From the IMG/VR virus record IMGVR_UViG_3300002026_000008, positions 24,828-88,827 of that record: a stretch of DNA of 64,000 nucleotides; one strand, written 5' to 3'. The notes beneath the pieces are model-generated. The model saw only the letters and a program-made list of their open reading frames with translations, was not told the origin of the DNA and searched no databases. Of this stretch, positions 1 to 64,000 are shown in pieces. The position numbers and the translations under genes are program-made. How positions within the stretch are numbered: position 1 is the first letter of the stretch; each line of letters starts with the position of its first letter. The DNA is from a virus (lineage: Duplodnaviria > Caudoviricetes).

Positions 1-543
1 TGGAACTCTAGCAATTACTGCAGGTCCACCGGCAGTACCAGAACCACCAGGTTGACCGGTATTATTACCAGAATTACCCCATCTACCTTCACCTGGAGTA
101 TAGCCTGCTCCGCCAGCTCCACCAGTACCGAAATATTGATTACCACCAATACCACCGGTACCACCTGCTCCGACAATATAATAGTTGTTTACTAACGTGA
201 GTGATGACCCATTAGGGAAAGATGTTCCAGTGTCAAGAGCATATGCACTTGTGGTAGTAGAACCAATAATCACTCCACTATTCACGGTGTAAGTTGCTAT
301 TAACGGTAAAACACCATCCCATCCTGCAGCCAATGCTATCGTTCTCAAATTTTGATTAGTTGTAGTAGCACTAAAAACGTAATTAAGATTAAAAGCACGC
401 GTCCAAATAGGTCTCCAACCAAGACCTGATACGTTAACATATGCATTAGAAACCTGATGCCAGACGCCGCCGACATTGACCTTCGGTCCTGTTACAGCAG
501 GGCTTTGATGCCATACACCGCCGATATTAGTAAATATAGGCAT
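1..543 (-). CDS. Gly-rich tail fibre/receptor-binding protein, partial (runs off left edge)
   Basis: Not in ORF track. Manual translation from ATG at 543 gives MPIFTNIGGVWHQSPAVTGPKVNVGGVWHQVSNAYV...WRPIWT, then Gly-rich tracts; open to position 1. N-terminus paralogous to 896..1708. Confidence 0.8.
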   Translation of the reverse strand, partial: MPIFTNIGGVWHQSPAVTGPKVNVGGVWHQVSNAYVNVSGLGWRPIWTRAFNLNYVFSATTTNQNLRTIALAAGWDGVLPLIATYTVNSGVIIGSTTTSAYALDTGTSFPNGSSLTLVNNYYIVGAGGTGGIGGNQYFGTGGAGGAGYTPGEGRWGNSGNNTGQPGGSGTAGGPAVIARVP

Positions 544-544
544 A

Positions 545-877
545 TCAGATATATTGTAGCCAAATGTCACCAGGATTACCACCTGATGGACCGCCAGTTG
601 ATACAAATATCTTTGGTCCGCTGCCTGTTGATTTACTATCTAAACCATAAGAGTTAGCAGCCACGTGAGCAGTGTTTGCTGCTTTAGTTGAATTATCATT
701 TGCTAATGCAGTTGGAACATTGACAGTTCCTGTCAATGTTGGATTATTAATAGGAGCTTTCACAAGTCCTACATCATCAATATATTTTTTAATGCCGGCC
801 GGCGTTGTTTCGACACTCAATGAAGTCGAAACACTCGGGATGTCGATAACATCTGAATTTGCTTTTGTTAATGCCAT
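545..877 (-). CDS. Short tail-fibre adaptor-like protein (paralogue of 1711..2046)
   Basis: MALTKA start; NPTLTGT..P..NDNSTKAANTAHV tail-fibre repeat; C-terminus GSGPKIFVSTGGPSGGNPGDIWLQY. Confidence 0.7.
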   Translation of the reverse strand: MALTKANSDVIDIPSVSTSLSVETTPAGIKKYIDDVGLVKAPINNPTLTGTVNVPTALANDNSTKAANTAHVAANSYGLDSKSTGSGPKIFVSTGGPSGGNPGDIWLQYI

Positions 878-895
878 TTCAGTTCCTTTAAACTA

Positions 896-1708
896 TTACC
901 ATGTAATTGAGATATAACCATTGACGCCAACGCCGCCACTGCCCCATGAAGCGCCATTTCCACCAACTGGACCGAATGATAAGCCGCCGCCGCCGCCACC
1001 GCCTTGACAACCATCACCTGCTCCGGCATTACCCGATCCACCGCCTGCGCCGCCAGCACCATAACCATAACCACCATAACCACCATTTCCAATAGGACCA
1101 TCACCACCAGAACCAGAATTTACTGGACCGCCATTACCACCAATACCGCCGCCAGCACCATTTGCTCCTTTGCTACCAGCATTATACGGTAATCCTTGCG
1201 CACCGCCAGCAGCATATAAAGAACCAGCGGTATTTGTTCCTCCAGCCCTACCACCATTCGCAACAATTACTAAGCCAGAGGCAGCTATGCTAATTTGTGA
1301 ATTTGCGCCAGCAGTTGCTGCAGCGCCTCTAGCACCAACTATCACGGAAGCAGTTTGACCTGCAATAACAGGATATGAATTCGTTATATATTGACCGCCG
1401 CCACCGCCGCCACCTGCGCGGCCACCATCATCTGAACCATATGATGTACCAGCGCCACCTCCTCCGCCTCCGCCGATCATCATTACATTGATTGATGTCA
1501 CACCTAGTGGAATAATAAAGCTATATGTTCCTGCTGCCGACCAACTGATATTGCCAGGCACGTACTGTGTCCAAATAGGTTTCCAAACGCCAGCGACTTT
1601 TACCCACCCATTAGAAACCTGATGCCATACACCGGCAACCTTAATTTTAGGACCAGTGGCAGAAGTACTTTCGTGCCATACACCATTAACTCTAGTAAAT
1701 ATTGGCAT
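896..1708 (-). CDS. Glycine-rich tail fibre/receptor-binding protein
   Basis: xGVW repeats at N-terminus; TYSFIIPLGVTSINVMMIGGGGGGG...GGGGGQ glycine-rich domain; GYISITW C-terminus. Confidence 0.75.
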   Translation of the reverse strand: MPIFTRVNGVWHESTSATGPKIKVAGVWHQVSNGWVKVAGVWKPIWTQYVPGNISWSAAGTYSFIIPLGVTSINVMMIGGGGGGGAGTSYGSDDGGRAGGGGGGGQYITNSYPVIAGQTASVIVGARGAAATAGANSQISIAASGLVIVANGGRAGGTNTAGSLYAAGGAQGLPYNAGSKGANGAGGGIGGNGGPVNSGSGGDGPIGNGGYGGYGYGAGGAGGGSGNAGAGDGCQGGGGGGGLSFGPVGGNGASWGSGGVGVNGYISITW

Positions 1709-1710
1709 AA

Positions 1711-2046
1711 TTAAACGTATTGTAACCAGATATCATCATCAGCGCCGCCACTCGGAACAGCAGTTGAAACAAATACTTTTGGTCCGCTGCCAGTAGTCTT
1801 TGAGTTTTTACCATAAGAGCCTGCAGCCAATACTGAATTCACAAAAGCCGTTGTTGCTATCTGTGTGTTATTGCTAGTATTCAGTGGGGTGACAGATGTT
1901 GGAGCGCCTGTAAATGAAGGACTTGCTATAGCAGCATATGTACTAGACAAAAGCGCATTAAGTCCGCCAGGCGTATTGTCTGTAACCAGAGAAGTGGAAA
2001 TATCAGGTATACTTAATACGTCCTTTGTTGCTTTAGTGAGAGCCAT
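1711..2046 (-). CDS. Short tail-fibre adaptor-like protein (paralogue of 545..877)
   Basis: SPSFTGAPTSVTPLNTSNNTQIATTAFV classic tail-fibre repeat; same C-terminal GSGPK..ST..PSGG..DIWLQY motif. Confidence 0.75.
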   Translation of the reverse strand: MALTKATKDVLSIPDISTSLVTDNTPGGLNALLSSTYAAIASPSFTGAPTSVTPLNTSNNTQIATTAFVNSVLAAGSYGKNSKTTGSGPKVFVSTAVPSGGADDDIWLQYV

Positions 2047-2077
2047 AAAAACCTCGTAGTGATAATTAACTTATTGC

Positions 2078-2545
2078 TTATTTATTGCATCCTGAATTAT
2101 CGATATTAGATAGTGCAGAATTTAGTGCATTGAGATAGGATTTAATATGTTCTTTCTCATCCATTAGATATGAATTCTCTAATTCAATTCTACCAGAATA
2201 TAAAATCTTTAATGCATATTTGAATCTATTGTACATATCAGTAAACCACCAACCTACTAATGCGTACTGTGAAATAAACCAATTATTATTAGTCATCCAC
2301 ATTTTACGAAAATAATCATTAGATGAACCCAATTCAGCAGTTGATGCCGTATAATAGATTGTTACAGTAGTGCAGTTTAATTCTTTGTCAAATTCAACAG
2401 CTAATGATTGGTCGTGCTCTGAACTCTGACAAGCACAGATAGCTCGATAAGTTTTAAAATCAGGCAAGTCTATTGTTTGACAAATGTTATATGACACCGC
2501 CGTTGTAGACTCTTCACCTTGTAATTCAATTAATTGTTCTGCCAT
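2078..2545 (-). CDS. Hypothetical protein
   Basis: ORF; probable start MAEQLIE at 2545, preceded by AAGGAAG. Confidence 0.6.
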   Translation of the reverse strand: MAEQLIELQGEESTTAVSYNICQTIDLPDFKTYRAICACQSSEHDQSLAVEFDKELNCTTVTIYYTASTAELGSSNDYFRKMWMTNNNWFISQYALVGWWFTDMYNRFKYALKILYSGRIELENSYLMDEKEHIKSYLNALNSALSNIDNSGCNK

Positions 2546-2566
2546 ATAACTTCCTTTTAGAGGACA

Positions 2567-2600
2567 CAACAGGCCAGCCCTCCTTTTGGCTGGCCTGTTG
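2567..2600. terminator. Intrinsic terminator-like hairpin downstream of phoH
   Basis: 13-bp perfect stem caacaggccagcc/ggctggcctgttg with 8-nt loop. Confidence 0.7.
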
Positions 2601-2611
2601 GCGTATTAAAA

Positions 2612-3412
2612 TTATGCGTTAGCTAGAGTTTCAGTATTTGGTGTTAACAGCATACCAGCTGAAGAGTTCATATCATAACGCGACTTACCGTTAATTCGAC
2701 TCACGGGTGTTATTGTTGATACTGGGCTTTCCAGGTAATCAAGCATAACTGAGATAAGAGGATGTCTAACGATATCAGACTTATGAAATTCAATAACTTG
2801 TATTTTTTCATTTACTCCTTTCAAGCGTGAAATTGCCCAATTTAACCCACTTTCATTATGTTTTGGTAAATCCGACTGCTGTGGATCACCATTGATACAG
2901 AAAATGGAACCATAACCTAACCGTGTAAGAAACATATTCATCTGCTCTTTTGTCGTATTTTGTGCTTCATCAAGTACAACAAATGCATCATTGAGTGTTC
3001 GACCGCGCATATATGCTAAAGGTGCTACTTCTATTTTTCCAGAATCAATTAACTTTTTAGTCATTGTTGGGCCAATATGATCTTCAACTGCATCAAGAAT
3101 TGGTAACAAATAAGGATTAATTTTTTCTTCAAGCGTTCCTGGTAAGAAACCTAAATGTTCACCGGCTTCAACAATAGGTCGTGTGACAACAATGCGTGTC
3201 ACCTCATTATTCATAAGCTTTTCCAGTGCTACACCCATAACCAAGTATGTCTTACCGGTGCCGGCAGGACCATTACAGAATGTGATTGGGTAATTTCGAA
3301 GAGATTCTAGATAAAGCTCTTGGGCTACGTTACGAGCTTTAATTTGATGACGAAGCTTAAATGCTTTCGCTTCTTCTTGTTTAACTGGCTGTGGATACTT
3401 TTGTCTCGACAT
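2612..3412 (-). CDS. phoH: PhoH-family ATPase
   Basis: GPAGTGKT Walker A, TRPIVEAGEHLGFLPG, PLAYMRGRT, LDEAQN, GDPQQSDL, DIVRHPL. Confidence 0.95.
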   Translation of the reverse strand: MSRQKYPQPVKQEEAKAFKLRHQIKARNVAQELYLESLRNYPITFCNGPAGTGKTYLVMGVALEKLMNNEVTRIVVTRPIVEAGEHLGFLPGTLEEKINPYLLPILDAVEDHIGPTMTKKLIDSGKIEVAPLAYMRGRTLNDAFVVLDEAQNTTKEQMNMFLTRLGYGSIFCINGDPQQSDLPKHNESGLNWAISRLKGVNEKIQVIEFHKSDIVRHPLISVMLDYLESPVSTITPVSRINGKSRYDMNSSAGMLLTPNTETLANA

Positions 3413-3510
3413 ATATGCACTACTCCTTTTACTATTTTGTTTTTAGGAGGTAAGTAAAACGTTCAAAATCTGTTTCTTTTTGGGTGTATAGTCAGTAAGT
3501 AATCTCCTTT

Positions 3511-3876
3511 TTATTGTGCTTGAAGAACACTGTTCATAAAATTGACAGTGTTTATTGATGTGCCTAAAACACTCAAAGTATCATAACTATTCATTATCAC
3601 AATGATTTCGTTAGCAATACCGAGTTGAATTGTTGGTGTAGAGTTTAATAGCTCATCAACTAAACTTGGTGCGTGAAGCGCTGAATCACGATATTCATCG
3701 AGTGATGACCAATTAGATGGATCCTTAGCTAACTGAAGGAAAGTAATAACATTGGCTAATGTTACGGCTTGAGCCATATTAGTGATTTTACCATGCTTAA
3801 CAATTTCTTCAATTGTTAATTTCACAAGAGCTGGAACACGGCCTTCGTTTAATGTCTTAATTTCTGAAAGTTTCAT
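3511..3876 (-). CDS. Hypothetical late protein with possible capsid-targeting N-terminus
   Basis: MKLSEIKTLNE N-terminus ending in L-x-E; ATAAATA motif upstream at 3905-3911. Confidence 0.55.
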   Translation of the reverse strand: MKLSEIKTLNEGRVPALVKLTIEEIVKHGKITNMAQAVTLANVITFLQLAKDPSNWSSLDEYRDSALHAPSLVDELLNSTPTIQLGIANEIIVIMNSYDTLSVLGTSINTVNFMNSVLQAQ

Positions 3877-3904
3877 TTTATGCTCTCTACTAATTTGTTA
3901 AAAT

Positions 3905-3934
3905 TATTTATTGTGCCGCCGACGGCGATAAATA
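3905..3934. promoter_or_regulatory. Divergent pair of T4-type late promoter motifs (ATAAATA)
   Basis: ATAAATA on minus (3905-3911) and plus (3928-3934), flanking a small gccg-ccga-cggc hairpin between divergent genes. Confidence 0.55.
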
Positions 3935-3965
3935 GTTTTGTACTCTATTTCAAAAAGGTTAAACC

Positions 3966-4154
3966 ATGGATGAACAAGTTCTAGTATCTTCAGATGAGTG
4001 GGTAAATTTATCACTCGACAAGCTATTTGATCAACGCAATTTATTATTTGCGCGTTATGAATATCTGATTGTTTCAAAAAAGGATTACGCCGCCAGAATA
4101 TTAGAAGGGTTAACTAAATTAGACGACGTAATCGCGCAACGTATTAAGCAATAG
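3966..4154 (+). CDS. Small hypothetical protein
   Basis: 62 aa ORF downstream of late-promoter motif. Confidence 0.55.
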   Translation: MDEQVLVSSDEWVNLSLDKLFDQRNLLFARYEYLIVSKKDYAARILEGLTKLDDVIAQRIKQ

Positions 4155-4815
4155 GAGCAACTGTTTCTTTAGCTTTGCGCGGTTTTCTAGGCTTACGTTT
4201 TAGTACATCTGCAACTTCACTATCATCACGTAAAAATGGATCGCAAATCTTATCACATATTCCATATTTCAAACATTCCTCAGGTGTTAGATACATATCA
4301 GATGGTCCTACTAATACTTCTCTGATTTGTTTTTCTGACATTTTGGTATGTTTACGGAAATGATTCATAAATTGCCGTTCAAGTTGATCGTGCATTTTTC
4401 TAGCAGCGACCAATTCGTGTTGTTTACCATATGCGCCGCCGCTCCATTGATGTGCTAATACTAACGTATTTGGCGTCATAATGCGCATACCCTTGGTACC
4501 TGCAACGAAAATCATCAGACCCATAGATGAAATTTCACCTAGCGCAACGGTTGAAATAGGATTACCTGATGTTTCCATCATAGTAGTAATCGCCCAACCA
4601 TCGGTAACAGAACCACCTGGTGAATTAATAAAAAACGTTAATGGGAAATCTGGTTTGAGCATAATATTTGCTTTTAGAATAAATTCTACGCAACGCTCTG
4701 CTGTTATTTCATCAATTTGAGAAAAGATTGGAAATACACCAAAAGAAGATAAACTAACACTTTCAAATGATGGACCAACACTTAGTTCGCCGTCATTGTT
4801 TTGATCTTGAGCCAC
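4144..4815 (-). CDS. clpP: ClpP-family protease
   Basis: FFINSPGGSV, TVALGEISSMG (catalytic Ser region), LAHQWSGG (His), DMYLTPEECLKYGICDKI. Confidence 0.93.
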   Translation of the reverse strand: MAQDQNNDGELSVGPSFESVSLSSFGVFPIFSQIDEITAERCVEFILKANIMLKPDFPLTFFINSPGGSVTDGWAITTMMETSGNPISTVALGEISSMGLMIFVAGTKGMRIMTPNTLVLAHQWSGGAYGKQHELVAARKMHDQLERQFMNHFRKHTKMSEKQIREVLVGPSDMYLTPEECLKYGICDKICDPFLRDDSEVADVLKRKPRKPRKAKETVAPIA

Positions 4816-4894
4816 TAGACTTCTCCTTTATCTTTGTTTTAATATGAATATGTGTACAGTGTTATTTATTGTCTACGGTTGTCATTCATCCCCC

Positions 4895-4920
4895 AAAGCC
4901 GACATTTAAATGTCGGCTTT
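4895..4920. terminator. Perfect 26-bp palindrome/terminator-like hairpin
   Basis: aaagccgacattt-aaatgtcggcttt immediately after stop of 4924..5652. Confidence 0.65.
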
Positions 4921-4923
4921 GTT

Positions 4924-5652
4924 TTAAGTCCAGAGGAAATGTCTACGAGCTATAATCTTTTGCAACATTGTTTCATCAATCATTTCATATTCTTCTTGAA
5001 TTTCAAAATATTCTGAATTTGTCAAGAATTTTTCATTAACAATACCTTTACGCCTGTCATCTTGATCATCTAGTTCATCAAGCATATCAAACAGGTCAAC
5101 TTTTTTACGGCATTTACGTGGTTTTCTAACTATATTCATTACATATTCGACTCTATTAGGTCTACGATACTTATACCATTCATAGATATCGATGAGTTCC
5201 ATACTCATTTTATATTGACGGTCACTCCGAAATGTATTTTCTGCTGATTCTGGTGACCATCCGCCAGCGATATGTGAATCTATTGCTTTTTGTACTGCTT
5301 CATTACCTAACCACGTTTCAATATATTCCCTCATTTCTGAAGGTGAATATATTTTTGTTATTCGTTTGTCTTTTGCGTCCCATGATGGCTGAAATGGCTG
5401 TTCTTTTTCAACAAAATCAACAAGAATTTGAAATATTGCATGGAACATAACACTGTCACGATCATGCCAATCTGGACTAAGTTGTTCAATCTTAATCACG
5501 TTGTATGGCTTTAGCCGATTTCTCATCCAAATATAGATATCACGTAGTTTCCTACGTGGCTTCCACATATAGAAGGAATATGTTAATTCTTGCCAGCTGT
5601 CTTCTTTAAACAGTTTACACAGCAGGTGCTTTATTGGATTCTTCTCTGTCAT
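4924..5652 (-). CDS. Hypothetical protein
   Basis: 242 aa ORF, natural composition. Confidence 0.6.
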   Translation of the reverse strand: MTEKNPIKHLLCKLFKEDSWQELTYSFYMWKPRRKLRDIYIWMRNRLKPYNVIKIEQLSPDWHDRDSVMFHAIFQILVDFVEKEQPFQPSWDAKDKRITKIYSPSEMREYIETWLGNEAVQKAIDSHIAGGWSPESAENTFRSDRQYKMSMELIDIYEWYKYRRPNRVEYVMNIVRKPRKCRKKVDLFDMLDELDDQDDRRKGIVNEKFLTNSEYFEIQEEYEMIDETMLQKIIARRHFLWT

Positions 5653-6106
5653 TTTTTATTGCCCCGTTGGCTACATCAGTCAAAGCTTGACACATACCAA
5701 TTGAAATACATTCTTCGCGAGATGGAATTTCAAAGGTAGCAGGAACTGCAGAATCATCTTTTGATAAAATCTGTTCTTCTAAAACTGTAGCAAATCGCTT
5801 AATTGCTACATTCTTTCCCATTTCAGCAAAAACGTCAGCAACATAATCAGGAACACCTTCGAACGTGTAGATAACAGAACCGTCAGCAAGATGTTTTTCT
5901 TCAACAATACGCATATCACCACAGATACGTCCGGGTGTATAACTTTTGGTTTCTTTCACTGAGATTACGTTATGAAGAGACAATGCCTGCTGAAGCGCTT
6001 CTTCCTTTGTAAACCGTGTAGCTTCAGCTTCGCTGACCGAGTGGGTCTTGACAATGCCACTATAATACGTACCATTAATATACTGTAACAACCATTTCCT
6101 TTTCAT
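5615..6106 (-). CDS. Hypothetical protein
   Basis: 163 aa ORF overlapping stop of RNA ligase. Confidence 0.55.
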   Translation of the reverse strand: MKRKWLLQYINGTYYSGIVKTHSVSEAEATRFTKEEALQQALSLHNVISVKETKSYTPGRICGDMRIVEEKHLADGSVIYTFEGVPDYVADVFAEMGKNVAIKRFATVLEEQILSKDDSAVPATFEIPSREECISIGMCQALTDVANGAIKNDREESNKAPAV

Positions 6107-7215
6107 ATCTGCTCCAATGAATAAAATTCCTTTAAGAAATATTTCTTGAAATGACCAGCGTAATCCGGCTCTTGACCAGTATAGTGCTTGATCATCAATG
6201 CAAACAGTGGATGGTGACGTTGTGAAATTGCAAAATCTTTACGGCACAGATGCTTAAATGCCGATGTTGCAGCTTCTACAGTTTCACTCAATTCATTCAC
6301 ATGATTTACTACTCGCTGTTCAATTGCATTGATTCTGTCCATATTTGCGCCGATTTCCTTCATTGCTGTTTTCATATCATCGATAACTTCATCGATAACC
6401 ATTTCAGCAATAGCCCGCTCAGAACGGAAGACAACGGTGTGGTGTAAAGCCATATACCACTTTGTTTTCCATTTTGCCATTTGACCTGACATAAATTGGA
6501 TTACCCAGCCTTCAACGTGTTCACGTGTTTCCAGCGCGGCTTTCATCAAATCCTTATTAAAGACTGACAATTTAACAGGATCATATGCCTGAAATTCACA
6601 ACAAAAGTCAACCACTGGAATATTCAATTCATAATCAAAATCTTTTTCATATTCACCAGTGACATTGTCACGAACATTAAGCAGAGTAAGTTTGCGTTCT
6701 GCATAGGGCAGAACGATTCGGTGTTGTGGTGATGTGAATTCGTAAATTGTGGTGTATCCAAGTTCACACATCATACGCGCATAATCAGCAATTTGACGAT
6801 TTTCAGGCAGATGAATAAATTCTGTTGCAGCAATTGCAACATCACTTTCAAATGACTTTTTAGATTTGCATACTAGCTGACCATCAACGATAACAGGTGT
6901 GATCATTGATCCATCACGTTTATCCATTATGCGATAAACATCGTCCCAGGGCATCATATGTTCCTGAGTTTCTTCACGTTCATTGACATTGAAAAATTTA
7001 TGGAATGGGCGTGCGAGAATTTTACCATGACGATCAAATGTAATACCACGACATTCGCGTGCGAATTCTTTGTTTTCGCCATTGAAGGTATTTTCATTTG
7101 AAATCATATAACACACAACAGTACAACCATTAGGTTGTACCATTACACGGATTTCAGGTTTGTCTTGAATATGTGGAAGAAGATCATCGAGACAACTAAT
7201 ACGTGCAAACATCAT
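6103..7215 (-). CDS. T4 Rnl1-like RNA ligase
   Basis: ECRGITFD, PFHKFFNVNE, motif I KRDGSM, IYEFTSPQHRIV, EGWVI, KWKTKWY. Confidence 0.9.
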   Translation of the reverse strand: MMFARISCLDDLLPHIQDKPEIRVMVQPNGCTVVCYMISNENTFNGENKEFARECRGITFDRHGKILARPFHKFFNVNEREETQEHMMPWDDVYRIMDKRDGSMITPVIVDGQLVCKSKKSFESDVAIAATEFIHLPENRQIADYARMMCELGYTTIYEFTSPQHRIVLPYAERKLTLLNVRDNVTGEYEKDFDYELNIPVVDFCCEFQAYDPVKLSVFNKDLMKAALETREHVEGWVIQFMSGQMAKWKTKWYMALHHTVVFRSERAIAEMVIDEVIDDMKTAMKEIGANMDRINAIEQRVVNHVNELSETVEAATSAFKHLCRKDFAISQRHHPLFALMIKHYTGQEPDYAGHFKKYFLKEFYSLEQI

Positions 7216-7244
7216 ATATTCTCACATTGGTTGATAACAGATTC

Positions 7245-7274
7245 ATTATATCATCAATGCAAGAATAAGTAAAC
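7245..7274 (-). promoter_or_regulatory. Early sigma70-type promoter
   Basis: GTTTACT-17 nt-TATAAT upstream of RNA ligase; recurring motif. Confidence 0.75.
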
Positions 7275-7279
7275 ACTTA

Positions 7280-7453
7280 TTAGATAAGATTAAATCCTTT
7301 TACTAACATAAAAATGTCAAATATAAACTGAACAGCTAGAAGAGCATAAATCAACCCGAACCGATGATTATGCGTAGTATGAATATCGTGAATACACGCT
7401 AGTTTTTCTTCTACTTGTGTCACATTTACTATATCGTTGCTATAAGATTTCAT
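7280..7453 (-). CDS. Small membrane protein (57 aa, below ORF-track cut-off)
   Basis: GGAG then MKSYSNDIVNV...FGLIYALLAVQFIFDIFMLVKGFNLI; one hydrophobic segment. Confidence 0.55.
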   Translation of the reverse strand: MKSYSNDIVNVTQVEEKLACIHDIHTTHNHRFGLIYALLAVQFIFDIFMLVKGFNLI

Positions 7454-7464
7454 ATGGTTCTCCG

Positions 7465-8136
7465 TTATTTGGTGATAATTTTACCTTTGATTAATGTGAA
7501 TGGTGTTTTATGAGTTGTTATTTCATTCACCGTAATTTGTTTTTCCTGCTGTTTCTTTGCAGGTTTTTGATTCTTTTCAACTTCTGTAACAAGTGATTTA
7601 AAATCTAACTCTATTTTCTTTTGAATAATAGGAGCTTTGATTACTGGTGCAGTAACTTTTACACTTTCATCGATTTCTTTCTTAGTTGGTTTAATTTCAG
7701 TTTCAGTAAAATCGACAACCTTATCTTTCGGTTCTTCTATCTTAATCGGTTTCACATCAACTATTGGTGCAGGTTCAACTACTGGCTCCTTGACAACTGC
7801 TGGTTCAACAAATGTCTCATCTGAATGTGCTAATTCATCATACACCTGGCAATCGACCGTACCACTATCAGCAACTGTTACTTCACGTCGAATCACGGTA
7901 TGTAATTTACCAGCCAGGATAACATCAATAGTTAGTTGTACCTGACCGACATCGATAACATCTCTAACCGGTGTAACTAATGCAGACCATTCATTATTAC
8001 CAATTGATTTTGCAGTAAAGCATAATGCCGGGTCTTTGCCTAATACCACATTGACTACCGATGGAACAGCTGCTGTTCCATCGGTAGTCAATTTGAATTT
8101 CAGTTCAACAGTATCACCTAATGTAAAATTATTCAT
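7465..8136 (-). CDS. Hypothetical protein, beta-rich N-terminus, Pro/Lys/Glu-rich linker
   Basis: 223 aa ORF in virion-gene operon. Confidence 0.6.
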   Translation of the reverse strand: MNNFTLGDTVELKFKLTTDGTAAVPSVVNVVLGKDPALCFTAKSIGNNEWSALVTPVRDVIDVGQVQLTIDVILAGKLHTVIRREVTVADSGTVDCQVYDELAHSDETFVEPAVVKEPVVEPAPIVDVKPIKIEEPKDKVVDFTETEIKPTKKEIDESVKVTAPVIKAPIIQKKIELDFKSLVTEVEKNQKPAKKQQEKQITVNEITTHKTPFTLIKGKIITK

Positions 8137-8479
8137 ATTTTATCTCAAGCATTTGTAAATTTTCAATTGTTATAAATGGCGAAACATTGGCCATTGTTAT
8201 ATTTGTTGCATACACAATAGGCTCACCATCGTATGGCAAATTCTCTGCAGAATAATTGTATTCTGCTCCCATCAATTCTATCTTAATTTCAATAAACAGG
8301 TTTTCTGCTACTCTATCATCTACTAATTCATCACGTTCTACATATCGTCGCTGATTAACAATCGATGGAATAGACTGCGGTCGTTTTACCGTATCATAAG
8401 TTGTGCGAACAGGTGTAATGCTTCTACAACGTAGAGCATTAATCGTAAATGCATTAATTGAACACGCATTTATCGGCAT
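8129..8479 (-). CDS. Hypothetical protein
   Basis: 116 aa ORF coupled to neighbours. Confidence 0.55.
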   Translation of the reverse strand: MPINACSINAFTINALRCRSITPVRTTYDTVKRPQSIPSIVNQRRYVERDELVDDRVAENLFIEIKIELMGAEYNYSAENLPYDGEPIVYATNITMANVSPFITIENLQMLEIKYE

Positions 8480-9114
8480 TACTTACCTTTTCTAACCTCA
8501 AAAACTACTTCAAAATCTGGGCATTCATAGAACAAATGAGGATCCAAATTCTTCATAGGATTTTCTTTAATCATTCTTTCAAAATTTGCAAAGTCAGTGT
8601 AATAATCAGGAGATGCCATCAATGCATTACGCACCAATTCTGAACAGTTCATTGCATTATCATTATACAAATCTAATAACGTGTCATAAGGTTTACCTAG
8701 ATTCGTTTTTGCTTTATCAAGTGCTGCCGTCCATTCTTCAATTGTCATCGATTTCGGTTTTAATAATGCAACATCACTACACTCACCGAACACATAATCA
8801 AATGTTGAGTAGTGTACACCACGTCCAGTAGCTTCAACTAATCTAAAATCCTCGGTTGTAGTTACATCATCACCTTCTAGATTCATTAAGGCGTGTGCAT
8901 AATACCCAAACTTACCTGCAATAAACAAATGTGCAACAGCTTCAGCGTATGTTGATAAATGATTATCATGGCGTGTTAATATAATGTAGTAATCTGTTAC
9001 CATCATATCGCTAATAATTTTTTTACTCGCGTCACTGATTATATGTTTAGGTTTCCAATTAATTTTACCGATTAATGTAACCAACTTATCTAGAATCTTG
9101 CTAAAGATATTCAT
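8479..9114 (-). CDS. Permuted papain-like NlpC/P60 (YiiX/YaeF-type) hydrolase
   Basis: His first (YYAHALM), then LVEATGRGV, LGKPYD, and Cys last (NCSELV): permuted order. Confidence 0.75.
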   Translation of the reverse strand: MNIFSKILDKLVTLIGKINWKPKHIISDASKKIISDMMVTDYYIILTRHDNHLSTYAEAVAHLFIAGKFGYYAHALMNLEGDDVTTTEDFRLVEATGRGVHYSTFDYVFGECSDVALLKPKSMTIEEWTAALDKAKTNLGKPYDTLLDLYNDNAMNCSELVRNALMASPDYYTDFANFERMIKENPMKNLDPHLFYECPDFEVVFEVRKGK

Positions 9115-9123
9115 TTTAAAATC

Positions 9124-9561
9124 CTATGATGGTGCAGTGTTTGTTAAAATAACGGCTGCGCGACCTGGCGCAATAAGACCTATAGATTCAAGAAAATTTA
9201 CACCGGCTATAACATCAGGTAAATCTAAATTAACAACACCTGATACCTCTAGATCTTTAAAAATTGTTATTAGCATTGATCTGTACTGCGCAGGAATGGC
9301 AGTATTCGAACTAGCATTATCAAGTGAAATTCGTTCATTTAAAGTAAACATCTTTCTGAATTCAAATTTAGTAAGTTGCATTACCTTTGGTCCAAACGGA
9401 TTAGCAGCTATCCATTCATCTAGTGTGCGTTGTGCAGGCAAAGGGGTACCGTCTTCCCATACGATATTATCATAATTATCCGGATCACCGACGACGTGAC
9501 ATTTCACATTAGGAAATCCTAATCCAATTGCTTCAATATAAGTCAATGCCATTTTATGCAA
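9124..9561 (-). CDS. Putative tail-fibre assembly/chaperone protein
   Basis: IVWEDGTPLPAQRTLDEW motif typical of XkdW-like assembly proteins; follows fibre gene. Confidence 0.5.
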   Translation of the reverse strand: MHKMALTYIEAIGLGFPNVKCHVVGDPDNYDNIVWEDGTPLPAQRTLDEWIAANPFGPKVMQLTKFEFRKMFTLNERISLDNASSNTAIPAQYRSMLITIFKDLEVSGVVNLDLPDVIAGVNFLESIGLIAPGRAAVILTNTAPS

Positions 9562-10216
9562 ACTCCATTATTGTATATCCATTATTTGCTAACATTCCAT
9601 TGAAAATTGCTGTTTTACCGCTATTGATATACCATGTTGCAGAAGAACTAATACCTACTCGTGCAGAATAGGTTTGTTCAGATAATGTCCCCGGTATATC
9701 ATCAACCATAATTGTTAATGCCTGTGGTCTAGCAATAGTTGCAATTGATGCAGATTGTACACCGATACATGTTGCACCTCTGAATATTGCAGTAGATATC
9801 ACTCTGTTCGAAGTACCAGAATTAGCGCACACCGCAAAGTTTATACATATTTTAGAGGTTATTGTGGTGGGTGTCACGTTCTGCTGCCATATTTGTGTAC
9901 CAGCAGTTATTAATGGCGTGGTATTAGCTAATGCTATTAATGTTGTTCCTGATATCGCTGGGATATTACCAGATATCGACTGTAGCAACACATTTGGTGC
10001 TACAGGACTTAATAAGACCCATGCTACACCAGTGTCCCTGTAAATCAGATTTGTATCAGTTGTCACATATAATCTACCAACAGTACCAAATGATGGTCTT
10101 GCTGCAAAAGTACCTGAGGAAATACTTGGTGTATTACCGCCATTCAGCATCAATGGTAAACCATTGACATCTGGAACGATGTTAAAACTTTTAGAACCTA
10201 AAACATTGACCGACAT
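9554..10216 (-). CDS. Tail fibre/virion structural protein
   Basis: GGNTPSISSGTFAARP...LYVTTDTNLIYRDTG..W module shared with 10963..12366. Confidence 0.65.
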   Translation of the reverse strand: MSVNVLGSKSFNIVPDVNGLPLMLNGGNTPSISSGTFAARPSFGTVGRLYVTTDTNLIYRDTGVAWVLLSPVAPNVLLQSISGNIPAISGTTLIALANTTPLITAGTQIWQQNVTPTTITSKICINFAVCANSGTSNRVISTAIFRGATCIGVQSASIATIARPQALTIMVDDIPGTLSEQTYSARVGISSSATWYINSGKTAIFNGMLANNGYTIMEFA

Positions 10217-10253
10217 TAGAAATTACTCCTTCAATTGTACTTTACTTTATTTA

Positions 10254-10961
10254 TTAGCCTAGAGGTGGTCGTAGATTACCTGACACATAACCTGGAGTAA
10301 ATGTAACAGTCGGAGTTCTAACAGAATTGCTTACAAGATTGCTTATGGGGCCGGCATATGCAGTTTGATTATAAATTACACCAACAGGTTGACCTGCAAT
10401 ACCTTCATCAAATTCATATCTAGCTACACAACCATATACAATACCGTGTCTGTTGCCAAATGATTGGTAAATGGTTTGAATTTCATTCGGTGTTAATGTA
10501 CGATTGTAATAGTCATAAGTGTCAACCTGAAATGTTCCTGTTTCTGAGCCGCCGCCGCCAGTAAAACCATTTAAAAATACTTGTGCAAATGATCCGGCTA
10601 ATTGTGCAGAGGTTGAGGTATTATTAAGGACGCCATTGACATAAACACGGTGTGTTGTTGCATCATAGGTATAGCAAACATGGACCCATACTCCACTAGG
10701 CATAGTGATGCCAGTAGTTGATACAAGAATACCACCGCCCCATGTCCAAATATCACATTGACCGCTAGTTCTACTGCCAATTTGAACAGCCGTTCCGCCA
10801 GATGCTTGATATAAACCTACATAACTACGAGTGCCTGCATTTCCATCCCATGCAGCATTAATCCAAACCGAAATACTAGATGCTAATTGTGAATTTTGAA
10901 AAAATGTTGCATCAGTAGCATTTGCTACTGAATCACCATTTACGGTAAATTGAACTGCCAT
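10254..10961 (-). CDS. LamG/concanavalin A-like lectin domain virion protein
   Basis: Likely start MAVQF at 10961; SISVWIN, GVWVHVCYTYDATTHRVYVNGVL, YNRTLTPNEIQTIY. Confidence 0.8.
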   Translation of the reverse strand: MAVQFTVNGDSVANATDATFFQNSQLASSISVWINAAWDGNAGTRSYVGLYQASGGTAVQIGSRTSGQCDIWTWGGGILVSTTGITMPSGVWVHVCYTYDATTHRVYVNGVLNNTSTSAQLAGSFAQVFLNGFTGGGGSETGTFQVDTYDYYNRTLTPNEIQTIYQSFGNRHGIVYGCVARYEFDEGIAGQPVGVIYNQTAYAGPISNLVSNSVRTPTVTFTPGYVSGNLRPPLG

Positions 10962-10962
10962 A

Positions 10963-12366
10963 TTATGCAAATTCCAGAGTAAATTCAATAAGAAGCCAAG
11001 GATAAGCAAGATTTGTACCAGCAGCAACAGTTGTCTTGCGCGTAAATTCCATTTGATATAAACCACCTACGACTAATCCTAATGAGGATAACGTAAACGT
11101 TTGTGAATTATATTGGTAATAATTGTTAGTTGGTATCACAACTGTCGTTAAATCTACACCAGCAGACCATGCGCCTACAGCGGCATTATTGTTAATCGAT
11201 CTGATAAACACTCTATTCTGTACTGCTGCAGCAGATATGGGAGCAGTTTGTGCTCTTCCTTTTGTTCTAATTGTCATTGTTACTGCACCAGTTGGAATAG
11301 GAACAATAACCGAAACTCCTTGTTCTATCGTATTGCTGAATGATCTAACATTCAATGCAGTATTCAATGGGTCAGATATAGTTGGCGCTAATGCATTTAC
11401 TGCAAAGTCTGCAGTATTTGGTGAATCTAAGCTATTAGCAAAATATGTGAGAGTTCTAACAACACCAGACGATGCAAAAATTAAGTCCCAAGTAGAACCA
11501 GTGTCACGGTATAACACCTTAGAATCTGTTGCTAAAAATAATGCGCCAGGCGTAGATGCAGCCGGTCTGTTTGCAAATAAATCTTCACGTATTGACGGCG
11601 TACCGCCGCCGTCAACAACTTGAGCTTCATTACTAACATTAGATAAATTTACATCAGCTGACGTCAATGTCACCGGACCAACTCTGCCATTTACAGAATA
11701 TACGCTTGCAGTTGGGAGTACTGATAAACCGTTTGCAATAACAACTATTCTGATTTGTGTAGAATTGCCATAAACTGTTACCCGAACAGTGTCAATATCA
11801 GTTAGTACTATACTGTCAGCTTCAACTACTGCACCCGTCACATTATTGTAAAGCAGAATAACAACATCTTTAGTACCTAAATTATGTGTATAATCTGAAT
11901 AATACAGATTACCAGATGCGATAACCCAACCAGATAATAACCCGCTAGATGAGGTAGGTGTTGTTGCAGTGTTTACCCAGTCTGTACCATCATAAGATAA
12001 AATGTTATTTAACGTCGGTGAGGTGATCACTACATCAGAAATATCCTTAGCACTTAATGAAAGCGTTCTAAATGAAGGAATAGCTGAACCTACTATTGGA
12101 CCAGCAAACACCTTATTTGCCGTCTGTGCAGTAAAATTAGCACTATTTGCTAATACATATGCTTCTGATGCAATAGTATCCCATGTTGAACCATTATAGA
12201 TTTCAGATTTTACCAGTGTCGTATTAAAACGGGTAGCGCCTGCTGAAGGAGCAGCAGGTCGATCGGAAGTTGCTCCTTTAGGTATTACTAAAGACCCAAG
12301 TCCACCAATAGTAATGCTGCCAGTATTATCTGGTGTAATTACTTCAAACGAATAATCAAAATCCAC
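10963..12366 (-). CDS. Modular tail fibre protein
   Basis: GTG start; RFNTTLVKSEIYNGSTW, YTHNLGT, SVNGRVGPVTLT and GGGTPSI modules. Confidence 0.75.
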   Translation of the reverse strand: MDFDYSFEVITPDNTGSITIGGLGSLVIPKGATSDRPAAPSAGATRFNTTLVKSEIYNGSTWDTIASEAYVLANSANFTAQTANKVFAGPIVGSAIPSFRTLSLSAKDISDVVITSPTLNNILSYDGTDWVNTATTPTSSSGLLSGWVIASGNLYYSDYTHNLGTKDVVILLYNNVTGAVVEADSIVLTDIDTVRVTVYGNSTQIRIVVIANGLSVLPTASVYSVNGRVGPVTLTSADVNLSNVSNEAQVVDGGGTPSIREDLFANRPAASTPGALFLATDSKVLYRDTGSTWDLIFASSGVVRTLTYFANSLDSPNTADFAVNALAPTISDPLNTALNVRSFSNTIEQGVSVIVPIPTGAVTMTIRTKGRAQTAPISAAAVQNRVFIRSINNNAAVGAWSAGVDLTTVVIPTNNYYQYNSQTFTLSSLGLVVGGLYQMEFTRKTTVAAGTNLAYPWLLIEFTLEFA

Positions 12367-12435
12367 AGTTTGCCTCTATCTTATAGAAATTAGGTTGTGC
12401 AGCAAGGGTTTAGACTAGCTGCACAATGTTACTTT

Positions 12436-15162
12436 TTAGTTAGTTACTTCCGTTGTCTGAACCGTGGCTACCCAACGAACAGTTTTGGCGTTTTCACCAA
12501 TAACTGAGATAGACAATGAACCATTAGTCGTATCAGCAGCTACACTAACATTCCATACTGCATTTGTTTCACCAAGAATAACACGCGATGGCGTACCAAC
12601 AAAAGTAGTTGATGCAGCTGTAGCGTCTTTGCGAATAACACCCTCTAAGCGATAACCTGCACCACCGCCAGTAGCATCAGTTCTACGTCCAGCAACAGTA
12701 ATAGAGAAAGTTACTACAGAGTTATTAGGAACAACTAAACGCTGTGTAGCTGCTGAACCATCAAGGAAAAGTTCAGTAGCTGTTGTGTTATTTGTGATAT
12801 TACGAAGTACATAAACACCATGCTGAGCATCACCAGCAGCTGTAAAAGATCCGGAGGCAAAGGCTTTTGAGCCATAAAGAACTGCAGCTGCACCAGAACC
12901 GACTGCCATAGCTCCACTACCCGCAGCAGCCGCACCAGAACCGATAGCAACAGCATTTGTGCCTGCTGCTGTAGGTGCAGTTGGAGTAACTGAATTTTCA
13001 ACATACAGTTTAATAGGCAAATCTGCATATGCTAAAGCTCTAAATGTTGGAGCACCAGTTGAACCATTAGGACCAGCAAAGATAGTGTTCGTTGCTTGAT
13101 TTGTTAATGATGCCGTTAGTGTTCCAGTTGTTGTAACAGGTGAACCAGAAATCGTAAAGATCGATGGCATGGACAATGCAACTGAAGTAACACCAGTATT
13201 TGCGATTGTTAGTGTTCCTGCAGCACCATTAACACTAATACCTGTACCACCAGTGATCGTTTTGTATTCAAGACCCGAAGCACCAGTATTAACAGCAAGC
13301 ACCTGATTAGCAGTACCGATAGAGGTAAGACCTGTACCACCGTTTGCAGTAACAATGGTACCAGCAAGAGTCAAAGTACCTGAACCGGTGATTGGGCCAC
13401 CAGATACCGTAAGACCAGTAGTACCACCAGAAAGAGCAACAGAGGTAACAGTACCATCATTGATCCAAACTATACCATTACTCTTTTCAAACGTGCTTGT
13501 CGTTTGATTATAACGCATCATTGCTGCAGTAGCAGCAGGACGTTGAGCAGTTGTACCTGATGGAAGAACAACACCCGAAGTACCAGGTAGAACTGGGTTA
13601 GCAGCTATTGCTATAGTAGGAGCACCAGTACCGTTACCATTCGTGACAGTGATCTGATTAGTAGTGCCAGTAATCGTTACTGGCACATAAGTACCTGCAC
13701 CAGTTCTAGCAACTAGACCGAGAGCAGCAAGACCTGATAGACCTTGAAGTTCAGTGCCAAGAGTTAGTGAAATTGTTCCAGTGGTGGTAATTGGCGAACC
13801 TGAAACGGCAAGACCAGTAGAACCGGTAACTGCAACGGATGTAACACCAGTGTTATTGACCGTGATGGTACCAGCAGTATTAACAACACTAACACCAGTA
13901 CCACTAACAACAGACTTGTATTCAAGGCCAGAAGCACCTGCATTCACACCAAGAATCTGATTAGCAGTACCAATGGAAGCAAGGCCGGTACCACCGAGAT
14001 TTTGTGCAACCGGCGTAATTAATGAGAATGTAGTACCAGTGAGGTTAAGACCTGTACCAGCCGAGTACGTACCTGGACCACCAAACTGCGTCCATGTGAT
14101 ATTAGATGTACCCAAGGTAATAGGATCAACAGTCGTAACAGTCCAGAATGTTTTAGCGTTCAGGGTACCAGCTTCAACATAGGTCGTAGAACCTGACCAT
14201 GATGTAATTGCTGTACCGGTCATATCATTAGCACGGGCTAATGTAGTACCATTGTAAACATAAATGCCATTCTGTGATGCAATAGATTGATTTTTAAGTA
14301 AGATTCGATCACCAGAAACAAGCACACGACCATCAATAGATGCAGGTGGAGTTGCGATATTGATGTTACCATCTGCAGCAGTTGTTGCAGCATCAACTGA
14401 TTGCTTGATATCAAGACCTTGAGCAGTCATATCAACATATTGCTTTGTAGCCACATCGGAAGCATTAGTCGGAGTAGCTACGCCAGTAACGGTACCAGCA
14501 GTGAATGTCAAGTTACCTGACATGGTATCGCCTGCGCGATTCACTGGAGTATATCCAAGTGATGCGGTAATATCTGCAGCGATAACAGCTGAAGTTGCAG
14601 TTACGCGGCCTTTAGAATCAGTTGTGAATTTCTGGAACAGATTAGTTACAGGAGTACCAACTGAAATAAGGTCGAGCGTTGGTGCACCAGATACGCCAGA
14701 ACCATTGACAATTGAGATATCACCTGCCGTACCAGCAATTGCCGTTGTTGCATAGGTACCAGCACCAGTACGAACCATTAAACCAGTAGTTGACAAGCCT
14801 GAAAGACCCTGCAATTCTGTGCTTAGCGTCAAGGTGATAGTACCAGATGACGTGATAGGTGAACCAGATGAAGATATACCTGTTCCGCCTGCAACACTTA
14901 CTGATGATACTGTGCCAGAAACCGTTGAAAGTGCAGACCAAGTAGCACCATTATAAAATTCCAATGAACTCGTGGATGAGTTACCACGTAGCATTGCAAA
15001 TGATGGTGTCGATGGCTGCTGTGCTGATGAACCAGCTGGTAAACCTAATGCACCCGTACCGATAAGCATTAAGCTACCGGTCGTTCCACCTAGCGGCGGC
15101 GCAATAGTTGTGTCAAGTGTTAAAATCGAATCTACTTGACCGGTATCATGATTAAAATTCAT
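12436..15162 (-). CDS. Long tail fibre protein with internal repeats
   Basis: 908 aa, Gly/Thr/Ser-rich; repeated GSPIT..GTI.LTL.TELQGLSGL and GGTGL.SIGTANQ.L.VN.GASGLEYK; DRILLKNQ..QNGIY module. Confidence 0.85.
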   Translation of the reverse strand: MNFNHDTGQVDSILTLDTTIAPPLGGTTGSLMLIGTGALGLPAGSSAQQPSTPSFAMLRGNSSTSSLEFYNGATWSALSTVSGTVSSVSVAGGTGISSSGSPITSSGTITLTLSTELQGLSGLSTTGLMVRTGAGTYATTAIAGTAGDISIVNGSGVSGAPTLDLISVGTPVTNLFQKFTTDSKGRVTATSAVIAADITASLGYTPVNRAGDTMSGNLTFTAGTVTGVATPTNASDVATKQYVDMTAQGLDIKQSVDAATTAADGNINIATPPASIDGRVLVSGDRILLKNQSIASQNGIYVYNGTTLARANDMTGTAITSWSGSTTYVEAGTLNAKTFWTVTTVDPITLGTSNITWTQFGGPGTYSAGTGLNLTGTTFSLITPVAQNLGGTGLASIGTANQILGVNAGASGLEYKSVVSGTGVSVVNTAGTITVNNTGVTSVAVTGSTGLAVSGSPITTTGTISLTLGTELQGLSGLAALGLVARTGAGTYVPVTITGTTNQITVTNGNGTGAPTIAIAANPVLPGTSGVVLPSGTTAQRPAATAAMMRYNQTTSTFEKSNGIVWINDGTVTSVALSGGTTGLTVSGGPITGSGTLTLAGTIVTANGGTGLTSIGTANQVLAVNTGASGLEYKTITGGTGISVNGAAGTLTIANTGVTSVALSMPSIFTISGSPVTTTGTLTASLTNQATNTIFAGPNGSTGAPTFRALAYADLPIKLYVENSVTPTAPTAAGTNAVAIGSGAAAAGSGAMAVGSGAAAVLYGSKAFASGSFTAAGDAQHGVYVLRNITNNTTATELFLDGSAATQRLVVPNNSVVTFSITVAGRRTDATGGGAGYRLEGVIRKDATAASTTFVGTPSRVILGETNAVWNVSVAADTTNGSLSISVIGENAKTVRWVATVQTTEVTN

Positions 15163-15178
15163 ATTTGTTTCTCCTAGT

Positions 15179-16264
15179 TTAATTCGTTACTTCTAATGTT
15201 TCAACCAATGCCACCCAACGAATTGTTTTCGATAGTTCACCAGTTGCTGTTATTTTCAGTGATCCATTACCTGCATCTGATACTATATTTATATCCCAGC
15301 TTGTATTTGATCTAGCTAAAATAGTTTTTGATACTTGTCCCAGTAACATCGTTGTTGCTGCTCCAGATGCACGGTAAATTACTCCCGATGCCTCAAATCC
15401 AGCATGACCATCATCGGAATCCGTTTGATGTGCTGTTACTAAAATTCTAAATGACCAAGTTGAATTATCCTGAAGTGTTAATCTAGTAGAACCATTTGTT
15501 CCATCTAAAAATAATTCAACTGGAGCATTGTTCACTGAATGTGAACGTAACAGATAACGGCCAGCTTGTGCATCACCGGTTGATGCGAATCGTCCATTTG
15601 CTTGAACAACTCCACCATTTATTCTAGCAAGAGATTGTTTACCTATTGCTAAAGAATCAGTAGCTACAGCATTAGCACCTTCACCTAATGCTATCGAATT
15701 TTCTCCAAGAGCGCTAGCAGGTGTAAAACCTACTCCGACATTTTCTTGATACAGTTTTAATGGTAAATCATTATACGTTAATGTAACACCATAACCACTT
15801 ATAGTCGACGGTGTATTTACTATTGTTGACCATTGCTGTGTAGTACTACCAGCAACAACACGACCTTTGGAATCTGTAGTAACCCCTACGAATGATCCAG
15901 ATGTTCCTATGTCAGATAAATCAAGAAGTAATGTTTCATTACCATTCGGTGTTACTAAAGTTTTAGTTAAATTATTTGTTACTGTAAGCTTATCAAATAA
16001 GAATCCACCTGTGGTATCTGAACCGTTAATTATCGTTTGACCAGCTAAAATAGTTGGTGAAATTACGCGATTCCAGTCTAGATCATTTACGCCAACCTTT
16101 AAGAAGACACCGTCATTACTACTAAACCATAGTGAACCATTTGGTGCAGATGTTCCAGCACCTGACGATGGACTAGATAAAGCAGATGCTATTGCTATAC
16201 CTGTTTCCTCAAAGACTAAACCATTCTGTATTGCAAAGGCGTCTAATAAATCTACGTAGGCCAT
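15179..16264 (-). CDS. Tail fibre protein sharing C-terminal domain with 12436..15162
   Basis: Shared GDAQ.G.Y.LR...ELFLDG...RL...RWVA.V.T.EVTN C-terminal domain. Confidence 0.75.
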   Translation of the reverse strand: MAYVDLLDAFAIQNGLVFEETGIAIASALSSPSSGAGTSAPNGSLWFSSNDGVFLKVGVNDLDWNRVISPTILAGQTIINGSDTTGGFLFDKLTVTNNLTKTLVTPNGNETLLLDLSDIGTSGSFVGVTTDSKGRVVAGSTTQQWSTIVNTPSTISGYGVTLTYNDLPLKLYQENVGVGFTPASALGENSIALGEGANAVATDSLAIGKQSLARINGGVVQANGRFASTGDAQAGRYLLRSHSVNNAPVELFLDGTNGSTRLTLQDNSTWSFRILVTAHQTDSDDGHAGFEASGVIYRASGAATTMLLGQVSKTILARSNTSWDINIVSDAGNGSLKITATGELSKTIRWVALVETLEVTN

Positions 16265-16327
16265 GTAATATGCTTTCCATTTAAAATAGGTAATTGCTAG
16301 AGCAATTTAATACTCTAGCAATTAGAA

Positions 16328-17644
16328 TTACACGATGGACGAAAGTCTCTTCGACACAACGTTTACGTTGATACCAGCACCAACAGTAAGAACAAGAGCT
16401 GAACCAACTAGCGTAACATCAACTACAACAGCTGGAATAGCTGCACCAAGCTTCAATACTGAGAATTTTGTAAAGTCAGCAATAGCACCATTCTGTGCAG
16501 CAAATACTTTGCATGCATACACGTTCAATGGATTAGATGCATCTGTTACAACAACATCCCATTCAGCAACCATTGCACCAGTAATTTTGTCAACAGCTTG
16601 AATAGTAGAAACACCAGAAGCTACAACCTTAAGATCAGTTTGAGCTAAAGCAGCATCTAATGCAGACACTGCAGCTGTTACTGATTGACCCTGTGACAAA
16701 TATGTGATAGAGGTATAGTTAGGAGTACCGGTGCCAACAATTTTACCAAGGAAGGTGTCTACTGAAGCTACTTCATTATCAAGAGCTTTGATATTAGCAT
16801 TTACGCCAGCGGTCGATAAAACAACCGTGCCGCTAATAAGATTAGAACCTAATTCGGTATCCAATTTACCAATTGCAACCTGCAACGAATCATTGTTTGC
16901 TACAAAGTTGTTAGAGGTATAAGCTGGCAAATGATTGCCGGCCGTTTTACCAATAAACGCATTTTCATAACCGGTTTCGGTATCTAGTTGCGCAATAGCG
17001 GCTTCCAATGATGTACCATTGGTGACAACATTTGTCGATGAATACGTCGGAGTAATTGAACCAATACCTGATTTACCAATGAAGGTGCGAATATAAGCAT
17101 CTTCTTGTGTAGTTGCAGCATCAGTAATGACCCATAGAGAACCATTGAATGTAAGTGTCTTACCGGCATCAGAGCCGCTAGTAACATACGTTGTATCGCC
17201 GGCAGTTACACCCGATGGATCAACAAGTGAAAAAGTACCAGTTACCCGATCATACGAGTAAATATCAGGGGTTGATAACAACTCATTAAACAATACATGT
17301 TGACCATTGGTGACGGTAACTCCATCAATAACGATTGGTGTATTAGCCGTGCCTAATGGCAATGTAGTATCTGAAGCTGCTACGACAACAGCAGGTTTCC
17401 ATGTTGTACCAACAACTGCTAAACTTTGCACATATGACTGCGTAGCCATTTGTGACCAACGAACAGTACCAACACCAGATGAAATTTTCATCCATAGCGA
17501 ACCGTCATTTTGATTGGTGTAGTAAGAACCACGTGGAGCAGCATCAGTATTAGTTGATGAGCCTGGTGGTACGGTGCCTGTTAGAAACTGCGATGCATCA
17601 TCGAGCTCTAGGCCTCTATAGACGCGAAAAAAGTCTTCACTCAT
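16328..17644 (-). CDS. Virion structural/tail-associated protein
   Basis: 438 aa; GTVPPG, RGSYY..GSLWMK module; repeated AIAQLD/AIGKLD/AVSALD; ATAAATA upstream at 17668-17674. Confidence 0.7.
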   Translation of the reverse strand: MSEDFFRVYRGLELDDASQFLTGTVPPGSSTNTDAAPRGSYYTNQNDGSLWMKISSGVGTVRWSQMATQSYVQSLAVVGTTWKPAVVVAASDTTLPLGTANTPIVIDGVTVTNGQHVLFNELLSTPDIYSYDRVTGTFSLVDPSGVTAGDTTYVTSGSDAGKTLTFNGSLWVITDAATTQEDAYIRTFIGKSGIGSITPTYSSTNVVTNGTSLEAAIAQLDTETGYENAFIGKTAGNHLPAYTSNNFVANNDSLQVAIGKLDTELGSNLISGTVVLSTAGVNANIKALDNEVASVDTFLGKIVGTGTPNYTSITYLSQGQSVTAAVSALDAALAQTDLKVVASGVSTIQAVDKITGAMVAEWDVVVTDASNPLNVYACKVFAAQNGAIADFTKFSVLKLGAAIPAVVVDVTLVGSALVLTVGAGINVNVVSKRLSSIV

Positions 17645-17670
17645 TTTAAATCTCCTTTAATTTCAATTAT

Positions 17671-18433
17671 TTATGTACGACCTAGTTTCCAGCCGTCGTT
17701 AAGTTTAATCTGTACTTCATCTTTATACACTAGTGTGCTTGATCCATTTAACGTCATCCAACATCTACCACCACGTTTATTAGCAGTTGCAGACATCTTA
17801 GCTCTAGCCTCGTCATTATGTTTGACGCCTCTTTTGGCGTCAAACATAATGACGAGTTTCAGCTGATCTGTTTCTTGCCACTACTGATAATTTTGCTTTT
17901 GTTTCTGTTGAATGGTGTTTACCAGTCCAATCTCTATTATTATTACCTATCAATGCTTTAGCAATAGCGGATTTATGCTCATCTGACTTAACTTTTCCTC
18001 TATGGCTATTAGACATTGCTAATTTTGTTTCTTCACTATGCGATTTACCAAGCATTGAGTGCATATTTTCAGTATTGCTTTTAGGTTTTCTCATTGCAAG
18101 GCAATGATCATCAGATTTAAGAACACCTTTCATTACTACTTTCATATGTTCTGAATGCGCCATTGAAAACCGGCGTTTCATCCAACCATATTGTTTATTT
18201 CCTCGTGTTAACATCATCATATTAGCAGCATAAATCAAGCTTCTATTGGAATATATTTTCACCAATAACAAATGAGCAACATAATGTTCTTCAGGCGTCA
18301 GCTTTACTAAATTTTCTGTTTCATCTGAACCATTCATACATCTAGGAATGATATGATGAACCTCACCATACTCGTCAAAACTTCTACCTCTTGCACGAGT
18401 TATCAAATTATCATAATGAAGTAAATAATTCAT
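17671..18433 (-). pseudogene. HNH homing endonuclease with NUMOD3-like repeats, frameshifted near 17845
   Basis: EVHHIIPRCMNG..ENLVKLTPEEHYVAH. ORF stops at 17840, but another frame continues AKRGVKHNDEARAKMS...WMTLNG...LNDGWKLGRT to TAA at 17671. Confidence 0.8.
17809..17856. repeat. Perfect 21-bp inverted repeat inside HNH gene
   Basis: ctcgtcattatgtttgacgcc / 6-nt loop / ggcgtcaaacataatgacgag. Confidence 0.95.
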
Positions 18434-19086
18434 TAAAAGTTATGCATTCTAATAATCTCAATAAGCAGATCATTAGGGGTGTTATTTGTTACATTTAACT
18501 TTAAATCATTACCCATTTGAGTAACAGATATTGATACGCTAAACTGATCACCAACCTGTGCATATCGTGTGAATGCTGGTGGTTTTGTTGCTCCTCTTGA
18601 TACAGCTAAAATTTCCATCATTGCTACTTTATCATTGATATTATCGATAATGGAAACTAACCATTTACAAGTTCTATTGATAGCCGTGGTGGTAAATATA
18701 TCAACATTGCCAGTTGTCAACGTGCTAATAATCTGTGGTCCTGCTGCCGGCGCTGTAACATTCTGTGAAGTTAAAAACTTCGCAAGTGTGCCAGCTGTTA
18801 TACGATGATCGACTACAGTATCAAGACCCCATGGTTGTGGTACTGTTGATTCCCAACCTCTACCATTTGGGGCTACATGCAAAACATCGTTTACACGGCC
18901 AGAAATTTTTATTATTTCATTTGTTGTGGCTGGGCTATTTTCTAAGGTTATTAGAAAGAAATCATCAGTTGATACCGGTTGAGGATATAGATTGCCAGTG
19001 CCTGGCATAACAGTAATTGTTAAATCATTTACTGATAACGGGGCTTCTAATAGCGAAATTGCATTATTGGTAAATAGCTGTGGCAT
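18433..19086 (-). CDS. Virion structural protein (tail-associated)
   Basis: FTNNAISLL..L...DLTITV..G.G..YP N-terminus typical of tail proteins; RG.EST..Q.W...V.HRITAGTL. Confidence 0.65.
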   Translation of the reverse strand: MPQLFTNNAISLLEAPLSVNDLTITVMPGTGNLYPQPVSTDDFFLITLENSPATTNEIIKISGRVNDVLHVAPNGRGWESTVPQPWGLDTVVDHRITAGTLAKFLTSQNVTAPAAGPQIISTLTTGNVDIFTTTAINRTCKWLVSIIDNINDKVAMMEILAVSRGATKPPAFTRYAQVGDQFSVSISVTQMGNDLKLNVTNNTPNDLLIEIIRMHNF

Positions 19087-19304
19087 TATTCCTCCACAGT
19101 GCCATGATAACGGCTAACTAAATCCTTTAGTCGTTTTAAGGTGTTTGGACATTCTTTATTTGCAGAGATCGAAAACATATCAGCCTCTTTTAACGGAATA
19201 TGGATGGTATGTTTTGATATTCCCATTTCAACAATAAATTCTTGAAATAGAACTCGGTCTTTTATCTTATCAAGACCTGTTAAGAAATCGAATTTTTGTT
19301 TCAC
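19086..19304 (-). CDS. Hypothetical protein
   Basis: 72 aa coupled ORF. Confidence 0.5.
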   Translation of the reverse strand: MKQKFDFLTGLDKIKDRVLFQEFIVEMGISKHTIHIPLKEADMFSISANKECPNTLKRLKDLVSRYHGTVEE

Positions 19305-19312
19305 AGTAAGGC

Positions 19313-19822
19313 CTATCTATTAATATGACCACGATAATCTTCGTAATATTTAAGAAACTTCGAGCGACTAAAATGATTACCACCAACAGCATTTTTGATG
19401 TCGATAATATCTTCTAATCTATAACTCTTTTCATTCTCACATAATACCTGAAGACCTCTACTAATTTCTTCCTTAGCATGAAGTTTCAGCCTTTCGACTC
19501 TGGTACTAATTTCATCATCTTCTAATTCACGATCAGCATCTAGAATAGTTATAGTGTCTTTGGGTTGTGGTAGATGAAATTTGCGTTTAATAACACCTAA
19601 TGCACGTAACACCTTTTGAGTTTCAACAAATTGCACCTTAACACCATTCACTTTTTCGATATCAAAAAAGTAAACTACATGCGGAGTATCTGTTGACTCA
19701 GCATTTTTAGGTTTTGCATAAACCGCTGGGCCACGTGTTTTGTAATTCGTGTATGATAACACGACTAATTCACCATCATCTTTTGTTATGATGATATCAT
19801 TTACAAGTGGCACAATCAACAT
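19313..19822 (-). CDS. Hypothetical protein
   Basis: 169 aa ORF. Confidence 0.65.
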   Translation of the reverse strand: MLIVPLVNDIIITKDDGELVVLSYTNYKTRGPAVYAKPKNAESTDTPHVVYFFDIEKVNGVKVQFVETQKVLRALGVIKRKFHLPQPKDTITILDADRELEDDEISTRVERLKLHAKEEISRGLQVLCENEKSYRLEDIIDIKNAVGGNHFSRSKFLKYYEDYRGHINR

Positions 19823-20034
19823 TACTCAACCTCTTCTAAGTCAGTATCATCACCATAATCCATATCATCGTCAATAGCCTGCTCTGCGAGTTCTCGTAAA
19901 TACTGTTTAAAACCTACGCGGGCTTTGCGTGTTGCTAAAGGATCATGGCTTTCATTAAATCCTCGTGCATGGCGCTTCTTTTTATCAATATGCTTTGGCT
20001 TACGTGGTACGGCGATCTCGTTAAAATCATCCAT
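19822..20034 (-). CDS. Small charged hypothetical protein
   Basis: 70 aa; basic centre, acidic tail. Confidence 0.55.
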   Translation of the reverse strand: MDDFNEIAVPRKPKHIDKKKRHARGFNESHDPLATRKARVGFKQYLRELAEQAIDDDMDYGDDTDLEEVE

Positions 20035-20051
20035 TGTGCTAAACTCTCCTG

Positions 20052-20327
20052 TTACTTATTAAAAACGTGTGTTATATAGGTTTTGAAACTCATCTTACCT
20101 ATATTTATTTTGCTGCACTCTACTAAACTGAGAATGTTTTCTTCAATTACTTTATCCTGACCCACCATTTTCTTTACTGTGGCTGTTACGTATGCCCAAT
20201 AACGCGGATCCGTATCGCTTTTAAATTTTACTAAAGCTGCAGCTTTTGCTGTGTCCCAAAGCTTTTCAATTTCAGAAACTGAACGATTGGAATGTTTTGC
20301 AATGTTGCGGATAAAGGATGTTGGCAT
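20052..20327 (-). CDS. Hypothetical late protein
   Basis: Probable start MPTSF; EIEKLWDTAKAA...YWAYVTATVKKM; TATAAATA at 20361-20368. Confidence 0.55.
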   Translation of the reverse strand: MPTSFIRNIAKHSNRSVSEIEKLWDTAKAAALVKFKSDTDPRYWAYVTATVKKMVGQDKVIEENILSLVECSKINIGKMSFKTYITHVFNK

Positions 20328-20388
20328 AGTCACACATAACAAATGTTAGCTTACTCATATTATTTATATGAGTTTGCGTTGTATGTGA

Positions 20389-20844
20389 CTATTTATTGAT
20401 TTTAATCCAAAGATTTTTGGAAATTGATGGCGCGACAGTGTCATTGATGATTTGAGAAACGATATCCCAATCACCACCTCCTAAGGAGCAACCAATAAGA
20501 GGAAAATGAACAGATTTATTCAGATCCAAAGCTAGATTATTAACAGCTTCGAAACAGTCATACATGGCATCATAGCTAACATATTGTTTGCCGTCTCTGC
20601 CGTAGAACTCTTGTGTAAGAGCATTAACAACCGTTAAATTTATCGTTAATGGCACCGGTATAATGGTGCCTAATTTTAAACCAAATCGTCTATGCTCATA
20701 AAAATATGTTTCATAAACGATTGGCCATTTTTGACGTACTGCAAGAGCTACGCCTGAACCCATTTTGCCCTGACAATTACACCCATGAACGATGATCCCA
20801 TCGGTCACAGATAAAAGATCACCGTTATGAGTAATAATAGTCAT
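20389..20844 (-). CDS. Macrodomain (ADP-ribose/Appr-1-p processing) protein
   Basis: GDLL, IIVHGCNCQGKMGSGVALAVRQKWP, VVNALTQ, FPLIGCSLGGGDW. Confidence 0.92.
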   Translation of the reverse strand: MTIITHNGDLLSVTDGIIVHGCNCQGKMGSGVALAVRQKWPIVYETYFYEHRRFGLKLGTIIPVPLTINLTVVNALTQEFYGRDGKQYVSYDAMYDCFEAVNNLALDLNKSVHFPLIGCSLGGGDWDIVSQIINDTVAPSISKNLWIKINK

Positions 20845-21317
20845 TCTGCGTTATGCTGTGAAACTAACATAAATGTGATATGACGGACACGTGACTCGAG
20901 TGCTCTGTTGGCATTTTTTATAGCTTTAAGCTTACTACACATCATATTTAATTCATCATACTGCTTAAAACCAATAGGTCGCCTGTTAGTATTCTTATTA
21001 GCTTTGATGCTTTCTATAACATTATCAACCAATGATATTGCTCTATCGTAGTAAATGGTGCCGTCTGGTCGCGGTATGAAAATATTTTCGGCAGGATATT
21101 TATCTGCACGACCATTTAAAACATCCCGCGCGATTTCGAATGAGAAATTTTGGGTGTCAGGACAAATAGTATAATGATATGTCAACATACCGAGTTCTTG
21201 ATCGATATGGAATAAAAATGAAATACCACCACATGGAGACTCTTCAATTCGTGCATGAGTATCATCAAATTGTTTCAGTCGAACGTGTCGAAATGTATGC
21301 ACGATTTCATTGCTCAT
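20841..21317 (-). CDS. Hypothetical protein
   Basis: 158 aa ORF; GGISFLF...CPDTQNFSFEIARDVLNGR. Confidence 0.6.
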   Translation of the reverse strand: MSNEIVHTFRHVRLKQFDDTHARIEESPCGGISFLFHIDQELGMLTYHYTICPDTQNFSFEIARDVLNGRADKYPAENIFIPRPDGTIYYDRAISLVDNVIESIKANKNTNRRPIGFKQYDELNMMCSKLKAIKNANRALESRVRHITFMLVSQHNAE

Positions 21318-21783
21318 TTGTAACTCCTATTTCCATCATAATTTTTTGTTGTTTGCATAACAGGGTATTGAGAGTTGTCGTGCAATTGTGGATTTCCTCA
21401 CCAAATGCTTCTTCAATAGCATGCAAGTCATCAAGGGTTATAGCAGAATATGCAACATCTGGTGATATCGTTGGTTGTCTGGTAATAACTACACCAAGAA
21501 TGTCAAGTTTGTCACCAAAATGTCTATTCCACCAGATATGAATCTCACGAGCATCTTTGATAAAACTAATTGTCGGATGATCACCAAAAGTCGAACGACC
21601 GCGACGACGCAAATCGGTCCAAATCAGAGCAGATGATTGGCATTTATGATAAGGCACATACCCGGTTGTTTGTTGCACATTACACAATGATAAATGCATT
21701 TTCAACACGAGTGAACTGATAACATTCTTCATTACCAAATCATCAATTTTTAGTGCATCATCATATTGTTTCTTTTTTGCCAT
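21307..21783 (-). CDS. Hypothetical protein
   Basis: 158 aa ORF. Confidence 0.55.
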   Translation of the reverse strand: MAKKKQYDDALKIDDLVMKNVISSLVLKMHLSLCNVQQTTGYVPYHKCQSSALIWTDLRRRGRSTFGDHPTISFIKDAREIHIWWNRHFGDKLDILGVVITRQPTISPDVAYSAITLDDLHAIEEAFGEEIHNCTTTLNTLLCKQQKIMMEIGVTNEQ

Positions 21784-21784
21784 A

Positions 21785-22522
21785 TCAGTCTCCGTCGTTT
21801 AAAGAATTAATAAAAGTCCCATCTAAATGCTTAGGCTTATTTTTAAGATACATTGTTGCATATTTTTTGTTTTCTGAATTTAAGCGCCATCGCAATGTTG
21901 TATATTTCACACCTATTGCTATTGCCGCTAACAGTATATCACTATATTCTACATTATCAATAATAGTAATAAGTGAATTAACAGGTTTTTGTAAAATAAA
22001 CGTTTGCTTTAAAGTTAAACTCATCTGTTTTCGTGACTTATCAGAATGTTTTTTACCATAAAATGCATTCTTTTCACCTATTCTCGTTTTTGCATATTGG
22101 CTTATTTTATATCTATGCTCATTTGAAAGTTTTCTACCCTTCTGTGGACCATAACCAGTTTCATCTTTAATCTTTTTACAAGCAGCTACCATAGCATCAA
22201 TAACGTGTTTAGGTCTTGGTTTTTTATAATTACCATTAATAATTCCGTACATTGCTCCACCAACTGCATTATTTTTAAGATTATATGACATTAAATTATT
22301 AACTGCATCTAATTGCATTAATATTTTTTCTTCCTCAGCTCTGTAATTATTACCGATATACATTATTTCTCTAACAAAATTATCAATTCCATATTTGTTA
22401 ATTGCATATCTAAACATCTTGCCAGAACCGATATACCCGTCATCAATATTACCGCTATGAGAACCGATATACCAACAACCAGTCACGGTATTTGTCCATT
22501 TATACACAAAACCGACGTCCAT
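21785..22522 (-). CDS. Free-standing GIY-YIG homing endonuclease with NUMOD3 motifs
   Basis: Probable start MDVGFVYKWTNTVTGCWYIGSH; Y.GSG; NAFYGKKHSDKSRKQMS. Confidence 0.9.
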   Translation of the reverse strand: MDVGFVYKWTNTVTGCWYIGSHSGNIDDGYIGSGKMFRYAINKYGIDNFVREIMYIGNNYRAEEEKILMQLDAVNNLMSYNLKNNAVGGAMYGIINGNYKKPRPKHVIDAMVAACKKIKDETGYGPQKGRKLSNEHRYKISQYAKTRIGEKNAFYGKKHSDKSRKQMSLTLKQTFILQKPVNSLITIIDNVEYSDILLAAIAIGVKYTTLRWRLNSENKKYATMYLKNKPKHLDGTFINSLNDGD

Positions 22523-22574
22523 AAGTTTCTCCAATAAACGATTATTGAAGTATTTATAGGACGTCCTTTTAATA

Positions 22575-23471
22575 TCATACGGCAACCGGTAATTTAATGA
22601 ATGGATGAGAAACATAACCAATTATATTAAAATCATCTATAGAATATCTATCAATGTCAGTATTGACAGTATTGATGATTAATTTGCAATCACATTCAAT
22701 AGGTGTTAATTGACATATATGTTTTGCTGCTTCGATATGATTGAGATAGATATGAGCATCGCCGTAATTTATCTTTAAATACCGAGGTTTTAAGTTTGTT
22801 GCACGAGCAATAAGATGTGTCAGTAATGCATATTGTGCTATATTAAATGGTAATCCTAACATAGTGTCTGATGATCTAATGTTAAGCATTAGATCAAGGT
22901 GACCGTCATTGGAAACATAGCATTGAAAATCCCGATGACACGGTGGTAATGCCATTTCTTCGAGATATGCAGGATTCCAGGCAGTTACAATCAATCGACG
23001 GTCGCGTGGACGTGTCTTAATACGGGTAATCAATTCAGCTAGTTGATCAATTTCGATGACAGTCAATGAAATATTCTCATGGTCTAAAGCTGTTCTATGA
23101 TACAGACTATTAGTAGGATTTCGTTTAGATAACGGTTTATTTTCTGGATTATTGATTACAAACTTTTTCCAATGACGCCATTGAACACCATAGATTGGGC
23201 CTACATCACCATTTTCTTGTGCCCAATCATTCCAAATGTTAACACCATGTTCTTTCAATTTGGTGATATTTCCAATGCCTTCAATGAAGAATAGCATTTC
23301 TTCAAAGGATGATTCCCATTTGGTCTTCTTAAGAGTTACCAATGGAAAACGTTCGCGCAAATCAAATTCTACCTGACCACCGAAAATGGACAGCGTGCCG
23401 ACACCAGTACGATCTTCACGCTTCTCGCCATATGTTAGAATCTTTTCAAGCAATTCGTAATACTGTTTCAT
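22575..23471 (-). CDS. thyA: Thymidylate synthase (dUMP type)
   Basis: DRTGVGT, GPIYGVQWR, MALPPCH, RSSDTMLGLPFN (Asn = dUMP), GDAHIYLNH; start MKQYY overlaps upstream stop. Confidence 0.96.
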   Translation of the reverse strand: MKQYYELLEKILTYGEKREDRTGVGTLSIFGGQVEFDLRERFPLVTLKKTKWESSFEEMLFFIEGIGNITKLKEHGVNIWNDWAQENGDVGPIYGVQWRHWKKFVINNPENKPLSKRNPTNSLYHRTALDHENISLTVIEIDQLAELITRIKTRPRDRRLIVTAWNPAYLEEMALPPCHRDFQCYVSNDGHLDLMLNIRSSDTMLGLPFNIAQYALLTHLIARATNLKPRYLKINYGDAHIYLNHIEAAKHICQLTPIECDCKLIINTVNTDIDRYSIDDFNIIGYVSHPFIKLPVAV

Positions 23472-23710
23472 TTTAGTTGACTCCAAATACTCTTAATGTG
23501 AAAAAATCTACCTAACGGTGATATTGCAATAGGTAAAGCTAAAACAACGCAATAAATCATTTGAAGACCCAGTAATATACTTGCATCGTTCTTAATGAAA
23601 AATACCTGAACAAAACCAGCAATTAAATAAACTAATGACACCCAAAACATCCAACAAGGGGCTGTTCTAGCAAACAGGGGTATGGTTTTTCCAAAAAGTT
23701 TAATTTTCAT
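23468..23710 (-). CDS. Small membrane protein
   Basis: Two hydrophobic segments. Confidence 0.55.
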   Translation of the reverse strand: MKIKLFGKTIPLFARTAPCWMFWVSLVYLIAGFVQVFFIKNDASILLGLQMIYCVVLALPIAISPLGRFFHIKSIWSQLK

Positions 23711-24135
23711 ATCACATTCGATTTCAAGTTATATTTAATATCACAGATATACCATTTATCATCAGGAATAAATCGCTTCACTGTCTTAATGATATGGTCA
23801 CTCTCACACAAAATTTCAATAAGCAACTTATTAGGGTGGTATGTCACTAATAAGTTATCGTGTTCAATCAATCCTTGATTCATCAAGTAATTCTTTAAAT
23901 CTATGCTGTGTTCTTTTACAATAGATGGTAACATTCGAGGATCATATTGCTCAATAGACGATGGTACTCCAATGGTCACAGATGATACTTTTACTACTTG
24001 TTCTGTTCCTTCTTCAGATGTTAAAATTCCATCTTTTTCAGATAATACCTTAATACCTGCAACATCTGCGGTATCGCCGGAAATAATGTAAGACCGTTTA
24101 ATAGTTTGTATCGTATCAACGATAAATGTTGGCAT
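23707..24135 (-). CDS. Hypothetical protein
   Basis: 142 aa coupled ORF. Confidence 0.5.
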   Translation of the reverse strand: MPTFIVDTIQTIKRSYIISGDTADVAGIKVLSEKDGILTSEEGTEQVVKVSSVTIGVPSSIEQYDPRMLPSIVKEHSIDLKNYLMNQGLIEHDNLLVTYHPNKLLIEILCESDHIIKTVKRFIPDDKWYICDIKYNLKSNVI

Positions 24136-24667
24136 TTAATTCTTTCACCCAATTATCAAAAAGCATTGTTAAAAATGACTGTGCAAAATTTCCTATACCT
24201 AAAGCAGTTTTCTCACTGTTTCCTGCTACATTCAATACACGTATTTTTTGTGTAACGAGAAAATGAGTCATTTCCGTAATAGCTCTAGTCGTTGTAAAAT
24301 AGACACCATGTTGTTGGTATACCTGTATTTGCACATTCGGTTTATTGTGTTTACGTACTAATCGTGTTGTCAGTGTTTCACCAGCAGAAGAAAAATCAAA
24401 AGCTATCTGCATTGTTGCATCACTATTTACTATATTCATTTCCGTTCTTACTGGATATCCTTTATCATCACTCTGCTGCACATTAAATCGCTTTGCAATC
24501 TGTGGTTTATAACCATCAAGAGTCTTAAATCCAAATGGAGCCATACCACCAGTAGCAATACCAACCGTTTCTGCTGCATATAATGCCGCTTGATCTACAC
24601 CATTTTGCATACCACTTATTACTTTAAGTGGTACCAAAGGCTCATCCTCGAAGACTAATAAACTCAT
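24116..24667 (-). CDS. SLOG-superfamily protein (cpYpsA/putative molybdenum-carrier family)
   Basis: KVISGMQNGVDQAAL...TGGMAPFGF, YPVRTEMNIVNSDAT, LNVAGNSE. Confidence 0.85.
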   Translation of the reverse strand: MSLLVFEDEPLVPLKVISGMQNGVDQAALYAAETVGIATGGMAPFGFKTLDGYKPQIAKRFNVQQSDDKGYPVRTEMNIVNSDATMQIAFDFSSAGETLTTRLVRKHNKPNVQIQVYQQHGVYFTTTRAITEMTHFLVTQKIRVLNVAGNSEKTALGIGNFAQSFLTMLFDNWVKELNANIYR

Positions 24668-24682
24668 AGCTTATATATCATA

Positions 24683-24844
24683 TTAAGAAGATGCCGGCAT
24701 ATCACCAGTGTGTACGGCGTTATGCTCATATCGCCAGTTAGCAGGTCGTTGTGATGGCCATGCAAGTAAAGGACACCCAAGCCATAATAACCATTCGCAG
24801 TTAACATCACCTTCTTTCCATGCAGACATAAAATCATCTGTCAT
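24683..24844 (-). CDS. Small hypothetical protein
   Basis: Probable start MTDDF; Trp-rich. Confidence 0.4.
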   Translation of the reverse strand: MTDDFMSAWKEGDVNCEWLLWLGCPLLAWPSQRPANWRYEHNAVHTGDMPASS

Positions 24845-24857
24845 AGCTGATCTCATC

Positions 24858-25478
24858 TTACTCCGCATACTTATCCCAATCATCACCAAAATTATTCTTC
24901 AACTTTGCAAGATATGCGTCAGTCTTAATCTTCACCATCCAAACCATTCCGCGAGTATCAACACCCTTACACACCATACCCTCATCAACATCATATTTTC
25001 CTGCTCTAACTTCGTCGATAAGTTGCTGGTTGAGATTACCATCATACATAACCTCTGGTGCAAATGACTCAGTGCCGAACATCTTCAAGAATAATCGAGG
25101 TAGTATAAGACCTTTACGAGGAATATGCACATCAAATAGCACTAACCGTTTCGCTTCTTCTGCATCGTGATTACCAGCAAAGCTGCTTTTTCCAAAAAAT
25201 TCAGTGTATACGATAAAATCTTGAATACCTTTATATTCGGTCGTAATTGTTTTTTCTATGCTAGGACCGATATCATTTAGAAAGATCGGAATAGCTTGAT
25301 TGTACGGTGCTTCATCTGCGCCGAAAAGCCTATGTCGCGTTCCGAATTTGTACCATCCCTTTTTTCTACTCCACTCCCAACGCAAGTTTGAGCCATCATA
25401 TTTGTAAAAGCCGATGCATGGTTCACCTAAAGGAATTTTTCTGTCTTTAGAACCAGGAATAGATGGATATGCTTTCAA
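24858..25478 (-). CDS. Compact RNA/DNA-ligase-like adenylyltransferase domain protein
   Basis: Motif I KYDGSN, III YTEFFG, IIIa LVLFDV, IV DEGMVCK, V VKIKT; no OB or C-terminal domain. Confidence 0.75.
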   Translation of the reverse strand: MKAYPSIPGSKDRKIPLGEPCIGFYKYDGSNLRWEWSRKKGWYKFGTRHRLFGADEAPYNQAIPIFLNDIGPSIEKTITTEYKGIQDFIVYTEFFGKSSFAGNHDAEEAKRLVLFDVHIPRKGLILPRLFLKMFGTESFAPEVMYDGNLNQQLIDEVRAGKYDVDEGMVCKGVDTRGMVWMVKIKTDAYLAKLKNNFGDDWDKYAE

Positions 25479-25581
25479 TTAAAATACCTTATAGTGAGAA
25501 CAACTACAACCAGAATAATAATTGAGTAACAAACAACTTTACTAGCCCATATTAAACGAGGTTTTTCAATAATCATAATGG

Positions 25582-26979
25582 CTATGCAATTCCATCAATT
25601 GCGAGTTCTTTAAGTTCAAGTTGATACATTGCTTTTGGTGTAAGCTTCTTGAGACGCTTCAGTTCATTTTCAACAGCAATGATTTCTTTTTCAAGCTTTT
25701 TGATTTCATCGTGAGTCAATGACCAAATGCTCATACTGAGAAGTCGCGACGGATCAGTGAACTTTTCTGCTTCTAGCAAATCGATCAGAATTTTCTTACC
25801 ACTGTTTTTAAACTTGTCAGTATTTGCCAGATAGAACAAAATAAACCGAAGTTTTTCATTCAACCAAACGAGTTCTTTTTCGTTAATGTCGATCAGCTTA
25901 ATGCGACGTTCTTCATAACGCTCAAGACGCCATTCAATGAACCTATCAATCATATCCTGTACAGTATCAAACTTGCGCATTTTACCATTGACATCCCATA
26001 GTGTGAGATTTTCAGTATCACGACTGATGAGTTTCAATTTTTGCATAAGCTCGTCTTCTGGAAGAGCAGTAGTGCTACGTGGAACAGATAGAAGAAAATC
26101 AAATTGCTTTTCTGTTGAACTATCTTCCCAAGAGCGGATAAAACCGGCATCTTCAAGTTTGATCAATTGAGCAATATAGTCATCAAGGTATGTACCAATC
26201 GGTAGCTCAGTGACACGAATAGTAACTGAATTTACAATTTCGAATTTGCCTTTGATGACAGTTTGCTTTTCAACTCGATCGACAGTACCGTTAAAACCAT
26301 TGTACCATGGCACAAGTGGAGCGGCTTCTTTATTCTGAAGACGAAGTTGAATGTTATCACGAAGTTGTAGTGGATGATAACTCATAATTGAACAGGCAAA
26401 GCCTGTACCCGTTCCGCTACCACCATTCACCAAAACCATTGGCAAAATTGGCATATACGTTTCAGGCTCAATTTGCATTCCATCAGAATCAAAATGCTTG
26501 AGAATATGATCATCATCTTTCTTGAAGAGTCTACGAAATGCAGATGTGAGTTCAGTGAAGATGTATCGTGGAGCAGCAGCTTCAGGTGATAGTCGGCTAC
26601 CAAATTGACCATTAGGTGCGAGCAAATTTACATTGTTGCTTCCTGCAAAATTTTGTGCAAGACCAACAAGAGTTGACATCAGAGAACCTTCACCATGATG
26701 GTAATCACTAACCTGTGCGACATAACTACCAGCTTGCTGTACTTTGATTTCAGCTGCATTTTCACCACGTTTAACAAGTGCAAAAAGACATTTACGCTGT
26801 GATGTTTTCAGTCCATCAGACAGACGAGGGATAGATCGTTCATTGTCATAAACGGAGAACTGTTTGAAATCATTTTCGAAGAAATCGCGAACACGAACAT
26901 TTGCGGTTGTTTTCATGTTCGTATTTGTGGTTGGTACTACTACTTGCTTTGCCATTGCTATCCCTTTGGTTTTATTCAT
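25582..26979 (-). CDS. Type II DNA topoisomerase, GyrA/ParC-like subunit (T4 gp52-like)
   Basis: RSIPRLSDGLKTSQRK, YHHGEGS, GQFGSR, AAAPRY catalytic Tyr, PILPMVLVNG. Confidence 0.95.
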   Translation of the reverse strand: MNKTKGIAMAKQVVVPTTNTNMKTTANVRVRDFFENDFKQFSVYDNERSIPRLSDGLKTSQRKCLFALVKRGENAAEIKVQQAGSYVAQVSDYHHGEGSLMSTLVGLAQNFAGSNNVNLLAPNGQFGSRLSPEAAAPRYIFTELTSAFRRLFKKDDDHILKHFDSDGMQIEPETYMPILPMVLVNGGSGTGTGFACSIMSYHPLQLRDNIQLRLQNKEAAPLVPWYNGFNGTVDRVEKQTVIKGKFEIVNSVTIRVTELPIGTYLDDYIAQLIKLEDAGFIRSWEDSSTEKQFDFLLSVPRSTTALPEDELMQKLKLISRDTENLTLWDVNGKMRKFDTVQDMIDRFIEWRLERYEERRIKLIDINEKELVWLNEKLRFILFYLANTDKFKNSGKKILIDLLEAEKFTDPSRLLSMSIWSLTHDEIKKLEKEIIAVENELKRLKKLTPKAMYQLELKELAIDGIA

Positions 26980-26985
26980 ATGATA

Positions 26986-27015
26986 ATTGTATCATTAAAT
27001 CAACAGAAAGTAAAC
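26986..27015 (-). promoter_or_regulatory. Early promoter
   Basis: GTTTACT-17 nt-TACAAT. Confidence 0.7.
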
Positions 27016-27036
27016 AACTTTTTTCTATTTTTATTG

Positions 27037-27279
27037 TTATTCATACACTTTATGACATTTACATTCTGCATTGATATCATATCCATGCTGTTGCCAGACA
27101 ATAGTCGTACCAAGAATAGCAGCTACTTCATAAGCATCATACTGTTGACCACAAAGAGTACAGTATTTTCGGAATGGATTAAATTCATCACGTATAAAAC
27201 GTACAGATGGTCTAAATGTCACAACTAAAAACCAAATTAAACAAGCTAGTATTGTGAATCCAACTATATAGTTGCTCAT
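27037..27279 (-). CDS. Small membrane-anchored Cys-containing protein
   Basis: N-terminal TM segment; CxxC and CxC. Confidence 0.5.
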   Translation of the reverse strand: MSNYIVGFTILACLIWFLVVTFRPSVRFIRDEFNPFRKYCTLCGQQYDAYEVAAILGTTIVWQQHGYDINAECKCHKVYE

Positions 27280-27300
27280 CAGTTACTCCAAGGTCATCAA

Positions 27301-27759
27301 TTAAACTTTTACTAAATAACTGTCACTAAACCAAAAAGTATGACGCTCATTAGCTTCAACCAATATTGGTTCTCCACCTGCTGTAGCATAATAACTTTCA
27401 TTGTAAAATGCCACACTAAACACTAAACAATTAGCTTTTACACTAACATCAATGTGCTGAACAATTGCAGATGCGCCCTTCACAAGAAAATGTTTACTAT
27501 GTTCCCACCCCGGCGATGTTGAAAAATCAGGAGTTTTTGTGAGTACAACAACATCGCCGATTTGAAATGGTGAATATTTTGTAACTAACAAAGAGTATGC
27601 CGTAGTCAGAAGCTCAACATAATGGGACATGGGACCACGATCAAATCGTGACATTATCTGTTTCAAATCCTTAAAATTTGCAACGACCTCGTCCATATTA
27701 CCATTAACATCTTTCAGATTTGTAGGATCATCATTCTCATCTATAAATATAAGCTTCAT
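27301..27759 (-). CDS. Hypothetical protein
   Basis: 152 aa ORF with upstream AGGAG. Confidence 0.6.
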   Translation of the reverse strand: MKLIFIDENDDPTNLKDVNGNMDEVVANFKDLKQIMSRFDRGPMSHYVELLTTAYSLLVTKYSPFQIGDVVVLTKTPDFSTSPGWEHSKHFLVKGASAIVQHIDVSVKANCLVFSVAFYNESYYATAGGEPILVEANERHTFWFSDSYLVKV

Positions 27760-27803
27760 TATAACTCCTTTATCAATTGATTCATTATATCATAAATCAT
27801 AAG

Positions 27804-27980
27804 TTAATGATACTCTTTTATAAATTTAGATATTATCTTTTCATCATCACCATTTTCATGGTACTCTGGTAACAACAACAATGACAGTAGAACCCATCCA
27901 CTGTTAAGATACCATAATGCGAAACCGATCAGGACCAAATAAAAAATGCCCTTAATACAAAACCAAGAATAATTTGTCAT
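27804..27980 (-). CDS. Small membrane protein
   Basis: Probable start MTNYSWF; hydrophobic. Confidence 0.45.
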   Translation of the reverse strand: MTNYSWFCIKGIFYLVLIGFALWYLNSGWVLLSLLLLPEYHENGDDEKIISKFIKEYH

Positions 27981-28094
27981 ATTTCCTCTACTTAGAATAT
28001 TGACGAGGAAGCTGTGCAGAATAATTTGGACAGGCTTCACATGGTTGCATAGGTTGTGTACAAGAACATTCTGCACAAGACATCCAAAAAATTT

Positions 28095-28376
28095 TCATAA
28101 TTTCTCCAACTTATGAATCTCCGGTAATAAATCTTCTACGCCTAATATTTCTAATCCCGCTTTTACCGTGATCAGCCGCTGTTGCATTAAATTAAGAACA
28201 GGACCAAAAATTTCTGCATTATGTAATTCAACGATGTGCTCTGCTATTTCTTTTCCTACATTAAAAGCTATAGCCTGACGAACCAATAATTCACCGGTAT
28301 GAACTTTTATTTTAAATTCATCCTGTGTGAAAATTGATCCGTCAACAGCTACCCATAATCCTTTTAATCCTCCCAT
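28095..28376 (-). CDS. Hypothetical protein
   Basis: 93 aa ORF with GAGGA upstream. Confidence 0.5.
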   Translation of the reverse strand: MGGLKGLWVAVDGSIFTQDEFKIKVHTGELLVRQAIAFNVGKEIAEHIVELHNAEIFGPVLNLMQQRLITVKAGLEILGVEDLLPEIHKLEKL

Positions 28377-28583
28377 ATTTCCTCACATAAATCACACAGC
28401 CCAAAAATCATTCCACATTAACACGAGCGCCTTATCATTAAACTTTTTAGGATATGTTTTTAACTCAGACATTCCATGTTGTTGAAGAATATACAATAAG
28501 GTTTGTGTGTAATATGCCTCTATATAAATGTTGGTAAATAACAATTGCGAGCGTTCTTGAATAGGCGTCATTACAGCAGGTCC

Positions 28584-28832
28584 TTAAAATCGTGAATCAA
28601 AATCATCGCTGCGCTTACCAGCGATCTGTTTACTTATAGTTGAAATTTGTTCAATGGTTAAATAGAGTTGGCAGGCTAAACTCCATTTTAGCGCTTCGAT
28701 TGTTTCTTTATCTCTACCAAGATAATCAGATTTTACATGGATATGGCGTTTATGTAGAGTAATATGTTTTTCTGCACGCTTCGTAATATCGAAATGTGTT
28801 TTTTGCCTAACCCCTTCTTGCATAGTCATCAT
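28584..28832 (-). CDS. Hypothetical protein
   Basis: 82 aa ORF. Confidence 0.5.
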   Translation of the reverse strand: MMTMQEGVRQKTHFDITKRAEKHITLHKRHIHVKSDYLGRDKETIEALKWSLACQLYLTIEQISTISKQIAGKRSDDFDSRF

Positions 28833-29000
28833 AATATCCTTAAAGTAAAAAAAGAGTTATACTAACAAATTTCTATTTTTTATGGGTATCATAACTTGTA
28901 TCATAACTTAATGGCACCTCATTATTGTGTGGTCAAGATATTATTATAATAACATATGCACATTAAGCGGTACATAGATTCTAAACTTATTTTCAGCTAT

Positions 29001-29363
29001 TTAGTTTTCGCCATAAACTAAGGTAACAGTTTCATACCGATCATCATTGATGTCAGTGTCACGAGCACGAGCAGTATCCAATAACCGTTTCACCATAATC
29101 ATAAATTCTTTGAGTGATTTGGGCATTACTGTTTCTGTAGAACAGCACAATGCCCATCGATCGAAGTCTGCATAAGTATCACCAACCTCAAACATATTAT
29201 TACAATCTACTCGCCAGTTACGGCCATGACCAACAAGATAGAACCAGTTGTGTTGTTGTTGACTATCTTTACAACGAGGTTTTAATCCAGCTTTTTGACA
29301 CCAGTGTCGAAACTGCTTCGGCAACTTTACTTCTGTAGTCATCTTATTCTCCAGTATTAACAA
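29001..29363 (-). CDS. Hypothetical protein
   Basis: 120 aa ORF; true start possibly MTTEVK. Confidence 0.55.
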   Translation of the reverse strand: MLILENKMTTEVKLPKQFRHWCQKAGLKPRCKDSQQQHNWFYLVGHGRNWRVDCNNMFEVGDTYADFDRWALCCSTETVMPKSLKEFMIMVKRLLDTARARDTDINDDRYETVTLVYGEN

Positions 29364-29923
29364 ATATCGCGGGCTAAATTTAAAAATCGAATATACTTTT
29401 TGTCAGGACTATCAGTATAATACCATTGCTGTGTTGCAACCGTATATTCAGAGCCCATATTATTTGGAATCATCGCTTCACAATAACGAGAAACGGGTTG
29501 ATGATCGTATATGACACCTGTTTCAGTGTGAACTAACGTGACATAGATAGTTTTAGTCGGTGTCCATGCTGTTAGTTTAAAACGCTCATATGCGACAGGC
29601 ATATTCACAACAGGTCGGTTTGTTGGTTCAATATTATTGTACCAAGCTAATCCTAGTGCAATAGACAATGGTGCATAAATGATAGCAATGATAAGCCATA
29701 TTGAATACTTTACTTTGTCTATTTTTAGTAGAGATATTAAGTCTATGATTTTGGGGTCATAAAAACGAGCAATAGGAGTAGCACCCGTTAATGCTAACAT
29801 AATTACACCATAGGTAAGACCACCGGTAATAGCCGAAGTGAACATAATAATCAGTATCGATACCAAAAATGTTAGTATCCCATCAAATACCTGGTAATAA
29901 GATGCAATTATGGAGGATATCAC
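29357..29923 (-). CDS. Membrane protein
   Basis: 2-3 hydrophobic segments, then soluble domain. Confidence 0.55.
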   Translation of the reverse strand: MISSIIASYYQVFDGILTFLVSILIIMFTSAITGGLTYGVIMLALTGATPIARFYDPKIIDLISLLKIDKVKYSIWLIIAIIYAPLSIALGLAWYNNIEPTNRPVVNMPVAYERFKLTAWTPTKTIYVTLVHTETGVIYDHQPVSRYCEAMIPNNMGSEYTVATQQWYYTDSPDKKYIRFLNLARDIC

Positions 29924-30147
29924 AGAAAATTACCTCTAATGAGTTCAGCGATTCGTTTTTTCAACTGAGCATTTTCATCTTCAAGTTGTTTAATACGAAT
30001 AAATGTAGGGTCTTGTGAATTATCAAAACAGATTTCACATTCAACACCAGGATATTGACCAGACTCTACTGTACAATCAGGAGCACAATATTTGCATCCA
30101 TGTATTTTACAGCAGCGTCTGTCGTGAACATCTGCAAATTCGCGCAT
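29920..30147 (-). CDS. Small Cys-rich protein
   Basis: Probable start MREFAD; CCKIHGCKYC..C..ECEIC plus coiled-coil tail. Confidence 0.55.
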   Translation of the reverse strand: MREFADVHDRRCCKIHGCKYCAPDCTVESGQYPGVECEICFDNSQDPTFIRIKQLEDENAQLKKRIAELIRGNFL

Positions 30148-30438
30148 TATTTTTCCTTGGTTTTTATGAAGGGACCAATAATACACGCTAGGGCAAAAAG
30201 AATCAATACCCAGTAGCTCCAAATAAAACTGATTATATCTAGCAGTATCATTATCTAACTCTCGGGTTATTGAATAAAATACACTTTTTTCTCATTGACA
30301 TAGCATTCAAAAATCGTCGATGTGATGTTCGTGTTATTCTAAATGTCCATACTTTTTGCCGGCCATAACCCAACCAATGATTACGAATAGATTGTTGCAT
30401 CGTTTCTTATCACGTTTCATTGGTCTACCGATCAAGAA

Positions 30439-30981
30439 TCAATACAAAGTATCTGGCTTACCGAGACGTTGAAGTTTGCGCTTCGAGCGGTCGATCAGCA
30501 CATCGATATCTGTAGGATCAGATACACTATTTACCGATACCGTAGGAAGAAAAACGGTATTGATAATAGTTGCATACTTGAACATATCACCATTACGCAC
30601 CTCGATTGAATTACTTGGGTGCTGATCCTTAATACGCACTTGTTCACGATTGATACGTGTTACTTTGGTTGCACGGCGCTTGATGCTCTTGATTTCACCG
30701 ATGATAATATTCGTCATCAGGTTAAAGGTGAGCTGATCAATACCAAGCGGCGCAATATCAATATCCTTTACCTTCATCGATAAAGCATCAACAATAAAGT
30801 ACAATGTTTTGACAGTGATAATGTCTGCAACATTAGCATCAACCGCCTGCGTCAAAATCTGTCGTGCACTGTTGATGAAGGCTGACACCTTGCGAATTTC
30901 CTTAGTGTTGCTTCGCACATTCAAGTGCTCAACCAGGTAGATTGCTGCAGGGGTCTTACCGAAAGTAAATTTGTCTAACAT
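30439..30981 (-). CDS. Hypothetical protein
   Basis: 180 aa ORF with GAGG upstream. Confidence 0.6.
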   Translation of the reverse strand: MLDKFTFGKTPAAIYLVEHLNVRSNTKEIRKVSAFINSARQILTQAVDANVADIITVKTLYFIVDALSMKVKDIDIAPLGIDQLTFNLMTNIIIGEIKSIKRRATKVTRINREQVRIKDQHPSNSIEVRNGDMFKYATIINTVFLPTVSVNSVSDPTDIDVLIDRSKRKLQRLGKPDTLY

Positions 30982-31093
30982 TTTATCCTCACTTTATTTT
31001 AATTGCTGATATCACATTATGCCGTACACATCAGCGTCATCCGAAAAAATTAGCTTATAGGTACTATTAACAAAAACGGCATTAAACGGTACA

Positions 31094-31321
31094 CTATTCA
31101 TCAGTATCCACTAAACCTGGCTGCGGCGTCCAGTTTTGTATTTGACCACATTCGAGACAGTATTTCAATTGGATGTAATCACTGCCACAAGACAGACCGA
31201 TCCCATCTGGAATACCATCAACATGCCCAACATTTGTGTCAAGCTGACAGGCAGAAAACAAATCACCGCATTTGCCGCTGATTTGAATAATACGTTCACT
31301 CTTACATTGTGAACAGTTCAT
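31094..31321 (-). CDS. Small zinc-finger-like protein
   Basis: CSQC...KCGD...CLECGQ. Confidence 0.55.
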   Translation of the reverse strand: MNCSQCKSERIIQISGKCGDLFSACQLDTNVGHVDGIPDGIGLSCGSDYIQLKYCLECGQIQNWTPQPGLVDTDE

Positions 31322-31332
31322 TTCATTATCCT

Positions 31333-33210
31333 TTATGCAGCTTGAAGATCAAGCCAGACTTTACGATCACCAGCACGTGAACGGTTAAAAGCAAGATCAA
31401 TCGAATCAAAATCTTGCTCATCAACAATAACAAGGGGTACCAAATATTTGTCTAGATTGCTAACATACTCAGTAAATTCCTTCGTAGTACTAGTACCCAA
31501 ACCTTTGTAATACTTCTTGGTGTATTTCACGTTTGGATTCTTTGCTTCCCATTCGTTAAATACGCTTTCATTGAAGAATTCAAGTGTCTCATTCTTCGTG
31601 AATGCCTTAAGCAATGGTGTTTGAAAGCGATAAATAACACCCATAGTCAATAGTTCAGGCCAGTAAGTACGAATCATATTCAACAACAAACCAGTGATGT
31701 GAAAACCATCAAGGTCTTGGTCAGTCATACAACAGATTCTACCAAATCGAAGTTGTTTGATGTCAGTAATAGGTACACCGATTTGCAATCCGGTGATCTT
31801 GATGAATGCCTGAAAAACTGCATTGTTGTAAACTTTATCAGGATCAACATCACAAACATTAAGTGGTTTGCCTCTCAATGGATACACACCCATCCAACGT
31901 TTATCTGCACAGGATTGAATCGTCTTAGCAGCAGAATCACCTTCAGCAAGGAAGAGAATACATTTGTTACGTTCGTGTCGTTCATTTGCATCAGCGAATT
32001 TTTCGACACGTCGTGGATCAAACTTCTTAACATCCTTATTCATTTCACGCTCTTTAGCGCGCCGAGCAGCTTCTTCCTTTGCTTCAATCAGATCAAGAAC
32101 TGATTGAATGATCGGAGAAGCGACGATCTTCGCAATAATCTTGTCTGATACTTTATACGTTGTCTTCCATTCACCAGGAGGAGAGATCATACTCTCCTTT
32201 GTTTGTGAAGAGAACTTCGGACGGTTGATCGTAGCAGAAACGTAGATACGCATATGAGCGCGGATATCACCAGGCTTCACATCAACCTTTTTCTTCTTCT
32301 TGAAGTATTCACGGAGACGTTCGGTCACTTGGTTGATAATGTAATCACAGTGCATACCGCCATTGTACGTATCAACAGAATTTACGAAGCTGATATGCTC
32401 ATAACCGTCAGATGCACCATATGCGACGGACCAACCTTCATCATTTTCCTCATAGATCACTTCAGGATCATAATACTTTGCATAATCCTTGAAGGTTGCA
32501 ATGTAAATACGAACACCGTTGAAGTAAAACTTTACCTTTGGGTTACATCCTGCAGCATCAACTACCTTCTTAGCGATTTTTGCTTTGTGATCAGCATCCA
32601 TTCCATCCATTGCAAAAAACTTGTAGTCAGGAGTAAATGAAATCTTTGTATATGCACGATCATAAGGCTTTACTTTTGGTTCTGACCTCTTGGTCATACC
32701 TTCACTAAAGTGCATACGTAGAAGTTTCTTACCATCACAACTCTCAATAGCAAATTCGCTTGAGAGCACATTTGTAATGGTTGAACCTACACCGTTCGTT
32801 CCTATCAAAGCTTGGTCATCATCATCATTGAAGTTTGACCCTGCACGAAGATTTGAGAAGATTGTTTCAGCTACAAATTGACCGGTCTGAGGATGTTTTT
32901 CAACAGGAATACCTCTACCATTATCAAACACACTGATTTCACCAGTATCGGAAATTTCAACCTTGATTGTATCAAGGATACCTACAGCGCGCTTTGATTC
33001 GTCAATAGCGTTGTCAAGAATTTCAGAGAAAATCTTGATAAAAGCTGGGATATAACGAATAGTGCGGCGCTCCATTTTCTTTTCTGCTTCATTGAACACC
33101 CATTCTTCAGTATCCTGGAATGAAGTTGAACCGGCATACATACCAGTACGTTTACGGATGTGTTCCACCTCGGAAAGTACCTGGTATGTCTGTGCGATAT
33201 CTTTTGTCAT
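31333..33210 (-). CDS. Type II DNA topoisomerase, GyrB/ParE-like subunit (ATPase + TOPRIM, gp39+gp60-like in one ORF)
   Basis: EILDNAID, DNGRGIP, GTNGVGS, LAEGDSA, PLRGKPLN, TDQDLDG, YYKGLGT. Confidence 0.96.
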   Translation of the reverse strand: MTKDIAQTYQVLSEVEHIRKRTGMYAGSTSFQDTEEWVFNEAEKKMERRTIRYIPAFIKIFSEILDNAIDESKRAVGILDTIKVEISDTGEISVFDNGRGIPVEKHPQTGQFVAETIFSNLRAGSNFNDDDDQALIGTNGVGSTITNVLSSEFAIESCDGKKLLRMHFSEGMTKRSEPKVKPYDRAYTKISFTPDYKFFAMDGMDADHKAKIAKKVVDAAGCNPKVKFYFNGVRIYIATFKDYAKYYDPEVIYEENDEGWSVAYGASDGYEHISFVNSVDTYNGGMHCDYIINQVTERLREYFKKKKKVDVKPGDIRAHMRIYVSATINRPKFSSQTKESMISPPGEWKTTYKVSDKIIAKIVASPIIQSVLDLIEAKEEAARRAKEREMNKDVKKFDPRRVEKFADANERHERNKCILFLAEGDSAAKTIQSCADKRWMGVYPLRGKPLNVCDVDPDKVYNNAVFQAFIKITGLQIGVPITDIKQLRFGRICCMTDQDLDGFHITGLLLNMIRTYWPELLTMGVIYRFQTPLLKAFTKNETLEFFNESVFNEWEAKNPNVKYTKKYYKGLGTSTTKEFTEYVSNLDKYLVPLVIVDEQDFDSIDLAFNRSRAGDRKVWLDLQAA

Positions 33211-33249
33211 TTATGATTTCCTAATTGATGAATTGCTGTACATATGATT

Positions 33250-33279
33250 ATAGTATCATAAACGATAATAAAAGTAAAC
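33250..33279 (-). promoter_or_regulatory. Early promoter
   Basis: GTTTACT-17 nt-TACTAT upstream of topoisomerase. Confidence 0.7.
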
Positions 33280-33305
33280 AGATTGATGTCAAAATATGAA
33301 AAGAT

Positions 33306-33971
33306 TTAAAGAGTTATAGTGAGCAGACCTTTGTCATTCTTAATCGTTCGAACAACTTCATATTCAGCGATGTCGAACTTTGTACCGAATTCAAGCAACG
33401 TCAATTCTTGGGTCTTACGATTACGCAGCACTTGATATTTTTTCTTAGCTGGAGCCTGATAAATTGTGATATCGGCTAATGGAGCACAAAGAATTGATAG
33501 TGAGTTAAATTCGAATACTCCTGGCACAAAAATATCAGTAGTAACAACTATAGTACCTGCTGGATTAAAGGAACTATTAAGTCTTGCCATATACTGATTC
33601 GGGTAAATTGCTTGGCACACCACAGGACCGGTTACCGGTAGATTATAGATCAATGATGTTCCGTGATGGATAAATTGGCCATCAGACATCATGGCCAATG
33701 GAGCCATGCTGAGATCATTTTCGCTGATACCGGCGTTACAATATCTACCATCGTCCATGTATGCACGAGGTACGCAATCACGCATTCTAAACATCATTAA
33801 ACGAAATTCATCATCTCTTGATTCAGGAATATGAGCAATAAACTTAAAAATTTCGCCGTTCCGGCTAACACATAATGCACCAGTCTTTACTAAATCTAAA
33901 TTAAATGGTTGAAAATTTTGAAGTGGGTCAACTTTGATATTTTTTACATCTGCAGTAATTCTAATCGACAT
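33306..33971 (-). CDS. Hypothetical protein
   Basis: 221 aa; FNLDLVKTGALCVSRNG N-terminal module. Confidence 0.6.
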   Translation of the reverse strand: MSIRITADVKNIKVDPLQNFQPFNLDLVKTGALCVSRNGEIFKFIAHIPESRDDEFRLMMFRMRDCVPRAYMDDGRYCNAGISENDLSMAPLAMMSDGQFIHHGTSLIYNLPVTGPVVCQAIYPNQYMARLNSSFNPAGTIVVTTDIFVPGVFEFNSLSILCAPLADITIYQAPAKKKYQVLRNRKTQELTLLEFGTKFDIAEYEVVRTIKNDKGLLTITL

Positions 33972-33985
33972 TTATTTCTCCGTTA

Positions 33986-34438
33986 TTAATCAACAAGGTT
34001 AAACAGTTCTGATTCTTTGGTCCAATTATATGATGTACCATTATATGAATACACCCAATAATACGCCTGATTACAACCACTTTCAAATTGCACAGGTTTG
34101 GATAAATCCATAGCTACTACAAGTTCTGTGGTAATATTATTAGGTATTGTCAATTGTGCTCTAGTGGTGACAGGGGCCATATATGAAACGTTGTTGTCAC
34201 GAGCCAATAAACTTGGTAACTCTACGGGTTTTACTTCTTGTGCAGATACAGTATCAGTGACAGTTGACTCTGTTTGATCCAACTTCATATCATTAAGGAT
34301 TTCAAACTTTGCAGCAGAAATAATAGCACTAACAATTTGTTCAGATAACACAATAAAGTTATTCGTATAATTATCTGCTAAACTACACATAATATGCACA
34401 GCTTCTTCTGCTGCAACATTCTTAATTTTTTCAGTCAT
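33986..34438 (-). CDS. Hypothetical protein
   Basis: 150 aa ORF. Confidence 0.55.
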   Translation of the reverse strand: MTEKIKNVAAEEAVHIMCSLADNYTNNFIVLSEQIVSAIISAAKFEILNDMKLDQTESTVTDTVSAQEVKPVELPSLLARDNNVSYMAPVTTRAQLTIPNNITTELVVAMDLSKPVQFESGCNQAYYWVYSYNGTSYNWTKESELFNLVD

Positions 34439-34616
34439 ATCAGTTCCTTGCTATTTAAACCACCAGAAGACAGGAGTAACACAGATAATGCGGTCATACT
34501 TCGAAACAGTTCTCATTGTTCGCCAACTGATGACAGCAGTCACTTTATCGTATTCTCGTGTTTGATCATTGTACAACCATTTAGCAAATATTTTGCTATA
34601 TACCAAGCACAGTAAT

Positions 34617-34979
34617 TTATTCACCCATCACCTTTACATTCTGTTTTCTGAGAATATTAATCTCATTAAAGGTATTGCGCATAATCAGAATACTAATGGC
34701 TAATGCTATTCCCGTAAACCATGCGCCGAACCAAACAAGAACTAGCACGTACGATACGCTAATCATAAACGACAATTGAGGAAAAATTGGGTATCCAATT
34801 TTTCCATCAACAGCAATCTTTGTTCGTGTGTCTTCAGATATCAAAAGTAATGATACTATCAATCTGAACCAACTAATAAACAGCACTAAATTGATTGCAC
34901 CATTGATGTTACCGAAAAAACCATACCAGAATGCAGCAGCTAAAACAATCTGATAAATAAACCATTTTACATATGCCAT
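34617..34979 (-). CDS. Membrane protein
   Basis: Multiple hydrophobic segments. Confidence 0.55.
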   Translation of the reverse strand: MAYVKWFIYQIVLAAAFWYGFFGNINGAINLVLFISWFRLIVSLLLISEDTRTKIAVDGKIGYPIFPQLSFMISVSYVLVLVWFGAWFTGIALAISILIMRNTFNEINILRKQNVKVMGE

Positions 34980-34992
34980 AAGTATTATCCTG

Positions 34993-35694
34993 TTATAAAA
35001 ATTTGTTAAGTACCGCTTTTAATTCAATGCAGGTAAGTGCAGCACCATTCGCTTTACTATATCGATATACCCGGTCTGCATACATCTGTTTCTGCTTATT
35101 ACAATATACATCTAATGACGTTTCATCTACTTTCATTTCTTCTGCATCACGAATAATAGCATAACCACCATAACAACCTTCAGCCTGATTAACTAATTTA
35201 CCGATATATGACAGTGATTCATTTTCATTTAAATGTAGTTTTGATGGCACGGCATCACAGATAATACCAGCAAATTTTAATGCATCTTTAGTTGCCTTTA
35301 ACACGACTAAAAGCTCCAACTGTTCTTTTAAAAGTTGGTCACGCTCATTTTCCAATTTCGTAATCAAAGCATCCTGCGGTTCTATGCCTGTTATTGTAGC
35401 CTTCTTTGAAAATATGTATGTGCTATCAGTGAATAAATTTGGTGGAAGTTTAAAAGCATAATCAACACTTTGTCCAAACCCTGTTACATTGTAGTCAATT
35501 TGCTCAGTGAATGTTGCAACTTCACCATCTGCCTTTTGATATAAGGCACAACTAGAAATACGAGAATCCGGATTACTCGACAAAATGCATTTCGATGACC
35601 CCAATACTGTTCTAGGGGCAGTTCGATGCAGACACCGACCATGTTTAAAACACTGACAATCAACCGTCATAAATAAACCTTTCCGGATGTTCAA
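34993..35694 (-). CDS. Hypothetical protein
   Basis: 233 aa; Cys-rich N-terminus, coiled-coil centre. Confidence 0.55.
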   Translation of the reverse strand: MNIRKGLFMTVDCQCFKHGRCLHRTAPRTVLGSSKCILSSNPDSRISSCALYQKADGEVATFTEQIDYNVTGFGQSVDYAFKLPPNLFTDSTYIFSKKATITGIEPQDALITKLENERDQLLKEQLELLVVLKATKDALKFAGIICDAVPSKLHLNENESLSYIGKLVNQAEGCYGGYAIIRDAEEMKVDETSLDVYCNKQKQMYADRVYRYSKANGAALTCIELKAVLNKFL

Positions 35695-35909
35695 AACAGT
35701 CGTGATAGTAAATAATTAAAACCGAAATTAATCCGTTTAAATTTTTCCATATCTTCTAATAGAGTGTTAAATGCTGAATCTGCCTGCACATAACTTTCAA
35801 AACCGATGATCGTAGTTTGGCACATTTGATTCGATTCACGCACAATCAAACATATTTGATAACTCATTTCTATTCCTTTTATAGTATAAGATATAAATAT
35901 AACAAGAAC

Positions 35910-35939
35910 ATTTTATCATATCGCTTTATGAAAGTAAAC
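35910..35939 (-). promoter_or_regulatory. Early promoter
   Basis: GTTTACT-17 nt-TAAAAT. Confidence 0.65.
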
Positions 35940-35955
35940 AGTGCGACAGTATGAT

Positions 35956-35969
35956 TATAAATATAAATA
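35956..35969 (+). promoter_or_regulatory. T4-type late promoter (two overlapping TATAAATA)
   Basis: TATAAATA at 35956-35963 and 35962-35969, ahead of LRR genes. Confidence 0.75.
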
Positions 35970-35996
35970 TTAATTCACACTAGGTAAATGAGTATT

Positions 35997-36764
35997 ATGA
36001 AATTTTCACATTATCTCCAAGAAGCCGTTAAACCGTTATTGACGGATAAAAGCAAGATTCATAACTTTCTGTATGTGAATTTTATACGATCCAATAGTAT
36101 CACTATTCACGATAATGGAGTAGTTGATGTCGCCGACAATATCAATCTGAGTAACTGTGATTTAACAGAACTTCCTATCCAATTTGGCAACGTGACAGGT
36201 AGATTTGATATTAGTAGCAATAAAAAACTGAAAAGTCTTCGCGGTTGTCCAAGAATTGTTAATGGTGCGTTTAATGCTAACAATACTAGCATAACGTCAT
36301 TAGATTATACCCCAGAGGAATGTTCATCTTTTTCTATTAGCGATAATAAAAATTTAACATCTCTAAAAGGTATTGAAAAACTTAATAGGTGTGCTAGTTT
36401 CTATATCACAAATACCAATATTGATGGTTTAGAGTTTTTACAGAGTAAAGAGGCTAGCCTGTTATCTATATGCTACAATCCGCGAGTAACATCACTGCAC
36501 AATATTCACATAAAATGCCCAAATTTGGAAAATCTGTATATATCTCCGAAATTTATTAAACGTGAGGTTCTAGGATTGTTGATGCTAAAGCAGCTTAAAC
36601 AGCTTAAAGTGCTAGATGACGAAATGAATGCAGCTATACCCAATAAGTCAGTATGGGCAAAAATAGTATTAAAATATATTGGTAAGAAATTCGATCGGCA
36701 GAATGTCGTAGAGTGTCAACGTGAATTAATAGACGCAGATTTGTCAGAATATGCAAAATTATAA
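35997..36764 (+). CDS. LRR-like repeat protein, paralogue A
   Basis: MKFSHYLQE start; repeats F..S.N..L.SL.G.P..V.G; C-terminus ECQRELIDADLSEYAKL. Confidence 0.8.
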   Translation: MKFSHYLQEAVKPLLTDKSKIHNFLYVNFIRSNSITIHDNGVVDVADNINLSNCDLTELPIQFGNVTGRFDISSNKKLKSLRGCPRIVNGAFNANNTSITSLDYTPEECSSFSISDNKNLTSLKGIEKLNRCASFYITNTNIDGLEFLQSKEASLLSICYNPRVTSLHNIHIKCPNLENLYISPKFIKREVLGLLMLKQLKQLKVLDDEMNAAIPNKSVWAKIVLKYIGKKFDRQNVVECQRELIDADLSEYAKL

Positions 36765-36774
36765 GGGAAATAAA

Positions 36775-37641
36775 ATGAAATTCATGGATTTTTTAGTAGA
36801 AGGTAAACCCATTCTGCTCAAGTCTGCAGTTGAAATTGAAACATGGTTGACAAAACATCATATCAAAGATTTTGTTATAACTGAGATAGATGGATCATTA
36901 ACTGTACGTGTTAATGGTAATGTTAAATTTGAGAATGCTCATATTGAATATTTACCTGTTGTTTTTACCGAAGTAACAGGCACTTTCATCATTAATAAGT
37001 GTGGATTAAAATCACTTAAGGGTGTACCACAAATAATCGATGGTAATTTTAATTGTTCAAACAACAGACTTCAATCACTTAGTTATGGACCAACTAATGT
37101 CGGCGGTGATTATAGCTGTAGTTACAATTTATTAACAATGCTAAAAAGCCCACTTAAACAATTAGCCGGAGGTTTCGACTTTTCACGCAATGTAAAATTG
37201 AAATCTATGGAAGGTATCATTGATATTGTTAATGGTGAAATGGATGGATCAAACTGTGATTTAAGATCACTAGAATTTTCGCCTAAAGAAGTTAATGGTA
37301 CTTATAACGTTGGTGAGAATTTTAATCTCACATCATTAGAACATATTACACCAATTATTGGTGGTGATGTTTACTTCAATTTGTGTAAGATTGAAAGTTT
37401 ACGACACATTGCAAAATACCTTAAGAAATGTAAAACTTTCTATGTTACAAAAACGGTTATAAAAGAAATGATGGGACTGGTGATATTGAATTGTGAAACA
37501 TTGTCATCTGATGTTTACGGTGATGAATATATTTGTAATAGAGCACTTGCAATTATTTTAAAATACCGCAAATCAAAGAAAGTTTTAGACTGTCAAGAAG
37601 AATTAATTGCTGCTGAATTAGAAGGTCCTGCTGGCGGTTAA
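36775..37641 (+). CDS. LRR-like repeat protein, paralogue B
   Basis: MKFMDFLVE start; FNCSNNRLQSLSYGPTNVGGDYSCSYNLLTML repeats; C-terminus DCQEELIAAEL. Confidence 0.8.
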   Translation: MKFMDFLVEGKPILLKSAVEIETWLTKHHIKDFVITEIDGSLTVRVNGNVKFENAHIEYLPVVFTEVTGTFIINKCGLKSLKGVPQIIDGNFNCSNNRLQSLSYGPTNVGGDYSCSYNLLTMLKSPLKQLAGGFDFSRNVKLKSMEGIIDIVNGEMDGSNCDLRSLEFSPKEVNGTYNVGENFNLTSLEHITPIIGGDVYFNLCKIESLRHIAKYLKKCKTFYVTKTVIKEMMGLVILNCETLSSDVYGDEYICNRALAIILKYRKSKKVLDCQEELIAAELEGPAGG

Positions 37642-38084
37642 TCGTACTTATCCATTCCTTTGATAACAACGCTGATAATTTCAGCAAATGGACCTTGTTT
37701 TTTTGCAGCAAGGTCCATTAGTATTGATTTAATGTGGTTGTCACCACATTTTGTTAGTCTTAAAATTCTAACGAATTCTATTGTGAATGAAATAACTCGA
37801 GCTACTGATAGTTGTTTAATTGTGTTAATGTCACTTCTCAAAAAACCTAGTGATACAATTAAAGCAATAATTCCATATTCAATTGACTCACTAAACCCTA
37901 ATATTAATAAGGTCGTAGCAAATATAAAATCTAACGCCAATCTGCAAACACGCTTAACACTAAAATCAAAAATTACAGCTTTTAGTATCGCCATACGTGA
38001 TACAATCTGTAATTGAACATCAAATGGTAATAACATTAAGTGTTGATTAACATCATCAAGCATTTCACTAATTGGTGAATTCAT
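37638..38084 (-). CDS. Membrane protein
   Basis: Probable start MNSPISE (upstream extension of the ORF call is promoter DNA); two TM segments. Confidence 0.55.
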   Translation of the reverse strand: MNSPISEMLDDVNQHLMLLPFDVQLQIVSRMAILKAVIFDFSVKRVCRLALDFIFATTLLILGFSESIEYGIIALIVSLGFLRSDINTIKQLSVARVISFTIEFVRILRLTKCGDNHIKSILMDLAAKKQGPFAEIISVVIKGMDKYD

Positions 38085-38106
38085 ATATTCCTTTTCAATA
38101 ATTGAA

Positions 38107-38136
38107 ATTATAACATCATTTGTATGAAAAGTAAAC
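38107..38136 (-). promoter_or_regulatory. Early promoter
   Basis: GTTTACT-17 nt-TATAAT. Confidence 0.7.
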
Positions 38137-38178
38137 AATGTTTGATAAATAAACTATAACAACAATACCGGAGTGATC

Positions 38179-38547
38179 ATGGAAACTTTTTTAAATATGT
38201 TGAAAAATGCTTTTGCTTCTTTTCAATTTACACCACACATCACATTCATTCTAGTAATATTTTTACTAGCACTGTATTTATGGTTTAAGGCATCAAAAAG
38301 AATAGATGATGCATTAGACTGGGTAGATTTGATAATTGAACCAACAACCGGTAAATTATCAACAACTAAACTAGGCCATTTATTTGGTATAGTTATTTCA
38401 TCATGGGTTATCGTTACATTGACAGGCATTGACAAACTAACATTTGATATTTTTGGTTTATATTTAGCTTATGTTGGTGGTACATCTGGTTGGTCATCAT
38501 ATGTCAAGGCCAAATTTAATTCTACTGAAGATAAAACTGGAAAATGA
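38179..38547 (+). CDS. Membrane protein, possibly holin-like
   Basis: Three hydrophobic segments; GKLSTTKLGHLFGIVISSWV; ATAAATA upstream at 38145-38151. Confidence 0.5.
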   Translation: METFLNMLKNAFASFQFTPHITFILVIFLLALYLWFKASKRIDDALDWVDLIIEPTTGKLSTTKLGHLFGIVISSWVIVTLTGIDKLTFDIFGLYLAYVGGTSGWSSYVKAKFNSTEDKTGK

Positions 38548-39155
38548 AAATACTACAAGAACTTCTCAATATAAATTCTCGAATTATGCTAGAACGGGAG
38601 GGTGAGAGATATTACACAGAGCACGAAATTGAAAAATTAAGTGCACCGTCTGAACATAATACAAACACCATCTGCAAAGTTGGTAAAGTTGTATTTGATC
38701 AAATTAATGGGTTAGGTCAAACACCATATAATACCGATATTTTCTATTTCGGTTTTATTGCAATGATGACACCAAAGAATTTTTTGAAATTAGCTGCATC
38801 TGGCGGACGTCAACGAGAAGAAGCTGGACGTGATTTGCAAAAAGAAATAGAAAAAGGTAGATCGATTGCATCGCCATTTCTAGAAATCCCAGGTCGTGAT
38901 GTGAAAGATAGAACGGAATTCATTCGAGTTCATGGGCATGAGGGACGTGGTAGATGTAACGCCATGGTAGAAATGGGAATGGGATCGAAATTAATTCCTG
39001 TGCACATATTAACTAATCCTATTCGTGCACGATCATTAGTACAAGAAGACATTGAGCATATAGCTAAAAGCTTTACATCTGAATCGAATGGCGAGTTAGT
39101 AACCAATGTATTTAAGACATACTTCTTAGATCACGAAAACTATACAATAAAATAG
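38544..39155 (+). CDS. ParB/Srx-like domain protein (tentative)
   Basis: SPFL...IRVHGHEGRGRCNAMVEMG...IPVHI resembles ParB N-terminal GxxR motif. Confidence 0.45.
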   Translation: MKILQELLNINSRIMLEREGERYYTEHEIEKLSAPSEHNTNTICKVGKVVFDQINGLGQTPYNTDIFYFGFIAMMTPKNFLKLAASGGRQREEAGRDLQKEIEKGRSIASPFLEIPGRDVKDRTEFIRVHGHEGRGRCNAMVEMGMGSKLIPVHILTNPIRARSLVQEDIEHIAKSFTSESNGELVTNVFKTYFLDHENYTIK

Positions 39156-39170
39156 CATCTTTTATGAATA

Positions 39171-39620
39171 CGAGTGAGCGTCAGCGAACGAGTTTCATAA
39201 AAGATCGATGAGATAGCTTCTTATCTCATCGTGTTTCTGGATCAGACCCAAATTAGTCATTAGTATAGAGCTGTCAACTTGCTGCAAGCAGCAGGCGCTA
39301 TCGATTTGCTCGTTCGCTGACGCTCACTCGACAAATCAGATAACGCCGAGAAAGTAATTGATGAATTTTGTATATTTGGAATGTACGTTTGAATTCTTCA
39401 CGTCACAAAGCCTCTACTGACCGTCCCGTTATGCTTTAACGTTTGATTACTTGTAGAGCGCAAATTCACGCTGCCGTCCAGGTGGCTGTTTACCGGCTTT
39501 TATCTACAACGGCGATCTATCAATTTAAATACATCTTAAATTGAAAGCCGACGGCTATATCTCTTCATTAACAGTAATCAACGTGTAAATGAAGGAGTGA
39601 GAAATGTCTTTCTCATTCTG
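39171..39620. other. Structured non-coding element (ncRNA or origin-like)
   Basis: 22-bp perfect inverted repeat 39171-39192/39309-39330 enclosing further hairpins, followed by at least four more stems; no ORF over 60 aa. Confidence 0.6.
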
Positions 39621-39981
39621 GATGTTTAACGTCTATCTATAACTCTTCTTAGGACATTATCGAGAGTATATTAGGATGTGCAAACCTGTAACACCTTAGA
39701 TCGACTTCGAATATTACATTCACGAGATTACAAGCTATCAACTTAATGCCGCTTTCACCACGCTCAATACCAGAAAATACATTGCTAACAAAGTTAGAAG
39801 CATCAATATAGATTCTTTTAAGACAAAATTTGGATTTGATTTTAATAATTACAAAACAGGCAAATTCGCTTTGCAAGAGGCGGTGTCTGTACCAGTTGAA
39901 ATGTGGTACGCGGAGATGTACTATAATTTTATATATAGCGTCGCCGACCACTTTTCACTGATACAAACACAAGAATGAAGT

Positions 39982-40329
39982 TTATTCAATAGGCACGTTA
40001 AAGTGTGGATGTGTTCCATTGAATCCACACTCTCTAAAAAACTGAATATAATTTTCCAGTAAGTGTTTTTGATCGGGCTTATCTTTAATAACTGCTCGAA
40101 GATCAATAATAAACATTGATGCCGCACGATATGCTTTTGCACCATCTAATTTATCATCGGTTGATTGCATAATAATCCCTGCATCATCTAATCGTTGCTG
40201 ACAATAGTAGTATGCTCCTTTTGCAATATCACCTTTCATCCATTCATCATGCGCCATACTGCAATTGAGGGATAACAACTCGAGAATCTTATTAACTTGT
40301 TCTCGTAAAGGCTGTAAATTATATTCCAT
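39982..40329 (-). CDS. Hypothetical protein
   Basis: Probable start MEYNLQ at 40329. Confidence 0.55.
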   Translation of the reverse strand: MEYNLQPLREQVNKILELLSLNCSMAHDEWMKGDIAKGAYYYCQQRLDDAGIIMQSTDDKLDGAKAYRAASMFIIDLRAVIKDKPDQKHLLENYIQFFRECGFNGTHPHFNVPIE

Positions 40330-41209
40330 TATTGTCCAATTCATTGATATGATTGATAATTTCAGTTGCAGTAAATGTTCTTTTAGGTTTTCCCAACTTA
40401 TCAAGCTGTTTCTTCACCTCGGTAATATTAAACAATTCTTTACGAATTTTTTCTAATTCAGCAGTATTGTTATAAGATCGAGTTGGAAATCTGGTTTCAA
40501 ACGCAGAAGCATAAATCATATTTTCTGCCATGTATTTAAGAATAAAAAGGAAACCGAATTCACCATTACTAGAATCATAGCATTTACCATACCACGTAAG
40601 CTCATGATATTTTGCTAAAATATCACTCATTCTTTTAATGTTAAGCATAAAAACCGATTGATCATGGTATCCTTCACCTTCAACATTAAATTCTATACCA
40701 TAACATTTGCAATTTTCATCTAAAATAACACCTAAATATGGGTTAATTTCTTTTGCTACCGGTAACACCATAGCTACAGGATCATACTGAGTTAATTCTT
40801 TAATGATTCCGTCATTATGGAATACAGCATCACCCCATGTAACAATAACGTTTTTATTAGATTTTGATTCTGACAATGACCGTCTTTTCAAACTGTCTAA
40901 TGATTCCATTACGGCATGACCAGAACCTAACCCTGTTGTAATGGGGTGAATAACGATTTTATCGAGATTCTCTGCAATACTAATTGCTTGATCATCTGGA
41001 TATTGATCAAACATTCTAGCAAGCGCATTTGCAAAAAGATCTTCATGTTTTTGATTAATTGTTATGATAATACGATCAAAATGATGACCTATTGTCATCA
41101 CTGTATTGAAAATGTTTGGAACACCATTGACCTCCGCCAATGGTTTGATTGTTCCATTTTCATCCGTGAAACGGCTGCCATTACCTGCTGCAACGATTAT
41201 TAAGTCCAT
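40319..41209 (-). CDS. GT-A nucleotidyltransferase (NTP_transferase; GlmU-N/LicC-like)
   Basis: AAGGAG then MDLIIVAAGNGSRF...KPLAEVNG; GLGSGHAV; VTWGD. Confidence 0.88.
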   Translation of the reverse strand: MDLIIVAAGNGSRFTDENGTIKPLAEVNGVPNIFNTVMTIGHHFDRIIITINQKHEDLFANALARMFDQYPDDQAISIAENLDKIVIHPITTGLGSGHAVMESLDSLKRRSLSESKSNKNVIVTWGDAVFHNDGIIKELTQYDPVAMVLPVAKEINPYLGVILDENCKCYGIEFNVEGEGYHDQSVFMLNIKRMSDILAKYHELTWYGKCYDSSNGEFGFLFILKYMAENMIYASAFETRFPTRSYNNTAELEKIRKELFNITEVKKQLDKLGKPKRTFTATEIINHINELDNNGI

Positions 41210-41219
41210 TGCAAACTCC

Positions 41220-43082
41220 TTAAAAAGTAATACTTGCAATAGCTAAACCATTAATTGTCGTTTCCAACAATGTCGCCAAGTAAATCAGTGTATCCCGTGG
41301 ATTATTTACAGGTAAAAACTTCAAACGATTATCAAATTTTTCTGCAATTTCCATAATGCATTTATCATTACCTTCAAATCCTTCATCACCGATATAAATG
41401 ACTTTGACAGGCAGTGTAGCAGAAATATTATTGAAATCTGAATCACAGTAATTTAAATGCTTATTTACGGCAAAAGTTTTATTACCGAATTTGCTGATTT
41501 CAATGGTTGTTTTACCGGCTGGCATAATCATTCCATCAAAACCATTTTCAACACACATAATTTGAAGTAGTTGAGTAATAGCTTCACGATATTCAGGAAT
41601 AATCGGTTTAATAGCAATGGAAGCATTAGCCTTATTTGTGACCTTAGACATATCTATTCCACAGTCTGCGATAATAGTCTTGACCAATTCAACTTCTTCA
41701 TTACTAAGCAATTGATCGTCTGCAACACTACCCTTCTTTACAAATCGCAATGATGGTTCGTAATTATCAGATAGTTTACGTGATGCAACATATTCATTTA
41801 GACCGCAGTCTGCATACACCGTTAGATTGTCAGCAAAGGGTTCAATTGAACGAATACTATTTCCGGTGATAATAGTCAAAAATGATCTAAACTTTAAACT
41901 TGCGCGAACAAGTAAACGCTTATTCATTTCTGATTCTTTTGCATATGTGTTGTTGCGACCTACTATAGTGTCATCATAATCTAACATTAGACCGTGAATG
42001 TTGTCAATATACTCTGAGAAATAATCTTTCATAATTGTAGAAATTAGAGATACACCGCGATGTGAACGCTCACGCTTTTCTGACAATTCAACGTTTATGT
42101 ATTTTTCAAATGTGACATCTCTTTCAATTTCACACATTAATGTAGCAGCATTGGTGTTAAATATTGTGGTGATTGACTGCATAGGTAACCAGCGATTGAG
42201 AAGATTCTGAATATCACTTGCACTATATCCAACGGTATCAAGATCATTCTCATTATTCATAATTAGATACTTAGATGCTTTTGATAACCTTAGTGCATCT
42301 TTAACACCTAGCATCATATATGTTGGAATAAGTGATGTCCACTGTGTACCTGCCGAAAAGATAACAACCTCGGCTCCCATAATTGCATTATGAGTGTCTG
42401 CATTTATTCCAGGTGGAGTAATCTTTTTACCGTGTGGGTCTGTAAAATACAGATCGGTTATGCGATCATCTCGATTATCCCATTCATCAATATCAACCTC
42501 ATCTGATAACACTACACCGGATGATGTCACTGCATTGATATATGCTGGCGTATCAGAAGCAATCAAAACGGAATCTTCAGAAATACCAAGATGCTTAGCC
42601 ATAATCTTGCCAGCAGCACTCAACGAATTACCATTAAGCCCGGCGATACCAGCATAAATCAGATTTGATATTGAGAAATCATCATAAGTGATAACACGTG
42701 ACATTGGTTGCGCAAAGAAATTCTCTGCTGCATCTTCAAATAATTTTACAGTACCAGGAGCAATTTCATCCTTATAATTATCTAAAAACTCAGCAAATAC
42801 TTTTTCAGCTTGATGATTATCTGCATCAAAACGGACATTCAGGAAATCATAAAGTTTTGTACTTTTTGGGTTAGTAAATTTGTGCTTAAGCATCTGATTT
42901 TTTCTCAAATCAGACGGCCCTAGCAATTGACCTTGATAGATTTGACGACACTGTCCTGTGCTTAGACCATTGTCCATAGCACAGATAACAACAGTAGTAT
43001 CTACTGTATCACCATATACTGCATTAATACCATTTTGGAGATTAACACTACCACGACCACCTGCAAAGATTACTAGTTTCAT
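41220..43082 (-). CDS. YvcK/GlmR/CofD-family domain fused to HAD-IIB (phosphomannomutase/phosphatase-like) domain
   Basis: N: KLVIFAGGRGS, DNGLSTG, GPSDLRK, IFSAGTQWTSLIP. C: LDYDDT (DxD), ITGNS, IYIGDEGFEGND. Confidence 0.8.
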   Translation of the reverse strand: MKLVIFAGGRGSVNLQNGINAVYGDTVDTTVVICAMDNGLSTGQCRQIYQGQLLGPSDLRKNQMLKHKFTNPKSTKLYDFLNVRFDADNHQAEKVFAEFLDNYKDEIAPGTVKLFEDAAENFFAQPMSRVITYDDFSISNLIYAGIAGLNGNSLSAAGKIMAKHLGISEDSVLIASDTPAYINAVTSSGVVLSDEVDIDEWDNRDDRITDLYFTDPHGKKITPPGINADTHNAIMGAEVVIFSAGTQWTSLIPTYMMLGVKDALRLSKASKYLIMNNENDLDTVGYSASDIQNLLNRWLPMQSITTIFNTNAATLMCEIERDVTFEKYINVELSEKRERSHRGVSLISTIMKDYFSEYIDNIHGLMLDYDDTIVGRNNTYAKESEMNKRLLVRASLKFRSFLTIITGNSIRSIEPFADNLTVYADCGLNEYVASRKLSDNYEPSLRFVKKGSVADDQLLSNEEVELVKTIIADCGIDMSKVTNKANASIAIKPIIPEYREAITQLLQIMCVENGFDGMIMPAGKTTIEISKFGNKTFAVNKHLNYCDSDFNNISATLPVKVIYIGDEGFEGNDKCIMEIAEKFDNRLKFLPVNNPRDTLIYLATLLETTINGLAIASITF

Positions 43083-43112
43083 TTGATTTCCTTTGTGAAT
43101 AACGGGGTAATG

Positions 43113-44264
43113 TTATTTATGGTCAGCAGAAAGTGTGATTACCGACACTATCGTTTCTACCAACATTTCGCAGTACATTTGTTTATCCCAGTCCAAAACA
43201 TTATAGCTACTATCGACAATTTCTTTACGTGCAACATTGTCATCTCTAACTGCACGAATACGATCAGCAACCTCTTGTCTGTTATTCACATAGAGAAAAT
43301 CTGCGAGTTCTTTATCCTTGCCATACATGCGCAATTTTGGATCCAATTCACTATCGATAAATGTCACACATCCGGCTAGAATAGATTCGTAACTACGTTG
43401 TGACATAATATCAAAAATGGGGTAATGCTCATCACCAATAACAACATGAGAAACCGCTTCTGCCATTTTATCAATCATTTTGTTATACGCTACTGCTGGA
43501 CTAAACACAGGAGGACGTAGTGAAGAAATCTTTTTAGGATTAAATTTTTCTTCTTCAATTTTACCAAACACTTCTACTTTGATATCTTCATCATGACCAA
43601 AATAGTAGTCAACCAATTTCTTTTCACGTTTACCACCACGCATAGTACCACCATATGAGAGGTCCCAAACAGGTTCGGTTAGTGCAAATGGTCTACGCTG
43701 CTTTAAAAGTGGAAAACGGTCAAATGGGTAATTGACAACTGTTCTTACCTTAACGGTATTTTTACCTTCATTCTGCACACTGAGAATTTTTGCAACATTG
43801 TAAGATTGACAGATCACATCAATATCAGTACGTGTGATATTGTACTTCGTGATATCCCACTTGGCACCCCAGTCTTTTCGTTCAACACTACCAGCAATCT
43901 GAGATAAACATAGAGCTGGATCACAGTACATGTAGATGACAGGACCAGGAAATGTTTGAATCATTTGGTAATTTAACATACCTACTGGGTCTTCTGCACC
44001 ACCGAAAAAGTTTTGATTACCATTAATGATAAGCAAAACATCGTTTACACTCATATTATCATGGTCATCTTCGATATTGTGAAATGTTAGGTATGCAGGT
44101 TGAACGTCCTTCTTTAAAACTTTTGTATAGACATGAACATCAGCACCACCTTGAGCTAATACATCACAAAGACTTCGTGCTTCACCTGCACCACCACTGG
44201 TGTCATTCGCATTGTATGCAATACGTGCACCAATTTTAATTACTGCAACTCTCAAGTTAGACAT
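43113..44264 (-). CDS. T4 DNA beta-glucosyltransferase-like glycosyltransferase
   Basis: Collinear with remembered T4 Bgt: LLIINGNQNFFGG vs LIVVNSSINFFGG; DLSYGGTMRGGKREKKL vs DVIYGGSFRSGQRESKM; LYVNNRQEVADRI vs FYVNNRAELIDRV. Confidence 0.88.
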   Translation of the reverse strand: MSNLRVAVIKIGARIAYNANDTSGGAGEARSLCDVLAQGGADVHVYTKVLKKDVQPAYLTFHNIEDDHDNMSVNDVLLIINGNQNFFGGAEDPVGMLNYQMIQTFPGPVIYMYCDPALCLSQIAGSVERKDWGAKWDITKYNITRTDIDVICQSYNVAKILSVQNEGKNTVKVRTVVNYPFDRFPLLKQRRPFALTEPVWDLSYGGTMRGGKREKKLVDYYFGHDEDIKVEVFGKIEEEKFNPKKISSLRPPVFSPAVAYNKMIDKMAEAVSHVVIGDEHYPIFDIMSQRSYESILAGCVTFIDSELDPKLRMYGKDKELADFLYVNNRQEVADRIRAVRDDNVARKEIVDSSYNVLDWDKQMYCEMLVETIVSVITLSADHK

Positions 44265-44341
44265 TGAAACTCCTAATCATTTCACTTTTTTCGAAAAAAG
44301 ATCGCCAAACTGCACCAAAGTGCCGGTATTACGGGATGATA

Positions 44342-44584
44342 TTAACTAGCTACACGATTTAAAACTTGATCTATATCTTTACCATCTGTTATTTCATTGA
44401 GTATGGCAACAATATCTTCTTGCCTTTTTTCAGCATCTATTCTAGTTTGTGATTTTGGAATTGATGCATCACCTTGTCTTAGACATACTTCTTGAATGAT
44501 GTAATGCGTAATTTCACTCGTCAACATCTTATATTCTTTGAGTAAAACTGCAACTTCAACTCCATACCCTCTTTTTGATCTCAT
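44342..44584 (-). CDS. Hypothetical protein
   Basis: 80 aa ORF. Confidence 0.45.
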   Translation of the reverse strand: MRSKRGYGVEVAVLLKEYKMLTSEITHYIIQEVCLRQGDASIPKSQTRIDAEKRQEDIVAILNEITDGKDIDQVLNRVAS

Positions 44585-44646
44585 AGCAACTCACTAATAG
44601 ATATAAATTGCATTATAACACAATTACACAGCAAAGTATATCATAT

Positions 44647-45519
44647 TTACAAAACATTTACATTGCTGAACCAACCGTTATATGAGGCTTCTGCTTTTTT
44701 AGCATCCTCAAGATTTTTAAACCAAAACTTCCATGGTGTTGACGTTCTTGAAAAGACAGTTTCTATCTTATCATCATCTAACAGCAATAGATATAAACTG
44801 TTTGTCTTAACTGAGTTTGTGAATAGCATTGGTCCAATAATAGATAGCAATCTTGCTGCATCTTCTCTATTTGCTGGTACTTTTAGACTCAGTTCATAAA
44901 TGAATTTATTTTTTGATGTCGCTTTATTGACTTGCTGCGCTCTTGCTATCGCTAAATTACCATCAGGAACATCAGCATTAATTGCAGAGCCAGCAGCTGT
45001 CATTGCATTTTCACCAATTACAACTGGCGCAATAAGCATAGTACCTGATCCGATAAATGCACCATCTTTAATGGTTGTTAGATTTTTATTTTTACCATCA
45101 TAGTTGCAAGTAACGGTCCCACATCCAAAATTGACATTTTTGCCGATATTTGCATCACCTATATAGGTTAGATGCTTTGCGTGGGTACCATCACCGATAT
45201 AACTTTTCTTTATTTCAACAAAATTACCTATTACTACATTGTCACCAATTGTGACATCATCCCTGGTGCGTCCATACGGTCCAATTACACAATGATCACC
45301 AATTTTGGTATTAGATAGATACGAAAATGGTAGAATTTCTGTGTTATCACCAATTAGAACATTTTCGATTACACAGTACGGACCGATAGTGACATTATCA
45401 CCAAAATGATTATCTTCACCTTTAATGATACATCCTATTCCAACACTGAGATTTTTACCTGTGGTGTAACTACCCTGAATATGGAATTTCACAGGTCTAG
45501 CAAAAATATCAACGTTCAT
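44647..45519 (-). CDS. Stand-alone GlmU C-terminal (LbH acetyltransferase) domain plus ~90 aa unknown extension
   Basis: Hexapeptide repeats; GNFVEIKK, KHLTYIGDA, GCGTVTCNYDGKNK, FIGSGTMLIAPV, AAGS, LAIARAQQ; no N-terminal uridylyltransferase domain. Confidence 0.9.
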   Translation of the reverse strand: MNVDIFARPVKFHIQGSYTTGKNLSVGIGCIIKGEDNHFGDNVTIGPYCVIENVLIGDNTEILPFSYLSNTKIGDHCVIGPYGRTRDDVTIGDNVVIGNFVEIKKSYIGDGTHAKHLTYIGDANIGKNVNFGCGTVTCNYDGKNKNLTTIKDGAFIGSGTMLIAPVVIGENAMTAAGSAINADVPDGNLAIARAQQVNKATSKNKFIYELSLKVPANREDAARLLSIIGPMLFTNSVKTNSLYLLLLDDDKIETVFSRTSTPWKFWFKNLEDAKKAEASYNGWFSNVNVL

Positions 45520-45704
45520 TTTCTTTCCTTTAATACAGACACTTTTACGTCACGTGTTATCTCAAAATCCGCTTTATCTTTAAAAAGCCAGACCGTAAAA
45601 TCGCCAGGTTTGTATTGTTGTGTATTCGTGATTACTGGAATTTTGTAATCTTCACTGAGTTTCTTCAACTCTTGATACAACTCTTCACTTATTTCAGCTG
45701 TCAT
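45516..45704 (-). CDS. Small hypothetical protein
   Basis: 62 aa; IPVITNTQ. Confidence 0.45.
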   Translation of the reverse strand: MTAEISEELYQELKKLSEDYKIPVITNTQQYKPGDFTVWLFKDKADFEITRDVKVSVLKERK

Positions 45705-45706
45705 AA

Positions 45707-46117
45707 TTATTTCACAAATTCAACATGGTGCTTAATACCATCTTTATTGAACCAGAAAATATCATAACTGTCTAGTGATGACGGATAGCCTTCATACGTG
45801 ACATCATAACCACAGATTTGTGCAATTTGATCTAGCACATCTGTGTTTCCACAGGCAAGTATAATCGTTTCTTCAGAAAGAGTTTTTGATATTTCATCAT
45901 ATACCTCTGAAGACTTCCTATTGTATCCACTTGATTGCGCTTCACTGATAGCTCGTAGCAGTAATGTAAATGCTAGGGCTTCTTCTGCAATTGAAATGTC
46001 AAATTCTTCTTTCGCCCATGCATCAGCATCACCACTCATTTGTGATACAACAAACCTAAAAGTATTTGTTGGATTTTTTTCTTCAGGAACAGGATCACAT
46101 ACCACTAGTAAAGACAT
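45707..46117 (-). CDS. Hypothetical protein
   Basis: 136 aa ORF. Confidence 0.55.
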   Translation of the reverse strand: MSLLVVCDPVPEEKNPTNTFRFVVSQMSGDADAWAKEEFDISIAEEALAFTLLLRAISEAQSSGYNRKSSEVYDEISKTLSEETIILACGNTDVLDQIAQICGYDVTYEGYPSSLDSYDIFWFNKDGIKHHVEFVK

Positions 46118-46128
46118 ATCTCTCTCCG

Positions 46129-47085
46129 TTAAAAGTCAAGCAGATTTTTCTTTTCAGACACAACTTTGTCGCCAGTGCGAAGATCAACATAATACTTAGC
46201 GAACTTTTCCTTGAACTTTTCGCGAAGCTTAGGTTTGATTTCATCAGGACGTTTTGCTACAATGGTATAGCACATTGAGATCATTGGGTTGACAAGAGCC
46301 ATAACAGCAGAAGCAAAGCCAGAAGATACTGAGCGCATTTCTTCATAAAACGCCATTTGTGTATCATCAAATCGTGGCTTGAGGTACCGTGCTTTACCCA
46401 ACCAGCCTTTAATATCGATAGGCGCAAAACCTGCATCATCGAGTTCTTTCATCATTTCATAATGAGCAAACTCATAGACATGGCTACCTTCCCAGATGAA
46501 TTCTTCACCTTCGTGCTTCTTCGGGTTTGGAGAAGATACAACGATTGTTCCACCAGGAGCAAGACATTTTTGAGCATCAGCAAGAAGTTGCTGAACAACC
46601 GGAATACCTACGTGCTCAAGAACTTCTTGCATAATGATCAAATCAAATTCTTGATTGAGTTCGGTAATCGGCCGCCTCATTGCATCCCAATGGTGAACAG
46701 TACACTTACTAACACCTTTTTGAACAGCATAAAGCTCTTGTGCTTCCTTGACAATGTTTTCTTGTACTTCAAGACCAACATAATCAACACGTGGACGACC
46801 AGGATTTGCAAAGCTTGTCATCCAGAACGTATAAAAGGTTGCACGACTGCAACCTACATCCAAAATACGAACTGGCTTTTCAATATCAGTGCGCAAATCT
46901 GTAACAACCTGTGCAACTACTGCATAACGAAGAAGAGCAGCAAGGTCCCAACCGCTAAACCAACTGAACTTGCCTAGTGCTTCTTTTGTGAACAAATTCA
47001 GAGAACTGTCATCGTGAGTGAAAGTGTAATCGTCTGCATCAATTTGTTCTTGGCAGGCATGTACTCGTTGGGTATTATCAGTCAT
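46129..47085 (-). CDS. Class I SAM-dependent methyltransferase (small-molecule/sugar type)
   Basis: RILDVGC, YVGLEV, FDLIIMQEVLEHV, LAPGGTIVVSSPN, HVYEF; no NPPY/DPPY or PCQ DNA-MTase motif. Confidence 0.88.
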   Translation of the reverse strand: MTDNTQRVHACQEQIDADDYTFTHDDSSLNLFTKEALGKFSWFSGWDLAALLRYAVVAQVVTDLRTDIEKPVRILDVGCSRATFYTFWMTSFANPGRPRVDYVGLEVQENIVKEAQELYAVQKGVSKCTVHHWDAMRRPITELNQEFDLIIMQEVLEHVGIPVVQQLLADAQKCLAPGGTIVVSSPNPKKHEGEEFIWEGSHVYEFAHYEMMKELDDAGFAPIDIKGWLGKARYLKPRFDDTQMAFYEEMRSVSSGFASAVMALVNPMISMCYTIVAKRPDEIKPKLREKFKEKFAKYYVDLRTGDKVVSEKKNLLDF

Positions 47086-47291
47086 CTCGGTTCCTTTATA
47101 GTGAATGCTTCGTCAAGTGCAGCTTTTATTTCGGTGAATGTATCTAATGTGTAATCTGCGAGTATGCTAATACCATACTCAGTATTAATACGGGCTTTAA
47201 AATCATCTGCTTTACGTAATCCTTCTTCTATACCTGCACGATACAATGCACGTAAATATTCATCTTGAGTTACTTCGATTTGCTCAGACAT
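47082..47291 (-). CDS. Small hypothetical protein
   Basis: 69 aa coupled ORF. Confidence 0.5.
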   Translation of the reverse strand: MSEQIEVTQDEYLRALYRAGIEEGLRKADDFKARINTEYGISILADYTLDTFTEIKAALDEAFTIKEPR

Positions 47292-47830
47292 TATGATGTT
47301 GCCTCTTCATAGATACGGTCATAATGCTTGTAGCAATTATTCACCTGATCATATACATCAATAATTCTTTTATCAGGAAATGCAGATCGTGCATAGGCTT
47401 CAATAAATCGATCTTGTTCTTCTTCTTTTCGATTAAAATCAAAACTTAATCCATCATCCTTCAAAATACTGAAATTAGAGGTTGTCAATAGAATCAATCT
47501 AGTATCTGACATTTCTCTTGCAGAATATTCACACTCTAATTCGAAAATATACTCACCTGAATAGTCCCGATAAAGTGGTGCGTAGACAAATTCGCCCAAA
47601 TGAAAACGGTTAAAGATAGTACGTGCACTAGAGTTAAGAATATCAAACCCAGTACCAAATGAACTACGTTGATATTCATAAAGAGAACCATCATATTGAG
47701 CTAATGGTATCGGTTTTGAATAATGAACTACTTGATAGAAGCCATTATAGTTTTGAATATTGCTAATAAGGGAATCTTTTCCAAGTCTATCTATCCCTTC
47801 AAAAATCCAATGTTTAATTTCTTGCGTCAT
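47291..47830 (-). CDS. dNMP (thymidylate-like) kinase
   Basis: WIFEGIDRLGKDSLI P-loop; FNRFHLGEFVYAPLYR. Confidence 0.85.
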   Translation of the reverse strand: MTQEIKHWIFEGIDRLGKDSLISNIQNYNGFYQVVHYSKPIPLAQYDGSLYEYQRSSFGTGFDILNSSARTIFNRFHLGEFVYAPLYRDYSGEYIFELECEYSAREMSDTRLILLTTSNFSILKDDGLSFDFNRKEEEQDRFIEAYARSAFPDKRIIDVYDQVNNCYKHYDRIYEEATS

Positions 47831-47862
47831 TCGAGTATAGCTTTCTAATAGTTGATAGATAG

Positions 47863-47892
47863 ATTATAACACGTTTTCAACTGAATGTAAAC
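47863..47892 (-). promoter_or_regulatory. Early promoter driving the kinase-MTase-GlmU-like block
   Basis: GTTTACA-17 nt-TATAAT. Confidence 0.75.
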
Positions 47893-47894
47893 AG

Positions 47895-48377
47895 TTAAAT
47901 TGAGTAATATTTGATTGGCTCCAATACACTACCAAACCCGCGATTTGCAACCATATAAGGGTAAAAAATCTCTTTCACTCTATCACAGTACCAGAAAATA
48001 AAGAAATCTGCAGGTTTCGTTGGATAACAGGTATTACGAATATGTCTATCAAATGCTAATCTTGCTTGCTCAATTGACGGTTCTTTTAATACCTTTACCT
48101 CAATTGTTCCTTCAAGTTTGATATCATCAACAATGCGGCATCCCGTCAAGTCGTGAAACATATCATTATGCTGAATTAGTCTGGTGAAATGTTTAGTTAA
48201 GATTTCACCCACCTTACCAAATAGATAATCTTCAGCTTTTTTCTGTGGTGATCTTGCCGGTAATTCTGGGTCATCCGCGTAAAATTTACCAGTGGCTATA
48301 AACTCATCTATCTTTATAATTTCATCAGGATAAAGTGTTTCAATTGCTTGTAGTGTTAGTGCCTGTAATTTCAACAT
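47895..48377 (-). CDS. Putative PD-(D/E)xK nuclease
   Basis: GKVGE...HDL...IEVK...ADFFIF pattern. Confidence 0.45.
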   Translation of the reverse strand: MLKLQALTLQAIETLYPDEIIKIDEFIATGKFYADDPELPARSPQKKAEDYLFGKVGEILTKHFTRLIQHNDMFHDLTGCRIVDDIKLEGTIEVKVLKEPSIEQARLAFDRHIRNTCYPTKPADFFIFWYCDRVKEIFYPYMVANRGFGSVLEPIKYYSI

Positions 48378-48386
48378 AATGTCCCT

Positions 48387-50090
48387 TTACATATTCTGAA
48401 AATTGATACTGAATTCATTCTTCCAAATATTCTCAGTTGACATAAACAACCTTTTTGCATTTGTGTCGAGAATATAAGTAACGGCATGATCTGATTTACT
48501 TCTAACTGCTCTACCTGCACCCTGCACGAGTTTGTGAATCGTAATCAAGCTGAAGATATCAGGGTACTTATCCAAAATTCGTTTAATACGCTTATCACCT
48601 AATGATGGAAATGGTGCTTTCACCATAATATTCCAACGTGCTTGGTCATCTTTAAGATCGATACCTTCATAAATGCTAGGTGAAATAAGAACAGATGGAA
48701 CTGTAGTCTGTTTAAATTTCTCTAATATTTCTACTAATTTCTCGCCACGCTTATGCTCATAAACTTTCAAAGACTTGACCGTTTTTCTTAAACTTTCAGC
48801 AATCTGTTCAACTAATGCAAAACTTGGTGCAAGAATAATACCATTTTCTGTATTGTGTTTATTAGCAATTGACTTCACATTCTCCAATAATTTCTTTGTT
48901 GTAGCTGGGTCCTTCATTGTTGCTGCACTGAGATGAATAGGATTAAAGAAGATGACCTTCTTATTCTCAGGAGCAAATACCGGTGCTAATTTGATAAATT
49001 TGACTTTCGATTTATCAAGATCGAGAGTCTTTATCAAATATGCATCATCAACTGTTGCACTCATAAACAGATTGAAGTTACTATTACGCAACTTATCAAA
49101 CATATCAAATGCAAAAATAGGTTTAATAGTCAAATCCTTTTGCTCAGTGTTGTAATCAACAATATGGTCGTAACCATAGATAATGAAGTCGTCGATCTTA
49201 CAACCTAAACCCTTATACTTTCTAGCGAGACCTACCATTTTGCGATATTGACCAATAGAGCGCATTTTCAAAGCATATGCCGCTTCGTGCTCAAATGCTG
49301 TGCCAATATCCTCATAAGCTGTAAGCAATTCCTGCAGATATGTACTGTATGTCCGCTCATTAAGTTTACCATTCTTGAGATGTTCACTGACCTTCTTAAA
49401 AAGATGGAAGTGAGCAGCATTACCCATACGTAAAGAATCTGCAACTTCGGTGGCATATGATAGCATCTTCTTTTCAGACATATGAATTGCGCAATGATCT
49501 ACGAATAGATCATTTAATGTGTGGGCTTCATCATAAACTGATAAAAGTCTAGGCTCAAAATGTTGACTATAAAGACGTTCTACGAAATGGTAAGAATAAT
49601 TGGTGATAACGTGCTTAGTGCTATTCATCGCATTGCGCGATTTTTTGAATACACACCTGTGACACTTGCTCATTAAATCAGATAACTCAGGATTATCTTT
49701 CAGTGCTTGAAAGGCACAAGCTTCCGCTGTTGCTTCAAACACTTCACACTCGTAGTTGTTAGCACCTTTTAGAAGCAGAATATCTGGATGACCATCAAAG
49801 GTGTCCCAATATTGATGCACCAAAGCATTAGTACCCATAAAAATCTGAGAGGTATTAGAAGGTATTGGTCTAATATTAGGAAGATAACTACCAACTAATT
49901 CACGTAATGCCTCAGCTACCACGGCTGCAATAATTGACTTACCTGATCCTGTAGGTGCGCACAAAATAGTGTCTCTTATCTCATCTACGATAAATGCTTG
50001 CAATATTTCATCTATTGAGTCTGGTTGATTATCACGCGGCTTGAACTTTAATCTATCATACGCCGCAAGAATTTCTTTTTCAAACACCAT
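48387..50090 (-). CDS. DinG/Rad3-family SF2 helicase
   Basis: CAPTGSGKS, VYDEAH, LFMSAT, EGIDLK, KAPFPSL, QGAGRAVRS, YILD; four Cys in the Fe-S region. Confidence 0.9.
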   Translation of the reverse strand: MVFEKEILAAYDRLKFKPRDNQPDSIDEILQAFIVDEIRDTILCAPTGSGKSIIAAVVAEALRELVGSYLPNIRPIPSNTSQIFMGTNALVHQYWDTFDGHPDILLLKGANNYECEVFEATAEACAFQALKDNPELSDLMSKCHRCVFKKSRNAMNSTKHVITNYSYHFVERLYSQHFEPRLLSVYDEAHTLNDLFVDHCAIHMSEKKMLSYATEVADSLRMGNAAHFHLFKKVSEHLKNGKLNERTYSTYLQELLTAYEDIGTAFEHEAAYALKMRSIGQYRKMVGLARKYKGLGCKIDDFIIYGYDHIVDYNTEQKDLTIKPIFAFDMFDKLRNSNFNLFMSATVDDAYLIKTLDLDKSKVKFIKLAPVFAPENKKVIFFNPIHLSAATMKDPATTKKLLENVKSIANKHNTENGIILAPSFALVEQIAESLRKTVKSLKVYEHKRGEKLVEILEKFKQTTVPSVLISPSIYEGIDLKDDQARWNIMVKAPFPSLGDKRIKRILDKYPDIFSLITIHKLVQGAGRAVRSKSDHAVTYILDTNAKRLFMSTENIWKNEFSINFQNM

Positions 50091-50142
50091 TGTGAGCCTT
50101 TTTCATAAATATTGTTATTAACATCTTTTGATACTGAAGACT

Positions 50143-50559
50143 ATGAAATCATATGGCAATTTAGAATTAGCTGAAGGTTCAGATATCGTCAATATGACGG
50201 TTGCAACTGGTACAACATTACCGGCTACAACTGCTAATATCGCTGAACTATTCTATAAAACGGGAACTGCAGCTGGACTTTATGTCTATAACGGAAGTTC
50301 TTGGACTAATTTATCATTAGCCGCTTCAGGTGGCAATACTTTGAGTTATGCTTATCAACAAAGCACTGCCTCTACTACATGGAATATTAACCATAATTTA
50401 AACACTACAAATATTACGTATAGCTTTATGGTTTATGTAAGCAGCACGTTAACACCAATTATGCCATCAGCTTTAAGCATAATTGATGCTAACAATATCA
50501 CGGTAACCTTTTCTGTTGCTTATACTGGAACTGCTACCATTGTTGGATCACTTGCATAA
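50143..50559 (+). CDS. Small virion/tail-fibre-associated protein on opposite strand
   Basis: LFYKT..GLYVYNGSSW and WNINHNLNT module shared with 58767..61793; ATAAATA at 50105-50111. Confidence 0.65.
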   Translation: MKSYGNLELAEGSDIVNMTVATGTTLPATTANIAELFYKTGTAAGLYVYNGSSWTNLSLAASGGNTLSYAYQQSTASTTWNINHNLNTTNITYSFMVYVSSTLTPIMPSALSIIDANNITVTFSVAYTGTATIVGSLA

Positions 50560-51462
50560 CCGTTCTCTTGGTGCACAACCGAAACAGACATCAATAAGAT
50601 TCTTCCAATAATTTGGAAGACGATAATACTGAAGTGGTTGTCTAATGTCAGCTGGCGAACAATTGTAATCTTCTCGCCATACTTTCTCATACGCTATTAA
50701 CTGTTGACGAATAATATCGTTATAAACCATTTCTTGCATAATGATCTCATTTGCCATCGGGTCTTCATGGATGCATTTTTTAGCCATGTCATAATGTGTA
50801 TCATACAAGTGCATTGAATGTGATTCATGGATGTATTCACCGAGAGTTAGATCACTAAACAATTCAATCTGCTTAAGTTCACATAACATCATTTCTTGAA
50901 GCATTGTGAATTGAAAAACATCATTGCAAAAACCTAGGATGATATCATTCGATCTCATTGTAACGATCAATACCAACTTGCTTTCACGAATAAACCACTG
51001 AAGATTCAAAGTACATGGTACATCTTTAGTTGATCGCGTATAGTCATATGGTAAATTGATATGCATCATTGCTTGACGGGTATCTCTATCTGCAACTAAT
51101 GCTCGCTTTACTTTTTCCCATTGATTATATGGAATAAGTGTGGCTGGGGCATAACCTAGCAACCGATAACCGTAATTTGAATTAACAGAACCATCATCAG
51201 CGGCAATTTGTTTCCAAAACGGTGCATACCTGGCAATTGTTGCAGACTGAGGATCACCCGACATATACCAAAACAATTCTGCTAATAGATACCGAAACTT
51301 CAAATCACGACTAGGCAATGTGACAATACGATCTCTCGGATTGCTGATACGAAGTTGATACCCTAACAGTTCCTTACATTTTAATCCACGTGGTGAGATA
51401 TCATATCCCATTTCCATAATCTGGTCCACACACTCCACGAATTCGATATTTAATTCTGACAT
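50548..51462 (-). CDS. Thymidylate-synthase-family dCMP hydroxymethylase/hydroxylase
   Basis: SNYGYR, DTRQA, KDVPCT, MRSNDIILGFCND: Asp at the specificity position, as in T4 gp42 (GFRND), not the Asn of ThyA. Confidence 0.85.
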   Translation of the reverse strand: MSELNIEFVECVDQIMEMGYDISPRGLKCKELLGYQLRISNPRDRIVTLPSRDLKFRYLLAELFWYMSGDPQSATIARYAPFWKQIAADDGSVNSNYGYRLLGYAPATLIPYNQWEKVKRALVADRDTRQAMMHINLPYDYTRSTKDVPCTLNLQWFIRESKLVLIVTMRSNDIILGFCNDVFQFTMLQEMMLCELKQIELFSDLTLGEYIHESHSMHLYDTHYDMAKKCIHEDPMANEIIMQEMVYNDIIRQQLIAYEKVWREDYNCSPADIRQPLQYYRLPNYWKNLIDVCFGCAPRERLCK

Positions 51463-51471
51463 TTTATTCCT

Positions 51472-51954
51472 TTATTGTTTGAGATCGTCGATACGGTGGT
51501 CTGACATACCATATCGGTAAATGATAGTTGAAAACTTGTCTATCATTTGTTGTGTCACTTCAACCATTTGGGTTTCAGCAATATAGGTAGTCGGATTGAT
51601 GATTGTTTGTTCAACAGTTTGACCTAACTTACCAGCAATGCTAGCTAATATTTCTCTATTATGAAATAATGTAACATATGGATGTAGATAATCACTGAGG
51701 GTGGTATCAATGAATGATTTATCAGTACCAATATCTGCTAAATTGATTTTTCTGCAGACAGCCGTAACGGTCATTTCATCAGTGATAGCTTCAGGATTTT
51801 CAAAATCCTTAAGAAGCTTGCCATTTTTTGCTATGGCAACTGGATATTTTAAACTATCACCTAATCGCAATCGTGGATTATCCTTAAGAATTTTCTGTGT
51901 GATAATATCGTGAAGTTCAATATCACTCAATTTTATTGCATCTTCTGGTTTCAT
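51472..51954 (-). CDS. Hypothetical protein
   Basis: 160 aa ORF. Confidence 0.55.
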   Translation of the reverse strand: MKPEDAIKLSDIELHDIITQKILKDNPRLRLGDSLKYPVAIAKNGKLLKDFENPEAITDEMTVTAVCRKINLADIGTDKSFIDTTLSDYLHPYVTLFHNREILASIAGKLGQTVEQTIINPTTYIAETQMVEVTQQMIDKFSTIIYRYGMSDHRIDDLKQ

Positions 51955-51955
51955 A

Positions 51956-52426
51956 TTATTCCTTTAGCGATCGTAATGGTTTTTGCCATGCAACCTTAAC
52001 ACATTCAACTTTAAGGTTTTTATCATGGTTAATTGTTGTGATATTGGGCACACAATCATCTAAAAGAACACATACTTCATCTTTAAACGTAGCATCACAA
52101 AATTCTATAAATGCTCGTTTTTTGCCCCATACTGATATAAATTCACGTACATCGAATTGTGCACATAAATGTAGCAATACGATTCTGCGAATTTCTTCCA
52201 CTGTCCAAACTCTTGTTACTTTGATCTTGAATGCACGCTCGATCATTTCTTTCATCGTGGTATTGAAATAATCTCTATCTGCTTCATTCCAACAGGCAAA
52301 TGAAAAGATTTCGATTTCTGTGACGTTATGCTCAGTGATCCAGCCAGATACCCTACTCACATTAGTGAGAATGGCATCGTGCCAGTTTGTGATCAATGTT
52401 TCCTCTAAATCGCAAAAAACTCTCAT
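51956..52426 (-). CDS. HAD-like phosphatase (tentative)
   Basis: VFCDLEETL motif I-like and LLDD motif IV-like. Confidence 0.55.
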   Translation of the reverse strand: MRVFCDLEETLITNWHDAILTNVSRVSGWITEHNVTEIEIFSFACWNEADRDYFNTTMKEMIERAFKIKVTRVWTVEEIRRIVLLHLCAQFDVREFISVWGKKRAFIEFCDATFKDEVCVLLDDCVPNITTINHDKNLKVECVKVAWQKPLRSLKE

Positions 52427-52455
52427 AACTATTTCGCTCTATTCAATGATAGATC

Positions 52456-52485
52456 ATTATATCATAAGCGAAACGAGTTGTAAAC
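52456..52485 (-). promoter_or_regulatory. Early promoter upstream of HAD/dCMP-modifying block
   Basis: GTTTACA-17 nt-TATAAT. Confidence 0.75.
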
Positions 52486-52499
52486 TAAAATTGAAATTG

Positions 52500-54440
52500 T
52501 TATACTTTGAAAATGCTCACGGTTTCTTTAAGCTTCACTGATAATGATTGCAAAGTGTTTGCGCCATTGTACACCTCATTAACACCGGCACTATTTTCTT
52601 CATTCAAATTTGCGAGCATTTCAACACTTGCGGCTATCTGTTCACTAGAAGAACTCTGTTCTTTAAGAGCATTTGAAATTTCACTAATAGTGTCAATCAC
52701 TTTAACTGTTTCACCGTATATTTTCTGCATGCTTTCGCCTGCAATACTTGCATGTGATACACAATTATTAACTTGACTGGCACTATCCTTGATACCAACA
52801 ACGGCAGCTGCCGTTGATTTTTGAATTGCTTCGATCATAACTGCAATTTCTTGAGTTGATATAGCTGTTCTTTCAGCTAATTTGCGTACCTCATCAGCCA
52901 CAACTGCAAATCCACGTCCTTGATCTCCAGCTCTAGCAGCCTCAATTGCAGCATTTAGTGCTAATAGCTTTGTCTGACCTGCGATATCCTTAATCACGTT
53001 GACTATTTCAGAAATCTGTTTCGAGCTATTAGCTAATTCTTCAATCATATCAGCAGCTTTATTTACTGCAATTGAACTAGTTTTCAATTCGGTAACCGTG
53101 TTATTGACCGCTTCCGTGCATTCTAACGACATTTGTCCCGTCCGTTCTGCTAATGTGCTAGAGTCTTGAGCATTATCGGTTACCTGTTTAATGCTTACCG
53201 TTATTTCTTCTAAGGTTGCGGCAATAGATGATGTAGAATCATTTTGTTGTTCAACACTGACAGATACTCGTTTAGCAGTATCAACTAATCCTATAGAAGA
53301 CGTTTCCAAGGTGTCAGCACTTTCATTTATGTTTTTGACTATTGTGCGTAGTCCTTCTTGCATACTACTTAATGCACATATAACACTACCATCTTTAGCA
53401 CCATCTAAATTAACAGGTGTACGTAAATCACCATTAGCAATAACTGTTGCTATGTCAACAGCTTTTTTAGGTTCGCCACCAAGAGGAACCAAAACAAGCC
53501 TGTTAAGCATAACTATCACAAGACTTATGAGTAAAAAGCAAGCAGTAATACCAGTAATTACTATCAGCATTATTCTACCACGCATCATATTATTTGCTTC
53601 TTCTTTGGAATATGCAGCATGAACAGTAAAGCCCCAGGCGGCAAACTCTTTTTCGGATACTTTCCAATTCTCAGCATCTTTTAAATGTGCAGCAATAGCT
53701 TCTTCATTTATGTGTGAAGAATGAAATCGTATTTTTCCTTTATTGTCTGTAATAGAAATAAATCCTTGTGTCAACACTTTGCTGTTATCAACAATAGATT
53801 TCAAATTATCAACATTAACCTTATATCCAACATGCCAAATACCGATGGTATTATTAGCTGCATTTTTAATTGGGGTGTATCCTGTTAAAAATGGGTTACC
53901 GAGAATATCAACCATACCGAAATATTGTTGGTCGCTATTAATAGCAGCATATGCTTTGCCAGTCTTATCCAATACTGTACCAACTGCGCGTGTTCCATCA
54001 TCTTTCATCACATTTGTGGATATTCTAACATAATCATCACCCTGCTTTGTGAAAACGGTAGATGTGCCACCAAGAAGATTTTTGATATTATCAACAAGTT
54101 TGAAATTATTTGCGATAGCAATTGAACCTAATACTAGATCGTTGACAGATTTATCACCAACCTTAACTTCAGGACCCGTAACTGCTTCTCCTAATTGTTC
54201 ACCCTGATTTATTAACACCTTCATGGATGACTGTGTTTGATCCATTATCAACTTATCTGTCACTTCCAACATATTAACTATTTTCGTTAACTGTTTCTCT
54301 TGCTCTATGTTTAGCTCATTTTTAATCCGAGTATTCTCAAATAATGTGAATGCTATTGATCCGCTTAGAATAAACACAGTAATGAACAGTGATATGGATG
54401 TTATAAATCTAAATTTTAAACTCTTGTTATTAAAAAACAT
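52500..54440 (-). CDS. Methyl-accepting chemotaxis protein (TM-Cache-TM-HAMP-MA)
   Basis: Two TM helices; Cache_3/Cache_2-like sensor ([36 protein letters not shown]); [34 protein letters not shown]. Confidence 0.96.
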
Positions 54441-54452
54441 ATTCTACCTCTT

Positions 54453-55349
54453 TTATAATTTTGCGTAATTTTCAAAACCAGCGTCAATCAATTCACGCTG
54501 ACAATCCATAATACCTTGACGGCCTTTACCTAGGTGTTTATTAAGAATAGATAACCACTGTGGTACAGAGGTTGTACCGCTCTGACCCGCAAAACTCTGA
54601 CCTAGCATTTCAATTGGTGTTAAATTATTAAGAAGTAAAACACCTAAGACATGTGATGTGATACTGCTAGTTTTTAACATAACTAGTGATGTGAGATTTG
54701 GAAATGTTTTTTCGATACCTTTAAATGATGTCGCTGCAGTATCGCCTAATACCAGATACTTTACTCCACTGTAAATTTGATCACCGGTGAATACATTGAT
54801 TTTATCTAACCGGTAAATTGTTAGATTTTCTAATGCAACTATTTCTGAAATCTTAGGCATACTTTGTAAATTTTGGCAAGACGATATTGAAAGGGTCTTA
54901 ACTTTATGTATATCAGAAATCTTAGTTAAATTTTCACAGGATTTAATTTCTAATTTGTCAGAATTAACTGGCGCTGTAAGTGTTTTAAGTTTTGAGCATT
55001 TGGATAATTCTAAGGTGCTTACAAAAGAAGGCATATTTTTAGTATTTGATAACTCTGGTAATGATTTTAATACTAATTTACCTAACACTACTGAATGTTT
55101 ACCAAAAGGTAATTTGGTGACTTTGCCACCATTTAATTCAAAATCTTTAGCACACATAACAAAGTTATACGGAATATCTGTGTCTAGTTCTGATACCATA
55201 AGATCACTTGACAAATGAATACTTTCATCATAACTATTCCAGTGAATACCATGTCTAACATCAGTAAACATATCCCCGTGATCATGAAACCACTGTTGGA
55301 TTTCTTGTGTTTTTTCCGTAGACTCTGTTAAAAATTGTGTAAATTTCAT
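54453..55349 (-). CDS. LRR-like repeat protein, paralogue C
   Basis: MKFTQFLTE; L.IKSCENLTKI / LSISSCQNLQSM repeats; ILNKHLGKGRQGIMDCQRELIDAGFENYAKL. Confidence 0.8.
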   Translation of the reverse strand: MKFTQFLTESTEKTQEIQQWFHDHGDMFTDVRHGIHWNSYDESIHLSSDLMVSELDTDIPYNFVMCAKDFELNGGKVTKLPFGKHSVVLGKLVLKSLPELSNTKNMPSFVSTLELSKCSKLKTLTAPVNSDKLEIKSCENLTKISDIHKVKTLSISSCQNLQSMPKISEIVALENLTIYRLDKINVFTGDQIYSGVKYLVLGDTAATSFKGIEKTFPNLTSLVMLKTSSITSHVLGVLLLNNLTPIEMLGQSFAGQSGTTSVPQWLSILNKHLGKGRQGIMDCQRELIDAGFENYAKL

Positions 55350-55888
55350 AATTGTGCAAACTCCGGATATCCTGCTTCTATTAATTCTTGTTGAGCATCC
55401 ATAACACTTTGACGACCTTTACCTAAATGTTTATTGAGAATTGTTTCAATTGGATAAAGTTTATGTTTTTCACGAAATGGTACTGCTTCAGTTATGTAAA
55501 TGGCTGTTACGCCTTTAATCAATAAGACACCTAACACATCTGATTTTATTGGGTTATTCGTTAAATCGATTTTACCATATACTCCTAAAATGGATTTATG
55601 AATATTATGCAATGATGTGAATTTGTTATCTTCAATATACATTGCACCTTTTACATATTTAGGAAAATTATCAAATGATGTTAAAGCATTATCATAAGCG
55701 AAAAAATTCCCATTAATTGTTTCTGGTAACTGGATAGGTATCCTTGTCATCATTTTTTTACCGAGTGCAGCTATATTAAGTTCATTAACGGGTGGTACAT
55801 TATATGCGCGCAACGCCATCTCTAATGCTATCTCATAATCAAATGGGGTATCATTTCGTTTTGTTTCAAAAAGTTCAGACAATTTCAT
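55346..55888 (-). CDS. LRR-like repeat protein, paralogue D
   Basis: MKLSELFE; NALTSFDNFPKYVKG; ILNKHLGKGRQSVMDAQQELIEAGYPEFAQL. Confidence 0.8.
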   Translation of the reverse strand: MKLSELFETKRNDTPFDYEIALEMALRAYNVPPVNELNIAALGKKMMTRIPIQLPETINGNFFAYDNALTSFDNFPKYVKGAMYIEDNKFTSLHNIHKSILGVYGKIDLTNNPIKSDVLGVLLIKGVTAIYITEAVPFREKHKLYPIETILNKHLGKGRQSVMDAQQELIEAGYPEFAQL

Positions 55889-56448
55889 AGCTTTGCGAAC
55901 TCCGGATATCCTGCATTTATTAATTCCTCTTGCGCTTCCATGACAGCATTATTACCATTACCTAAATGTCTATTTAGAATTTTTTCTATTTGAGCTAAAA
56001 TTTTATCATCCTTGCCTTTAGCAGTGCTGGATACTAAAACTATTTTCTTCAAATTCTTGATGAGTAATAATCCTAACACATTTGATTTGATAGGATTATA
56101 ACCTAATAGAATACCATCTTTTCCAGTAATTTCAGTAATGTGCTTATGAATATCCTTTAACGAAGTAAAGTTATTATCAGATACATCTAAGCCACCATTT
56201 GTTATAATCTTAGGAAAATTGTTAAATGAGCTAAGTTTATTTCCATTTAACCAAATAGATTTATTGAATGTTTCAGGAAATATATTAGGTGGTAACTCTT
56301 TCATTTTACTATCACCTAATGAGCTAAGTATTAATCCAAATGCAGGTATAGGTTCTGCCAATTTTTCCTTAATCATTTCTGCATAGTCGTTGCGTAAATC
56401 ACTAGTATGACTATATGGACCCTCTTGTAAGTATTCTTTGAATCTCAT
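55885..56448 (-). CDS. LRR-like repeat protein, paralogue E
   Basis: Start MRFKEYLQE overlaps upstream TGA; NKLSSFNNFPK; MEAQEELINAGYPEFAKL. Confidence 0.8.
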   Translation of the reverse strand: MRFKEYLQEGPYSHTSDLRNDYAEMIKEKLAEPIPAFGLILSSLGDSKMKELPPNIFPETFNKSIWLNGNKLSSFNNFPKIITNGGLDVSDNNFTSLKDIHKHITEITGKDGILLGYNPIKSNVLGLLLIKNLKKIVLVSSTAKGKDDKILAQIEKILNRHLGNGNNAVMEAQEELINAGYPEFAKL

Positions 56449-57014
56449 AATTGCGCAAACTCCGGATAATCCGCATCTATTAATGCACGTTGACAATCAA
56501 ATATACCTTCTTTACCTCTAGGTAAATAAGTATTCATAATTCTTTCTAATACTTTATCCGTGAATTTAACAGTCTTCAAATCACTTATTAAACATAAACC
56601 TAGAATATGTGAATCTATGGGGCACATATTAAAATTAGCGCTGCCCTTAATGTAATGAATATGCTTATGGATATTATGCAACGATTTAATAGGGTTATGG
56701 GAACAATCAAGTTCTTTACCGATATATGTAGGTGCACCTTTAAGAGATTTTAACTCATTAATATAGCAGTGAAAATTCCCTGTCACTGATTCTGGTCCAC
56801 CTACTAATGAAGTGATATTATTATTCGAACAATCAAAATCACCATTAATATCTCGTGGTGACCCTTCAATAGAAGTTAATCCTAAATCATTAGCATTAAA
56901 CTTTCTATTCCAATGTCTATCTTTGATGCTTGGGGTGATAATAATGGCACTAATAACCTTACCATAAAGGTTAACCTTTTCAACTTCTTCAGTTATATAT
57001 TCTTTGAATCTCAT
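56445..57014 (-). CDS. LRR-like repeat protein, paralogue F
   Basis: MRFKEYITE; FDCSNNNITSLVGGPESVTGNFHC; DCQRALIDADYPEFAQL. Confidence 0.82.
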   Translation of the reverse strand: MRFKEYITEEVEKVNLYGKVISAIIITPSIKDRHWNRKFNANDLGLTSIEGSPRDINGDFDCSNNNITSLVGGPESVTGNFHCYINELKSLKGAPTYIGKELDCSHNPIKSLHNIHKHIHYIKGSANFNMCPIDSHILGLCLISDLKTVKFTDKVLERIMNTYLPRGKEGIFDCQRALIDADYPEFAQL

Positions 57015-57709
57015 AATTGTGCAAACTCCTCATATCCAGCATCAATCAATTCGCGTTGCGCATCCATAACACTTTGACGACCTTTACCCAAATGCCTGTT
57101 CAGAATATTTTGGATATATTTATTATTCATCTCTATGTGTATTACCCCATCAATTAGCAATAACCCTAATATATGAGAGTCAATGTTATTATCAGCACAG
57201 TGAAATTCACCTTTGATACATTTAATATGTTTATGTATATTTTTTAGTGATGTTAACTGGTTATTAGTACAATAAAAATGACCGGCTATTAAATCAATTT
57301 CACAATCAAATTCTTTTATCATATTGTCATCACAATAAAAATCACCGTTGCATATTTTAGGGGCGTATTTGAGACTTGTCAATTCATTCACCGTACAATC
57401 AAACCAGCCCACCTCAGTAGCAACACCTTCTAATGATGTTAACTTATTACTTTGACAGTTATATTCCTTTGTTACCTTTTCTGGTCCGCCTATTAAATTT
57501 TGCAATTTATTTACATTGCAAGAAAATCCTCCATCAACAATGAATTTCGGACATCCATCTAAACTTGTTATTCCAAACCCAGATAAAGTTAAGCTACCAT
57601 GCCATGTTTTATTTCTCCAATTATTATCTAATTGAACAGGTAATCCATTAGCTCTAAATTTAACAGTAGCAGCAGTTACTTCTTCGAATAAATATTCTCT
57701 AAATCTCAT
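57011..57709 (-). CDS. LRR-like repeat protein, paralogue G
   Basis: MRFREYLFE; about seven 22-aa F.C..N.LTSL repeats; MDAQRELIDAGYEEFAQL. Confidence 0.82.
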   Translation of the reverse strand: MRFREYLFEEVTAATVKFRANGLPVQLDNNWRNKTWHGSLTLSGFGITSLDGCPKFIVDGGFSCNVNKLQNLIGGPEKVTKEYNCQSNKLTSLEGVATEVGWFDCTVNELTSLKYAPKICNGDFYCDDNMIKEFDCEIDLIAGHFYCTNNQLTSLKNIHKHIKCIKGEFHCADNNIDSHILGLLLIDGVIHIEMNNKYIQNILNRHLGKGRQSVMDAQRELIDAGYEEFAQL

Positions 57710-58620
57710 TTGAATTCCTCAAATTCTAATGGCATCTCAAATTTTTCTTTTGCTTGCCGTTTATACAATACTGTTGCTGCTTCCTTCATTGCGGCATTAT
57801 ATTCAGTTTTGCTCAATTTGTTTTTCATAGAATGCAATAGTGATTCAACCGTTTCAATGCTTTTAGTTTTAGTATTTTCACCGAATAATAACACTGCGAA
57901 ATCGTCAGGATTAGTGATTGTATCAGGTGTATCTTTAAATGAATCATTAACACCCATTTGTTCGAGTTCTTTCTTAAGCTGCGCAGGCGTCACATTACCC
58001 ATATTCTTTGTTCTACCTTTACCGTCTTTTCTATTTGTAGTAGATTTGAATAATCGCTCGACACCAGTATCCCATTTAAAACTTCTAGAGGCTCTAGCAA
58101 TCACATTGCCTTCATCATCTTTAATAAGAACATCTTCACCAGGTACAATTTTTTGATGGAGAACGCAGGTCAGTAACTCATTACGAATCAGGTTTTTGAA
58201 CTTTGATTTTCTACCTTCATCATTCTTATAAACAAACTTTGCCCATTTCACATTTGGGACATACATCAAATCTACCTGAATTTTCTTTTTGCCTGCAGTA
58301 ACAGCATAAGATCCAACACCTAACCCACCAAGTACACCTTCACCATTAACCGCTTTCATCATTTTCTTATGTATGTCTTCTTTAGAATATTTGTCCTGTG
58401 GTAATGCGATATCTACATCTCCACTATCATCTCTATAACCCATCATTGTTAAATCTACCGAACCGAGAACATTTGAACGAAGAACACCAACATCAATTCC
58501 TGTATGGTCCGCAACGAATTCGAGACATTTGATAATGTCATCTTTATTAGCACGTTCTGTGCCCCATTTCTTTGTTGCCTTTCCGCCTTCTACTAATAAC
58601 ATTCCCATAAACGTAATCAT
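57706..58620 (-). CDS. Pol-beta-superfamily nucleotidyltransferase
   Basis: LGS-x13-DVD signature (LGSVDLTMMGYRDDSGDVDIAL) and third acid in IQVDLM; ATAAATA upstream at 58665-58671. Confidence 0.7.
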   Translation of the reverse strand: MITFMGMLLVEGGKATKKWGTERANKDDIIKCLEFVADHTGIDVGVLRSNVLGSVDLTMMGYRDDSGDVDIALPQDKYSKEDIHKKMMKAVNGEGVLGGLGVGSYAVTAGKKKIQVDLMYVPNVKWAKFVYKNDEGRKSKFKNLIRNELLTCVLHQKIVPGEDVLIKDDEGNVIARASRSFKWDTGVERLFKSTTNRKDGKGRTKNMGNVTPAQLKKELEQMGVNDSFKDTPDTITNPDDFAVLLFGENTKTKSIETVESLLHSMKNKLSKTEYNAAMKEAATVLYKRQAKEKFEMPLEFEEFK

Positions 58621-58766
58621 CCTGCTAATACTCCTAAATTCATATTATTGTGAAGTTGATGATCTATTTATTAAGTTTGTTAAGCTTTGCAGCAAAATAT
58701 CTGTTGAGCAATAAATAGATCAGTTATTATGAAACTCACTTTTCGCTAGTCGGAGAAATATTAAAA

Positions 58767-61700
58767 ATGATACAGCATTCTATTCTGTCAACAACTGCAG
58801 GCTCAGCTGGTAATGGTTATTTTGAGGTAGCAGATGACCTCACTTCATTGTTCGTGGCACCACCCGGCGGTATTATATCACCTACCTCTTTCTCTGTCAC
58901 GAATTCGGTTGGTAATGACGGCAACTATACTGTTAGTGATTCGACCTATAATGCAGCAACTGTTAAAACCCGAATATTTGTAACTACTAATATTCCGTTT
59001 AGCAGTGTTAGTAATGGATCACTGACTATTAATTACACCCCATCCTATCGTATAGATTTTACAAGCAGTACTAAACCGTCAATTTATATTAAACCGTTAT
59101 CTGTTAATGGTCCAATGTTAAACGTTGAGGGTATTACTGAAAGCGATGATCTACCATTACAGTTTTCTAATACCTCATTAGATTTACCTGGTAGAGGAAC
59201 ACCTAATTATGGTGAATTGGTTTTGCAAAACTTAGTTAGAATAACCGAGAATTTTGCTAGTTCAACTGAACCTCCGGCGATGACAAAAGGACAGTTATGG
59301 TATGATGACTCTAACAATGTTTTAAAATTGCGCACTGTTGACGCAACTTCTCAGCCGGCATGGACGAATGTTATCAGTGGTACATTAAGCATTATTGGTC
59401 ATACTCATATAGTTGATAATGCTCAACCACTTCAAAATTGGAACATTACTCACAATTTATCAACACAGAATGTAAATGTTCAAATTTATATAAACGTTAA
59501 CGGTAATCTAGAGTTAACAATGCCTTCATCATTACAAATTATTGATTTAAATAATGTAATAGTGCAATTTACACAACCTCGATCTGGTAGAGCTACCATA
59601 ATTGCAAATGTTGATGAAAATACATTACCTAATTTACCAATTGGAAATTTATCAGCCGGCGACGGTCTTGTTCTTAATGGAACAGAATTAAATATTGGTG
59701 CAACATCCAATTTTACTCTAGCACCTGGTAGTATTGATTTGTCACTTGTTCCTGGTTTAATTCCTGGTACCTATAATTCATTAGTTGTAAATCAATATGG
59801 TAGGGTCGTCGCTGGTAGCAATATCAATTATGCCGATCTTGCTAACCATGTTCCTTTTACCGGTATAACTGGCAAACCAACAACGGTATCTGGTTATGGT
59901 ATTACTGATGCAGTAACATACGATTATATGTCGCGACTGTTTACAGATGTTAACTTATTATCATCTACTGGTTTTTATAACTTACAAACAACTGTACCAA
60001 ATGCACCTCCTGGCTCATCATTAGGTAATCTTATTTCTATCCAGGGCGGTGCAACAGGTATGCAATTGCTCGGTGGATATACAAATGACCTGTGGCATCG
60101 CGGTTGGGAAGGCTCAGCCAGCTATTTTTATCCATGGCGCAAAGTAATTGATTCAAATAATTTCAATTCATATGTACCAACATTAACTGGCGCTGGCGCT
60201 TCTGGTACATGGCCAATAAGCATTACCGGTAATGCTGCAACTGTATCGAATGGAGTATATGTTACTGGCGCTCAATCTGTAACAGGGGTAAAGCAATTTG
60301 TAAGTTCTGAGAACCCATTATCAATGGCGACTGGTTCAGCAAATGCATTAGAAGTAAAGGCTGGAGCAACAGGTGCTGCAATGATGTCATTCTATCGCCC
60401 TGGTTCATATGGTGCATATTTAGGTATTGATACTGACAATCAACTCAGTTATGGTGGTTGGTCGACTGGTGCTGTAAGTTATAAAATTCTGCATTCGGGT
60501 AATTTTACATCATATGTACCAACATTAACTGGCACTGGTGCTTCTGGCACCTGGCCAATTGCAGTTAGCGGTGCGGCAGCTTCAGTACCTTGGACCGGCG
60601 TTACTGGTAAACCTGCAAGTTTAATGGCATTTAATAGTTTCAATCTTGATGCTAATACCATGACGCCAGCATCAATGGGCTTTACATATGCAATAAATGC
60701 TCCGTGGTCAGGACCGATTGTTAGTACTTCTACATCAGTATCAGCTACAACTGGGTATGAAATGCAATTAAATTCTTCATACACCACAGCAGGAAATATG
60801 TCATTTAGAACGCGTAATGGTGATACTAATGTTTGGAATGCTTGGTCAACATTTTTAACAACCGGTAATTATACTTCATATGTTCCATCTGTAACTGGTG
60901 TAGGTGCAACTGGTAATTGGGGAATAAACATAACCGGCACAGCTGAAAATGTGACTACTCCTACCGCAGGATATAAACATTTAGGTGCTTGGGGTGTTGC
61001 TCGCACTGCAGTAGGTGCAATATTGGTAAATACCTCTTATATGTCAGATACCTCTGCTGCTTGCTCTGGTAATTCGTATTCTGCAACGTATTTAACAGCA
61101 ACACAGCAAATTAATACAATTACTGGTGTATCAACCAGTATGTCGATGTCGCAAGATACAGGTGCCACGCGTGGTAGTTTTATCGCAAGAGCTGCAGGTA
61201 CTGGTGATGCTAATTTAGCAGGTATGACTTTTTGGAATGATGCCTATGCAATTAAAATGGGTGTTCGTGCAGATGGTTATTTAGGGATTGGTGGTGGGAG
61301 TCGTGCTGCATGGTCTTGGTATACTGATCCAGCAGGCAATATGACAGCTGCTGGTAATGTGACTTCTTACTCTGATCCAAGACTAAAAGAAAATTTCAAA
61401 ATAATCAATGATCCATTTACTATTCTAAATGCATTAGACGGCGGAACATTTACATGGAAGCATGGTTATCAACATACTGAAGTAAAAGCCGGTAAACGAG
61501 ATTATGGTGTTCTTGCTGATCAAGTAGAAGCTGTTATGCCAGAGATTATAACAGAATCTATTGAATTAGATGGTGAAAGTTATAAAACTGTTGCTTATGA
61601 GAAACTAATTCCAGTATTGCTTGAGGCAGTAAAATCATTAAAAGCTGAAGTTACTGAATTGCAACGTAAATTAGATGGTTATGGTATAAGTGTTACACCA

Positions 61701-61793
61701 ATTCCTGTTTCAACTACTGTTGCCACCGTAATTACAGCACCAGATATTGTTGAAAATTTAGTATTTGAAACTTTGCCTGTCTTAAACAATTAA
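58767..61793 (+). CDS. Long tail fibre with C-terminal peptidase S74 intramolecular chaperone
   Basis: NYGELVLQNLVRITENFAS..PP...GQLWYD N-terminus; SDPRLKENF...RDYGVLADQVEAVMPE...VAYEKLIPVLLEAVKSL; ATAAATA at 58711-58717. Confidence 0.9.
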   Translation: MIQHSILSTTAGSAGNGYFEVADDLTSLFVAPPGGIISPTSFSVTNSVGNDGNYTVSDSTYNAATVKTRIFVTTNIPFSSVSNGSLTINYTPSYRIDFTSSTKPSIYIKPLSVNGPMLNVEGITESDDLPLQFSNTSLDLPGRGTPNYGELVLQNLVRITENFASSTEPPAMTKGQLWYDDSNNVLKLRTVDATSQPAWTNVISGTLSIIGHTHIVDNAQPLQNWNITHNLSTQNVNVQIYINVNGNLELTMPSSLQIIDLNNVIVQFTQPRSGRATIIANVDENTLPNLPIGNLSAGDGLVLNGTELNIGATSNFTLAPGSIDLSLVPGLIPGTYNSLVVNQYGRVVAGSNINYADLANHVPFTGITGKPTTVSGYGITDAVTYDYMSRLFTDVNLLSSTGFYNLQTTVPNAPPGSSLGNLISIQGGATGMQLLGGYTNDLWHRGWEGSASYFYPWRKVIDSNNFNSYVPTLTGAGASGTWPISITGNAATVSNGVYVTGAQSVTGVKQFVSSENPLSMATGSANALEVKAGATGAAMMSFYRPGSYGAYLGIDTDNQLSYGGWSTGAVSYKILHSGNFTSYVPTLTGTGASGTWPIAVSGAAASVPWTGVTGKPASLMAFNSFNLDANTMTPASMGFTYAINAPWSGPIVSTSTSVSATTGYEMQLNSSYTTAGNMSFRTRNGDTNVWNAWSTFLTTGNYTSYVPSVTGVGATGNWGINITGTAENVTTPTAGYKHLGAWGVARTAVGAILVNTSYMSDTSAACSGNSYSATYLTATQQINTITGVSTSMSMSQDTGATRGSFIARAAGTGDANLAGMTFWNDAYAIKMGVRADGYLGIGGGSRAAWSWYTDPAGNMTAAGNVTSYSDPRLKENFKIINDPFTILNALDGGTFTWKHGYQHTEVKAGKRDYGVLADQVEAVMPEIITESIELDGESYKTVAYEKLIPVLLEAVKSLKAEVTELQRKLDGYGISVTPIPVSTTVATVITAPDIVENLVFETLPVLNN
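60168..60533 (+). repeat. Direct repeat within tail fibre (SYVPTLTG.GASGTWPI module, three copies)
   Basis: 24-nt identity tcatatgtaccaacattaactggc at 60168 and 60510; degenerate third copy near 60876. Confidence 0.85.
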
Positions 61794-61798
61794 GATGC

Positions 61799-61829
61799 AA
61801 CACCGGATCGACAATGTCGATCCGGTGTT
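61799..61829. terminator. Bidirectional terminator-like hairpin between convergent genes
   Basis: aacaccggatcgac-aat-gtcgatccggtgtt. Confidence 0.75.
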
Positions 61830-61841
61830 TGTTATTTCATA

Positions 61842-62069
61842 TTAATCTTCTTCATACTCGGCGACATCTTCACCCTCTTCATCAAGAATTTCCTTAATAG
61901 CAGTATGAAGAACATCATTGTCTTCTAAACTCGAATAATCATTTGCATCATTATCTCTAAACTGCTCTACTAAAATTTTTGCAATTGCTGCTCGTTCGTC
62001 ACTGGGAATAAAATGCTCAACTTGTTCCCAAACATCCGCTAAAAGATTCATACCTGCTGACCAACTCAT
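61842..62069 (-). CDS. Small acidic hypothetical protein
   Basis: 75 aa; TATAAATA upstream at 62107-62114. Confidence 0.6.
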   Translation of the reverse strand: MSWSAGMNLLADVWEQVEHFIPSDERAAIAKILVEQFRDNDANDYSSLEDNDVLHTAIKEILDEEGEDVAEYEED

Positions 62070-62142
62070 ATTACATCCTCCAAAATTGTTGAGTTACTAA
62101 CAACTCTATTTATACTTCACCGCGGAGGACTTATTAAGAATC

Positions 62143-62361
62143 TTATTTTTCGTAAAGTTCCCAAAGATTATTGTGTAAGACTTTCTCAAAATCTTCACCT
62201 AGTGCTTCTTGTGACGAATGCATTTTTCGTGCCATATAATGAATATTCATTAGCTTAATGATATTCACCAAAATTACACTGATTAAAGCAAACACTGTAA
62301 AGGCAAATCCTGCAATCATATCAGTCACCTCGAAGTTAAATTGATAAATAGAGCCCATCAC
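62143..62361 (-). CDS. Small membrane protein
   Basis: One TM segment; FEKVLHNNLWELYE tail. Confidence 0.45.
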   Translation of the reverse strand: MMGSIYQFNFEVTDMIAGFAFTVFALISVILVNIIKLMNIHYMARKMHSSQEALGEDFEKVLHNNLWELYEK

Positions 62362-62455
62362 AAAATAAAATAATATCCCTAATAATACCCAAAATAAATC
62401 TTGTATTTACACGGTGCATTGATTAAATGGGAGAGTTATTAGCTCTCCCGTTCCT

Positions 62456-64000
62456 TTAAAACTGTGAAATCAGTTGTGGAGTATTGCTATCGAAACCTAC
62501 TAAATCCAACATACCGGAATCATTAGGATCAGCAATTGTGAACTGCGTCGCCGCCGTACCTGCAACGATAAGCTTCGATGGCATATTGTACTTTTCACGA
62601 TAACGCTTCAATGCTTGTGCAGGTTGAACAGTACCTGCATATGTTTCATTATCCGTGTAAACTAAAAACTTGTTTACATTCTTGAAACCCATACGATCAG
62701 CTGTCAGCATTGGTAGTGCACACTCAGTAGTACCCCAGTTGAAGTGACGAATAACTTCCATAACTGCATCGAGACGCATATTCGCATTGATCTTCAATTC
62801 AGACATTGCGTGATTGAAACCTCCGACCCAGTAATTCTTTTCAACCTTCATGGTGGCCATTGCCATAACAGCAGATGCTTCAGCAGCCGTAATGCAAGGA
62901 ATACCATTCACCGTTGCACCAAACATTGAACCTGAACAATCGATACCGATGAGGTAGTTTTCACCGGTAGGTTCGATGTTAGCAAATGATGCATAGAATG
63001 CATCATTCAATGCATCCACAATACGCTGATTGGTTGTCCAAGCGAGACTTCCACGATCACCATGGCCTTGACTATAAACCTTCAAAGCAGACAGAATCTG
63101 AATTGGGTGTACTCGTGCCTTCTTGATAAGATCGGCGTCAGCAAGACGATCAATAACCAACTTTGATCCATCACTGAATTGATCAAGCACGTTGATTGCA
63201 CCCATACGACCTAGGCTACGAATCATTGCACCGACACCCATCTTCTGAAGCAAGGCTTCCCAAATCTTACGATTCTTCAGCTGTTCAGTTGGTAGCATTT
63301 CGTGAGTGAGGCCATACTTATCAATTGCACCAAGAGATACCTGAATATCGTTTGCTTCGTGCACTGCCATGAAAGCATTAACCAAATCAGGCAAAGGTGC
63401 TTCCTGAGCAGGATACTTTGTTGACTTTGTAACCCAGTTAAACAAACGCGCTTGTTCAGGGCTAGTCGATACGGGATGTGACAAACGCATAACATCACGG
63501 TGCGACCAACCATTACGCTGCTGATACTTAACCAACTGGAAAGCAAGCTTATCAATCTGCTTATCGGTGTACCATGCAGCTACACCCTTCTTCAGCGACT
63601 TACCCCATCCACGAAGTGAATCAGCATATTCTGCAAAGGTAAATAGATGAGTACCGATACGTGCAACCTTCGGTAATGCAGCCATTGATGCCTTAACCAC
63701 TTCATCAATCTTGCTAGCAGAACAAAGTGCAAGAACGAACAATGCTGGATCATTCTTTGGAGCGCGACCAGCCAAAGAAATTTCAACAACACGATCAACG
63801 ACCTTCACACCATCGGTCTGAATGAGCCTCTGGATATTCTTCGCATTATCCTTTACGAGCTTCTTTTCACCGACGTAGTATGTGCCACCTTCAGCACCAA
63901 GAATCAGGAAACGATCCAGTTGTGCCCACTTATCCATAACAAAGGAAAAACCACCAGCATTGTTTTCCTTCATACCCTTCATCTTTTCAGTTTGTGATAC
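62456..64000 (-). CDS. Ro60/TROVE-domain RNA-binding protein with vWA domain (frame open to right edge; start uncertain)
   Basis: NNAGGF, LDRFLILG.EGGTYY, GRAPKNDPALF, KYQQRNGWSHRD, GIDCSGSM MIDAS, GTTECALPM, YTDNET, DPNDSGMLDLVGFD. Confidence 0.93.
   Translation of the reverse strand, partial: VSQTEKMKGMKENNAGGFSFVMDKWAQLDRFLILGAEGGTYYVGEKKLVKDNAKNIQRLIQTDGVKVVDRVVEISLAGRAPKNDPALFVLALCSASKIDEVVKASMAALPKVARIGTHLFTFAEYADSLRGWGKSLKKGVAAWYTDKQIDKLAFQLVKYQQRNGWSHRDVMRLSHPVSTSPEQARLFNWVTKSTKYPAQEAPLPDLVNAFMAVHEANDIQVSLGAIDKYGLTHEMLPTEQLKNRKIWEALLQKMGVGAMIRSLGRMGAINVLDQFSDGSKLVIDRLADADLIKKARVHPIQILSALKVYSQGHGDRGSLAWTTNQRIVDALNDAFYASFANIEPTGENYLIGIDCSGSMFGATVNGIPCITAAEASAVMAMATMKVEKNYWVGGFNHAMSELKINANMRLDAVMEVIRHFNWGTTECALPMLTADRMGFKNVNKFLVYTDNETYAGTVQPAQALKRYREKYNMPSKLIVAGTAATQFTIADPNDSGMLDLVGFDSNTPQLISQF

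Follow-up and report, generated by a model that had tools for sequence, protein, structure and literature searches.

In the 64,000-nucleotide stretch of DNA analysed here (the window), a fragment of a giant phage, we revealed genes predicted to serve T4-like cytosine hydroxymethylation and glycosylation together with the phage's own genes for an activated sugar. As judged from the sequences, the DNA of this phage would carry 5-hydroxymethylcytosine (5hmC) glycosylated from a phage-made UDP-sugar, likeliest N-acetylglucosamine (GlcNAc) here and possibly methylated, a reading that we hold with moderate confidence. No published description of the module was found in the literature searched. The cluster occupies positions 40319-52426 of the minus strand, and every gene that an earlier note had named there is a real open reading frame in the common orientation. 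The features are as follows:

52456..52484, minus strand: sigma-70-like extended -10 promoter (TTTACA-17-TGnTATAAT; 11/12 match, consensus match only), ahead of the cluster
51956..52426, minus strand: candidate small HAD-like protein, first gene after the strong promoter-like site
51472..51954, minus strand: hypothetical protein, 160 residues, between the HAD-like gene and the TS homologue; 0 matches in Pfam, NCBIfam and PHROGs
50548..51462, minus strand: thymidylate synthase (TS) homologue, predicted dCMP 5-hydroxymethylase yielding 5hm-dCMP (Pfam PF00303 Thymidylat_synt, E 2.8e-27)
48387..50090, minus strand: XPD/DinG-like DNA helicase (Helicase_C_2 3.3e-20, DEAD_2; phrog_2488 8.7e-90)
47895..48377, minus strand: hypothetical protein, 160 residues, no match in the HMM libraries searched
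47863..47891, minus strand: second sigma-70-like extended -10 promoter (11/12 match, consensus match only), ahead of the kinase gene
47291..47830, minus strand: TMPK-family dNMP kinase, predicted 5hm-dCMP kinase (phrog_761, E 2.4e-4, weak, single sequence)
46129..47085, minus strand: class I SAM methyltransferase, candidate sugar O-methylase (Methyltransf_31/12/23/25/11, E 3e-12 to 8e-9)
45707..46117, minus strand: hypothetical protein, 136 residues (phrog_8562, E 4.5e-10), with a homologue in locus L005
44647..45519, minus strand: stand-alone GlmU C-terminal-type GlcN-1-P N-acetyltransferase (LbH; TIGR01173, E 8.4e-71, model positions 251-447)
44342..44584, minus strand: hypothetical protein, 80 residues, upstream of the Bgt gene (phrog_4535, E 3e-6)
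43113..44264, minus strand: T4 beta-glucosyltransferase (Bgt) homologue (GT-B), predicted DNA hmC glycosyltransferase (PF09198 T4-Gluco-transf, 46.9 bits)
41220..43082, minus strand: fusion of a YvcK/GlmR-like (CofD superfamily) domain, residues 1-350, and a phosphomannomutase (PMM)-type HAD-IIB domain, residues 356-620 (PF01933 E 5.5e-23, TIGR01826 E 6e-20)
40319..41209, minus strand: sugar-1-phosphate nucleotidyltransferase, most like the GlmU N-terminal domain (PF12804 NTP_transf_3, 28.4 bits, just over the cut-off)
22575..23486, minus strand: ordinary ThyA, given for context (PF00303 E 4e-95; ALPPCH, D169 and N177 canonical)

The early promoters proposed for the cluster found partial support: two sites lie in fitting intergenic gaps (one of 73 nt after a chemoreceptor gene, the other at 47831-47894), but the total of such sites, 64 against 58 +/- 7 in shuffled sequence, is no excess. 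Similarly, the separate HAD gene exists as an open reading frame, but its HAD identity was not backed by the HMM library searches, which gave no match; its N-terminal DLEET and LLDDC motifs and the likeness of its Atlas structure to GmhB, NIF and small HAD phosphatases (TM about 0.54) are leads, and its homologues adjoin the TS gene in L005 and L010. The 136-residue protein keeps its position between the methyltransferase and acetyltransferase genes in L005. The helicase gene, with TS on one side and the kinase on the other in 13 of the 31 distinct loci, is probably a syntenic neighbour outside the modification chemistry.

The gene string Bgt-(methyltransferase)-fusion-nucleotidyltransferase was revealed in 31 distinct phage loci, carried by about 30 giant phages that are uncultured and by a single cultured phage, Ralstonia phage RsoM2USA. 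Since the core genes recur together at 26-71% identity between otherwise unrelated flanks, their grouping is not due to chance. The conserved module consists of the TS homologue (19 loci), the TMPK-like kinase (20), Bgt (28), the fusion and the nucleotidyltransferase (30), and MazG-like, dUTPase-like, dCMP deaminase and guanylate-kinase genes are frequent nearby. Among the module loci, only this one and L005 possess the acetyltransferase, an accessory gene specific to this lineage; the methyltransferase turns up sporadically, in six loci, and its homologues in L006-L008, L020 and L032 have Bgt on one side and the fusion on the other. The proposal of a new cytosine hypermodification pathway therefore stands as regards the dCMP-specific TS, the kinase, Bgt and the phage's own sugar-nucleotide enzymes, but the acetyltransferase and methyltransferase do not belong to its core. 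The earlier view that this gene set matches neither T4 nor the arabinosylating phages agrees with the rarity of the fusion, which is carried by 2 of 50,697 deposited phage genomes; the fragment itself, from a jumbo phage with no relation to Straboviridae, had no DNA match among 50,697 phage records.

The assignment of a clear T4 Bgt homologue was borne out by a Pfam score well over the cut-off of 27 bits and by matches to phrog_7922 (E 9.5e-49) and PDB 1bgt (E 1e-31). Residues D115, R209, R213 and R290 (D100, R191, R195 and R269 of T4) are invariant in 28 distinct homologues, and E293 (T4 E272) is kept in 27 of them; by this alignment, the enzyme retains the catalytic Asp and the UDP-binding residues.

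The sugar would be supplied by the fusion and its neighbours. What had been described as a YvcK/CofD-HAD fusion is indeed a fusion with a YvcK-like part, but its HAD part is a PMM-type mutase and its CofD part is not of the F420 type. The AlphaFold model (pLDDT 92.6) retrieved the YvcK structures 2hzb/2ppv first in Foldseek, followed by the alpha-phosphoglucomutase 4bnd and PMMs. The N-terminal domain matched the YvcK structure at 7.5e-25 and that of CofD at 0.079, on which the F420 CofD identity was rejected; its YvcK score of 72 bits is far under the NCBIfam cut-off of 196, and it bears an insertion of roughly 70 residues. Members of the YvcK family bind UDP-GlcNAc, activate GlmS and have uridylyltransferase activity (PMC7525490, PMC10128056). 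As to the HAD domain, it is a sugar phosphomutase of the eukaryotic phosphomannomutase type: a HAD-only profile matched PMMs over their full length at 9e-17 and phosphatases at 8e-4, which ruled out a generic phosphatase, the catalytic DxDxT and GDxxxGND motifs are invariant, and PMM2 R141 has its counterpart in an arginine of the cap. PMM-type enzymes are known to use mannose and glucose substrates and are not known to use hexosamine.

The nucleotidyltransferase frame spans 40319-41239, with translation probably beginning from the ATG at 41209, and in most loci the gene begins within about 10 nt of the fusion stop. It is of the GT-A type, as proposed, and like GlmU-N in profile and fold: its family profile gave E 1.9e-16 for GlmU, with the IspD and TarI cytidylyltransferases close behind and GalU-type enzymes at 3e-5 or worse, and its model (pLDDT 89) found GlmU as the best Foldseek match (TM 0.69), with UDP-glucose pyrophosphorylases among the top ones. 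Equivalents of the uracil-reading Gln76 and the GlcNAc-binding E154/N169 of GlmU were not found in the HMM alignment, so its nucleotide and sugar are uncertain. The other half of GlmU is encoded by a separate gene. The acetyltransferase matched the corresponding domain of E. coli GlmU at 172 bits, carries an 85-residue C-terminal extension and retains the equivalents of all GlcN-1-P-binding and catalytic residues (R333, K351, H363, Y366, N377, N386 and K392), which makes the N-acetylated sugar suggested previously a reasonable inference. The methyltransferase is a class I SAM enzyme, as its Pfam matches confirmed, with a weak UbiG-like match and viral class I methyltransferases as the nearest Atlas clusters; a sequence search gave no solved relative, and O-methylation of the sugar by this enzyme is a guess.

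The sugar placed on 5hmC by the Bgt-type enzyme might instead be glucose or another hexose, the mutase and nucleotidyltransferase being a phage Pgm/GalU copy that secures UDP-glucose and the acetyltransferase being employed elsewhere, e.g., in general upkeep of the hexosamine pool. The donor used by T4 Bgt is UDP-glucose, and the homologue here keeps all the UDP-binding residues, the closest structural match to the HAD domain is the Lactococcus alpha-phosphoglucomutase, and the UDP-glucose pyrophosphorylases noted above also fit a hexose. Nevertheless, we consider this reading unlikely, given the preference of the nucleotidyltransferase profile for GlmU over GalU-type enzymes, the origin of the YvcK-like domain from a family tied to UDP-GlcNAc, and the intact GlcN-1-P acetyltransferase inserted directly upstream of the Bgt gene in this lineage, an odd spot for an unrelated gene. 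Most module-bearing genomes lack the acetyltransferase, and none was found in four complete or near-complete ones; the ancestral sugar may therefore be plain hexose or GlcN, and GlcNAc in this phage could depend partly on host enzymes.

A less probable alternative is that the cassette resembles CofC/CofD or, by analogy with Gtp2/Gtp3, the pneumococcal CDP-2-glycerol route, so that an NDP-activated phospho-alcohol or sugar phosphate would form a phosphodiester on 5hmC or its sugar, giving a teichoic-acid-like, phosphate-bridged decoration of DNA. Phospho-alcohol transfer from an NDP donor is the only firmly established chemistry of the CofD superfamily, and the scores of IspD and TarI would suit such a donor, but the domain is far nearer to YvcK than to CofD, the HAD domain has the sugar-bisphosphate site of the PMM cap, and neither F420 genes nor alcohol-dehydrogenase genes were found. 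The homologous two-gene cassette of Bacteroidales polysaccharide loci, which adjoins glycosyltransferases in a context that fits a donor-supply role, points both ways: in a Segatella locus the genes after it encode a flippase and, with a strong match (E 3.7e-64), a TagF-type glycerophosphotransferase, whereas in Alistipes it is followed by a GT2 enzyme that is not TagF-like.

The modified base is predicted to be 5hmC and not 5-hydroxycytosine (5hoC). The closest solved relatives of the TS homologue are the CMP hydroxymethylase MilA (2.3e-26) and then the T4 dCMP hydroxymethylase gp42 (2.5e-17). Its motifs are KDVPC (Cys kept, L143 replaced by D), MRSND (D169 kept) and GFCND (N177 replaced by D), so that the Asp reported at the specificity site was recovered by alignment; the other distinct homologues linked to the module, 18 in number, all share this signature, as do four more placed elsewhere in their genomes. 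A cytosine-specific TS homologue beside a kinase and a glycosyltransferase is also the layout of 5hoC phages such as RB69 and DLP3 (PMC13326640); on a 5hoC reading, the sugar would be ether-linked straight to C5. 5-Hydroxy-dCMP synthases carry a D169N signature (PMC13326640), which neither the TS homologue here nor any of those linked to the module shows, although it is seen in RB69 gp48, the control, as RSQN in the same alignment. In addition, the transferase is a homologue of T4 Bgt, an hmC-specific enzyme missing from RB69 and DLP3; thus, the hydroxymethyl part of the earlier suggestion of "hydroxymethyl- or hydroxy-cytosine" stands, and 5hoC is very improbable. The dNMP kinase was likewise upheld, as a profile of its family found thymidylate kinases at E 1e-4 to 5e-3 and it carries the TMPK P-loop IEGLDRLGKS. 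The separate ordinary ThyA, expected at 22.6 kb and found there, covers dTMP synthesis.

It is highly unlikely that the sugar genes act off DNA, in host envelope remodelling or protein glycosylation, with a coincidental link to the nucleotide genes: the bacterial homologues of the cassette do work in surface polysaccharide loci, and in L027, a phage genome 99% complete, the cassette is present with no TS homologue genome-wide and no Bgt within 10 kb, but in 28 of the 31 distinct loci it lies beside a Bgt with an intact active site, usually near TS, kinase, dCMP deaminase or dUTPase genes.

In the favoured pathway to glycosylated 5hmC, the signatures suggest that the TS homologue would convert dCMP to 5-hydroxymethyl-dCMP and the TMPK-like kinase would carry it towards the triphosphate, while a dUTPase-family enzyme and a dCMP deaminase, whose genes are present elsewhere on the contig, would hold dCTP low, and the polymerase would insert 5hmC into phage DNA. 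By family and fold, the PMM-type domain would form hexose- or hexosamine-1-phosphate, the stand-alone GlmU-C enzyme of this lineage would N-acetylate GlcN-1-P, and the nucleotidyltransferase would yield an NDP-sugar, most likely UDP-GlcNAc; the YvcK/GlmR-like domain may add uridylyltransferase activity or divert flux through the host GlmS to this route; its family is reported to do both. On duplex DNA, the Bgt homologue would then link this sugar to the hydroxyl of 5hmC to give (beta-)GlcNAc-5hmC as the predicted product, and the sugar may also be methylated by the methyltransferase. If so, the phage DNA would be shielded from restriction and other DNA-targeting defences independently of the host UDP-sugar pool.

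Known systems share parts of this set. As in the F420 pathway (CofC/CofD), a GT-A nucleotidyltransferase gene adjoins a CofD-superfamily gene, but the domain here is YvcK-like and fused to a sugar phosphomutase, and no other F420 genes were found. With the bacterial GlmS-GlmM-GlmU route and GlmR/YvcK the cluster shares the YvcK/GlmR-like domain, a mutase step, the GlmU acetyltransferase half and a uridylyltransferase-like half; however, GlmU is split into two genes, the nucleotidyltransferase pocket differs, the mutase is of the HAD/PMM type and not of the GlmM type, and the YvcK-like domain is fused to it without the usual yvcJ/whiA neighbours. The T-even glucosyl-hmC pathway (T4 gp42, gp1 dNMP kinase, gp56 dCTPase, Bgt) has in common the hydroxymethylase-signature TS homologue, a dNMP kinase, a dUTPase-family enzyme, dCMP deaminase and a true Bgt with conserved catalytic and UDP-binding residues. 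T4, however, relies on host UDP-glucose; the present cluster has in addition the mutase fusion, nucleotidyltransferase, acetyltransferase and methyltransferase. Its kinase is TMPK-like rather than gp1-like, and its TS homologue is nearer to MilA than to gp42. The arabinosyl-5-hydroxycytosine phages RB69, DLP3 and HY126 likewise encode an NDP-sugar route (kinase, HAD phosphatase and pyrophosphorylase) beside a TS homologue, kinase and DNA glycosyltransferases, but their base is 5hoC (D169N, flavin-dependent), their arabinose comes from Ara5P (PMC13326640), their glycosyltransferases are not Bgt homologues, and they lack the YvcK-like domain, the PMM-type mutase and GlmU parts. Finally, GlcNAc on 5hmC is a chemistry with precedent: TET-associated phage glycosyltransferases, which put Glc or GlcNAc on 5hmC, attach GlcNAc in vitro and in E. 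coli, so that the predicted product class is shared (PMC8256090). In that system 5hmC is made on DNA by a C5-methyltransferase and TET at GpC sites, with host donors (PMC8256090), whereas here 5hmC is predicted to be made as a nucleotide, with a phage-encoded donor pathway, and therefore the replacement of cytosine is probably complete.

The cluster at 40319-52426 consists of 12 kb of co-oriented genes, all on the minus strand, and we consider it probable that its products glycosylate 5-hydroxymethylcytosine (5hmC) from an NDP-sugar made by the phage itself. The genes that the earlier note had listed are all present in the window as open reading frames, and the separate ordinary ThyA that it placed at 22.6 kb is a canonical one:

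22575-23486, canonical ThyA
40319-41239, minus strand, nucleotidyltransferase with the signature AAGNGSRF...KP, start probably the ATG at 41209
41220-43082, minus strand, fusion of 620 residues, CofD/YvcK domain and HAD-IIB domain
43113-44264, minus strand, homologue of T4 beta-glucosyltransferase (Bgt): PF09198, 46.9 bits (cut-off 27); phrog_7922, E 9.5e-49; PDB 1bgt, E 1e-31
44647-45519, minus strand, hexapeptide protein of the GlmU-C type, 290 residues: GlmU equivalog model, E 8e-71, over positions 251-447 only
46129-47085, minus strand, methyltransferase, class I SAM enzyme
47291-47830, minus strand, kinase, TMPK-family P-loop protein: weak match as a single sequence, thymidylate kinases matched by the family profile
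47895-48377 and 51472-51954, minus strand, two further ORFs, additional to those of the note, with no match in Pfam, NCBIfam or PHROGs
50548-51462, minus strand, thymidylate synthase (TS) homologue, closest solved structures MilA CMP hydroxymethylase (E 2.3e-26) and T4 dCMP hydroxymethylase (E 2.5e-17)
51956-52426, minus strand, terminal gene, previously labelled HAD

The terminal gene drew no HMM match and has a DLEET motif and a lead-level structural likeness to small HAD phosphatases. Early promoters had been proposed as well: two 11/12 extended -10 sites do lie in the right gaps, but the total of promoter-like sites is at background.

The source, an IMG/VR viral contig, has a length of 88.8 kb, of which the window covers bases 24828-88827, and a CheckV completeness of 25%, which makes a jumbo phage of about 350 kb probable. 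The window also encodes topoisomerase II subunits, tail-fibre-like proteins and a Ro60 protein, while neither tRNA genes nor Rfam matches were found in it. A full-length Cache-HAMP-MCP chemoreceptor (52500-54440), unusual cargo for a phage, is located directly upstream of the first putative promoter of the cluster, and the largest gene-free stretch adjoining the cluster (39171-39620) matched nothing in Rfam at gathering score. A NUMOD3 homing-endonuclease-like ORF (21785-22621) runs over the 3' end of the true ThyA gene.

The Bgt homologue could be aligned with 1bgt over residues 68-360 and with phrog_7922 over residues 5-358. The catalytic base D100 of the T4 enzyme and its UDP-binding residues R191, R195, R269 and E272 correspond to D115, R209, R213, R290 and E293, of which the first four are invariant in 28 distinct Bgt homologues and E293 is kept in 27/28. 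The protein is predicted from its sequence to be a working UDP-sugar-dependent enzyme of the Bgt type, although the sugar is not readable from it. We take the acceptor of the T4 Bgt family (PF09198) to be 5hmC in duplex DNA and its donor to be UDP-glucose.

The family profile of the nucleotidyltransferase matched the N-terminal domain of GlmU first (1.9e-16), with IspD and TarI next, and the top fold matches of its model (pLDDT 89) were GlmU, then UDP-glucose pyrophosphorylases and RmlA. Of the uridylyltransferase pocket of GlmU, the nucleotidyltransferase retains the G-x-G-T-R loop (as AAGNGSRF), an equivalent of K25 and D105 (in WGD), and Q76, E154 and N169 are unmatched in the HMM alignment. 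The hexapeptide protein gave 172 bits with the acetyltransferase domain of E. coli GlmU and retains all of R333, K351, H363, Y366, N377, N386 and K392. It scores under the GlmU equivalog cut-off (239 bits versus 367), and the nucleotidyltransferase is encoded on its own, two genes away. On its residues, the hexapeptide protein is a credible GlcN-1-P N-acetyltransferase. Its 85-residue C-terminal extension (44647-44905) has no detectable family and is missing from the orthologue in another phage locus, L005 (197 residues). A single-sequence PDB search with the methyltransferase returned no match. For GlcNAc as the sugar in the phage of the window we see about an even chance, and plain glucose, the sugar of the presumed T4 donor, is an unlikely candidate beside it.

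The model of the fusion, of AlphaFold type, had a pLDDT of 92.6 and a pTM of 0.90. The N-terminal domain matched YvcK structures at 7.5e-25 to 1e-19 versus 0.079 for the CofD structure 3c3d, and the top Foldseek matches were YvcK chains (TM 0.75-0.80, normalised to the target). The YvcK motifs GGTG, D-[DN]-G-x-S-[ST]-G-x-x-R, P-x-D-[IL]-R-N and G-x-x-x-x-[ST]-S-[LV]-I are kept in an alignment with 2ppv and 2hzb and do not vary among 35 homologues. The domain has an insertion of ~70 residues and scores 71.9 bits, well under the TIGR01826 cut-off of 196, and the neighbours of the fusion gene are Bgt and the nucleotidyltransferase, not the yvcJ-yvcK-whiA context. By its sequence we assign the domain as YvcK/GlmR-like and not as CofD proper; neither the cluster nor its relatives showed cofC/E/G/H-like F420 genes. 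YvcK/GlmR binds UDP-GlcNAc and stimulates GlmS in B. subtilis (PMC7525490), and in Listeria, S. aureus and B. subtilis it acts as a uridylyltransferase (PMC10128056).

When only the HAD domain was used as a profile, it matched eukaryote-type phosphomannomutases (PMMs) from end to end (HAD5/PMM of P. falciparum, 9.3e-17; human PMM2, 3.5e-13), phosphatases reaching 8e-4 at best, and Foldseek with the HAD half ranked Lactococcus alpha-phosphoglucomutase 4bnd and PMMs first; a single-sequence PDB search with the domain had no match. In the motifs DxDxT, T-G, K and GDxxxGND, residues D368, D370, T372, K535, G565, D566, G571, N572 and D573 are invariant. In the cap, the arginine matching PMM2 R141 is kept, and at the R123 position the family has R where the window has K; in PMM2 these two residues bind the second phosphate of a sugar bisphosphate. 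The PMM match, the catalytic motifs and the cap residues thus argue that the domain handles sugar phosphates, and it is predicted to be a sugar phosphomutase, or possibly a 1,6-bisphosphate phosphatase.

Since the N-terminal domain is YvcK-like and the HAD domain PMM-like, phospho-lactyl transfer of the CofC/CofD kind was downgraded. A phosphodiester-linked group made by CofD-type chemistry seems improbable to us, more so than plain glucose: the YvcK/CofD-like domain would be a phosphotransferase that, with the nucleotidyltransferase, joins a sugar-1-phosphate or polyol phosphate via a phosphodiester to glycosylated 5hmC. If true, this would be a teichoic-acid-like, phosphate-bridged DNA decoration in jumbo phages and a class of DNA modification new to description. 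In a milder form, the fusion may possibly reveal an enzymatic role of YvcK/GlmR proteins in NDP-sugar synthesis, and the dispute over their function would then be settled.

The modified base was predicted from the TS homologue by the residue rule of Lee et al., according to which cytosine is chosen through N177D, non-methyl products accompany an acidic residue at L143, which admits water and yields hydroxymethyl rather than methyl, and D169N is the mark of flavin-dependent 5-hydroxy-dCMP synthases, e.g., RB69 gp48 and DLP3 gp80 (PMC13326640). In our alignment the motifs KDVPC / MRSND / GFCND place D at 143, keep D at 169 and place D at 177. The catalytic Cys (E. coli C146 equivalent) is present (KDVPCT versus T4 SDFMCT and MilA IDVACT), with D at -3 from it (the L143 position), as in T4 gp42 and MilA. 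The Asp at the N177 position (GFCND aligned with T4 GFRND) is N in the ThyA of the window, and the TS homologue of the window lacks Asn in place of Asp169 (MRSND versus RB69 gp48 MRSQN in the same alignment). Among the controls in the same alignment, T4-like gp42 had the pattern of the window, RB69 gp48 had E / N / D as published and the window ThyA L / D / N; P10VF_224 was rejected as a 5hoC control, its sequence being an ordinary ThyA. The hydroxymethylase pattern recurs in 18/18 other distinct module-adjacent TS homologues and in four located elsewhere in module-bearing genomes. With D/D/D in the window and in all TS homologues of the module, the predicted base is 5hmC, not 5hoC, and the predicted product of the TS homologue 5hm-dCMP. 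The hydroxy-cytosine option of the earlier note loses its ground here, D169N being seen in the RB69 gp48 control and lacking in the TS homologue, and 5hoC is a very improbable base.

The hmC-type TS homologue of a 133-kb phage contig (L054; G005:C1:120486-121124) has one in-frame TAG, reflecting either a broken gene or stop-codon recoding. On the contig of the window itself, upstream of it, dUTPase-family and dCMP deaminase genes are located at G000:C1:13693-14875, and their homologues lie inside the module in four other loci (L032, L033, L037 and L043); the dUTPase-like product is a candidate dCTPase.

Among deposited phage genomes the fusion is rare, being found only in the Ralstonia jumbo phage RsoM2USA (37% identity) and in the uncultured phage LR756500 (462 kb); a megablast search of 50,697 phage records with the 12-kb cluster as query gave no match. 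In metagenomes the fusion is common, with at least 165 homologues. An alignment of the fusion revealed 37 IMG/VR loci, many on contigs of 130-430 kb, where a single-protein scan of IMG/VR gave nothing. Within 10 kb of 31 distinct fusion sequences, the nucleotidyltransferase occurs in 30/31 loci, Bgt in 28/31, the TMPK-like kinase in 20/31 and the hmC-type TS in 19/31, followed by an XPD-like helicase (13/31), guanylate-kinase-like (12/31) and MazG-like (9/31) proteins, dCMP deaminase and methyltransferase (6/31 each) and a dUTPase-like protein (5/31). The start of the nucleotidyltransferase is at most about 10 nt from the stop of the fusion in most loci, and Bgt usually stands directly upstream; the methyltransferase, where present, can stand between Bgt and the fusion. 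The nucleotidyltransferase (ORF486) and the fusion (ORF1) of RsoM2USA adjoin across the record ends, and the paper on this phage names ORF2 a glucosyltransferase and ORF10 a thymidylate synthase, with no DNA-modification data or mention.

The GlmU-C acetyltransferase is present in 2/31 distinct loci, the window and L005. A relocated copy was sought in five large module-bearing genomes (three complete ones, RsoM2USA and LR756500) and was absent from four, the fifth giving only a weak generic hexapeptide match; the gene was therefore added in the lineage of the window and L005. In other loci, the stretch separating Bgt from the fusion was searched for genes of sugar tailoring and contained only Hsp20, TPR, amidinotransferase-like, Dam, Methyltransf_24 or unclassified proteins. 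RsoM2USA ORF3-5 (L002 3079-5956), between Bgt and the kinase, are Hsp20, TPR and amidinotransferase/DDAH-like genes that replace the acetyltransferase and methyltransferase of the window. In a 345-kb complete phage (L006 17094-21796; the phage of L007), GT2, GT1, Methyltransf_24, hexapeptide acyltransferase and sulfotransferase-like genes follow one another 5 kb downstream of the module, a polysaccharide-type set inside a jumbo phage.

A bacterial clade of fusions of 638-642 residues (~32% identity) was found in Bacteroidales (Segatella, L049 1300-6642; Alistipes, L050 10001-13466). There the fusion precedes a nucleotidyltransferase homologue with the same motifs (28% identity) in surface-polysaccharide loci, with a flippase, a TagF-type glycerophosphotransferase and GT2 enzymes as neighbours in Segatella and a GT2 enzyme as the next gene in Alistipes. 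The pneumococcal Gtp2/Gtp3 pair (CDP-2-glycerol) was considered as a tentative analogy for this cassette of fusion and nucleotidyltransferase; no Gtp1-like dehydrogenase was found beside the bacterial cassette. The occurrence of the cassette in both phages and polysaccharide loci points to an old two-gene donor-supply unit feeding whichever transferase follows; in phages this transferase is Bgt-like. One 352-kb phage genome (L027, IMGVR_UViG_3300032007_000006, 99% complete) has the two genes in reversed order; it lacks a Bgt homologue within 10 kb and, genome-wide at E <= 1e-3, a TS homologue, so that the cassette may feed another acceptor there. For the module as a whole, a target other than DNA is highly unlikely.

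The sequences establish an hmC-type TS, a glycosyltransferase of the Bgt type predicted to be functional, a PMM-type domain, a nucleotidyltransferase resembling GlmU and an intact acetyltransferase for GlcN-1-P, and they show that the linkage of these genes is conserved. In the proposed glycosylation pathway, dCMP would be converted to 5hm-dCMP and, as the triphosphate, enter phage DNA. The HAD domain would turn a hexosamine or hexose 6-phosphate into the 1-phosphate, which the hexapeptide (LbH) enzyme would N-acetylate; the nucleotidyltransferase would activate the sugar, with the YvcK-like domain assisting or recruiting GlmS, and Bgt would move it onto 5hmC in DNA, methylation of the sugar possibly coming later.

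Phage DNA hypermodifications determine escape from restriction, CRISPR and glycosylase defences and supply enzymes for epigenetic sequencing. The module would add a natural hmC derivative that bears an amino sugar, perhaps a methylated one, supplied by a donor pathway of the phage itself. Its gene string would flag modified DNA in uncultured jumbo phages, where it is widespread and unrecognised (31 distinct loci, many in genomes of 340-460 kb). It would also supply genetic evidence on YvcK/GlmR, a family under long debate: in phages and in Bacteroidales polysaccharide loci it is fused to a sugar phosphomutase, with translational coupling to a nucleotidyltransferase. With the core module present in a cultured phage, RsoM2USA, the question can be tested directly. 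No description of the module was found in the literature on phage CofD, 2-phospho-L-lactate transferase or phosphomannomutase.

The logic of the proposed pathway is that of T4, and a phage-encoded donor pathway is paralleled in arabinosyl-5hoC phages. GlcNAc-5hmC has already been made by TET-linked phage glycosyltransferases (PMC8256090). New in comparison with these systems are the YvcK-PMM fusion and GlmU-N-like nucleotidyltransferase as a conserved donor cassette spread in jumbo phages, and the split GlmU with a methyltransferase in the lineage of the window.

Follow-up and report, generated by a model that had tools for sequence, protein, structure and literature searches.

The window analysed here, a stretch of 64,000 nucleotides of a tailed phage, carries a homologue of the T4 beta-glucosyltransferase (Bgt) among genes that resemble enzymes of sugar-nucleotide synthesis, including both halves of the bacterial enzyme GlmU. 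The question was whether these genes supply the sugar that Bgt would transfer to the phage DNA. On balance, homology and gene order make it probable that together they are a sugar-donor line, complete in itself, that serves the DNA glycosyltransferase of the phage. The features are listed in Table 1.

Table 1. Features of the Bgt region of the window and the basis of their assignment.
Feature	Position	Strand	Basis
Sugar-1-phosphate nucleotidyltransferase (NT), GlmU-N-like, 296 aa	40319..41209	-	Profile, AF2/Foldseek
Phosphomannomutase-type HAD-IIB domain	41220..42017	-	Residues 356-620 of fusion, stop codon included
YvcK/GlmR-type domain	42027..43082	-	Residues 1-352 of 620-aa fusion; Pfam CofD 5.5e-23
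T4 beta-glucosyltransferase homologue (Bgt, DNA glycosyltransferase)	43113..44264	-	phrog_7922 9.5e-49, full length
Small conserved ORF, 80 aa, between LbH and Bgt genes	44342..44584	-	Weak phrog_4535 match
C-terminal tail of LbH protein, lineage-specific	44647..44910	-	Residues 204-290; without detectable relatives
GlmU C-terminal LbH domain, predicted hexosamine-1-phosphate N-acetyltransferase	44911..45519	-	Residues 1-203; TIGR01173, E. coli GlmU alignment
SAM-dependent methyltransferase, accessory cassette gene in some lineages	46129..47085	-	Pfam Methyltransf_31/12/23/25/11
P-loop nucleotide kinase-like gene	47291..47830	-	Weak phrog_761 thymidylate kinase match
Divergent thymidylate-synthase homologue, dCMP hydroxymethylase type	50548..51462	-	PDB matches

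The Bgt homologue matched T4 b-gt in tblastn at 7e-31 over residues 2-358 with approximately 25% identity. It keeps the T4 catalytic and UDP-binding residues as judged by alignment, with E22, D100, G188, R191, R195, Y261, R269 and E272 of T4 BGT all conserved. The thymidylate-synthase homologue had its best PDB matches with the CMP hydroxymethylase MilA (2e-26) and T4 gp42 (2.5e-17), and showed Asp at the equivalents of both N177 and D169 of ThyA. A D169N change is the rule for 5-hydroxycytosine synthases (PMC13326640), and the Asp kept at ThyA-169 therefore predicts 5-hydroxymethylcytosine (hmC) and not 5-hydroxycytosine as the product. The enzyme is thus predicted to be of the cytosine type (Asp) and to make the acceptor base. 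The P-loop kinase-like gene is likely a kinase for the modified dNMP; of the 32 cassette loci, 20 have a homologue of it. Homologues of the methyltransferase were found between Bgt and the fusion gene in loci L004, L006, L018 and L031 and were also present in L043 and L044.

The gene adjacent to Bgt on the side of NT encodes a fusion protein of 620 aa (41220-43082, minus strand) with a CofD/YvcK Pfam match at residues 4-312. A profile of this domain (A3) matched the YvcK structures 2ppv, 2hzb, 2o2z, 2q7x and 2p0y at 6e-32 to 3e-22, and CofD (3c3d) at 3e-3 only and over the N-terminal 35 residues only; an assignment as a true CofD was rejected on these values. Its 21 invariant residues include D37, the equivalent of the catalytic Asp of GlmR, which is the residue mutated in catalytically dead GlmR (PMC10128056, PMC13046274). 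In the second domain, HAD motifs I-IV (DxDxT, Lys, GDxxxxGND) correspond to D368-Y-D370-D-T372, K535 and G565-D566...G571-N572-D573 and are invariant in 22 homologues, and the equivalents of the PMM2 cap residues R123 and R141 are basic. Its profile (A4) matched phosphomannomutases (PMMs) and Lactococcus alpha-phosphoglucomutase (alpha-PGM) at 6e-18 to 1e-7, with no phosphatase scoring better than 8e-5, and its AF2 model (pLDDT 92) had the alpha-PGM 4bnd and eukaryotic PMMs as best Foldseek matches. Profile and model place this domain with the phosphomannomutase / alpha-phosphoglucomutase type, and the sequence-only reading of the gene as YvcK/GlmR joined to a HAD-IIB domain with PMM-like motifs was borne out. 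The same reading had called the fusion unusual, which did not hold. The fusion was counted in 545 clusters at 50% identity, and a large, predominantly viral and unannotated family has YvcK-HAD as its chief architecture. No description of the fusion was found in the literature.

The NT gene likely starts with the ATG at 41209; a longer ORF with a TTG start extends to 41239. Its product has a C-terminal extension of approximately 37 aa that is peculiar to the window phage. A search against Pfam gave only a weak NTP_transf_3 match (2e-6). The family profile (A2) matched the GlmU N-domain at 2.5e-16, with IspD and TarI ranking lower, and the AF2 model (pLDDT 89) had GlmU as its best Foldseek matches with a TM-score by query (TMq) of 0.70, at an identity of 15-18%. 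R13, K22 and W125-G126-D127 are the equivalents of GlmU R18, K25 and Y103-G104-D105, and those of the catalytic R18, K25 and D105 are invariant. Profile and predicted fold make NT a GlmU-N-like sugar-1-phosphate nucleotidyltransferase with the GlmU N-domain as its closest solved relative, in agreement with the stand-alone pyrophosphorylase-fold enzyme seen earlier. The uracil-reading Gln76 (Q76) of GlmU is replaced by Ile in the NT family and the equivalent of the GlcNAc-binding E154 is not conserved, so that both nucleotide and sugar are uncertain; the earlier hint at a non-uridine nucleotide has some basis in the Gln76 replacement.

The LbH gene (44647-45519, minus strand) encodes 290 aa. 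Residues 6-203 matched the GlmU model TIGR01173 at positions 251-447 only, with 239 bits against a full-length cut-off of 366.85, and the protein aligned with E. coli GlmU 256-446 at an E value of 1e-49. R333, E349, K351, H363, Y366, N377, N386, K392 and S405 of E. coli GlmU are all kept, and judged by these substrate and catalytic residues the GlcN-1-P acetyltransferase site is intact. Residues 204-290 had no match in Pfam, NCBIfam or PDB. As the sequence-only reading had stated, the gene by its matches is only the acetyltransferase (C-terminal) half of GlmU followed by an unrelated tail of approximately 87 aa. The nearest database relatives were two phage contigs, L043 and L044, followed by full-length bacterial GlmU at 47-54% identity. 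The tail is absent from the L044 homologue (197 aa), and that of L043 (409 aa) has another, unrelated tail of 210 aa. A homologue of the 80-aa ORF, 60% identical, was found at the same position in L043. The LbH gene is rare, being found in the window and these two contigs, and it is kept across the three diverged phages, which share 60% identity in it and retain all of its active-site residues. In the Bgt of these three phages no obvious remodelling of the donor pocket was found; 7 clade-specific substitutions were counted on sequence.

Overall, the LbH, NT and fusion assignments are strong homology signals and not chance matches. The earlier idea of a GlmU split into parts is, however, not right for the two GlmU-like genes. 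NT belongs to an old cassette present in approximately 30 loci without any LbH gene and has the low identity to GlmU given above, whereas LbH is approximately 50% identical to bacterial GlmU. By these relationships, LbH is a captured bacterial GlcN-1-P acetyltransferase domain and a separate, rare add-on to the cassette.

Among 32 distinct fusion loci, NT was present in 30 and Bgt in 29, and in most of them the three genes follow one another as Bgt, fusion, NT, all on one strand; the cultured Ralstonia phage RsoM2USA has the same order (gp1 and gp2). A dCMP-hydroxymethylase-type thymidylate-synthase homologue, a nucleotide kinase and a DNA helicase accompany Bgt in 14-20 of the 32 loci, and a sugar-tailoring gene is absent from most of them. 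Triple-fusion proteins YvcK-HAD-NT (715-802 aa) and a GT2-YvcK protein also exist, and cellular MAGs encode NT-YvcK-GT2 and HAD-NT-YvcK-GT2 as single proteins. NT and YvcK-like domains are adjacent or fused in phages, bacteria and archaea. Bacterial polysaccharide loci have the cassette without Bgt, and it is therefore not specific to DNA.

In the proposed pathway, the PMM-type HAD domain would convert a hexose(amine)-6-phosphate to the 1-phosphate, the LbH enzyme of the window lineage would N-acetylate the hexosamine-1-phosphate, NT would join the sugar-1-phosphate with an NTP to an NDP-sugar (most likely UDP-HexNAc), and Bgt would move the sugar onto hmC of the phage DNA. The mutase and NT have the YvcK/GlmR-type domain as a third, obligatory partner. 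Its candidate roles are those of an accessory nucleotidyltransferase, the activity reported for GlmR, of a subunit that channels or regulates, or of a protein that activates host GlmS. The mutase, acetylase and nucleotidyltransferase steps that had been proposed to feed Bgt gained support from domain types, synteny and domain fusions, and stand as a prediction. In most relatives, which are without the acetyltransferase, the cassette probably supplies a non-acetylated hexose donor.

The system resembles hmC glucosylation in T4 (gp42, gp1 dNMP kinase, beta-glucosyltransferase) in its dCMP-hydroxymethylase-type gene, kinase-like gene and full-length Bgt. T4 draws UDP-glucose from the host, whereas the window phage flanks the transferase with mutase-type, NT, YvcK-type and acetyltransferase genes of its own. 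The bacterial UDP-GlcNAc pathway consists of GlmS, GlmM, bifunctional GlmU and the accessory GlmR/YvcK. The phage shares with it a true GlmU C-domain, an NT nearest to the GlmU N-domain and a YvcK/GlmR-family domain with the catalytic Asp, but its mutase is of the HAD-IIB PMM type and not a GlmM-type alpha-D-phosphohexomutase, its two GlmU parts are encoded separately and differ in history, and its mutase carries YvcK as a fused domain. Within the approximately 25% of the phage genome searched, no glmS, epimerase or GT1 gene turned up. Phages are already known to encode an NDP-sugar route next to a thymidylate-synthase homologue and DNA glycosyltransferases, the precedent being the UDP-arabinose route for arabinosyl-5-hydroxycytosine (RB69, DLP3, HY126 AfhE/AfhF), which likewise combines a kinase, a HAD enzyme and a nucleotidyltransferase in one locus (PMC13326640). 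Its enzymes are an isomerase, a kinase-NT fusion and a HAD phosphatase (PMC13326640), in contrast to the YvcK-fused PMM-type HAD, GlmU-N-like NT, GlmU-C acetyltransferase, T4 BGT-like transferase and predicted hmC of the window phage.

NT and the GlmR-like domain, both nucleotidyltransferase-type, look redundant, which indicates an error or a gap in the assignment of at least one step. The redundancy would disappear if the pair worked like CofC and CofD, the guanylyltransferase and 2-phospho-L-lactate transferase of F420 biosynthesis. NT would then make NDP-X, and the YvcK-like domain would transfer phospho-X or sugar-1-phosphate, releasing NMP, to a hydroxyl of the glucosylated base or to hmC itself to give a phosphodiester-linked decoration; for the first sugar Bgt would rely on UDP-glucose of the host, and the role of the HAD domain would be to prepare a phosphorylated intermediate or to trim it. 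The YvcK-like domain falls within Pfam CofD, CofC shares the nucleotidyltransferase fold with NT, the recurrent adjacency or fusion of the pair is as for a coupled donor-maker and transferase, and in a Lachnospiraceae polysaccharide cluster the pair adjoins a LicD phosphotransferase-type gene. We nevertheless consider this rather unlikely, since the YvcK-like domain is far nearer to YvcK/GlmR than to CofD, and since the PMM-like HAD domain is more in keeping with a mutase that acts ahead of NT than with a phosphatase that trims. The match to CofD itself is marginal, and the phage differs from the CofC/CofD system in that F420 genes are absent and the partners are sugar enzymes and glycosyltransferases. 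To our knowledge, no phospho-sugar transferase exists in the family of the YvcK-like domain. Uridylyl transfer is the sole activity reported for GlmR (PMC10128056).

A plain boost of the host donor pool (UDP-glucose, or UDP-GlcNAc in the window lineage) for full glucosylation of a genome of approximately 350 kb, with glucosyl-hmC as the adduct, would agree with the fully conserved T4-type Bgt residues, with PMM-type mutases and GlmU-like NTs working on common hexose phosphates, and with the scarcity of sugar-tailoring genes. GlmR is known to regulate and assist UDP-GlcNAc synthesis (PMC7525490, PMC13046274). In addition to such a boost, or in its place, the YvcK/GlmR-like domain and the acetyltransferase may redirect the metabolism of host cell-wall precursors. 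This is quite an unlikely explanation, as a need for UDP-glucose alone would not account for the GlcN-1-P acetyltransferase kept in three diverged phages, and the methyltransferase recurs as an accessory gene inside the cassette. The cassette with GT2 in cellular polysaccharide-type loci without DNA-modification genes might point to glycosylation of a virion protein, host envelope polymer or small molecule. Such a target is very improbable in the phages, where the partner matches T4 BGT over its full length, keeps the catalytic Asp100 and the UDP-binding arginines, and sits with the dCMP-hydroxymethylase-type, nucleotide kinase and DNA helicase genes named above.

Finally, the sugar-donor line for DNA glycosylation remains the preferred reading. 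In this giant phage with predicted hmC DNA, the enzyme set around Bgt probably makes an activated sugar, and such sets around T4-type DNA sugar-transferases are widespread yet unstudied. The captured acetyltransferase is a new element beside the core cassette and suggests a hexosamine donor, with an N-acetylated amino sugar in place of plain glucose.

The source IMG/VR virus contig was 88.8 kb in length (window at bases 24828-88827) with a CheckV completeness of about 25%, which puts the phage in the jumbo class, at roughly 350 kb. The Bgt homologue, the YvcK-HAD fusion and the stand-alone nucleotidyltransferase (NT), together referred to as the cassette, were located at the end of a tightly packed minus-strand block. 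No solved relative of the methyltransferase in this block was found by sequence. The sigma-70 promoter scan showed no enrichment compared to shuffles and terminator-like sites were barely higher (9 against 6.1 ± 2.2 in shuffles); as these signals were close to those of shuffles, operon boundaries could not be drawn. Cultured phages gave no megablast match to the region, and no glmS, NAD-epimerase or GT1 genes were found in the 88.8-kb fragment. In addition, a complete gene for a chemotaxis protein was identified immediately downstream of a series of LRR-like paralogues.

Features of the minus-strand gene block in transcription order, and two further genes of the window
Feature	Position in window	Strand	Remark
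Divergent thymidylate-synthase (TS) homologue	50548-51462	-	First in block
DinG-type helicase		-	Second in block
P-loop kinase-like gene	47291-47830	-	Third in block
SAM methyltransferase	46129-47085	-	Fourth in block, followed by two small ORFs
LbH gene	44647-45519	-	290 aa, after the two small ORFs and followed by an 80-aa ORF
Bgt homologue	43113-44264	-	After the 80-aa ORF
YvcK/GlmR-type + HAD-IIB fusion	41220-43082	-	620 aa, after Bgt
NT	40319-41209	-	Last in block
Orthodox ThyA	22575-23486	-	Second TS-family gene, 318 bits
Methyl-accepting chemotaxis protein	52500-54440	-	646 aa, Cache_3-Cache_2 sensor and MCPsignal domain

Domain matches showed that every element named in the sequence-only reading was present, namely the LbH half of GlmU, the NT and the YvcK-HAD fusion. 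The LbH protein matched Pfam Hexapep at 5e-27, had the left-handed beta-helix/hexapeptide repeats of the GlmU C-terminal LbH domain and aligned with E. coli GlmU 256-446 (HMMER, E 1e-49). Residue equivalents read off this alignment by counting showed that nine GlmU residues were kept: R333 (R86 in the window protein), E349 (E102), K351 (K104), H363 (H116), Y366 (Y119), N377 (N130), N386 (N139), K392 (K145) and S405 (S158). Based on GlmU structures, we take these nine to be the GlcN-1-P, acetyl-CoA and catalytic residues. GlmU A380 was replaced by Cys. A bifunctional GlmU, for which the TIGR01173 equivalog asks for a single chain with the two domains and a score above the curated 366.85 bits, was rejected since the LbH protein matched over its C-terminal half only (positions 251-447, 239 bits); the NT gene scored 14.8 bits (E 0.0098) with the same model. 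Nothing matched residues 204-290 of the LbH protein. This 87-aa tail is a lineage-specific appendage, because of the two closest homologues (60% identical), both from related cassette loci, the one at L044 (197 aa) had no tail and the one at L043 had a different tail of 210 aa. The L043 extension (gene at 7211-8440) terminates in a Cys-rich, zinc-ribbon-like stretch and bears no relation to the tail in the window.

The NT produced a weak match in Pfam. A profile of the 24-member NT family gave the GlmU N-domain as the best match (2.5e-16), with IspD and TarI behind, and the best Foldseek match of the AF2 model (pLDDT 89) was also GlmU (TM-score by query 0.70), followed by UGPase, RmlA, HddC and MurU. 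The NT has the fold of sugar-1-phosphate nucleotidyltransferases of the GlmU N-domain type, along with their G-x-G-(T/S)-R...K signature and (Y/W)GD Asp; R13, K22 and D127, equivalent to GlmU R18, K25 and D105, were invariant, as was the equivalent of the GlmU Y103-G-D105 motif. The uracil-reading Q76 of GlmU was replaced by a near-invariant Ile and N169 by an invariant Asp, E154 was not conserved and the sugar-contacting positions differed. As Q76 and the GlcNAc-binding residues were not kept, the base and sugar used by the NT could not be assigned.

The YvcK-domain family profile (A3) matched five YvcK structures at 6e-32 to 3e-22 and CofD (3c3d) at 3e-3, while the fusion itself was similar to CofD at the Pfam family level only (82 bits). 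On these comparisons the N-terminal domain of the fusion is a member of the YvcK/GlmR (UPF0052) family by sequence, distinct from CofD proper. A true CofD (2-phospho-L-lactate transferase) or F420 enzyme was rejected since the 3c3d match covered 35 residues and F420 genes were absent from all loci examined. A total of 21 YvcK-domain residues as well as the HAD motifs were invariant across homologues. The catalytic Asp pair of GlmR is D40-D41 in L. monocytogenes and D38-D39 in B. subtilis (PMC10128056, PMC13046274). In the fusion, the first Asp was invariant (D37, corresponding to the Asp whose mutation makes GlmR catalytically dead), and the second was replaced by Asn38; the staphylococcal YvcK structure 2ppv also has Asn there. 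The UDP-GlcNAc binding site of B. subtilis YvcK/GlmR includes Y265 and R301. The alignments with YvcK structures obtained by HMMER stopped at chain residues 240 (2hzb) and 286 (2ppv), short of R301, and that with 2ppv extended to the Y265 region.

For the C-terminal domain, HAD motifs I-IV (DxDxT, T/S, K and GDxxxxGND) were all identified, with D368, D370, T372, K535, G565, D566, G571, N572 and D573 invariant among 22-28 homologues. The domain profile matched PMMs and 4bnd at 6e-18 to 1e-7 and the best phosphatase at 8e-5, and the AF2 model (pLDDT 92) had alpha-PGM and PMMs at Foldseek ranks 1-6, with Lactococcus alpha-PGM and eukaryotic PMMs at the top. The domain is therefore of the PMM/alpha-PGM type of HAD-IIB, nearer to these enzymes than to HAD-IIB phosphatases in both sequence and modelled fold. 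In human PMM2, the second phosphate is presumably bound by three arginines of the cap, R123, R134 and R141. The equivalent of R123 was Arg or Lys (Lys in the window phage), that of R141 was Arg in most members, and R134 sits in a 4-residue stretch missing from the fusion.

The Bgt homologue was full-length and matched phrog_7922 at 9.5e-49 and T4 b-gt at 7e-31 over residues 2-358. T4 BGT residues E22, D100, G188, R191, R195, Y261, R269 and E272 were all kept in the window protein, and the E272 position was Gln in one of 29 Bgt homologues. From T4 BGT structures, D100 is presumably the catalytic base and R191, R195, R269 and E272 the UDP-binding residues. Full-length homology together with these key residues indicates a putative beta-glucosyltransferase of the T4 type (GT63). 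The Bgt of the three LbH-carrying phages, examined for donor-pocket changes specific to them, had only seven clade-specific substitutions; residue 353, the equivalent of T4 Q327, was Ser in all three and Gln in T4 BGT and the other cassette Bgt (26/26).

The divergent TS homologue was nearest to MilA and T4 gp42. Its motif M-R-S-N-D-I-I-L-G-F-C-N-D has Asp at the ThyA 169 equivalent, and the ThyA N177 equivalent is also Asp (cytosine-type), as in T4 gp42. Asn at the ThyA D169 position marks a 5-hydroxy-dCMP synthase of the RB69 gp48/DLP3 gp80 type (PMC13326640). Since the Asp is kept, the TS homologue is by this rule a probable hydroxymethylase and not a 5-hydroxy-dCMP synthase, and a 5-hydroxycytosine pathway was ruled out. 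The phage has two TS-family genes, the orthodox ThyA and this hydroxymethylase-type homologue (96 bits). The same pairing was found in Ralstonia jumbo phage RsoM2USA (ORF473 and ORF10).

A word-based search produced 165 full-length fusion homologues with 30-71% identity, several of them on contigs of 150-360 kb. An exhaustive profile search (E ≤ 1e-30) produced 545 clusters at 50% identity, and most of the best 150 of the 545 had a fusion-like length of 550-640 aa. ESM Atlas clusters of the fusion were 81-100% viral. The fusion is no curiosity. Of 32 distinct fusion loci, 30 had the NT, almost always directly downstream of the fusion, and 29 had Bgt, with few exceptions just upstream; 20 loci carried the kinase, 20 the TS homologue, 14 the helicase and six the methyltransferase. 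In RsoM2USA, a cultured phage, the fusion and Bgt are gp1 and gp2, both "hypothetical" in GenBank; in the annotation table of the RsoM2USA paper, ORF2 is entered with a BLAST hit to beta-glucosyl-transferase, and a term search of that paper showed no mention of CofD or DNA modification. A 219-kb contig labelled as a Ca. Nitrosotenuis MAG (JAWBPO010000001.1) carried the TS homologue, DinG helicase, kinase, Bgt, fusion and NT, and looks like a phage-derived contig misplaced in an archaeal bin.

The acetyltransferase was seen only in the window, L043 and L044 among phage cassette loci, and its next relatives in a 5.8-billion-protein collection were full-length bacterial GlmU (47-54% identity). 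The proposal of a GlmU split into parts was useful as a functional hint but wrong as history: the two GlmU-like halves are of separate origin, the NT being an old cassette member and the GlmU C-domain a later capture by one lineage.

Domain fusions tie the parts together and suggest that they cooperate in a route ending in a glycosyltransferase. YvcK-(HAD)-NT triple fusions of 715-802 aa were found in five homologues (P0311, P0315, P0316, P0317 and P0366), and one protein of 1007 aa was a GT2-YvcK. A 773-aa CofD + NTP_transf_3 cluster in the ESM Atlas, structurally matching the triple fusions, was placed in Nucleocytoviricota, which suggests that the cassette may occur in giant eukaryotic viruses as well. 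NT and YvcK-like families were adjacent or fused in MAGs of Bdellovibrionales, Acidobacteriota, Patescibacteria, Woese- and Nanoarchaeota, where a GT2 domain was regularly next, for instance in a 1148-aa HAD-NT-CofD-like-GT2 protein. Single (HAD)-NT-CofD/YvcK-like-GT2 proteins of about 950-1150 aa, with the functions of the phage cassette plus a transferase, were located in Nanoarchaeota, Bdellovibrionales and Patescibacteria MAGs (L099 4522-7968, L073 5119-8007, L094 2633-5524). On a 288-kb Lachnospiraceae MAG contig, an NT and YvcK-PMM pair was found, without Bgt, in a surface-polysaccharide-type locus (L062 1-13167). Besides Bac_transf, GT8 and LicD, this locus contained a PFL-like glycyl-radical enzyme, a radical-SAM activase and a HAD protein.

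In the bacterial MAG holding locus L067, the cassette genes were unfused (YvcK-like, PMM-like, NT and GT2) and adjoined a GlmM-like gene and a stand-alone GlmU C-domain; full-length GlmU was not found in this MAG. The adjacency of cassette and GlmU C-domain was taken as weak evidence. It gave no displacement signal for a replacement of GlmU by the cassette in bacteria, as stand-alone GlmU C-domains were frequent in small-genome relatives of this MAG without the cassette NT. In many of these relatives with genomes of about 1 Mb (G006-G013, G018, G019 and G029-G031), the assemblies searched showed GlmU only as a C-terminal domain on its own and not at full length, which suggests that GlmU is naturally split in this group.

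The best-supported model is a phage-encoded sugar-donor line, for which the homologies are observed and we infer every chemical step. The PMM-type mutase would convert sugar-6-P to sugar-1-P, the LbH enzyme (in its lineage only) would convert HexN-1-P to HexNAc-1-P, the NT would make the NDP-sugar and Bgt would move the sugar onto 5-hydroxymethylcytosine (hmC) in DNA. GlmR was reported to be a uridyltransferase (PMC10128056). A YvcK/GlmR-type domain acting as such would duplicate the NT, and this redundancy leaves room for either a regulatory or channelling role or a CofC/CofD-like route, with NDP-X supplied by the NT and phospho-X or sugar-1-P transferred by the CofD-family domain. The CofC/CofD-like route is rather unlikely, the domain being much closer to YvcK/GlmR (6e-32) than to CofD (3e-3). 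The domain could even be a sugar-1-phosphate transferase giving a phosphodiester-linked sugar.

Provision of ordinary UDP-glucose by the cassette as a supply boost would suit most cassette loci but leaves the retained acetyltransferase unexplained, and we consider it rather improbable. The kept acetyltransferase site would require a hexosamine-1-phosphate intermediate, which makes the acetyltransferase the most informative piece; as the new element in the window it points to an N-acetylhexosamine donor for the phage-encoded line. We tentatively regard it as possible that hmC is decorated with N-acetylhexosamine by enzymes that are all phage-encoded, and also that the YvcK/GlmR-type domain is a general and catalytically required partner of the NT in sugar-donor lines of phages, giant viruses, bacteria and DPANN archaea.

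A known precedent for a phage NDP-sugar route beside TS homologues and DNA glycosyltransferases is that for UDP-arabinose in RB69 and DLP3 (PMC13326640), from which the cassette differs in employing other enzymes. N-acetylhexosamine on hmC as a DNA adduct was not found in the literature searched, and the searches found no paper in which YvcK/CofD-family proteins were tied to phage DNA modification.

The sugars on phage DNA set which restriction, CRISPR and glycosylase defences are evaded. To our knowledge, the known cases use either host UDP-glucose or phage-made UDP-arabinose. The cassette would be a third way of making the donor and a widespread one, since its clusters number in the hundreds and come mostly from large phages that are uncultured, and the acetyltransferase add-on gives a testable sugar prediction, a hexosamine-1-phosphate intermediate and hence HexNAc on hmC. 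Moreover, the YvcK/GlmR-type domain is recurrently fused to mutase, nucleotidyltransferase and glycosyltransferase domains, and this bears on the bacterial role of GlmR, which is debated between a GlmS regulator and an accessory uridyltransferase. If either the NT-partner or the phosphodiester reading is true, the long-debated YvcK/GlmR family would gain a defined biochemical role.

Follow-up and report, generated by a model that had tools for sequence, protein, structure and literature searches.

The question raised by this locus is why a tailed phage should carry a complete bacterial chemoreceptor (MCP) gene, and what the encoded protein might do in an infected cell. The window analysed, a 64,000-nt stretch (positions 24,828 to 88,827) of the IMG/VR viral record IMGVR_UViG_3300002026_000008, holds this gene on its minus strand, and a sequence-only reading had proposed that the phage uses it, with an altered signalling tip, to rewire or jam host chemotaxis. 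From sequence comparison and a structural model, we consider it fairly probable that the protein is a host-derived, still functional transmembrane chemoreceptor, serving as an auxiliary 'behaviour' gene of a T4-like jumbo phage of ~350 kb. The features of the locus, in the direction of transcription, are as follows.

54453..57709, minus strand: five co-oriented LRR paralogues, immediately upstream of the MCP gene (MKF..(F/Y)L.E-type N-termini, common C-terminal tail, weak LRR_EndoS match)
54447..54452, minus strand: ribosome-binding site AAGAGG, adjoining the upstream stop codon and 6 nt from the ATG (sequence)
52500..54440, minus strand: complete phage-borne MCP gene, 646 aa plus stop, ATG start (open reading frame; Pfam; phrog_8572, 2.3e-78; AlphaFold2 pLDDT 86.7)
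54339..54407, minus strand: TM1, residues 12-34 (hydrophobic stretch; within the long N-terminal helix 8-82 of the model)
53574..54338, minus strand: predicted periplasmic bimodular Cache_3-Cache_2 (dCache) sensor, residues 35-289 (PF17201; model pLDDT 94-98; Foldseek to 8PY0/8PY1)
54057..54059, minus strand: codon of T128, aligned to the formate-binding Thr (R6 T100 / R3 T105; 8PY0/8PY1 alignment; invariant in 108 homologues)
54024..54026, minus strand: codon of R139, aligned to the formate salt-bridge Arg (R6 R111 / R3 R118 / PacF R142; at least 90% conserved in 108 homologues)
53877..53879, minus strand: codon of Y188, aligned to the formate-binding Tyr (R6 Y160 / R3 Y167; 8PY0/8PY1 alignment; invariant in 108 homologues)
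53505..53573, minus strand: TM2, residues 290-312 (hydrophobic stretch; helix 279-317 in the model)
53346..53504, minus strand: divergent HAMP-like linker, residues ~313-365 (aligns to the Tsr and PcaY HAMP; no Pfam HAMP; pLDDT 46-68)
52503..53345, minus strand: cytoplasmic signalling hairpin of the 40H class, residues 366-646; methylation-type sites lie near 407, 596 and 610 (PF00015; alignments; methylation motifs)
52968..52970, minus strand: AAG codon of K491, equivalent to Tsr N376 (sequence; HMMER alignment to Tsr chain 6s1k_E)

The source is a giant T4-like (jumbo) phage, and the MCP gene is borne by it. The contig is an 88.8-kb viral record rated 25% complete by CheckV, from which the genome size of ~350 kb follows. 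T4-like genes lie on both sides of the MCP gene, the phage families on the contig include topoisomerase II subunits, beta-glucosyltransferase, head-decoration and tail-fibre proteins, and by topoisomerase II the nearest isolate is the Ralstonia jumbo phage RsoM2USA, at 48% identity. A megablast of the 50-58 kb region against phage records gave no match, and a search of IMG/VR returned no close relative of the MCP or of the downstream 156-aa gene, nor, apart from one partial LRR match of 42% (L406), of the upstream LRR gene.

The adjoining phage genes are on the same strand as the MCP gene, with gaps of 12 nt upstream, where the LRR gene ends in a TAA at 54455-54453, and 73 nt downstream. The upstream gap had earlier been given as 13 nt, which the measured distance corrects; the AAGAGG ribosome-binding site reported with it is present at 54452-54447, 6 nt from the ATG, and the description of the gene as AT-rich like its neighbours agrees with its GC of 0.362 and its GC3 of 0.257, inside the neighbours' GC3 range of 0.20-0.35. 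The five LRR paralogues and the MCP gene possibly form one transcription unit. Exact copies of the T4 late promoter TATAAATA number 8 in the window against 9.1 expected, none of them in 52-59 kb, where only sigma70-like and one-mismatch motifs were seen, and one-mismatch sites are below the chance number. Profile searches of the 88.8-kb record with CheW, Response_reg and Flagellin_N gave no match, and no CheW, CheA, CheY or CheR gene was found on the 88.8 kb available; the only trace of CheR is a sub-threshold profile match of 11.7 bits in a 318-aa open reading frame (window 46129-47085), probably a generic methyltransferase. No phage output module adjoins the MCP gene.

The proteins that match the phage MCP best, with 46-56% identity, are MCPs 643-644 aa long from Rhodocyclus, Azonexus, Ferribacterium and Pseudazoarcus. 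The proteins of Rhodocyclus tenuis, R. gracilis, Azonexus, Ferribacterium limneticum and Pseudazoarcus are collinear with it over their full length and share the 40H hairpin, a nearly identical tip and a C-terminus of the F(R/K)V type that lacks a pentapeptide, whereas the phage copy is AT-rich (GC3 0.26) and its branch is longer by a factor of two to four. A phylogeny, which the sequence-only reading had recommended for identifying the donor, nests the phage MCP among those of Rhodocyclales-type betaproteobacteria, grouped with P0002 and P0014 (SH-aLRT 100) inside the bacterial 643-644-aa clade; its end branch measures 0.68 and those of the sisters 0.17 and 0.30. The donor is thus the 643-644-aa MCP family of Rhodocyclales-type (freshwater) betaproteobacteria, and the capture is old. 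Residence in a phage genome, phage-like composition and nesting within a bacterial clade together mark the gene as an auxiliary, host-derived one.

Since its capture the MCP has evolved fast, yet under purifying selection. Where columns are conserved in at least 21 of the 22 relatives, the phage protein keeps 110 of 120 (92%), while in variable columns it has the majority residue in only 20%. The ten altered conserved positions, which include N491K, Y203H, G441C and E506D, make some loss or change of function possible.

[quoted passage not shown] Cache_3-Cache_2 (PF17201) covers residues 39-251 with 150.3 bits (cut-off 27.7) and MCPsignal (PF00015) residues 450-611 with 150.8 bits (cut-off 34.6); within PF00015, E values against PcaY and Tsr chains range from 2e-35 to 1e-34, and an NCBIfam search yielded no equivalog at its cut-off. 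The AlphaFold2 model (mean pLDDT 86.7; 94-98 in the sensor) shows two alpha/beta modules, the TM2 helix and a helical hairpin of residues 353-503/505-642. The hairpin aligns without gaps to Pseudomonas putida PcaY and with two 14-residue insertions relative to the 36H Tsr, which places it in the 40H class. By its sequence the phage protein carries the methylation consensus of MCPs, [ASTG][ASTG]xx[EQ][EQ]xx[ASTG][ASTG], with one strict site (596) and four relaxed ones (394, 407, 590 and 610). Its C-terminus reads ...SIFKV, without an NWETF-type x[HFWY]xx[HFWY] pentapeptide. This absence had been correctly observed but is no peculiarity of the phage: all 22 closest homologues lack a pentapeptide, ending in F(R/K)(V/I/L/M) or similar, and it was therefore inherited.

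The sensor is the part for which a ligand can be proposed. By Foldseek the solved structures most like it are the formate-bound 8PY0 (TMt 0.80-0.81) and 8PY1 (0.77), with the dCache structures Tlp3, Mlp24 and PscC also among the matches; alignments to 8PY0 and 8PY1 (E = 9e-20 and 3e-16) cover the binding triad without gaps. In the solved sensors formate is held in the membrane-distal pocket by a salt bridge to the Arg and by hydrogen bonds donated by the Thr and Tyr (PMC11804620), and R139, T128 and Y188 of the phage protein align to R111/R118, T100/T105 and Y160/Y167, respectively. These sCache sensors, from Oscillibacter ruminantium and Asticcacaulis benevestitus (PMC11804620), thus share the Thr/Arg/Tyr triad with the phage sensor at only ~29% identity. 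PacF (ECA_RS17860) of Pectobacterium atrosepticum has in common with it a Cache_3-Cache_2 sensor on an MCP, and the Cache_3-Cache_2 profile and bimodular dCache fold of PacF-like sensors are both found here; mapping by residue spacing and by published equivalences (PMC11804620) pairs R142, T145 and T158 of PacF with R139, T142 and T155 of the phage protein. The phage MCP differs from PacF in being phage-carried and in that its ligand is a predicted one. On the three-residue signature together with the fold match, which make up the formate call, the phage sensor is probably tuned to formate.

At the signalling tip, the lysine codon AAG reported earlier is confirmed at 52970-52968. The choice of AAG was considered as a hint of how old N491K is and is uninformative, as AAG accounts for 11 of the 45 Lys codons in the gene and for 39% of those in its neighbours. 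Every position of the tip motif is kept as in other MCPs except N491K and E506D. The asparagine had been called normally invariant, which describes the near family well, with N at position 491 in 113 of the 116 close homologues and K in the phage MCP alone, but not MCPs at large, since at least 118 in-frame tips of bacterial MCPs elsewhere have K fixed at the equivalent position, among them sets of orthologues in Rhodospirillales/Tagaea, Coriobacteriia, Solirubrobacterales and Bacillaceae. Across 201 genomes of the host-side order there are 2 K tips against ~1,658 motif matches (~0.1%). The K-motif has no other match among 2.9 million IMG/VR contigs, so K491 is not a recurrent phage trait.

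Escherichia coli Tsr (36H; 1QU7, 3ZX6, 6S1K and 8C5V) shares the signalling fold and the tip motif, and its contact residues I377, L380, N381, V384, E385, R388, F396 and V398 correspond to L492, L495, N496, I499, E500, R503, F511 and V513 of the phage protein. The phage MCP departs from Tsr in being 40H rather than 36H (two extra heptads per arm), in having a dCache instead of a four-helix bundle, in lacking NWETF, and in carrying K for N376, D for E391 and G for F373. Tsr N376 is a crosslink partner of CheA-P5 that lies outside the 4-Å contact lists of 6S1K and 8C5V, and the receptor/CheA-P5 interface is described as non-essential and tolerant of multiple mutations (PMC13098124). K491, at the edge of this interface, probably tunes the coupling rather than abolishing it.

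As the tip is a near-perfect match to that of the donor clade, plugging into host arrays and altering taxis is the natural reading. During infection, the phage MCP would insert into the inner membrane, its conserved tip would join it to the host's receptor/CheW/CheA arrays, and it would there add or boost an input from formate, or a similar small carboxylate, to flagellar control, such that the swimming of the infected cell might be biased to the advantage of the phage. Of the earlier proposal, rewiring is thus what a donor-like tip suggests, while jamming fits poorly with K as a natural variant. A further step, which we put forward only tentatively and rate well below an even chance, is that a virulent jumbo phage redirects host swimming by means of a captured formate receptor with a re-tuned K491, for example toward formate-rich, anoxic, host-dense zones or so as to hold the cell in them.

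Other explanations deserve weighing against a working receptor. The phage MCP might enter the arrays as a poison, with K491 (and D506) mis-coupling CheA/CheW so that the kinase is locked on or off and chemotaxis is lost or flagellar bias fixed. Such a role would suit the long phage branch, the crosslinking of Tsr N376 to CheA-P5 and the rarity of K491, which is the sole K among 116 close homologues, occurs in ~0.1% of tip motifs in the 201 host-side-order genomes and is found on no other IMG/VR contig. Yet at least 118 bacterial MCP tips have K as the fixed residue, N376 stands outside the 4-Å lists (6S1K, 8C5V) at a mutation-tolerant interface, and the phage protein has kept its ligand pocket, its methylation motifs and 92% of the conserved columns, for which a pure jammer would have no use; the step from an altered tip to jamming is for these reasons not upheld, and we regard poisoning as unlikely. 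We hold it about as unlikely, or slightly more so, that the MCP feeds a non-flagellar or non-chemotaxis output (type IV pili, c-di-GMP or another chemosensory pathway) or times the phage programme, with no steering of swimming. MCPs are so numerous in the donor group (a single Propionivibrio MAG gives 30 matches, and a single genome as many as 58 tip motifs) that several chemosensory pathways are likely there, and the contig has no che partner genes that would indicate a given pathway; however, the two transmembrane segments, the periplasmic dCache, the 40H hairpin and the relative PacF all point to flagellar chemotaxis, and an adjoining phage output module is missing.

Neutral drift has also to be considered, and we judge it improbable that the MCP is a selectively neutral passenger heading for decay. 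A passenger might well display ten changes where relatives are conserved, an end branch exceeding those of its sisters two- to fourfold in length and retention in no related phage (0 close relatives in IMG/VR), but the 1,941-nt frame is unbroken despite a residence long enough for GC3 to reach the phage level, the ribosome-binding site is intact, and the substitutions strongly avoid conserved columns (92% of these are kept, whereas the majority residue is present in 20% of the variable ones). Chimeric assembly, in which a bacterial gene was joined to a phage contig, had been named in the sequence-only reading as an outcome that would overturn it, and composition and gene packing bear on it directly. 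The MCP comes from a single metagenomic contig and its protein cluster has one member on one contig. Against this, GC (0.362) and GC3 (0.257) are phage-like while the nearest bacterial gene has a GC3 of 0.47 (gene/contig 0.48-0.55), the best bacterial identity is only 56%, and the MCP gene is separated from phage genes of the same strand by 12 nt upstream and 73 nt downstream, all of which makes a chimera barely credible. Phage-like GC3, a nested long branch and the retention of 92% of conserved columns indicate instead a gene kept by selection, and we return to the functional receptor as the preferred reading.

The statement that chemoreceptors are not typical phage genes is true in general, but they recur in jumbo phages. 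The cultured Vibrio jumbo phage vB_VmeM-Yong XC31 encodes an MCP (QAX96201.1) whose dCache_1 sensor is unlike the Cache_3-Cache_2 sensor here; the 249.6-kb record IMGVR_UViG_3300024239_000014 encodes a 652-aa MCP with a Cache_3-Cache_2 sensor and the triad, as here; and the Nitrosospira phage roc1 (338.7 kb, preprint) is a further MCP-bearing jumbo phage, for which CheW, CheY and CheR are reported too. Common to them are a full-length sensor-TM-MCPsignal protein, a large virulent-type genome and no full che pathway nearby. They are independent captures, at most 33% identical to the phage MCP described here, and all other phage MCPs checked have the canonical QTN tip in place of K491. Phage MCPs as such are therefore not unique; what the present analysis adds is the assignment of the sensor to the PacF-like Cache_3-Cache_2 dCache domains with the formate triad. 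No experimental study of any phage-encoded chemoreceptor was found in the searchable literature.

For the orphan ~350-kb phage, the MCP gives a lead to its host, namely a motile betaproteobacterium of the Rhodocyclaceae/Azonexaceae type. The protein is also unusually testable, in that its sensor is of the one Cache_3-Cache_2 family for which a ligand (formate) is known and structures with bound ligand are solved, and the K491/N491 pair offers a clean one-residue comparison at the receptor-kinase interface. No candidates for viral steering of bacterial movement are clearer than phage MCPs. If this reading is true, it would be a case of genuine viral manipulation of bacterial behaviour. Given that at least four or five jumbo-phage lineages, unrelated to one another, have each acquired an MCP of their own, it would then also be a strategy general to giant phages whose infection cycles are long.

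The phage MCP is a real, intact, selected and host-derived chemoreceptor in a jumbo phage. Its source record is an 88,827-bp IMG/VR virus contig rated 25% complete by CheckV, which puts the phage genome at about 350 kb. The window encodes both topoisomerase II subunits, a beta-glucosyltransferase, head-decoration and tail-fibre or baseplate families, a thymidylate-synthase homologue and a helicase, and the closest isolate via topoisomerase II is the Ralstonia jumbo phage RsoM2USA (343.8 kb, 48% identity). A 143-aa ORF at 50128-50559 lies alone on the plus strand amid minus-strand genes, shares its last or first 12 nt with the end of the thymidylate-synthase homologue, and has matches to phrog_21918 as well as to C-terminal portions of virion/tail-fibre-type families. 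The phage MCP gene (GC 0.362) is AT-rich like its neighbours, as the sequence-only reading had stated, with a GC3 of 0.257 inside the 0.20-0.35 spanned by 13 neighbouring genes; the nearest bacterial homologue gene has a GC3 of 0.47 on a contig of 53.5% GC. Given that the top identity to any cellular protein is 56%, recent joining of host DNA is excluded in practice, and together with the phage-like GC3 this speaks against the chimeric assembly which that reading had raised as a concern.

The gene and its product have the following features:

52500-54440, minus strand: phage MCP gene, a single unbroken frame with ATG start and 646 codons
Residues 12-34 and 290-312: hydrophobic stretches on either side of the sensor
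Residues 39-251: Cache_3-Cache_2 sensor (Pfam, 150.3 bits)
Residues 450-611: MCPsignal domain (Pfam, 150.8 bits)
Directly after the upstream TAA: AAGAGG, 6 nt from the ATG, in an intergenic gap of 12 nt

In the AlphaFold2 model, built from 108 homologues (mean pLDDT 86.7), a long helix at the N-terminus precedes two alpha/beta modules (pLDDT 94-98) and the TM2 helix; after a linker of poor model quality comes a helical hairpin (353-503/505-642) with its turn at G505. HAMP was not called by Pfam; that of Tsr (E. coli) and PcaY (P. putida) aligns to residues ~313-365. Of the proposed intact TM-Cache-TM-HAMP-MA receptor, the frame, Cache, membrane segments and signalling domain therefore stand, while HAMP is weakly suggested by alignment. 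The AAGAGG proposed as RBS after the last LRR gene is present, but the gap is 12 nt and not 13. The hairpin carries one 14-residue insertion per arm relative to the 36H receptor Tsr and aligns without gaps to the 40H receptor PcaY, which places the phage MCP in the 40H class. It contains one strict and four relaxed methylation-type motifs and ends in ...SIFKV, so the C-terminal pentapeptide is indeed missing; the 22 closest relatives all lack it too, and the absence is therefore inherited.

In sequence searches of the PDB, sensor residues 59-216 matched only 8PY0 (E = 9e-20) and 8PY1 (E = 3e-16), formate-bound sCache sensors described alongside PacF, the Pectobacterium atrosepticum formate chemoreceptor, a Cache_3-Cache_2 dCache protein with formate in its membrane-distal module (PMC11804620). 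Both also lead the Foldseek matches of the sensor (TMt 0.80-0.81 and 0.77, respectively), with dCache sensors next. Formate is bound by Arg 118/111 (salt bridge), Thr 105/100 and Tyr 167/160, and R142 is the PacF equivalent of the salt-bridge Arg (PMC11804620). In HMMER alignments to 8PY0/8PY1 the Thr, Arg and Tyr fall on phage T128, R139 and Y188 with exactly matching spacing (T to R 11 or 13 residues, R to Y 49), and R142, T145 and T158 of PacF correspond by spacing to R139, T142 and T155. T128 and Y188 do not vary across the 108 homologues, whose identities reach as low as 28%, and R139, T142 and T155 are at least 90% conserved. On this residue signature and fold match, the phage MCP is predicted to be a receptor for formate or a closely similar small carboxylate, a point absent from the sequence-only reading.

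Among 5.8 billion proteins, the top matches are collinear MCPs of 643-644 aa (46-56% identity) named Rhodocyclus tenuis, Azonexus, Pseudazoarcus or Rhodocyclales, with Ferribacterium limneticum and Azonexus among their cluster mates. The donor phylogeny that had been suggested, a maximum likelihood tree of 66 homologues (IQ-TREE), groups the phage MCP with the bacterial proteins P0002 and P0014 (SH-aLRT 100) inside a 28-member Rhodocyclales-type clade of bacterial MCPs (support 96), a nesting which implies that the gene passed from a bacterium to the phage; the ameliorated base composition implies that the transfer is old. At species level, the genomes closest to P0002 belong to a groundwater Rhodocyclales MAG (58%) and to Rhodocyclus gracilis (56%); Sulfuricellaceae and other betaproteobacteria come next. 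The phage MCP sits on a terminal branch of 0.68, and its sisters P0002 and P0014 on branches of 0.17 and 0.30. IQ-TREE flagged its amino-acid composition as deviant, which fits an AT-rich genome. Of 120 alignment columns shared by at least 21 of 22 bacterial relatives, the phage MCP keeps 110 (92%), the departures being Q109I, V119I, A127S, L129V, P159K, Y203H, A229S, G441C, N491K and E506D; at 233 variable columns it agrees with the majority in only 20%. Judged by its sequence, the receptor is still under selection.

The tip Lys, K491 (codon AAG, as originally read, at 52970-52968, minus strand), had been taken as a sign that host chemotaxis is rewired or jammed. It is unusual among close relatives: QTN occurs in 113 of the 116 close homologues that have the motif, GTN in 2, and QTK in the phage MCP only. 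A degenerate DNA pattern for Q-T-N-x-L-A-L-N-A-A gave 1,658 matches in 160 of 201 genomes sampled from an order holding a Propionivibrio MAG, and its K version 2, one in a broken frame of 43 codons (unpublished genome G027 supplies one of the 1,658, and the rarity claim is independent of it). Other IMG/VR contigs hold at least 120 N versions and no K version. In the Propionivibrio dicarboxylicus MAG (L248, G001:C21) the only other QTK match is the 43-codon frame, which breaks right after EAARA and reflects either a broken MCP or a fault in the assembly. In 185,579 species genomes, the K version has at least 120 matches; among those listed, at least 118 are in-frame MCP tips and at least 96 have full EAARAG context. 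They include recurring orthologues in Rhodospirillales/Tagaea, Coriobacteriia, Solirubrobacterales, Bacillaceae and Magnetococcales, as well as Janthinobacterium and three tandem Selenomonas MCPs. The latter, in an uncultured Selenomonas MAG (L006, NZ_CAURXA010000008.1), are all QTK, which shows fixation of the Lys across a family of paralogues. From these sequences the K tip is rare in the receptor's own lineage and compatible with long-term retention elsewhere.

K491 aligns to N376 of Tsr (HMMER), and N376C is cited as crosslinking in vivo to CheA-P5 residues (Pinas et al. 2018, via PMC13098124). N376 is in neither 4-A contact list of array models 6S1K and 8C5V, and single to triple mutants of the CheA-P5/MCP interface, rated less critical than CheW contacts, still form the complex and retain some chemotaxis (PMC13098124, 2026 review). 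The listed Tsr contact residues I377, L380, N381, V384 and R388 are conserved in the phage MCP. At the hairpin turn, D506 (codon 52924-52926; Tsr E391) is Asp in the phage (AGDQG) and Glu in 21 of 22 relatives; Asp also occurs there in some remoter homologues and several K-variant MCPs. With Lys in at least 118 bacterial tips and N376 off the contact lists, K491 is a reasonable one-residue experimental target, not evidence of jamming, and jamming through it is an unlikely reading, not favoured over insertion into host arrays with formate input.

The 88.8 kb of the record hold no CheW, response regulator or flagellin, so host partners would be required, with the caveat that the record covers only a quarter of the genome. 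A 318-aa ORF (46129-47085, minus strand) with a sub-threshold CheR-domain match (11.7 bits, E = 0.006) is most likely a generic SAM methyltransferase, not a chemotaxis methyltransferase. For the proposed late co-transcription, the relevant features are:

54453-57709, minus strand: five co-oriented LRR paralogues upstream of the phage MCP
58900-58872: sigma70-like site inside a divergent tail-fibre gene
54487-54458: weak sigma70-like site
52456-52484, minus strand: strong sigma70-like promoter (TTTACA, 17 nt, TG-TATAAT; 11/12) in the 73-nt gap that follows the phage MCP

The five LRR paralogues begin MKFTQFLTE, MKLSELFE, MRFKEYLQE, MRFKEYITE and MRFREYLFE, and these short MKF/MRF..(F/Y)L.E N-termini are reminiscent of T4 capsid-targeting leaders; if right, this would hint at late transcription of the phage MCP. 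Seven LRR-type paralogues in all (54453-57709, minus strand, and 35988-37641, plus strand) have N-termini of this kind and the C-terminal tail ..CQ.ELIDAG..FA.L in common, and the gene at 57706-58620, upstream of the run, is outside the family. Exact TATAAATA is absent from 52-59 kb, and AATAAATA lies ~45 nt upstream of the 58620 start. The strong promoter, by its position, probably serves the next gene (156-aa, 51956-52426), and no terminator-like site follows the phage MCP on its strand. This promoter evidence, read from sequence, does not settle late versus other timing.

The PHROGs MCP family phrog_8572 matches the phage MCP at 2e-78, and relatives of its signalling domain are encoded on 317 IMG/VR contigs. 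Only 12 of the best 80 of these have more than 10 kb of contig on each side, and most are therefore probably host genes at the edges of prophages. One clearly internal case, on a 249.6-kb contig (IMGVR_UViG_3300024239_000014, L268:9653-11635), is a 652-aa Cache_3-Cache_2-HAMP-MCPsignal protein amid ORFans, a homing endonuclease, an HslV-like peptidase and an ATPase; at 28% identity it keeps the Thr/Arg/Tyr triad and has a canonical QTN tip in place of K491, which suggests that this sensor type was captured there independently. The cultured jumbo Vibrio phage vB_VmeM-Yong XC31 (MK308674.1, 290.5 kb) encodes a 610-aa dCache_1-HAMP-MCPsignal receptor (QAX96201.1, L407:2233-4065) labelled 'hypothetical' in GenBank, and the Nitrosospira phages roc1, a 338.7-kb jumbo phage, and ripk2 encode CheR, CheY and MCP among other proteins (2026 preprint). 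Our literature search found no paper with an experimental test of any phage MCP.

The phage MCP is another member of this recurring, unstudied class, marked by its predicted formate sensor and rare tip residue. We consider it rather probable that it would insert into host receptor arrays, where it may add or alter formate input to swimming.
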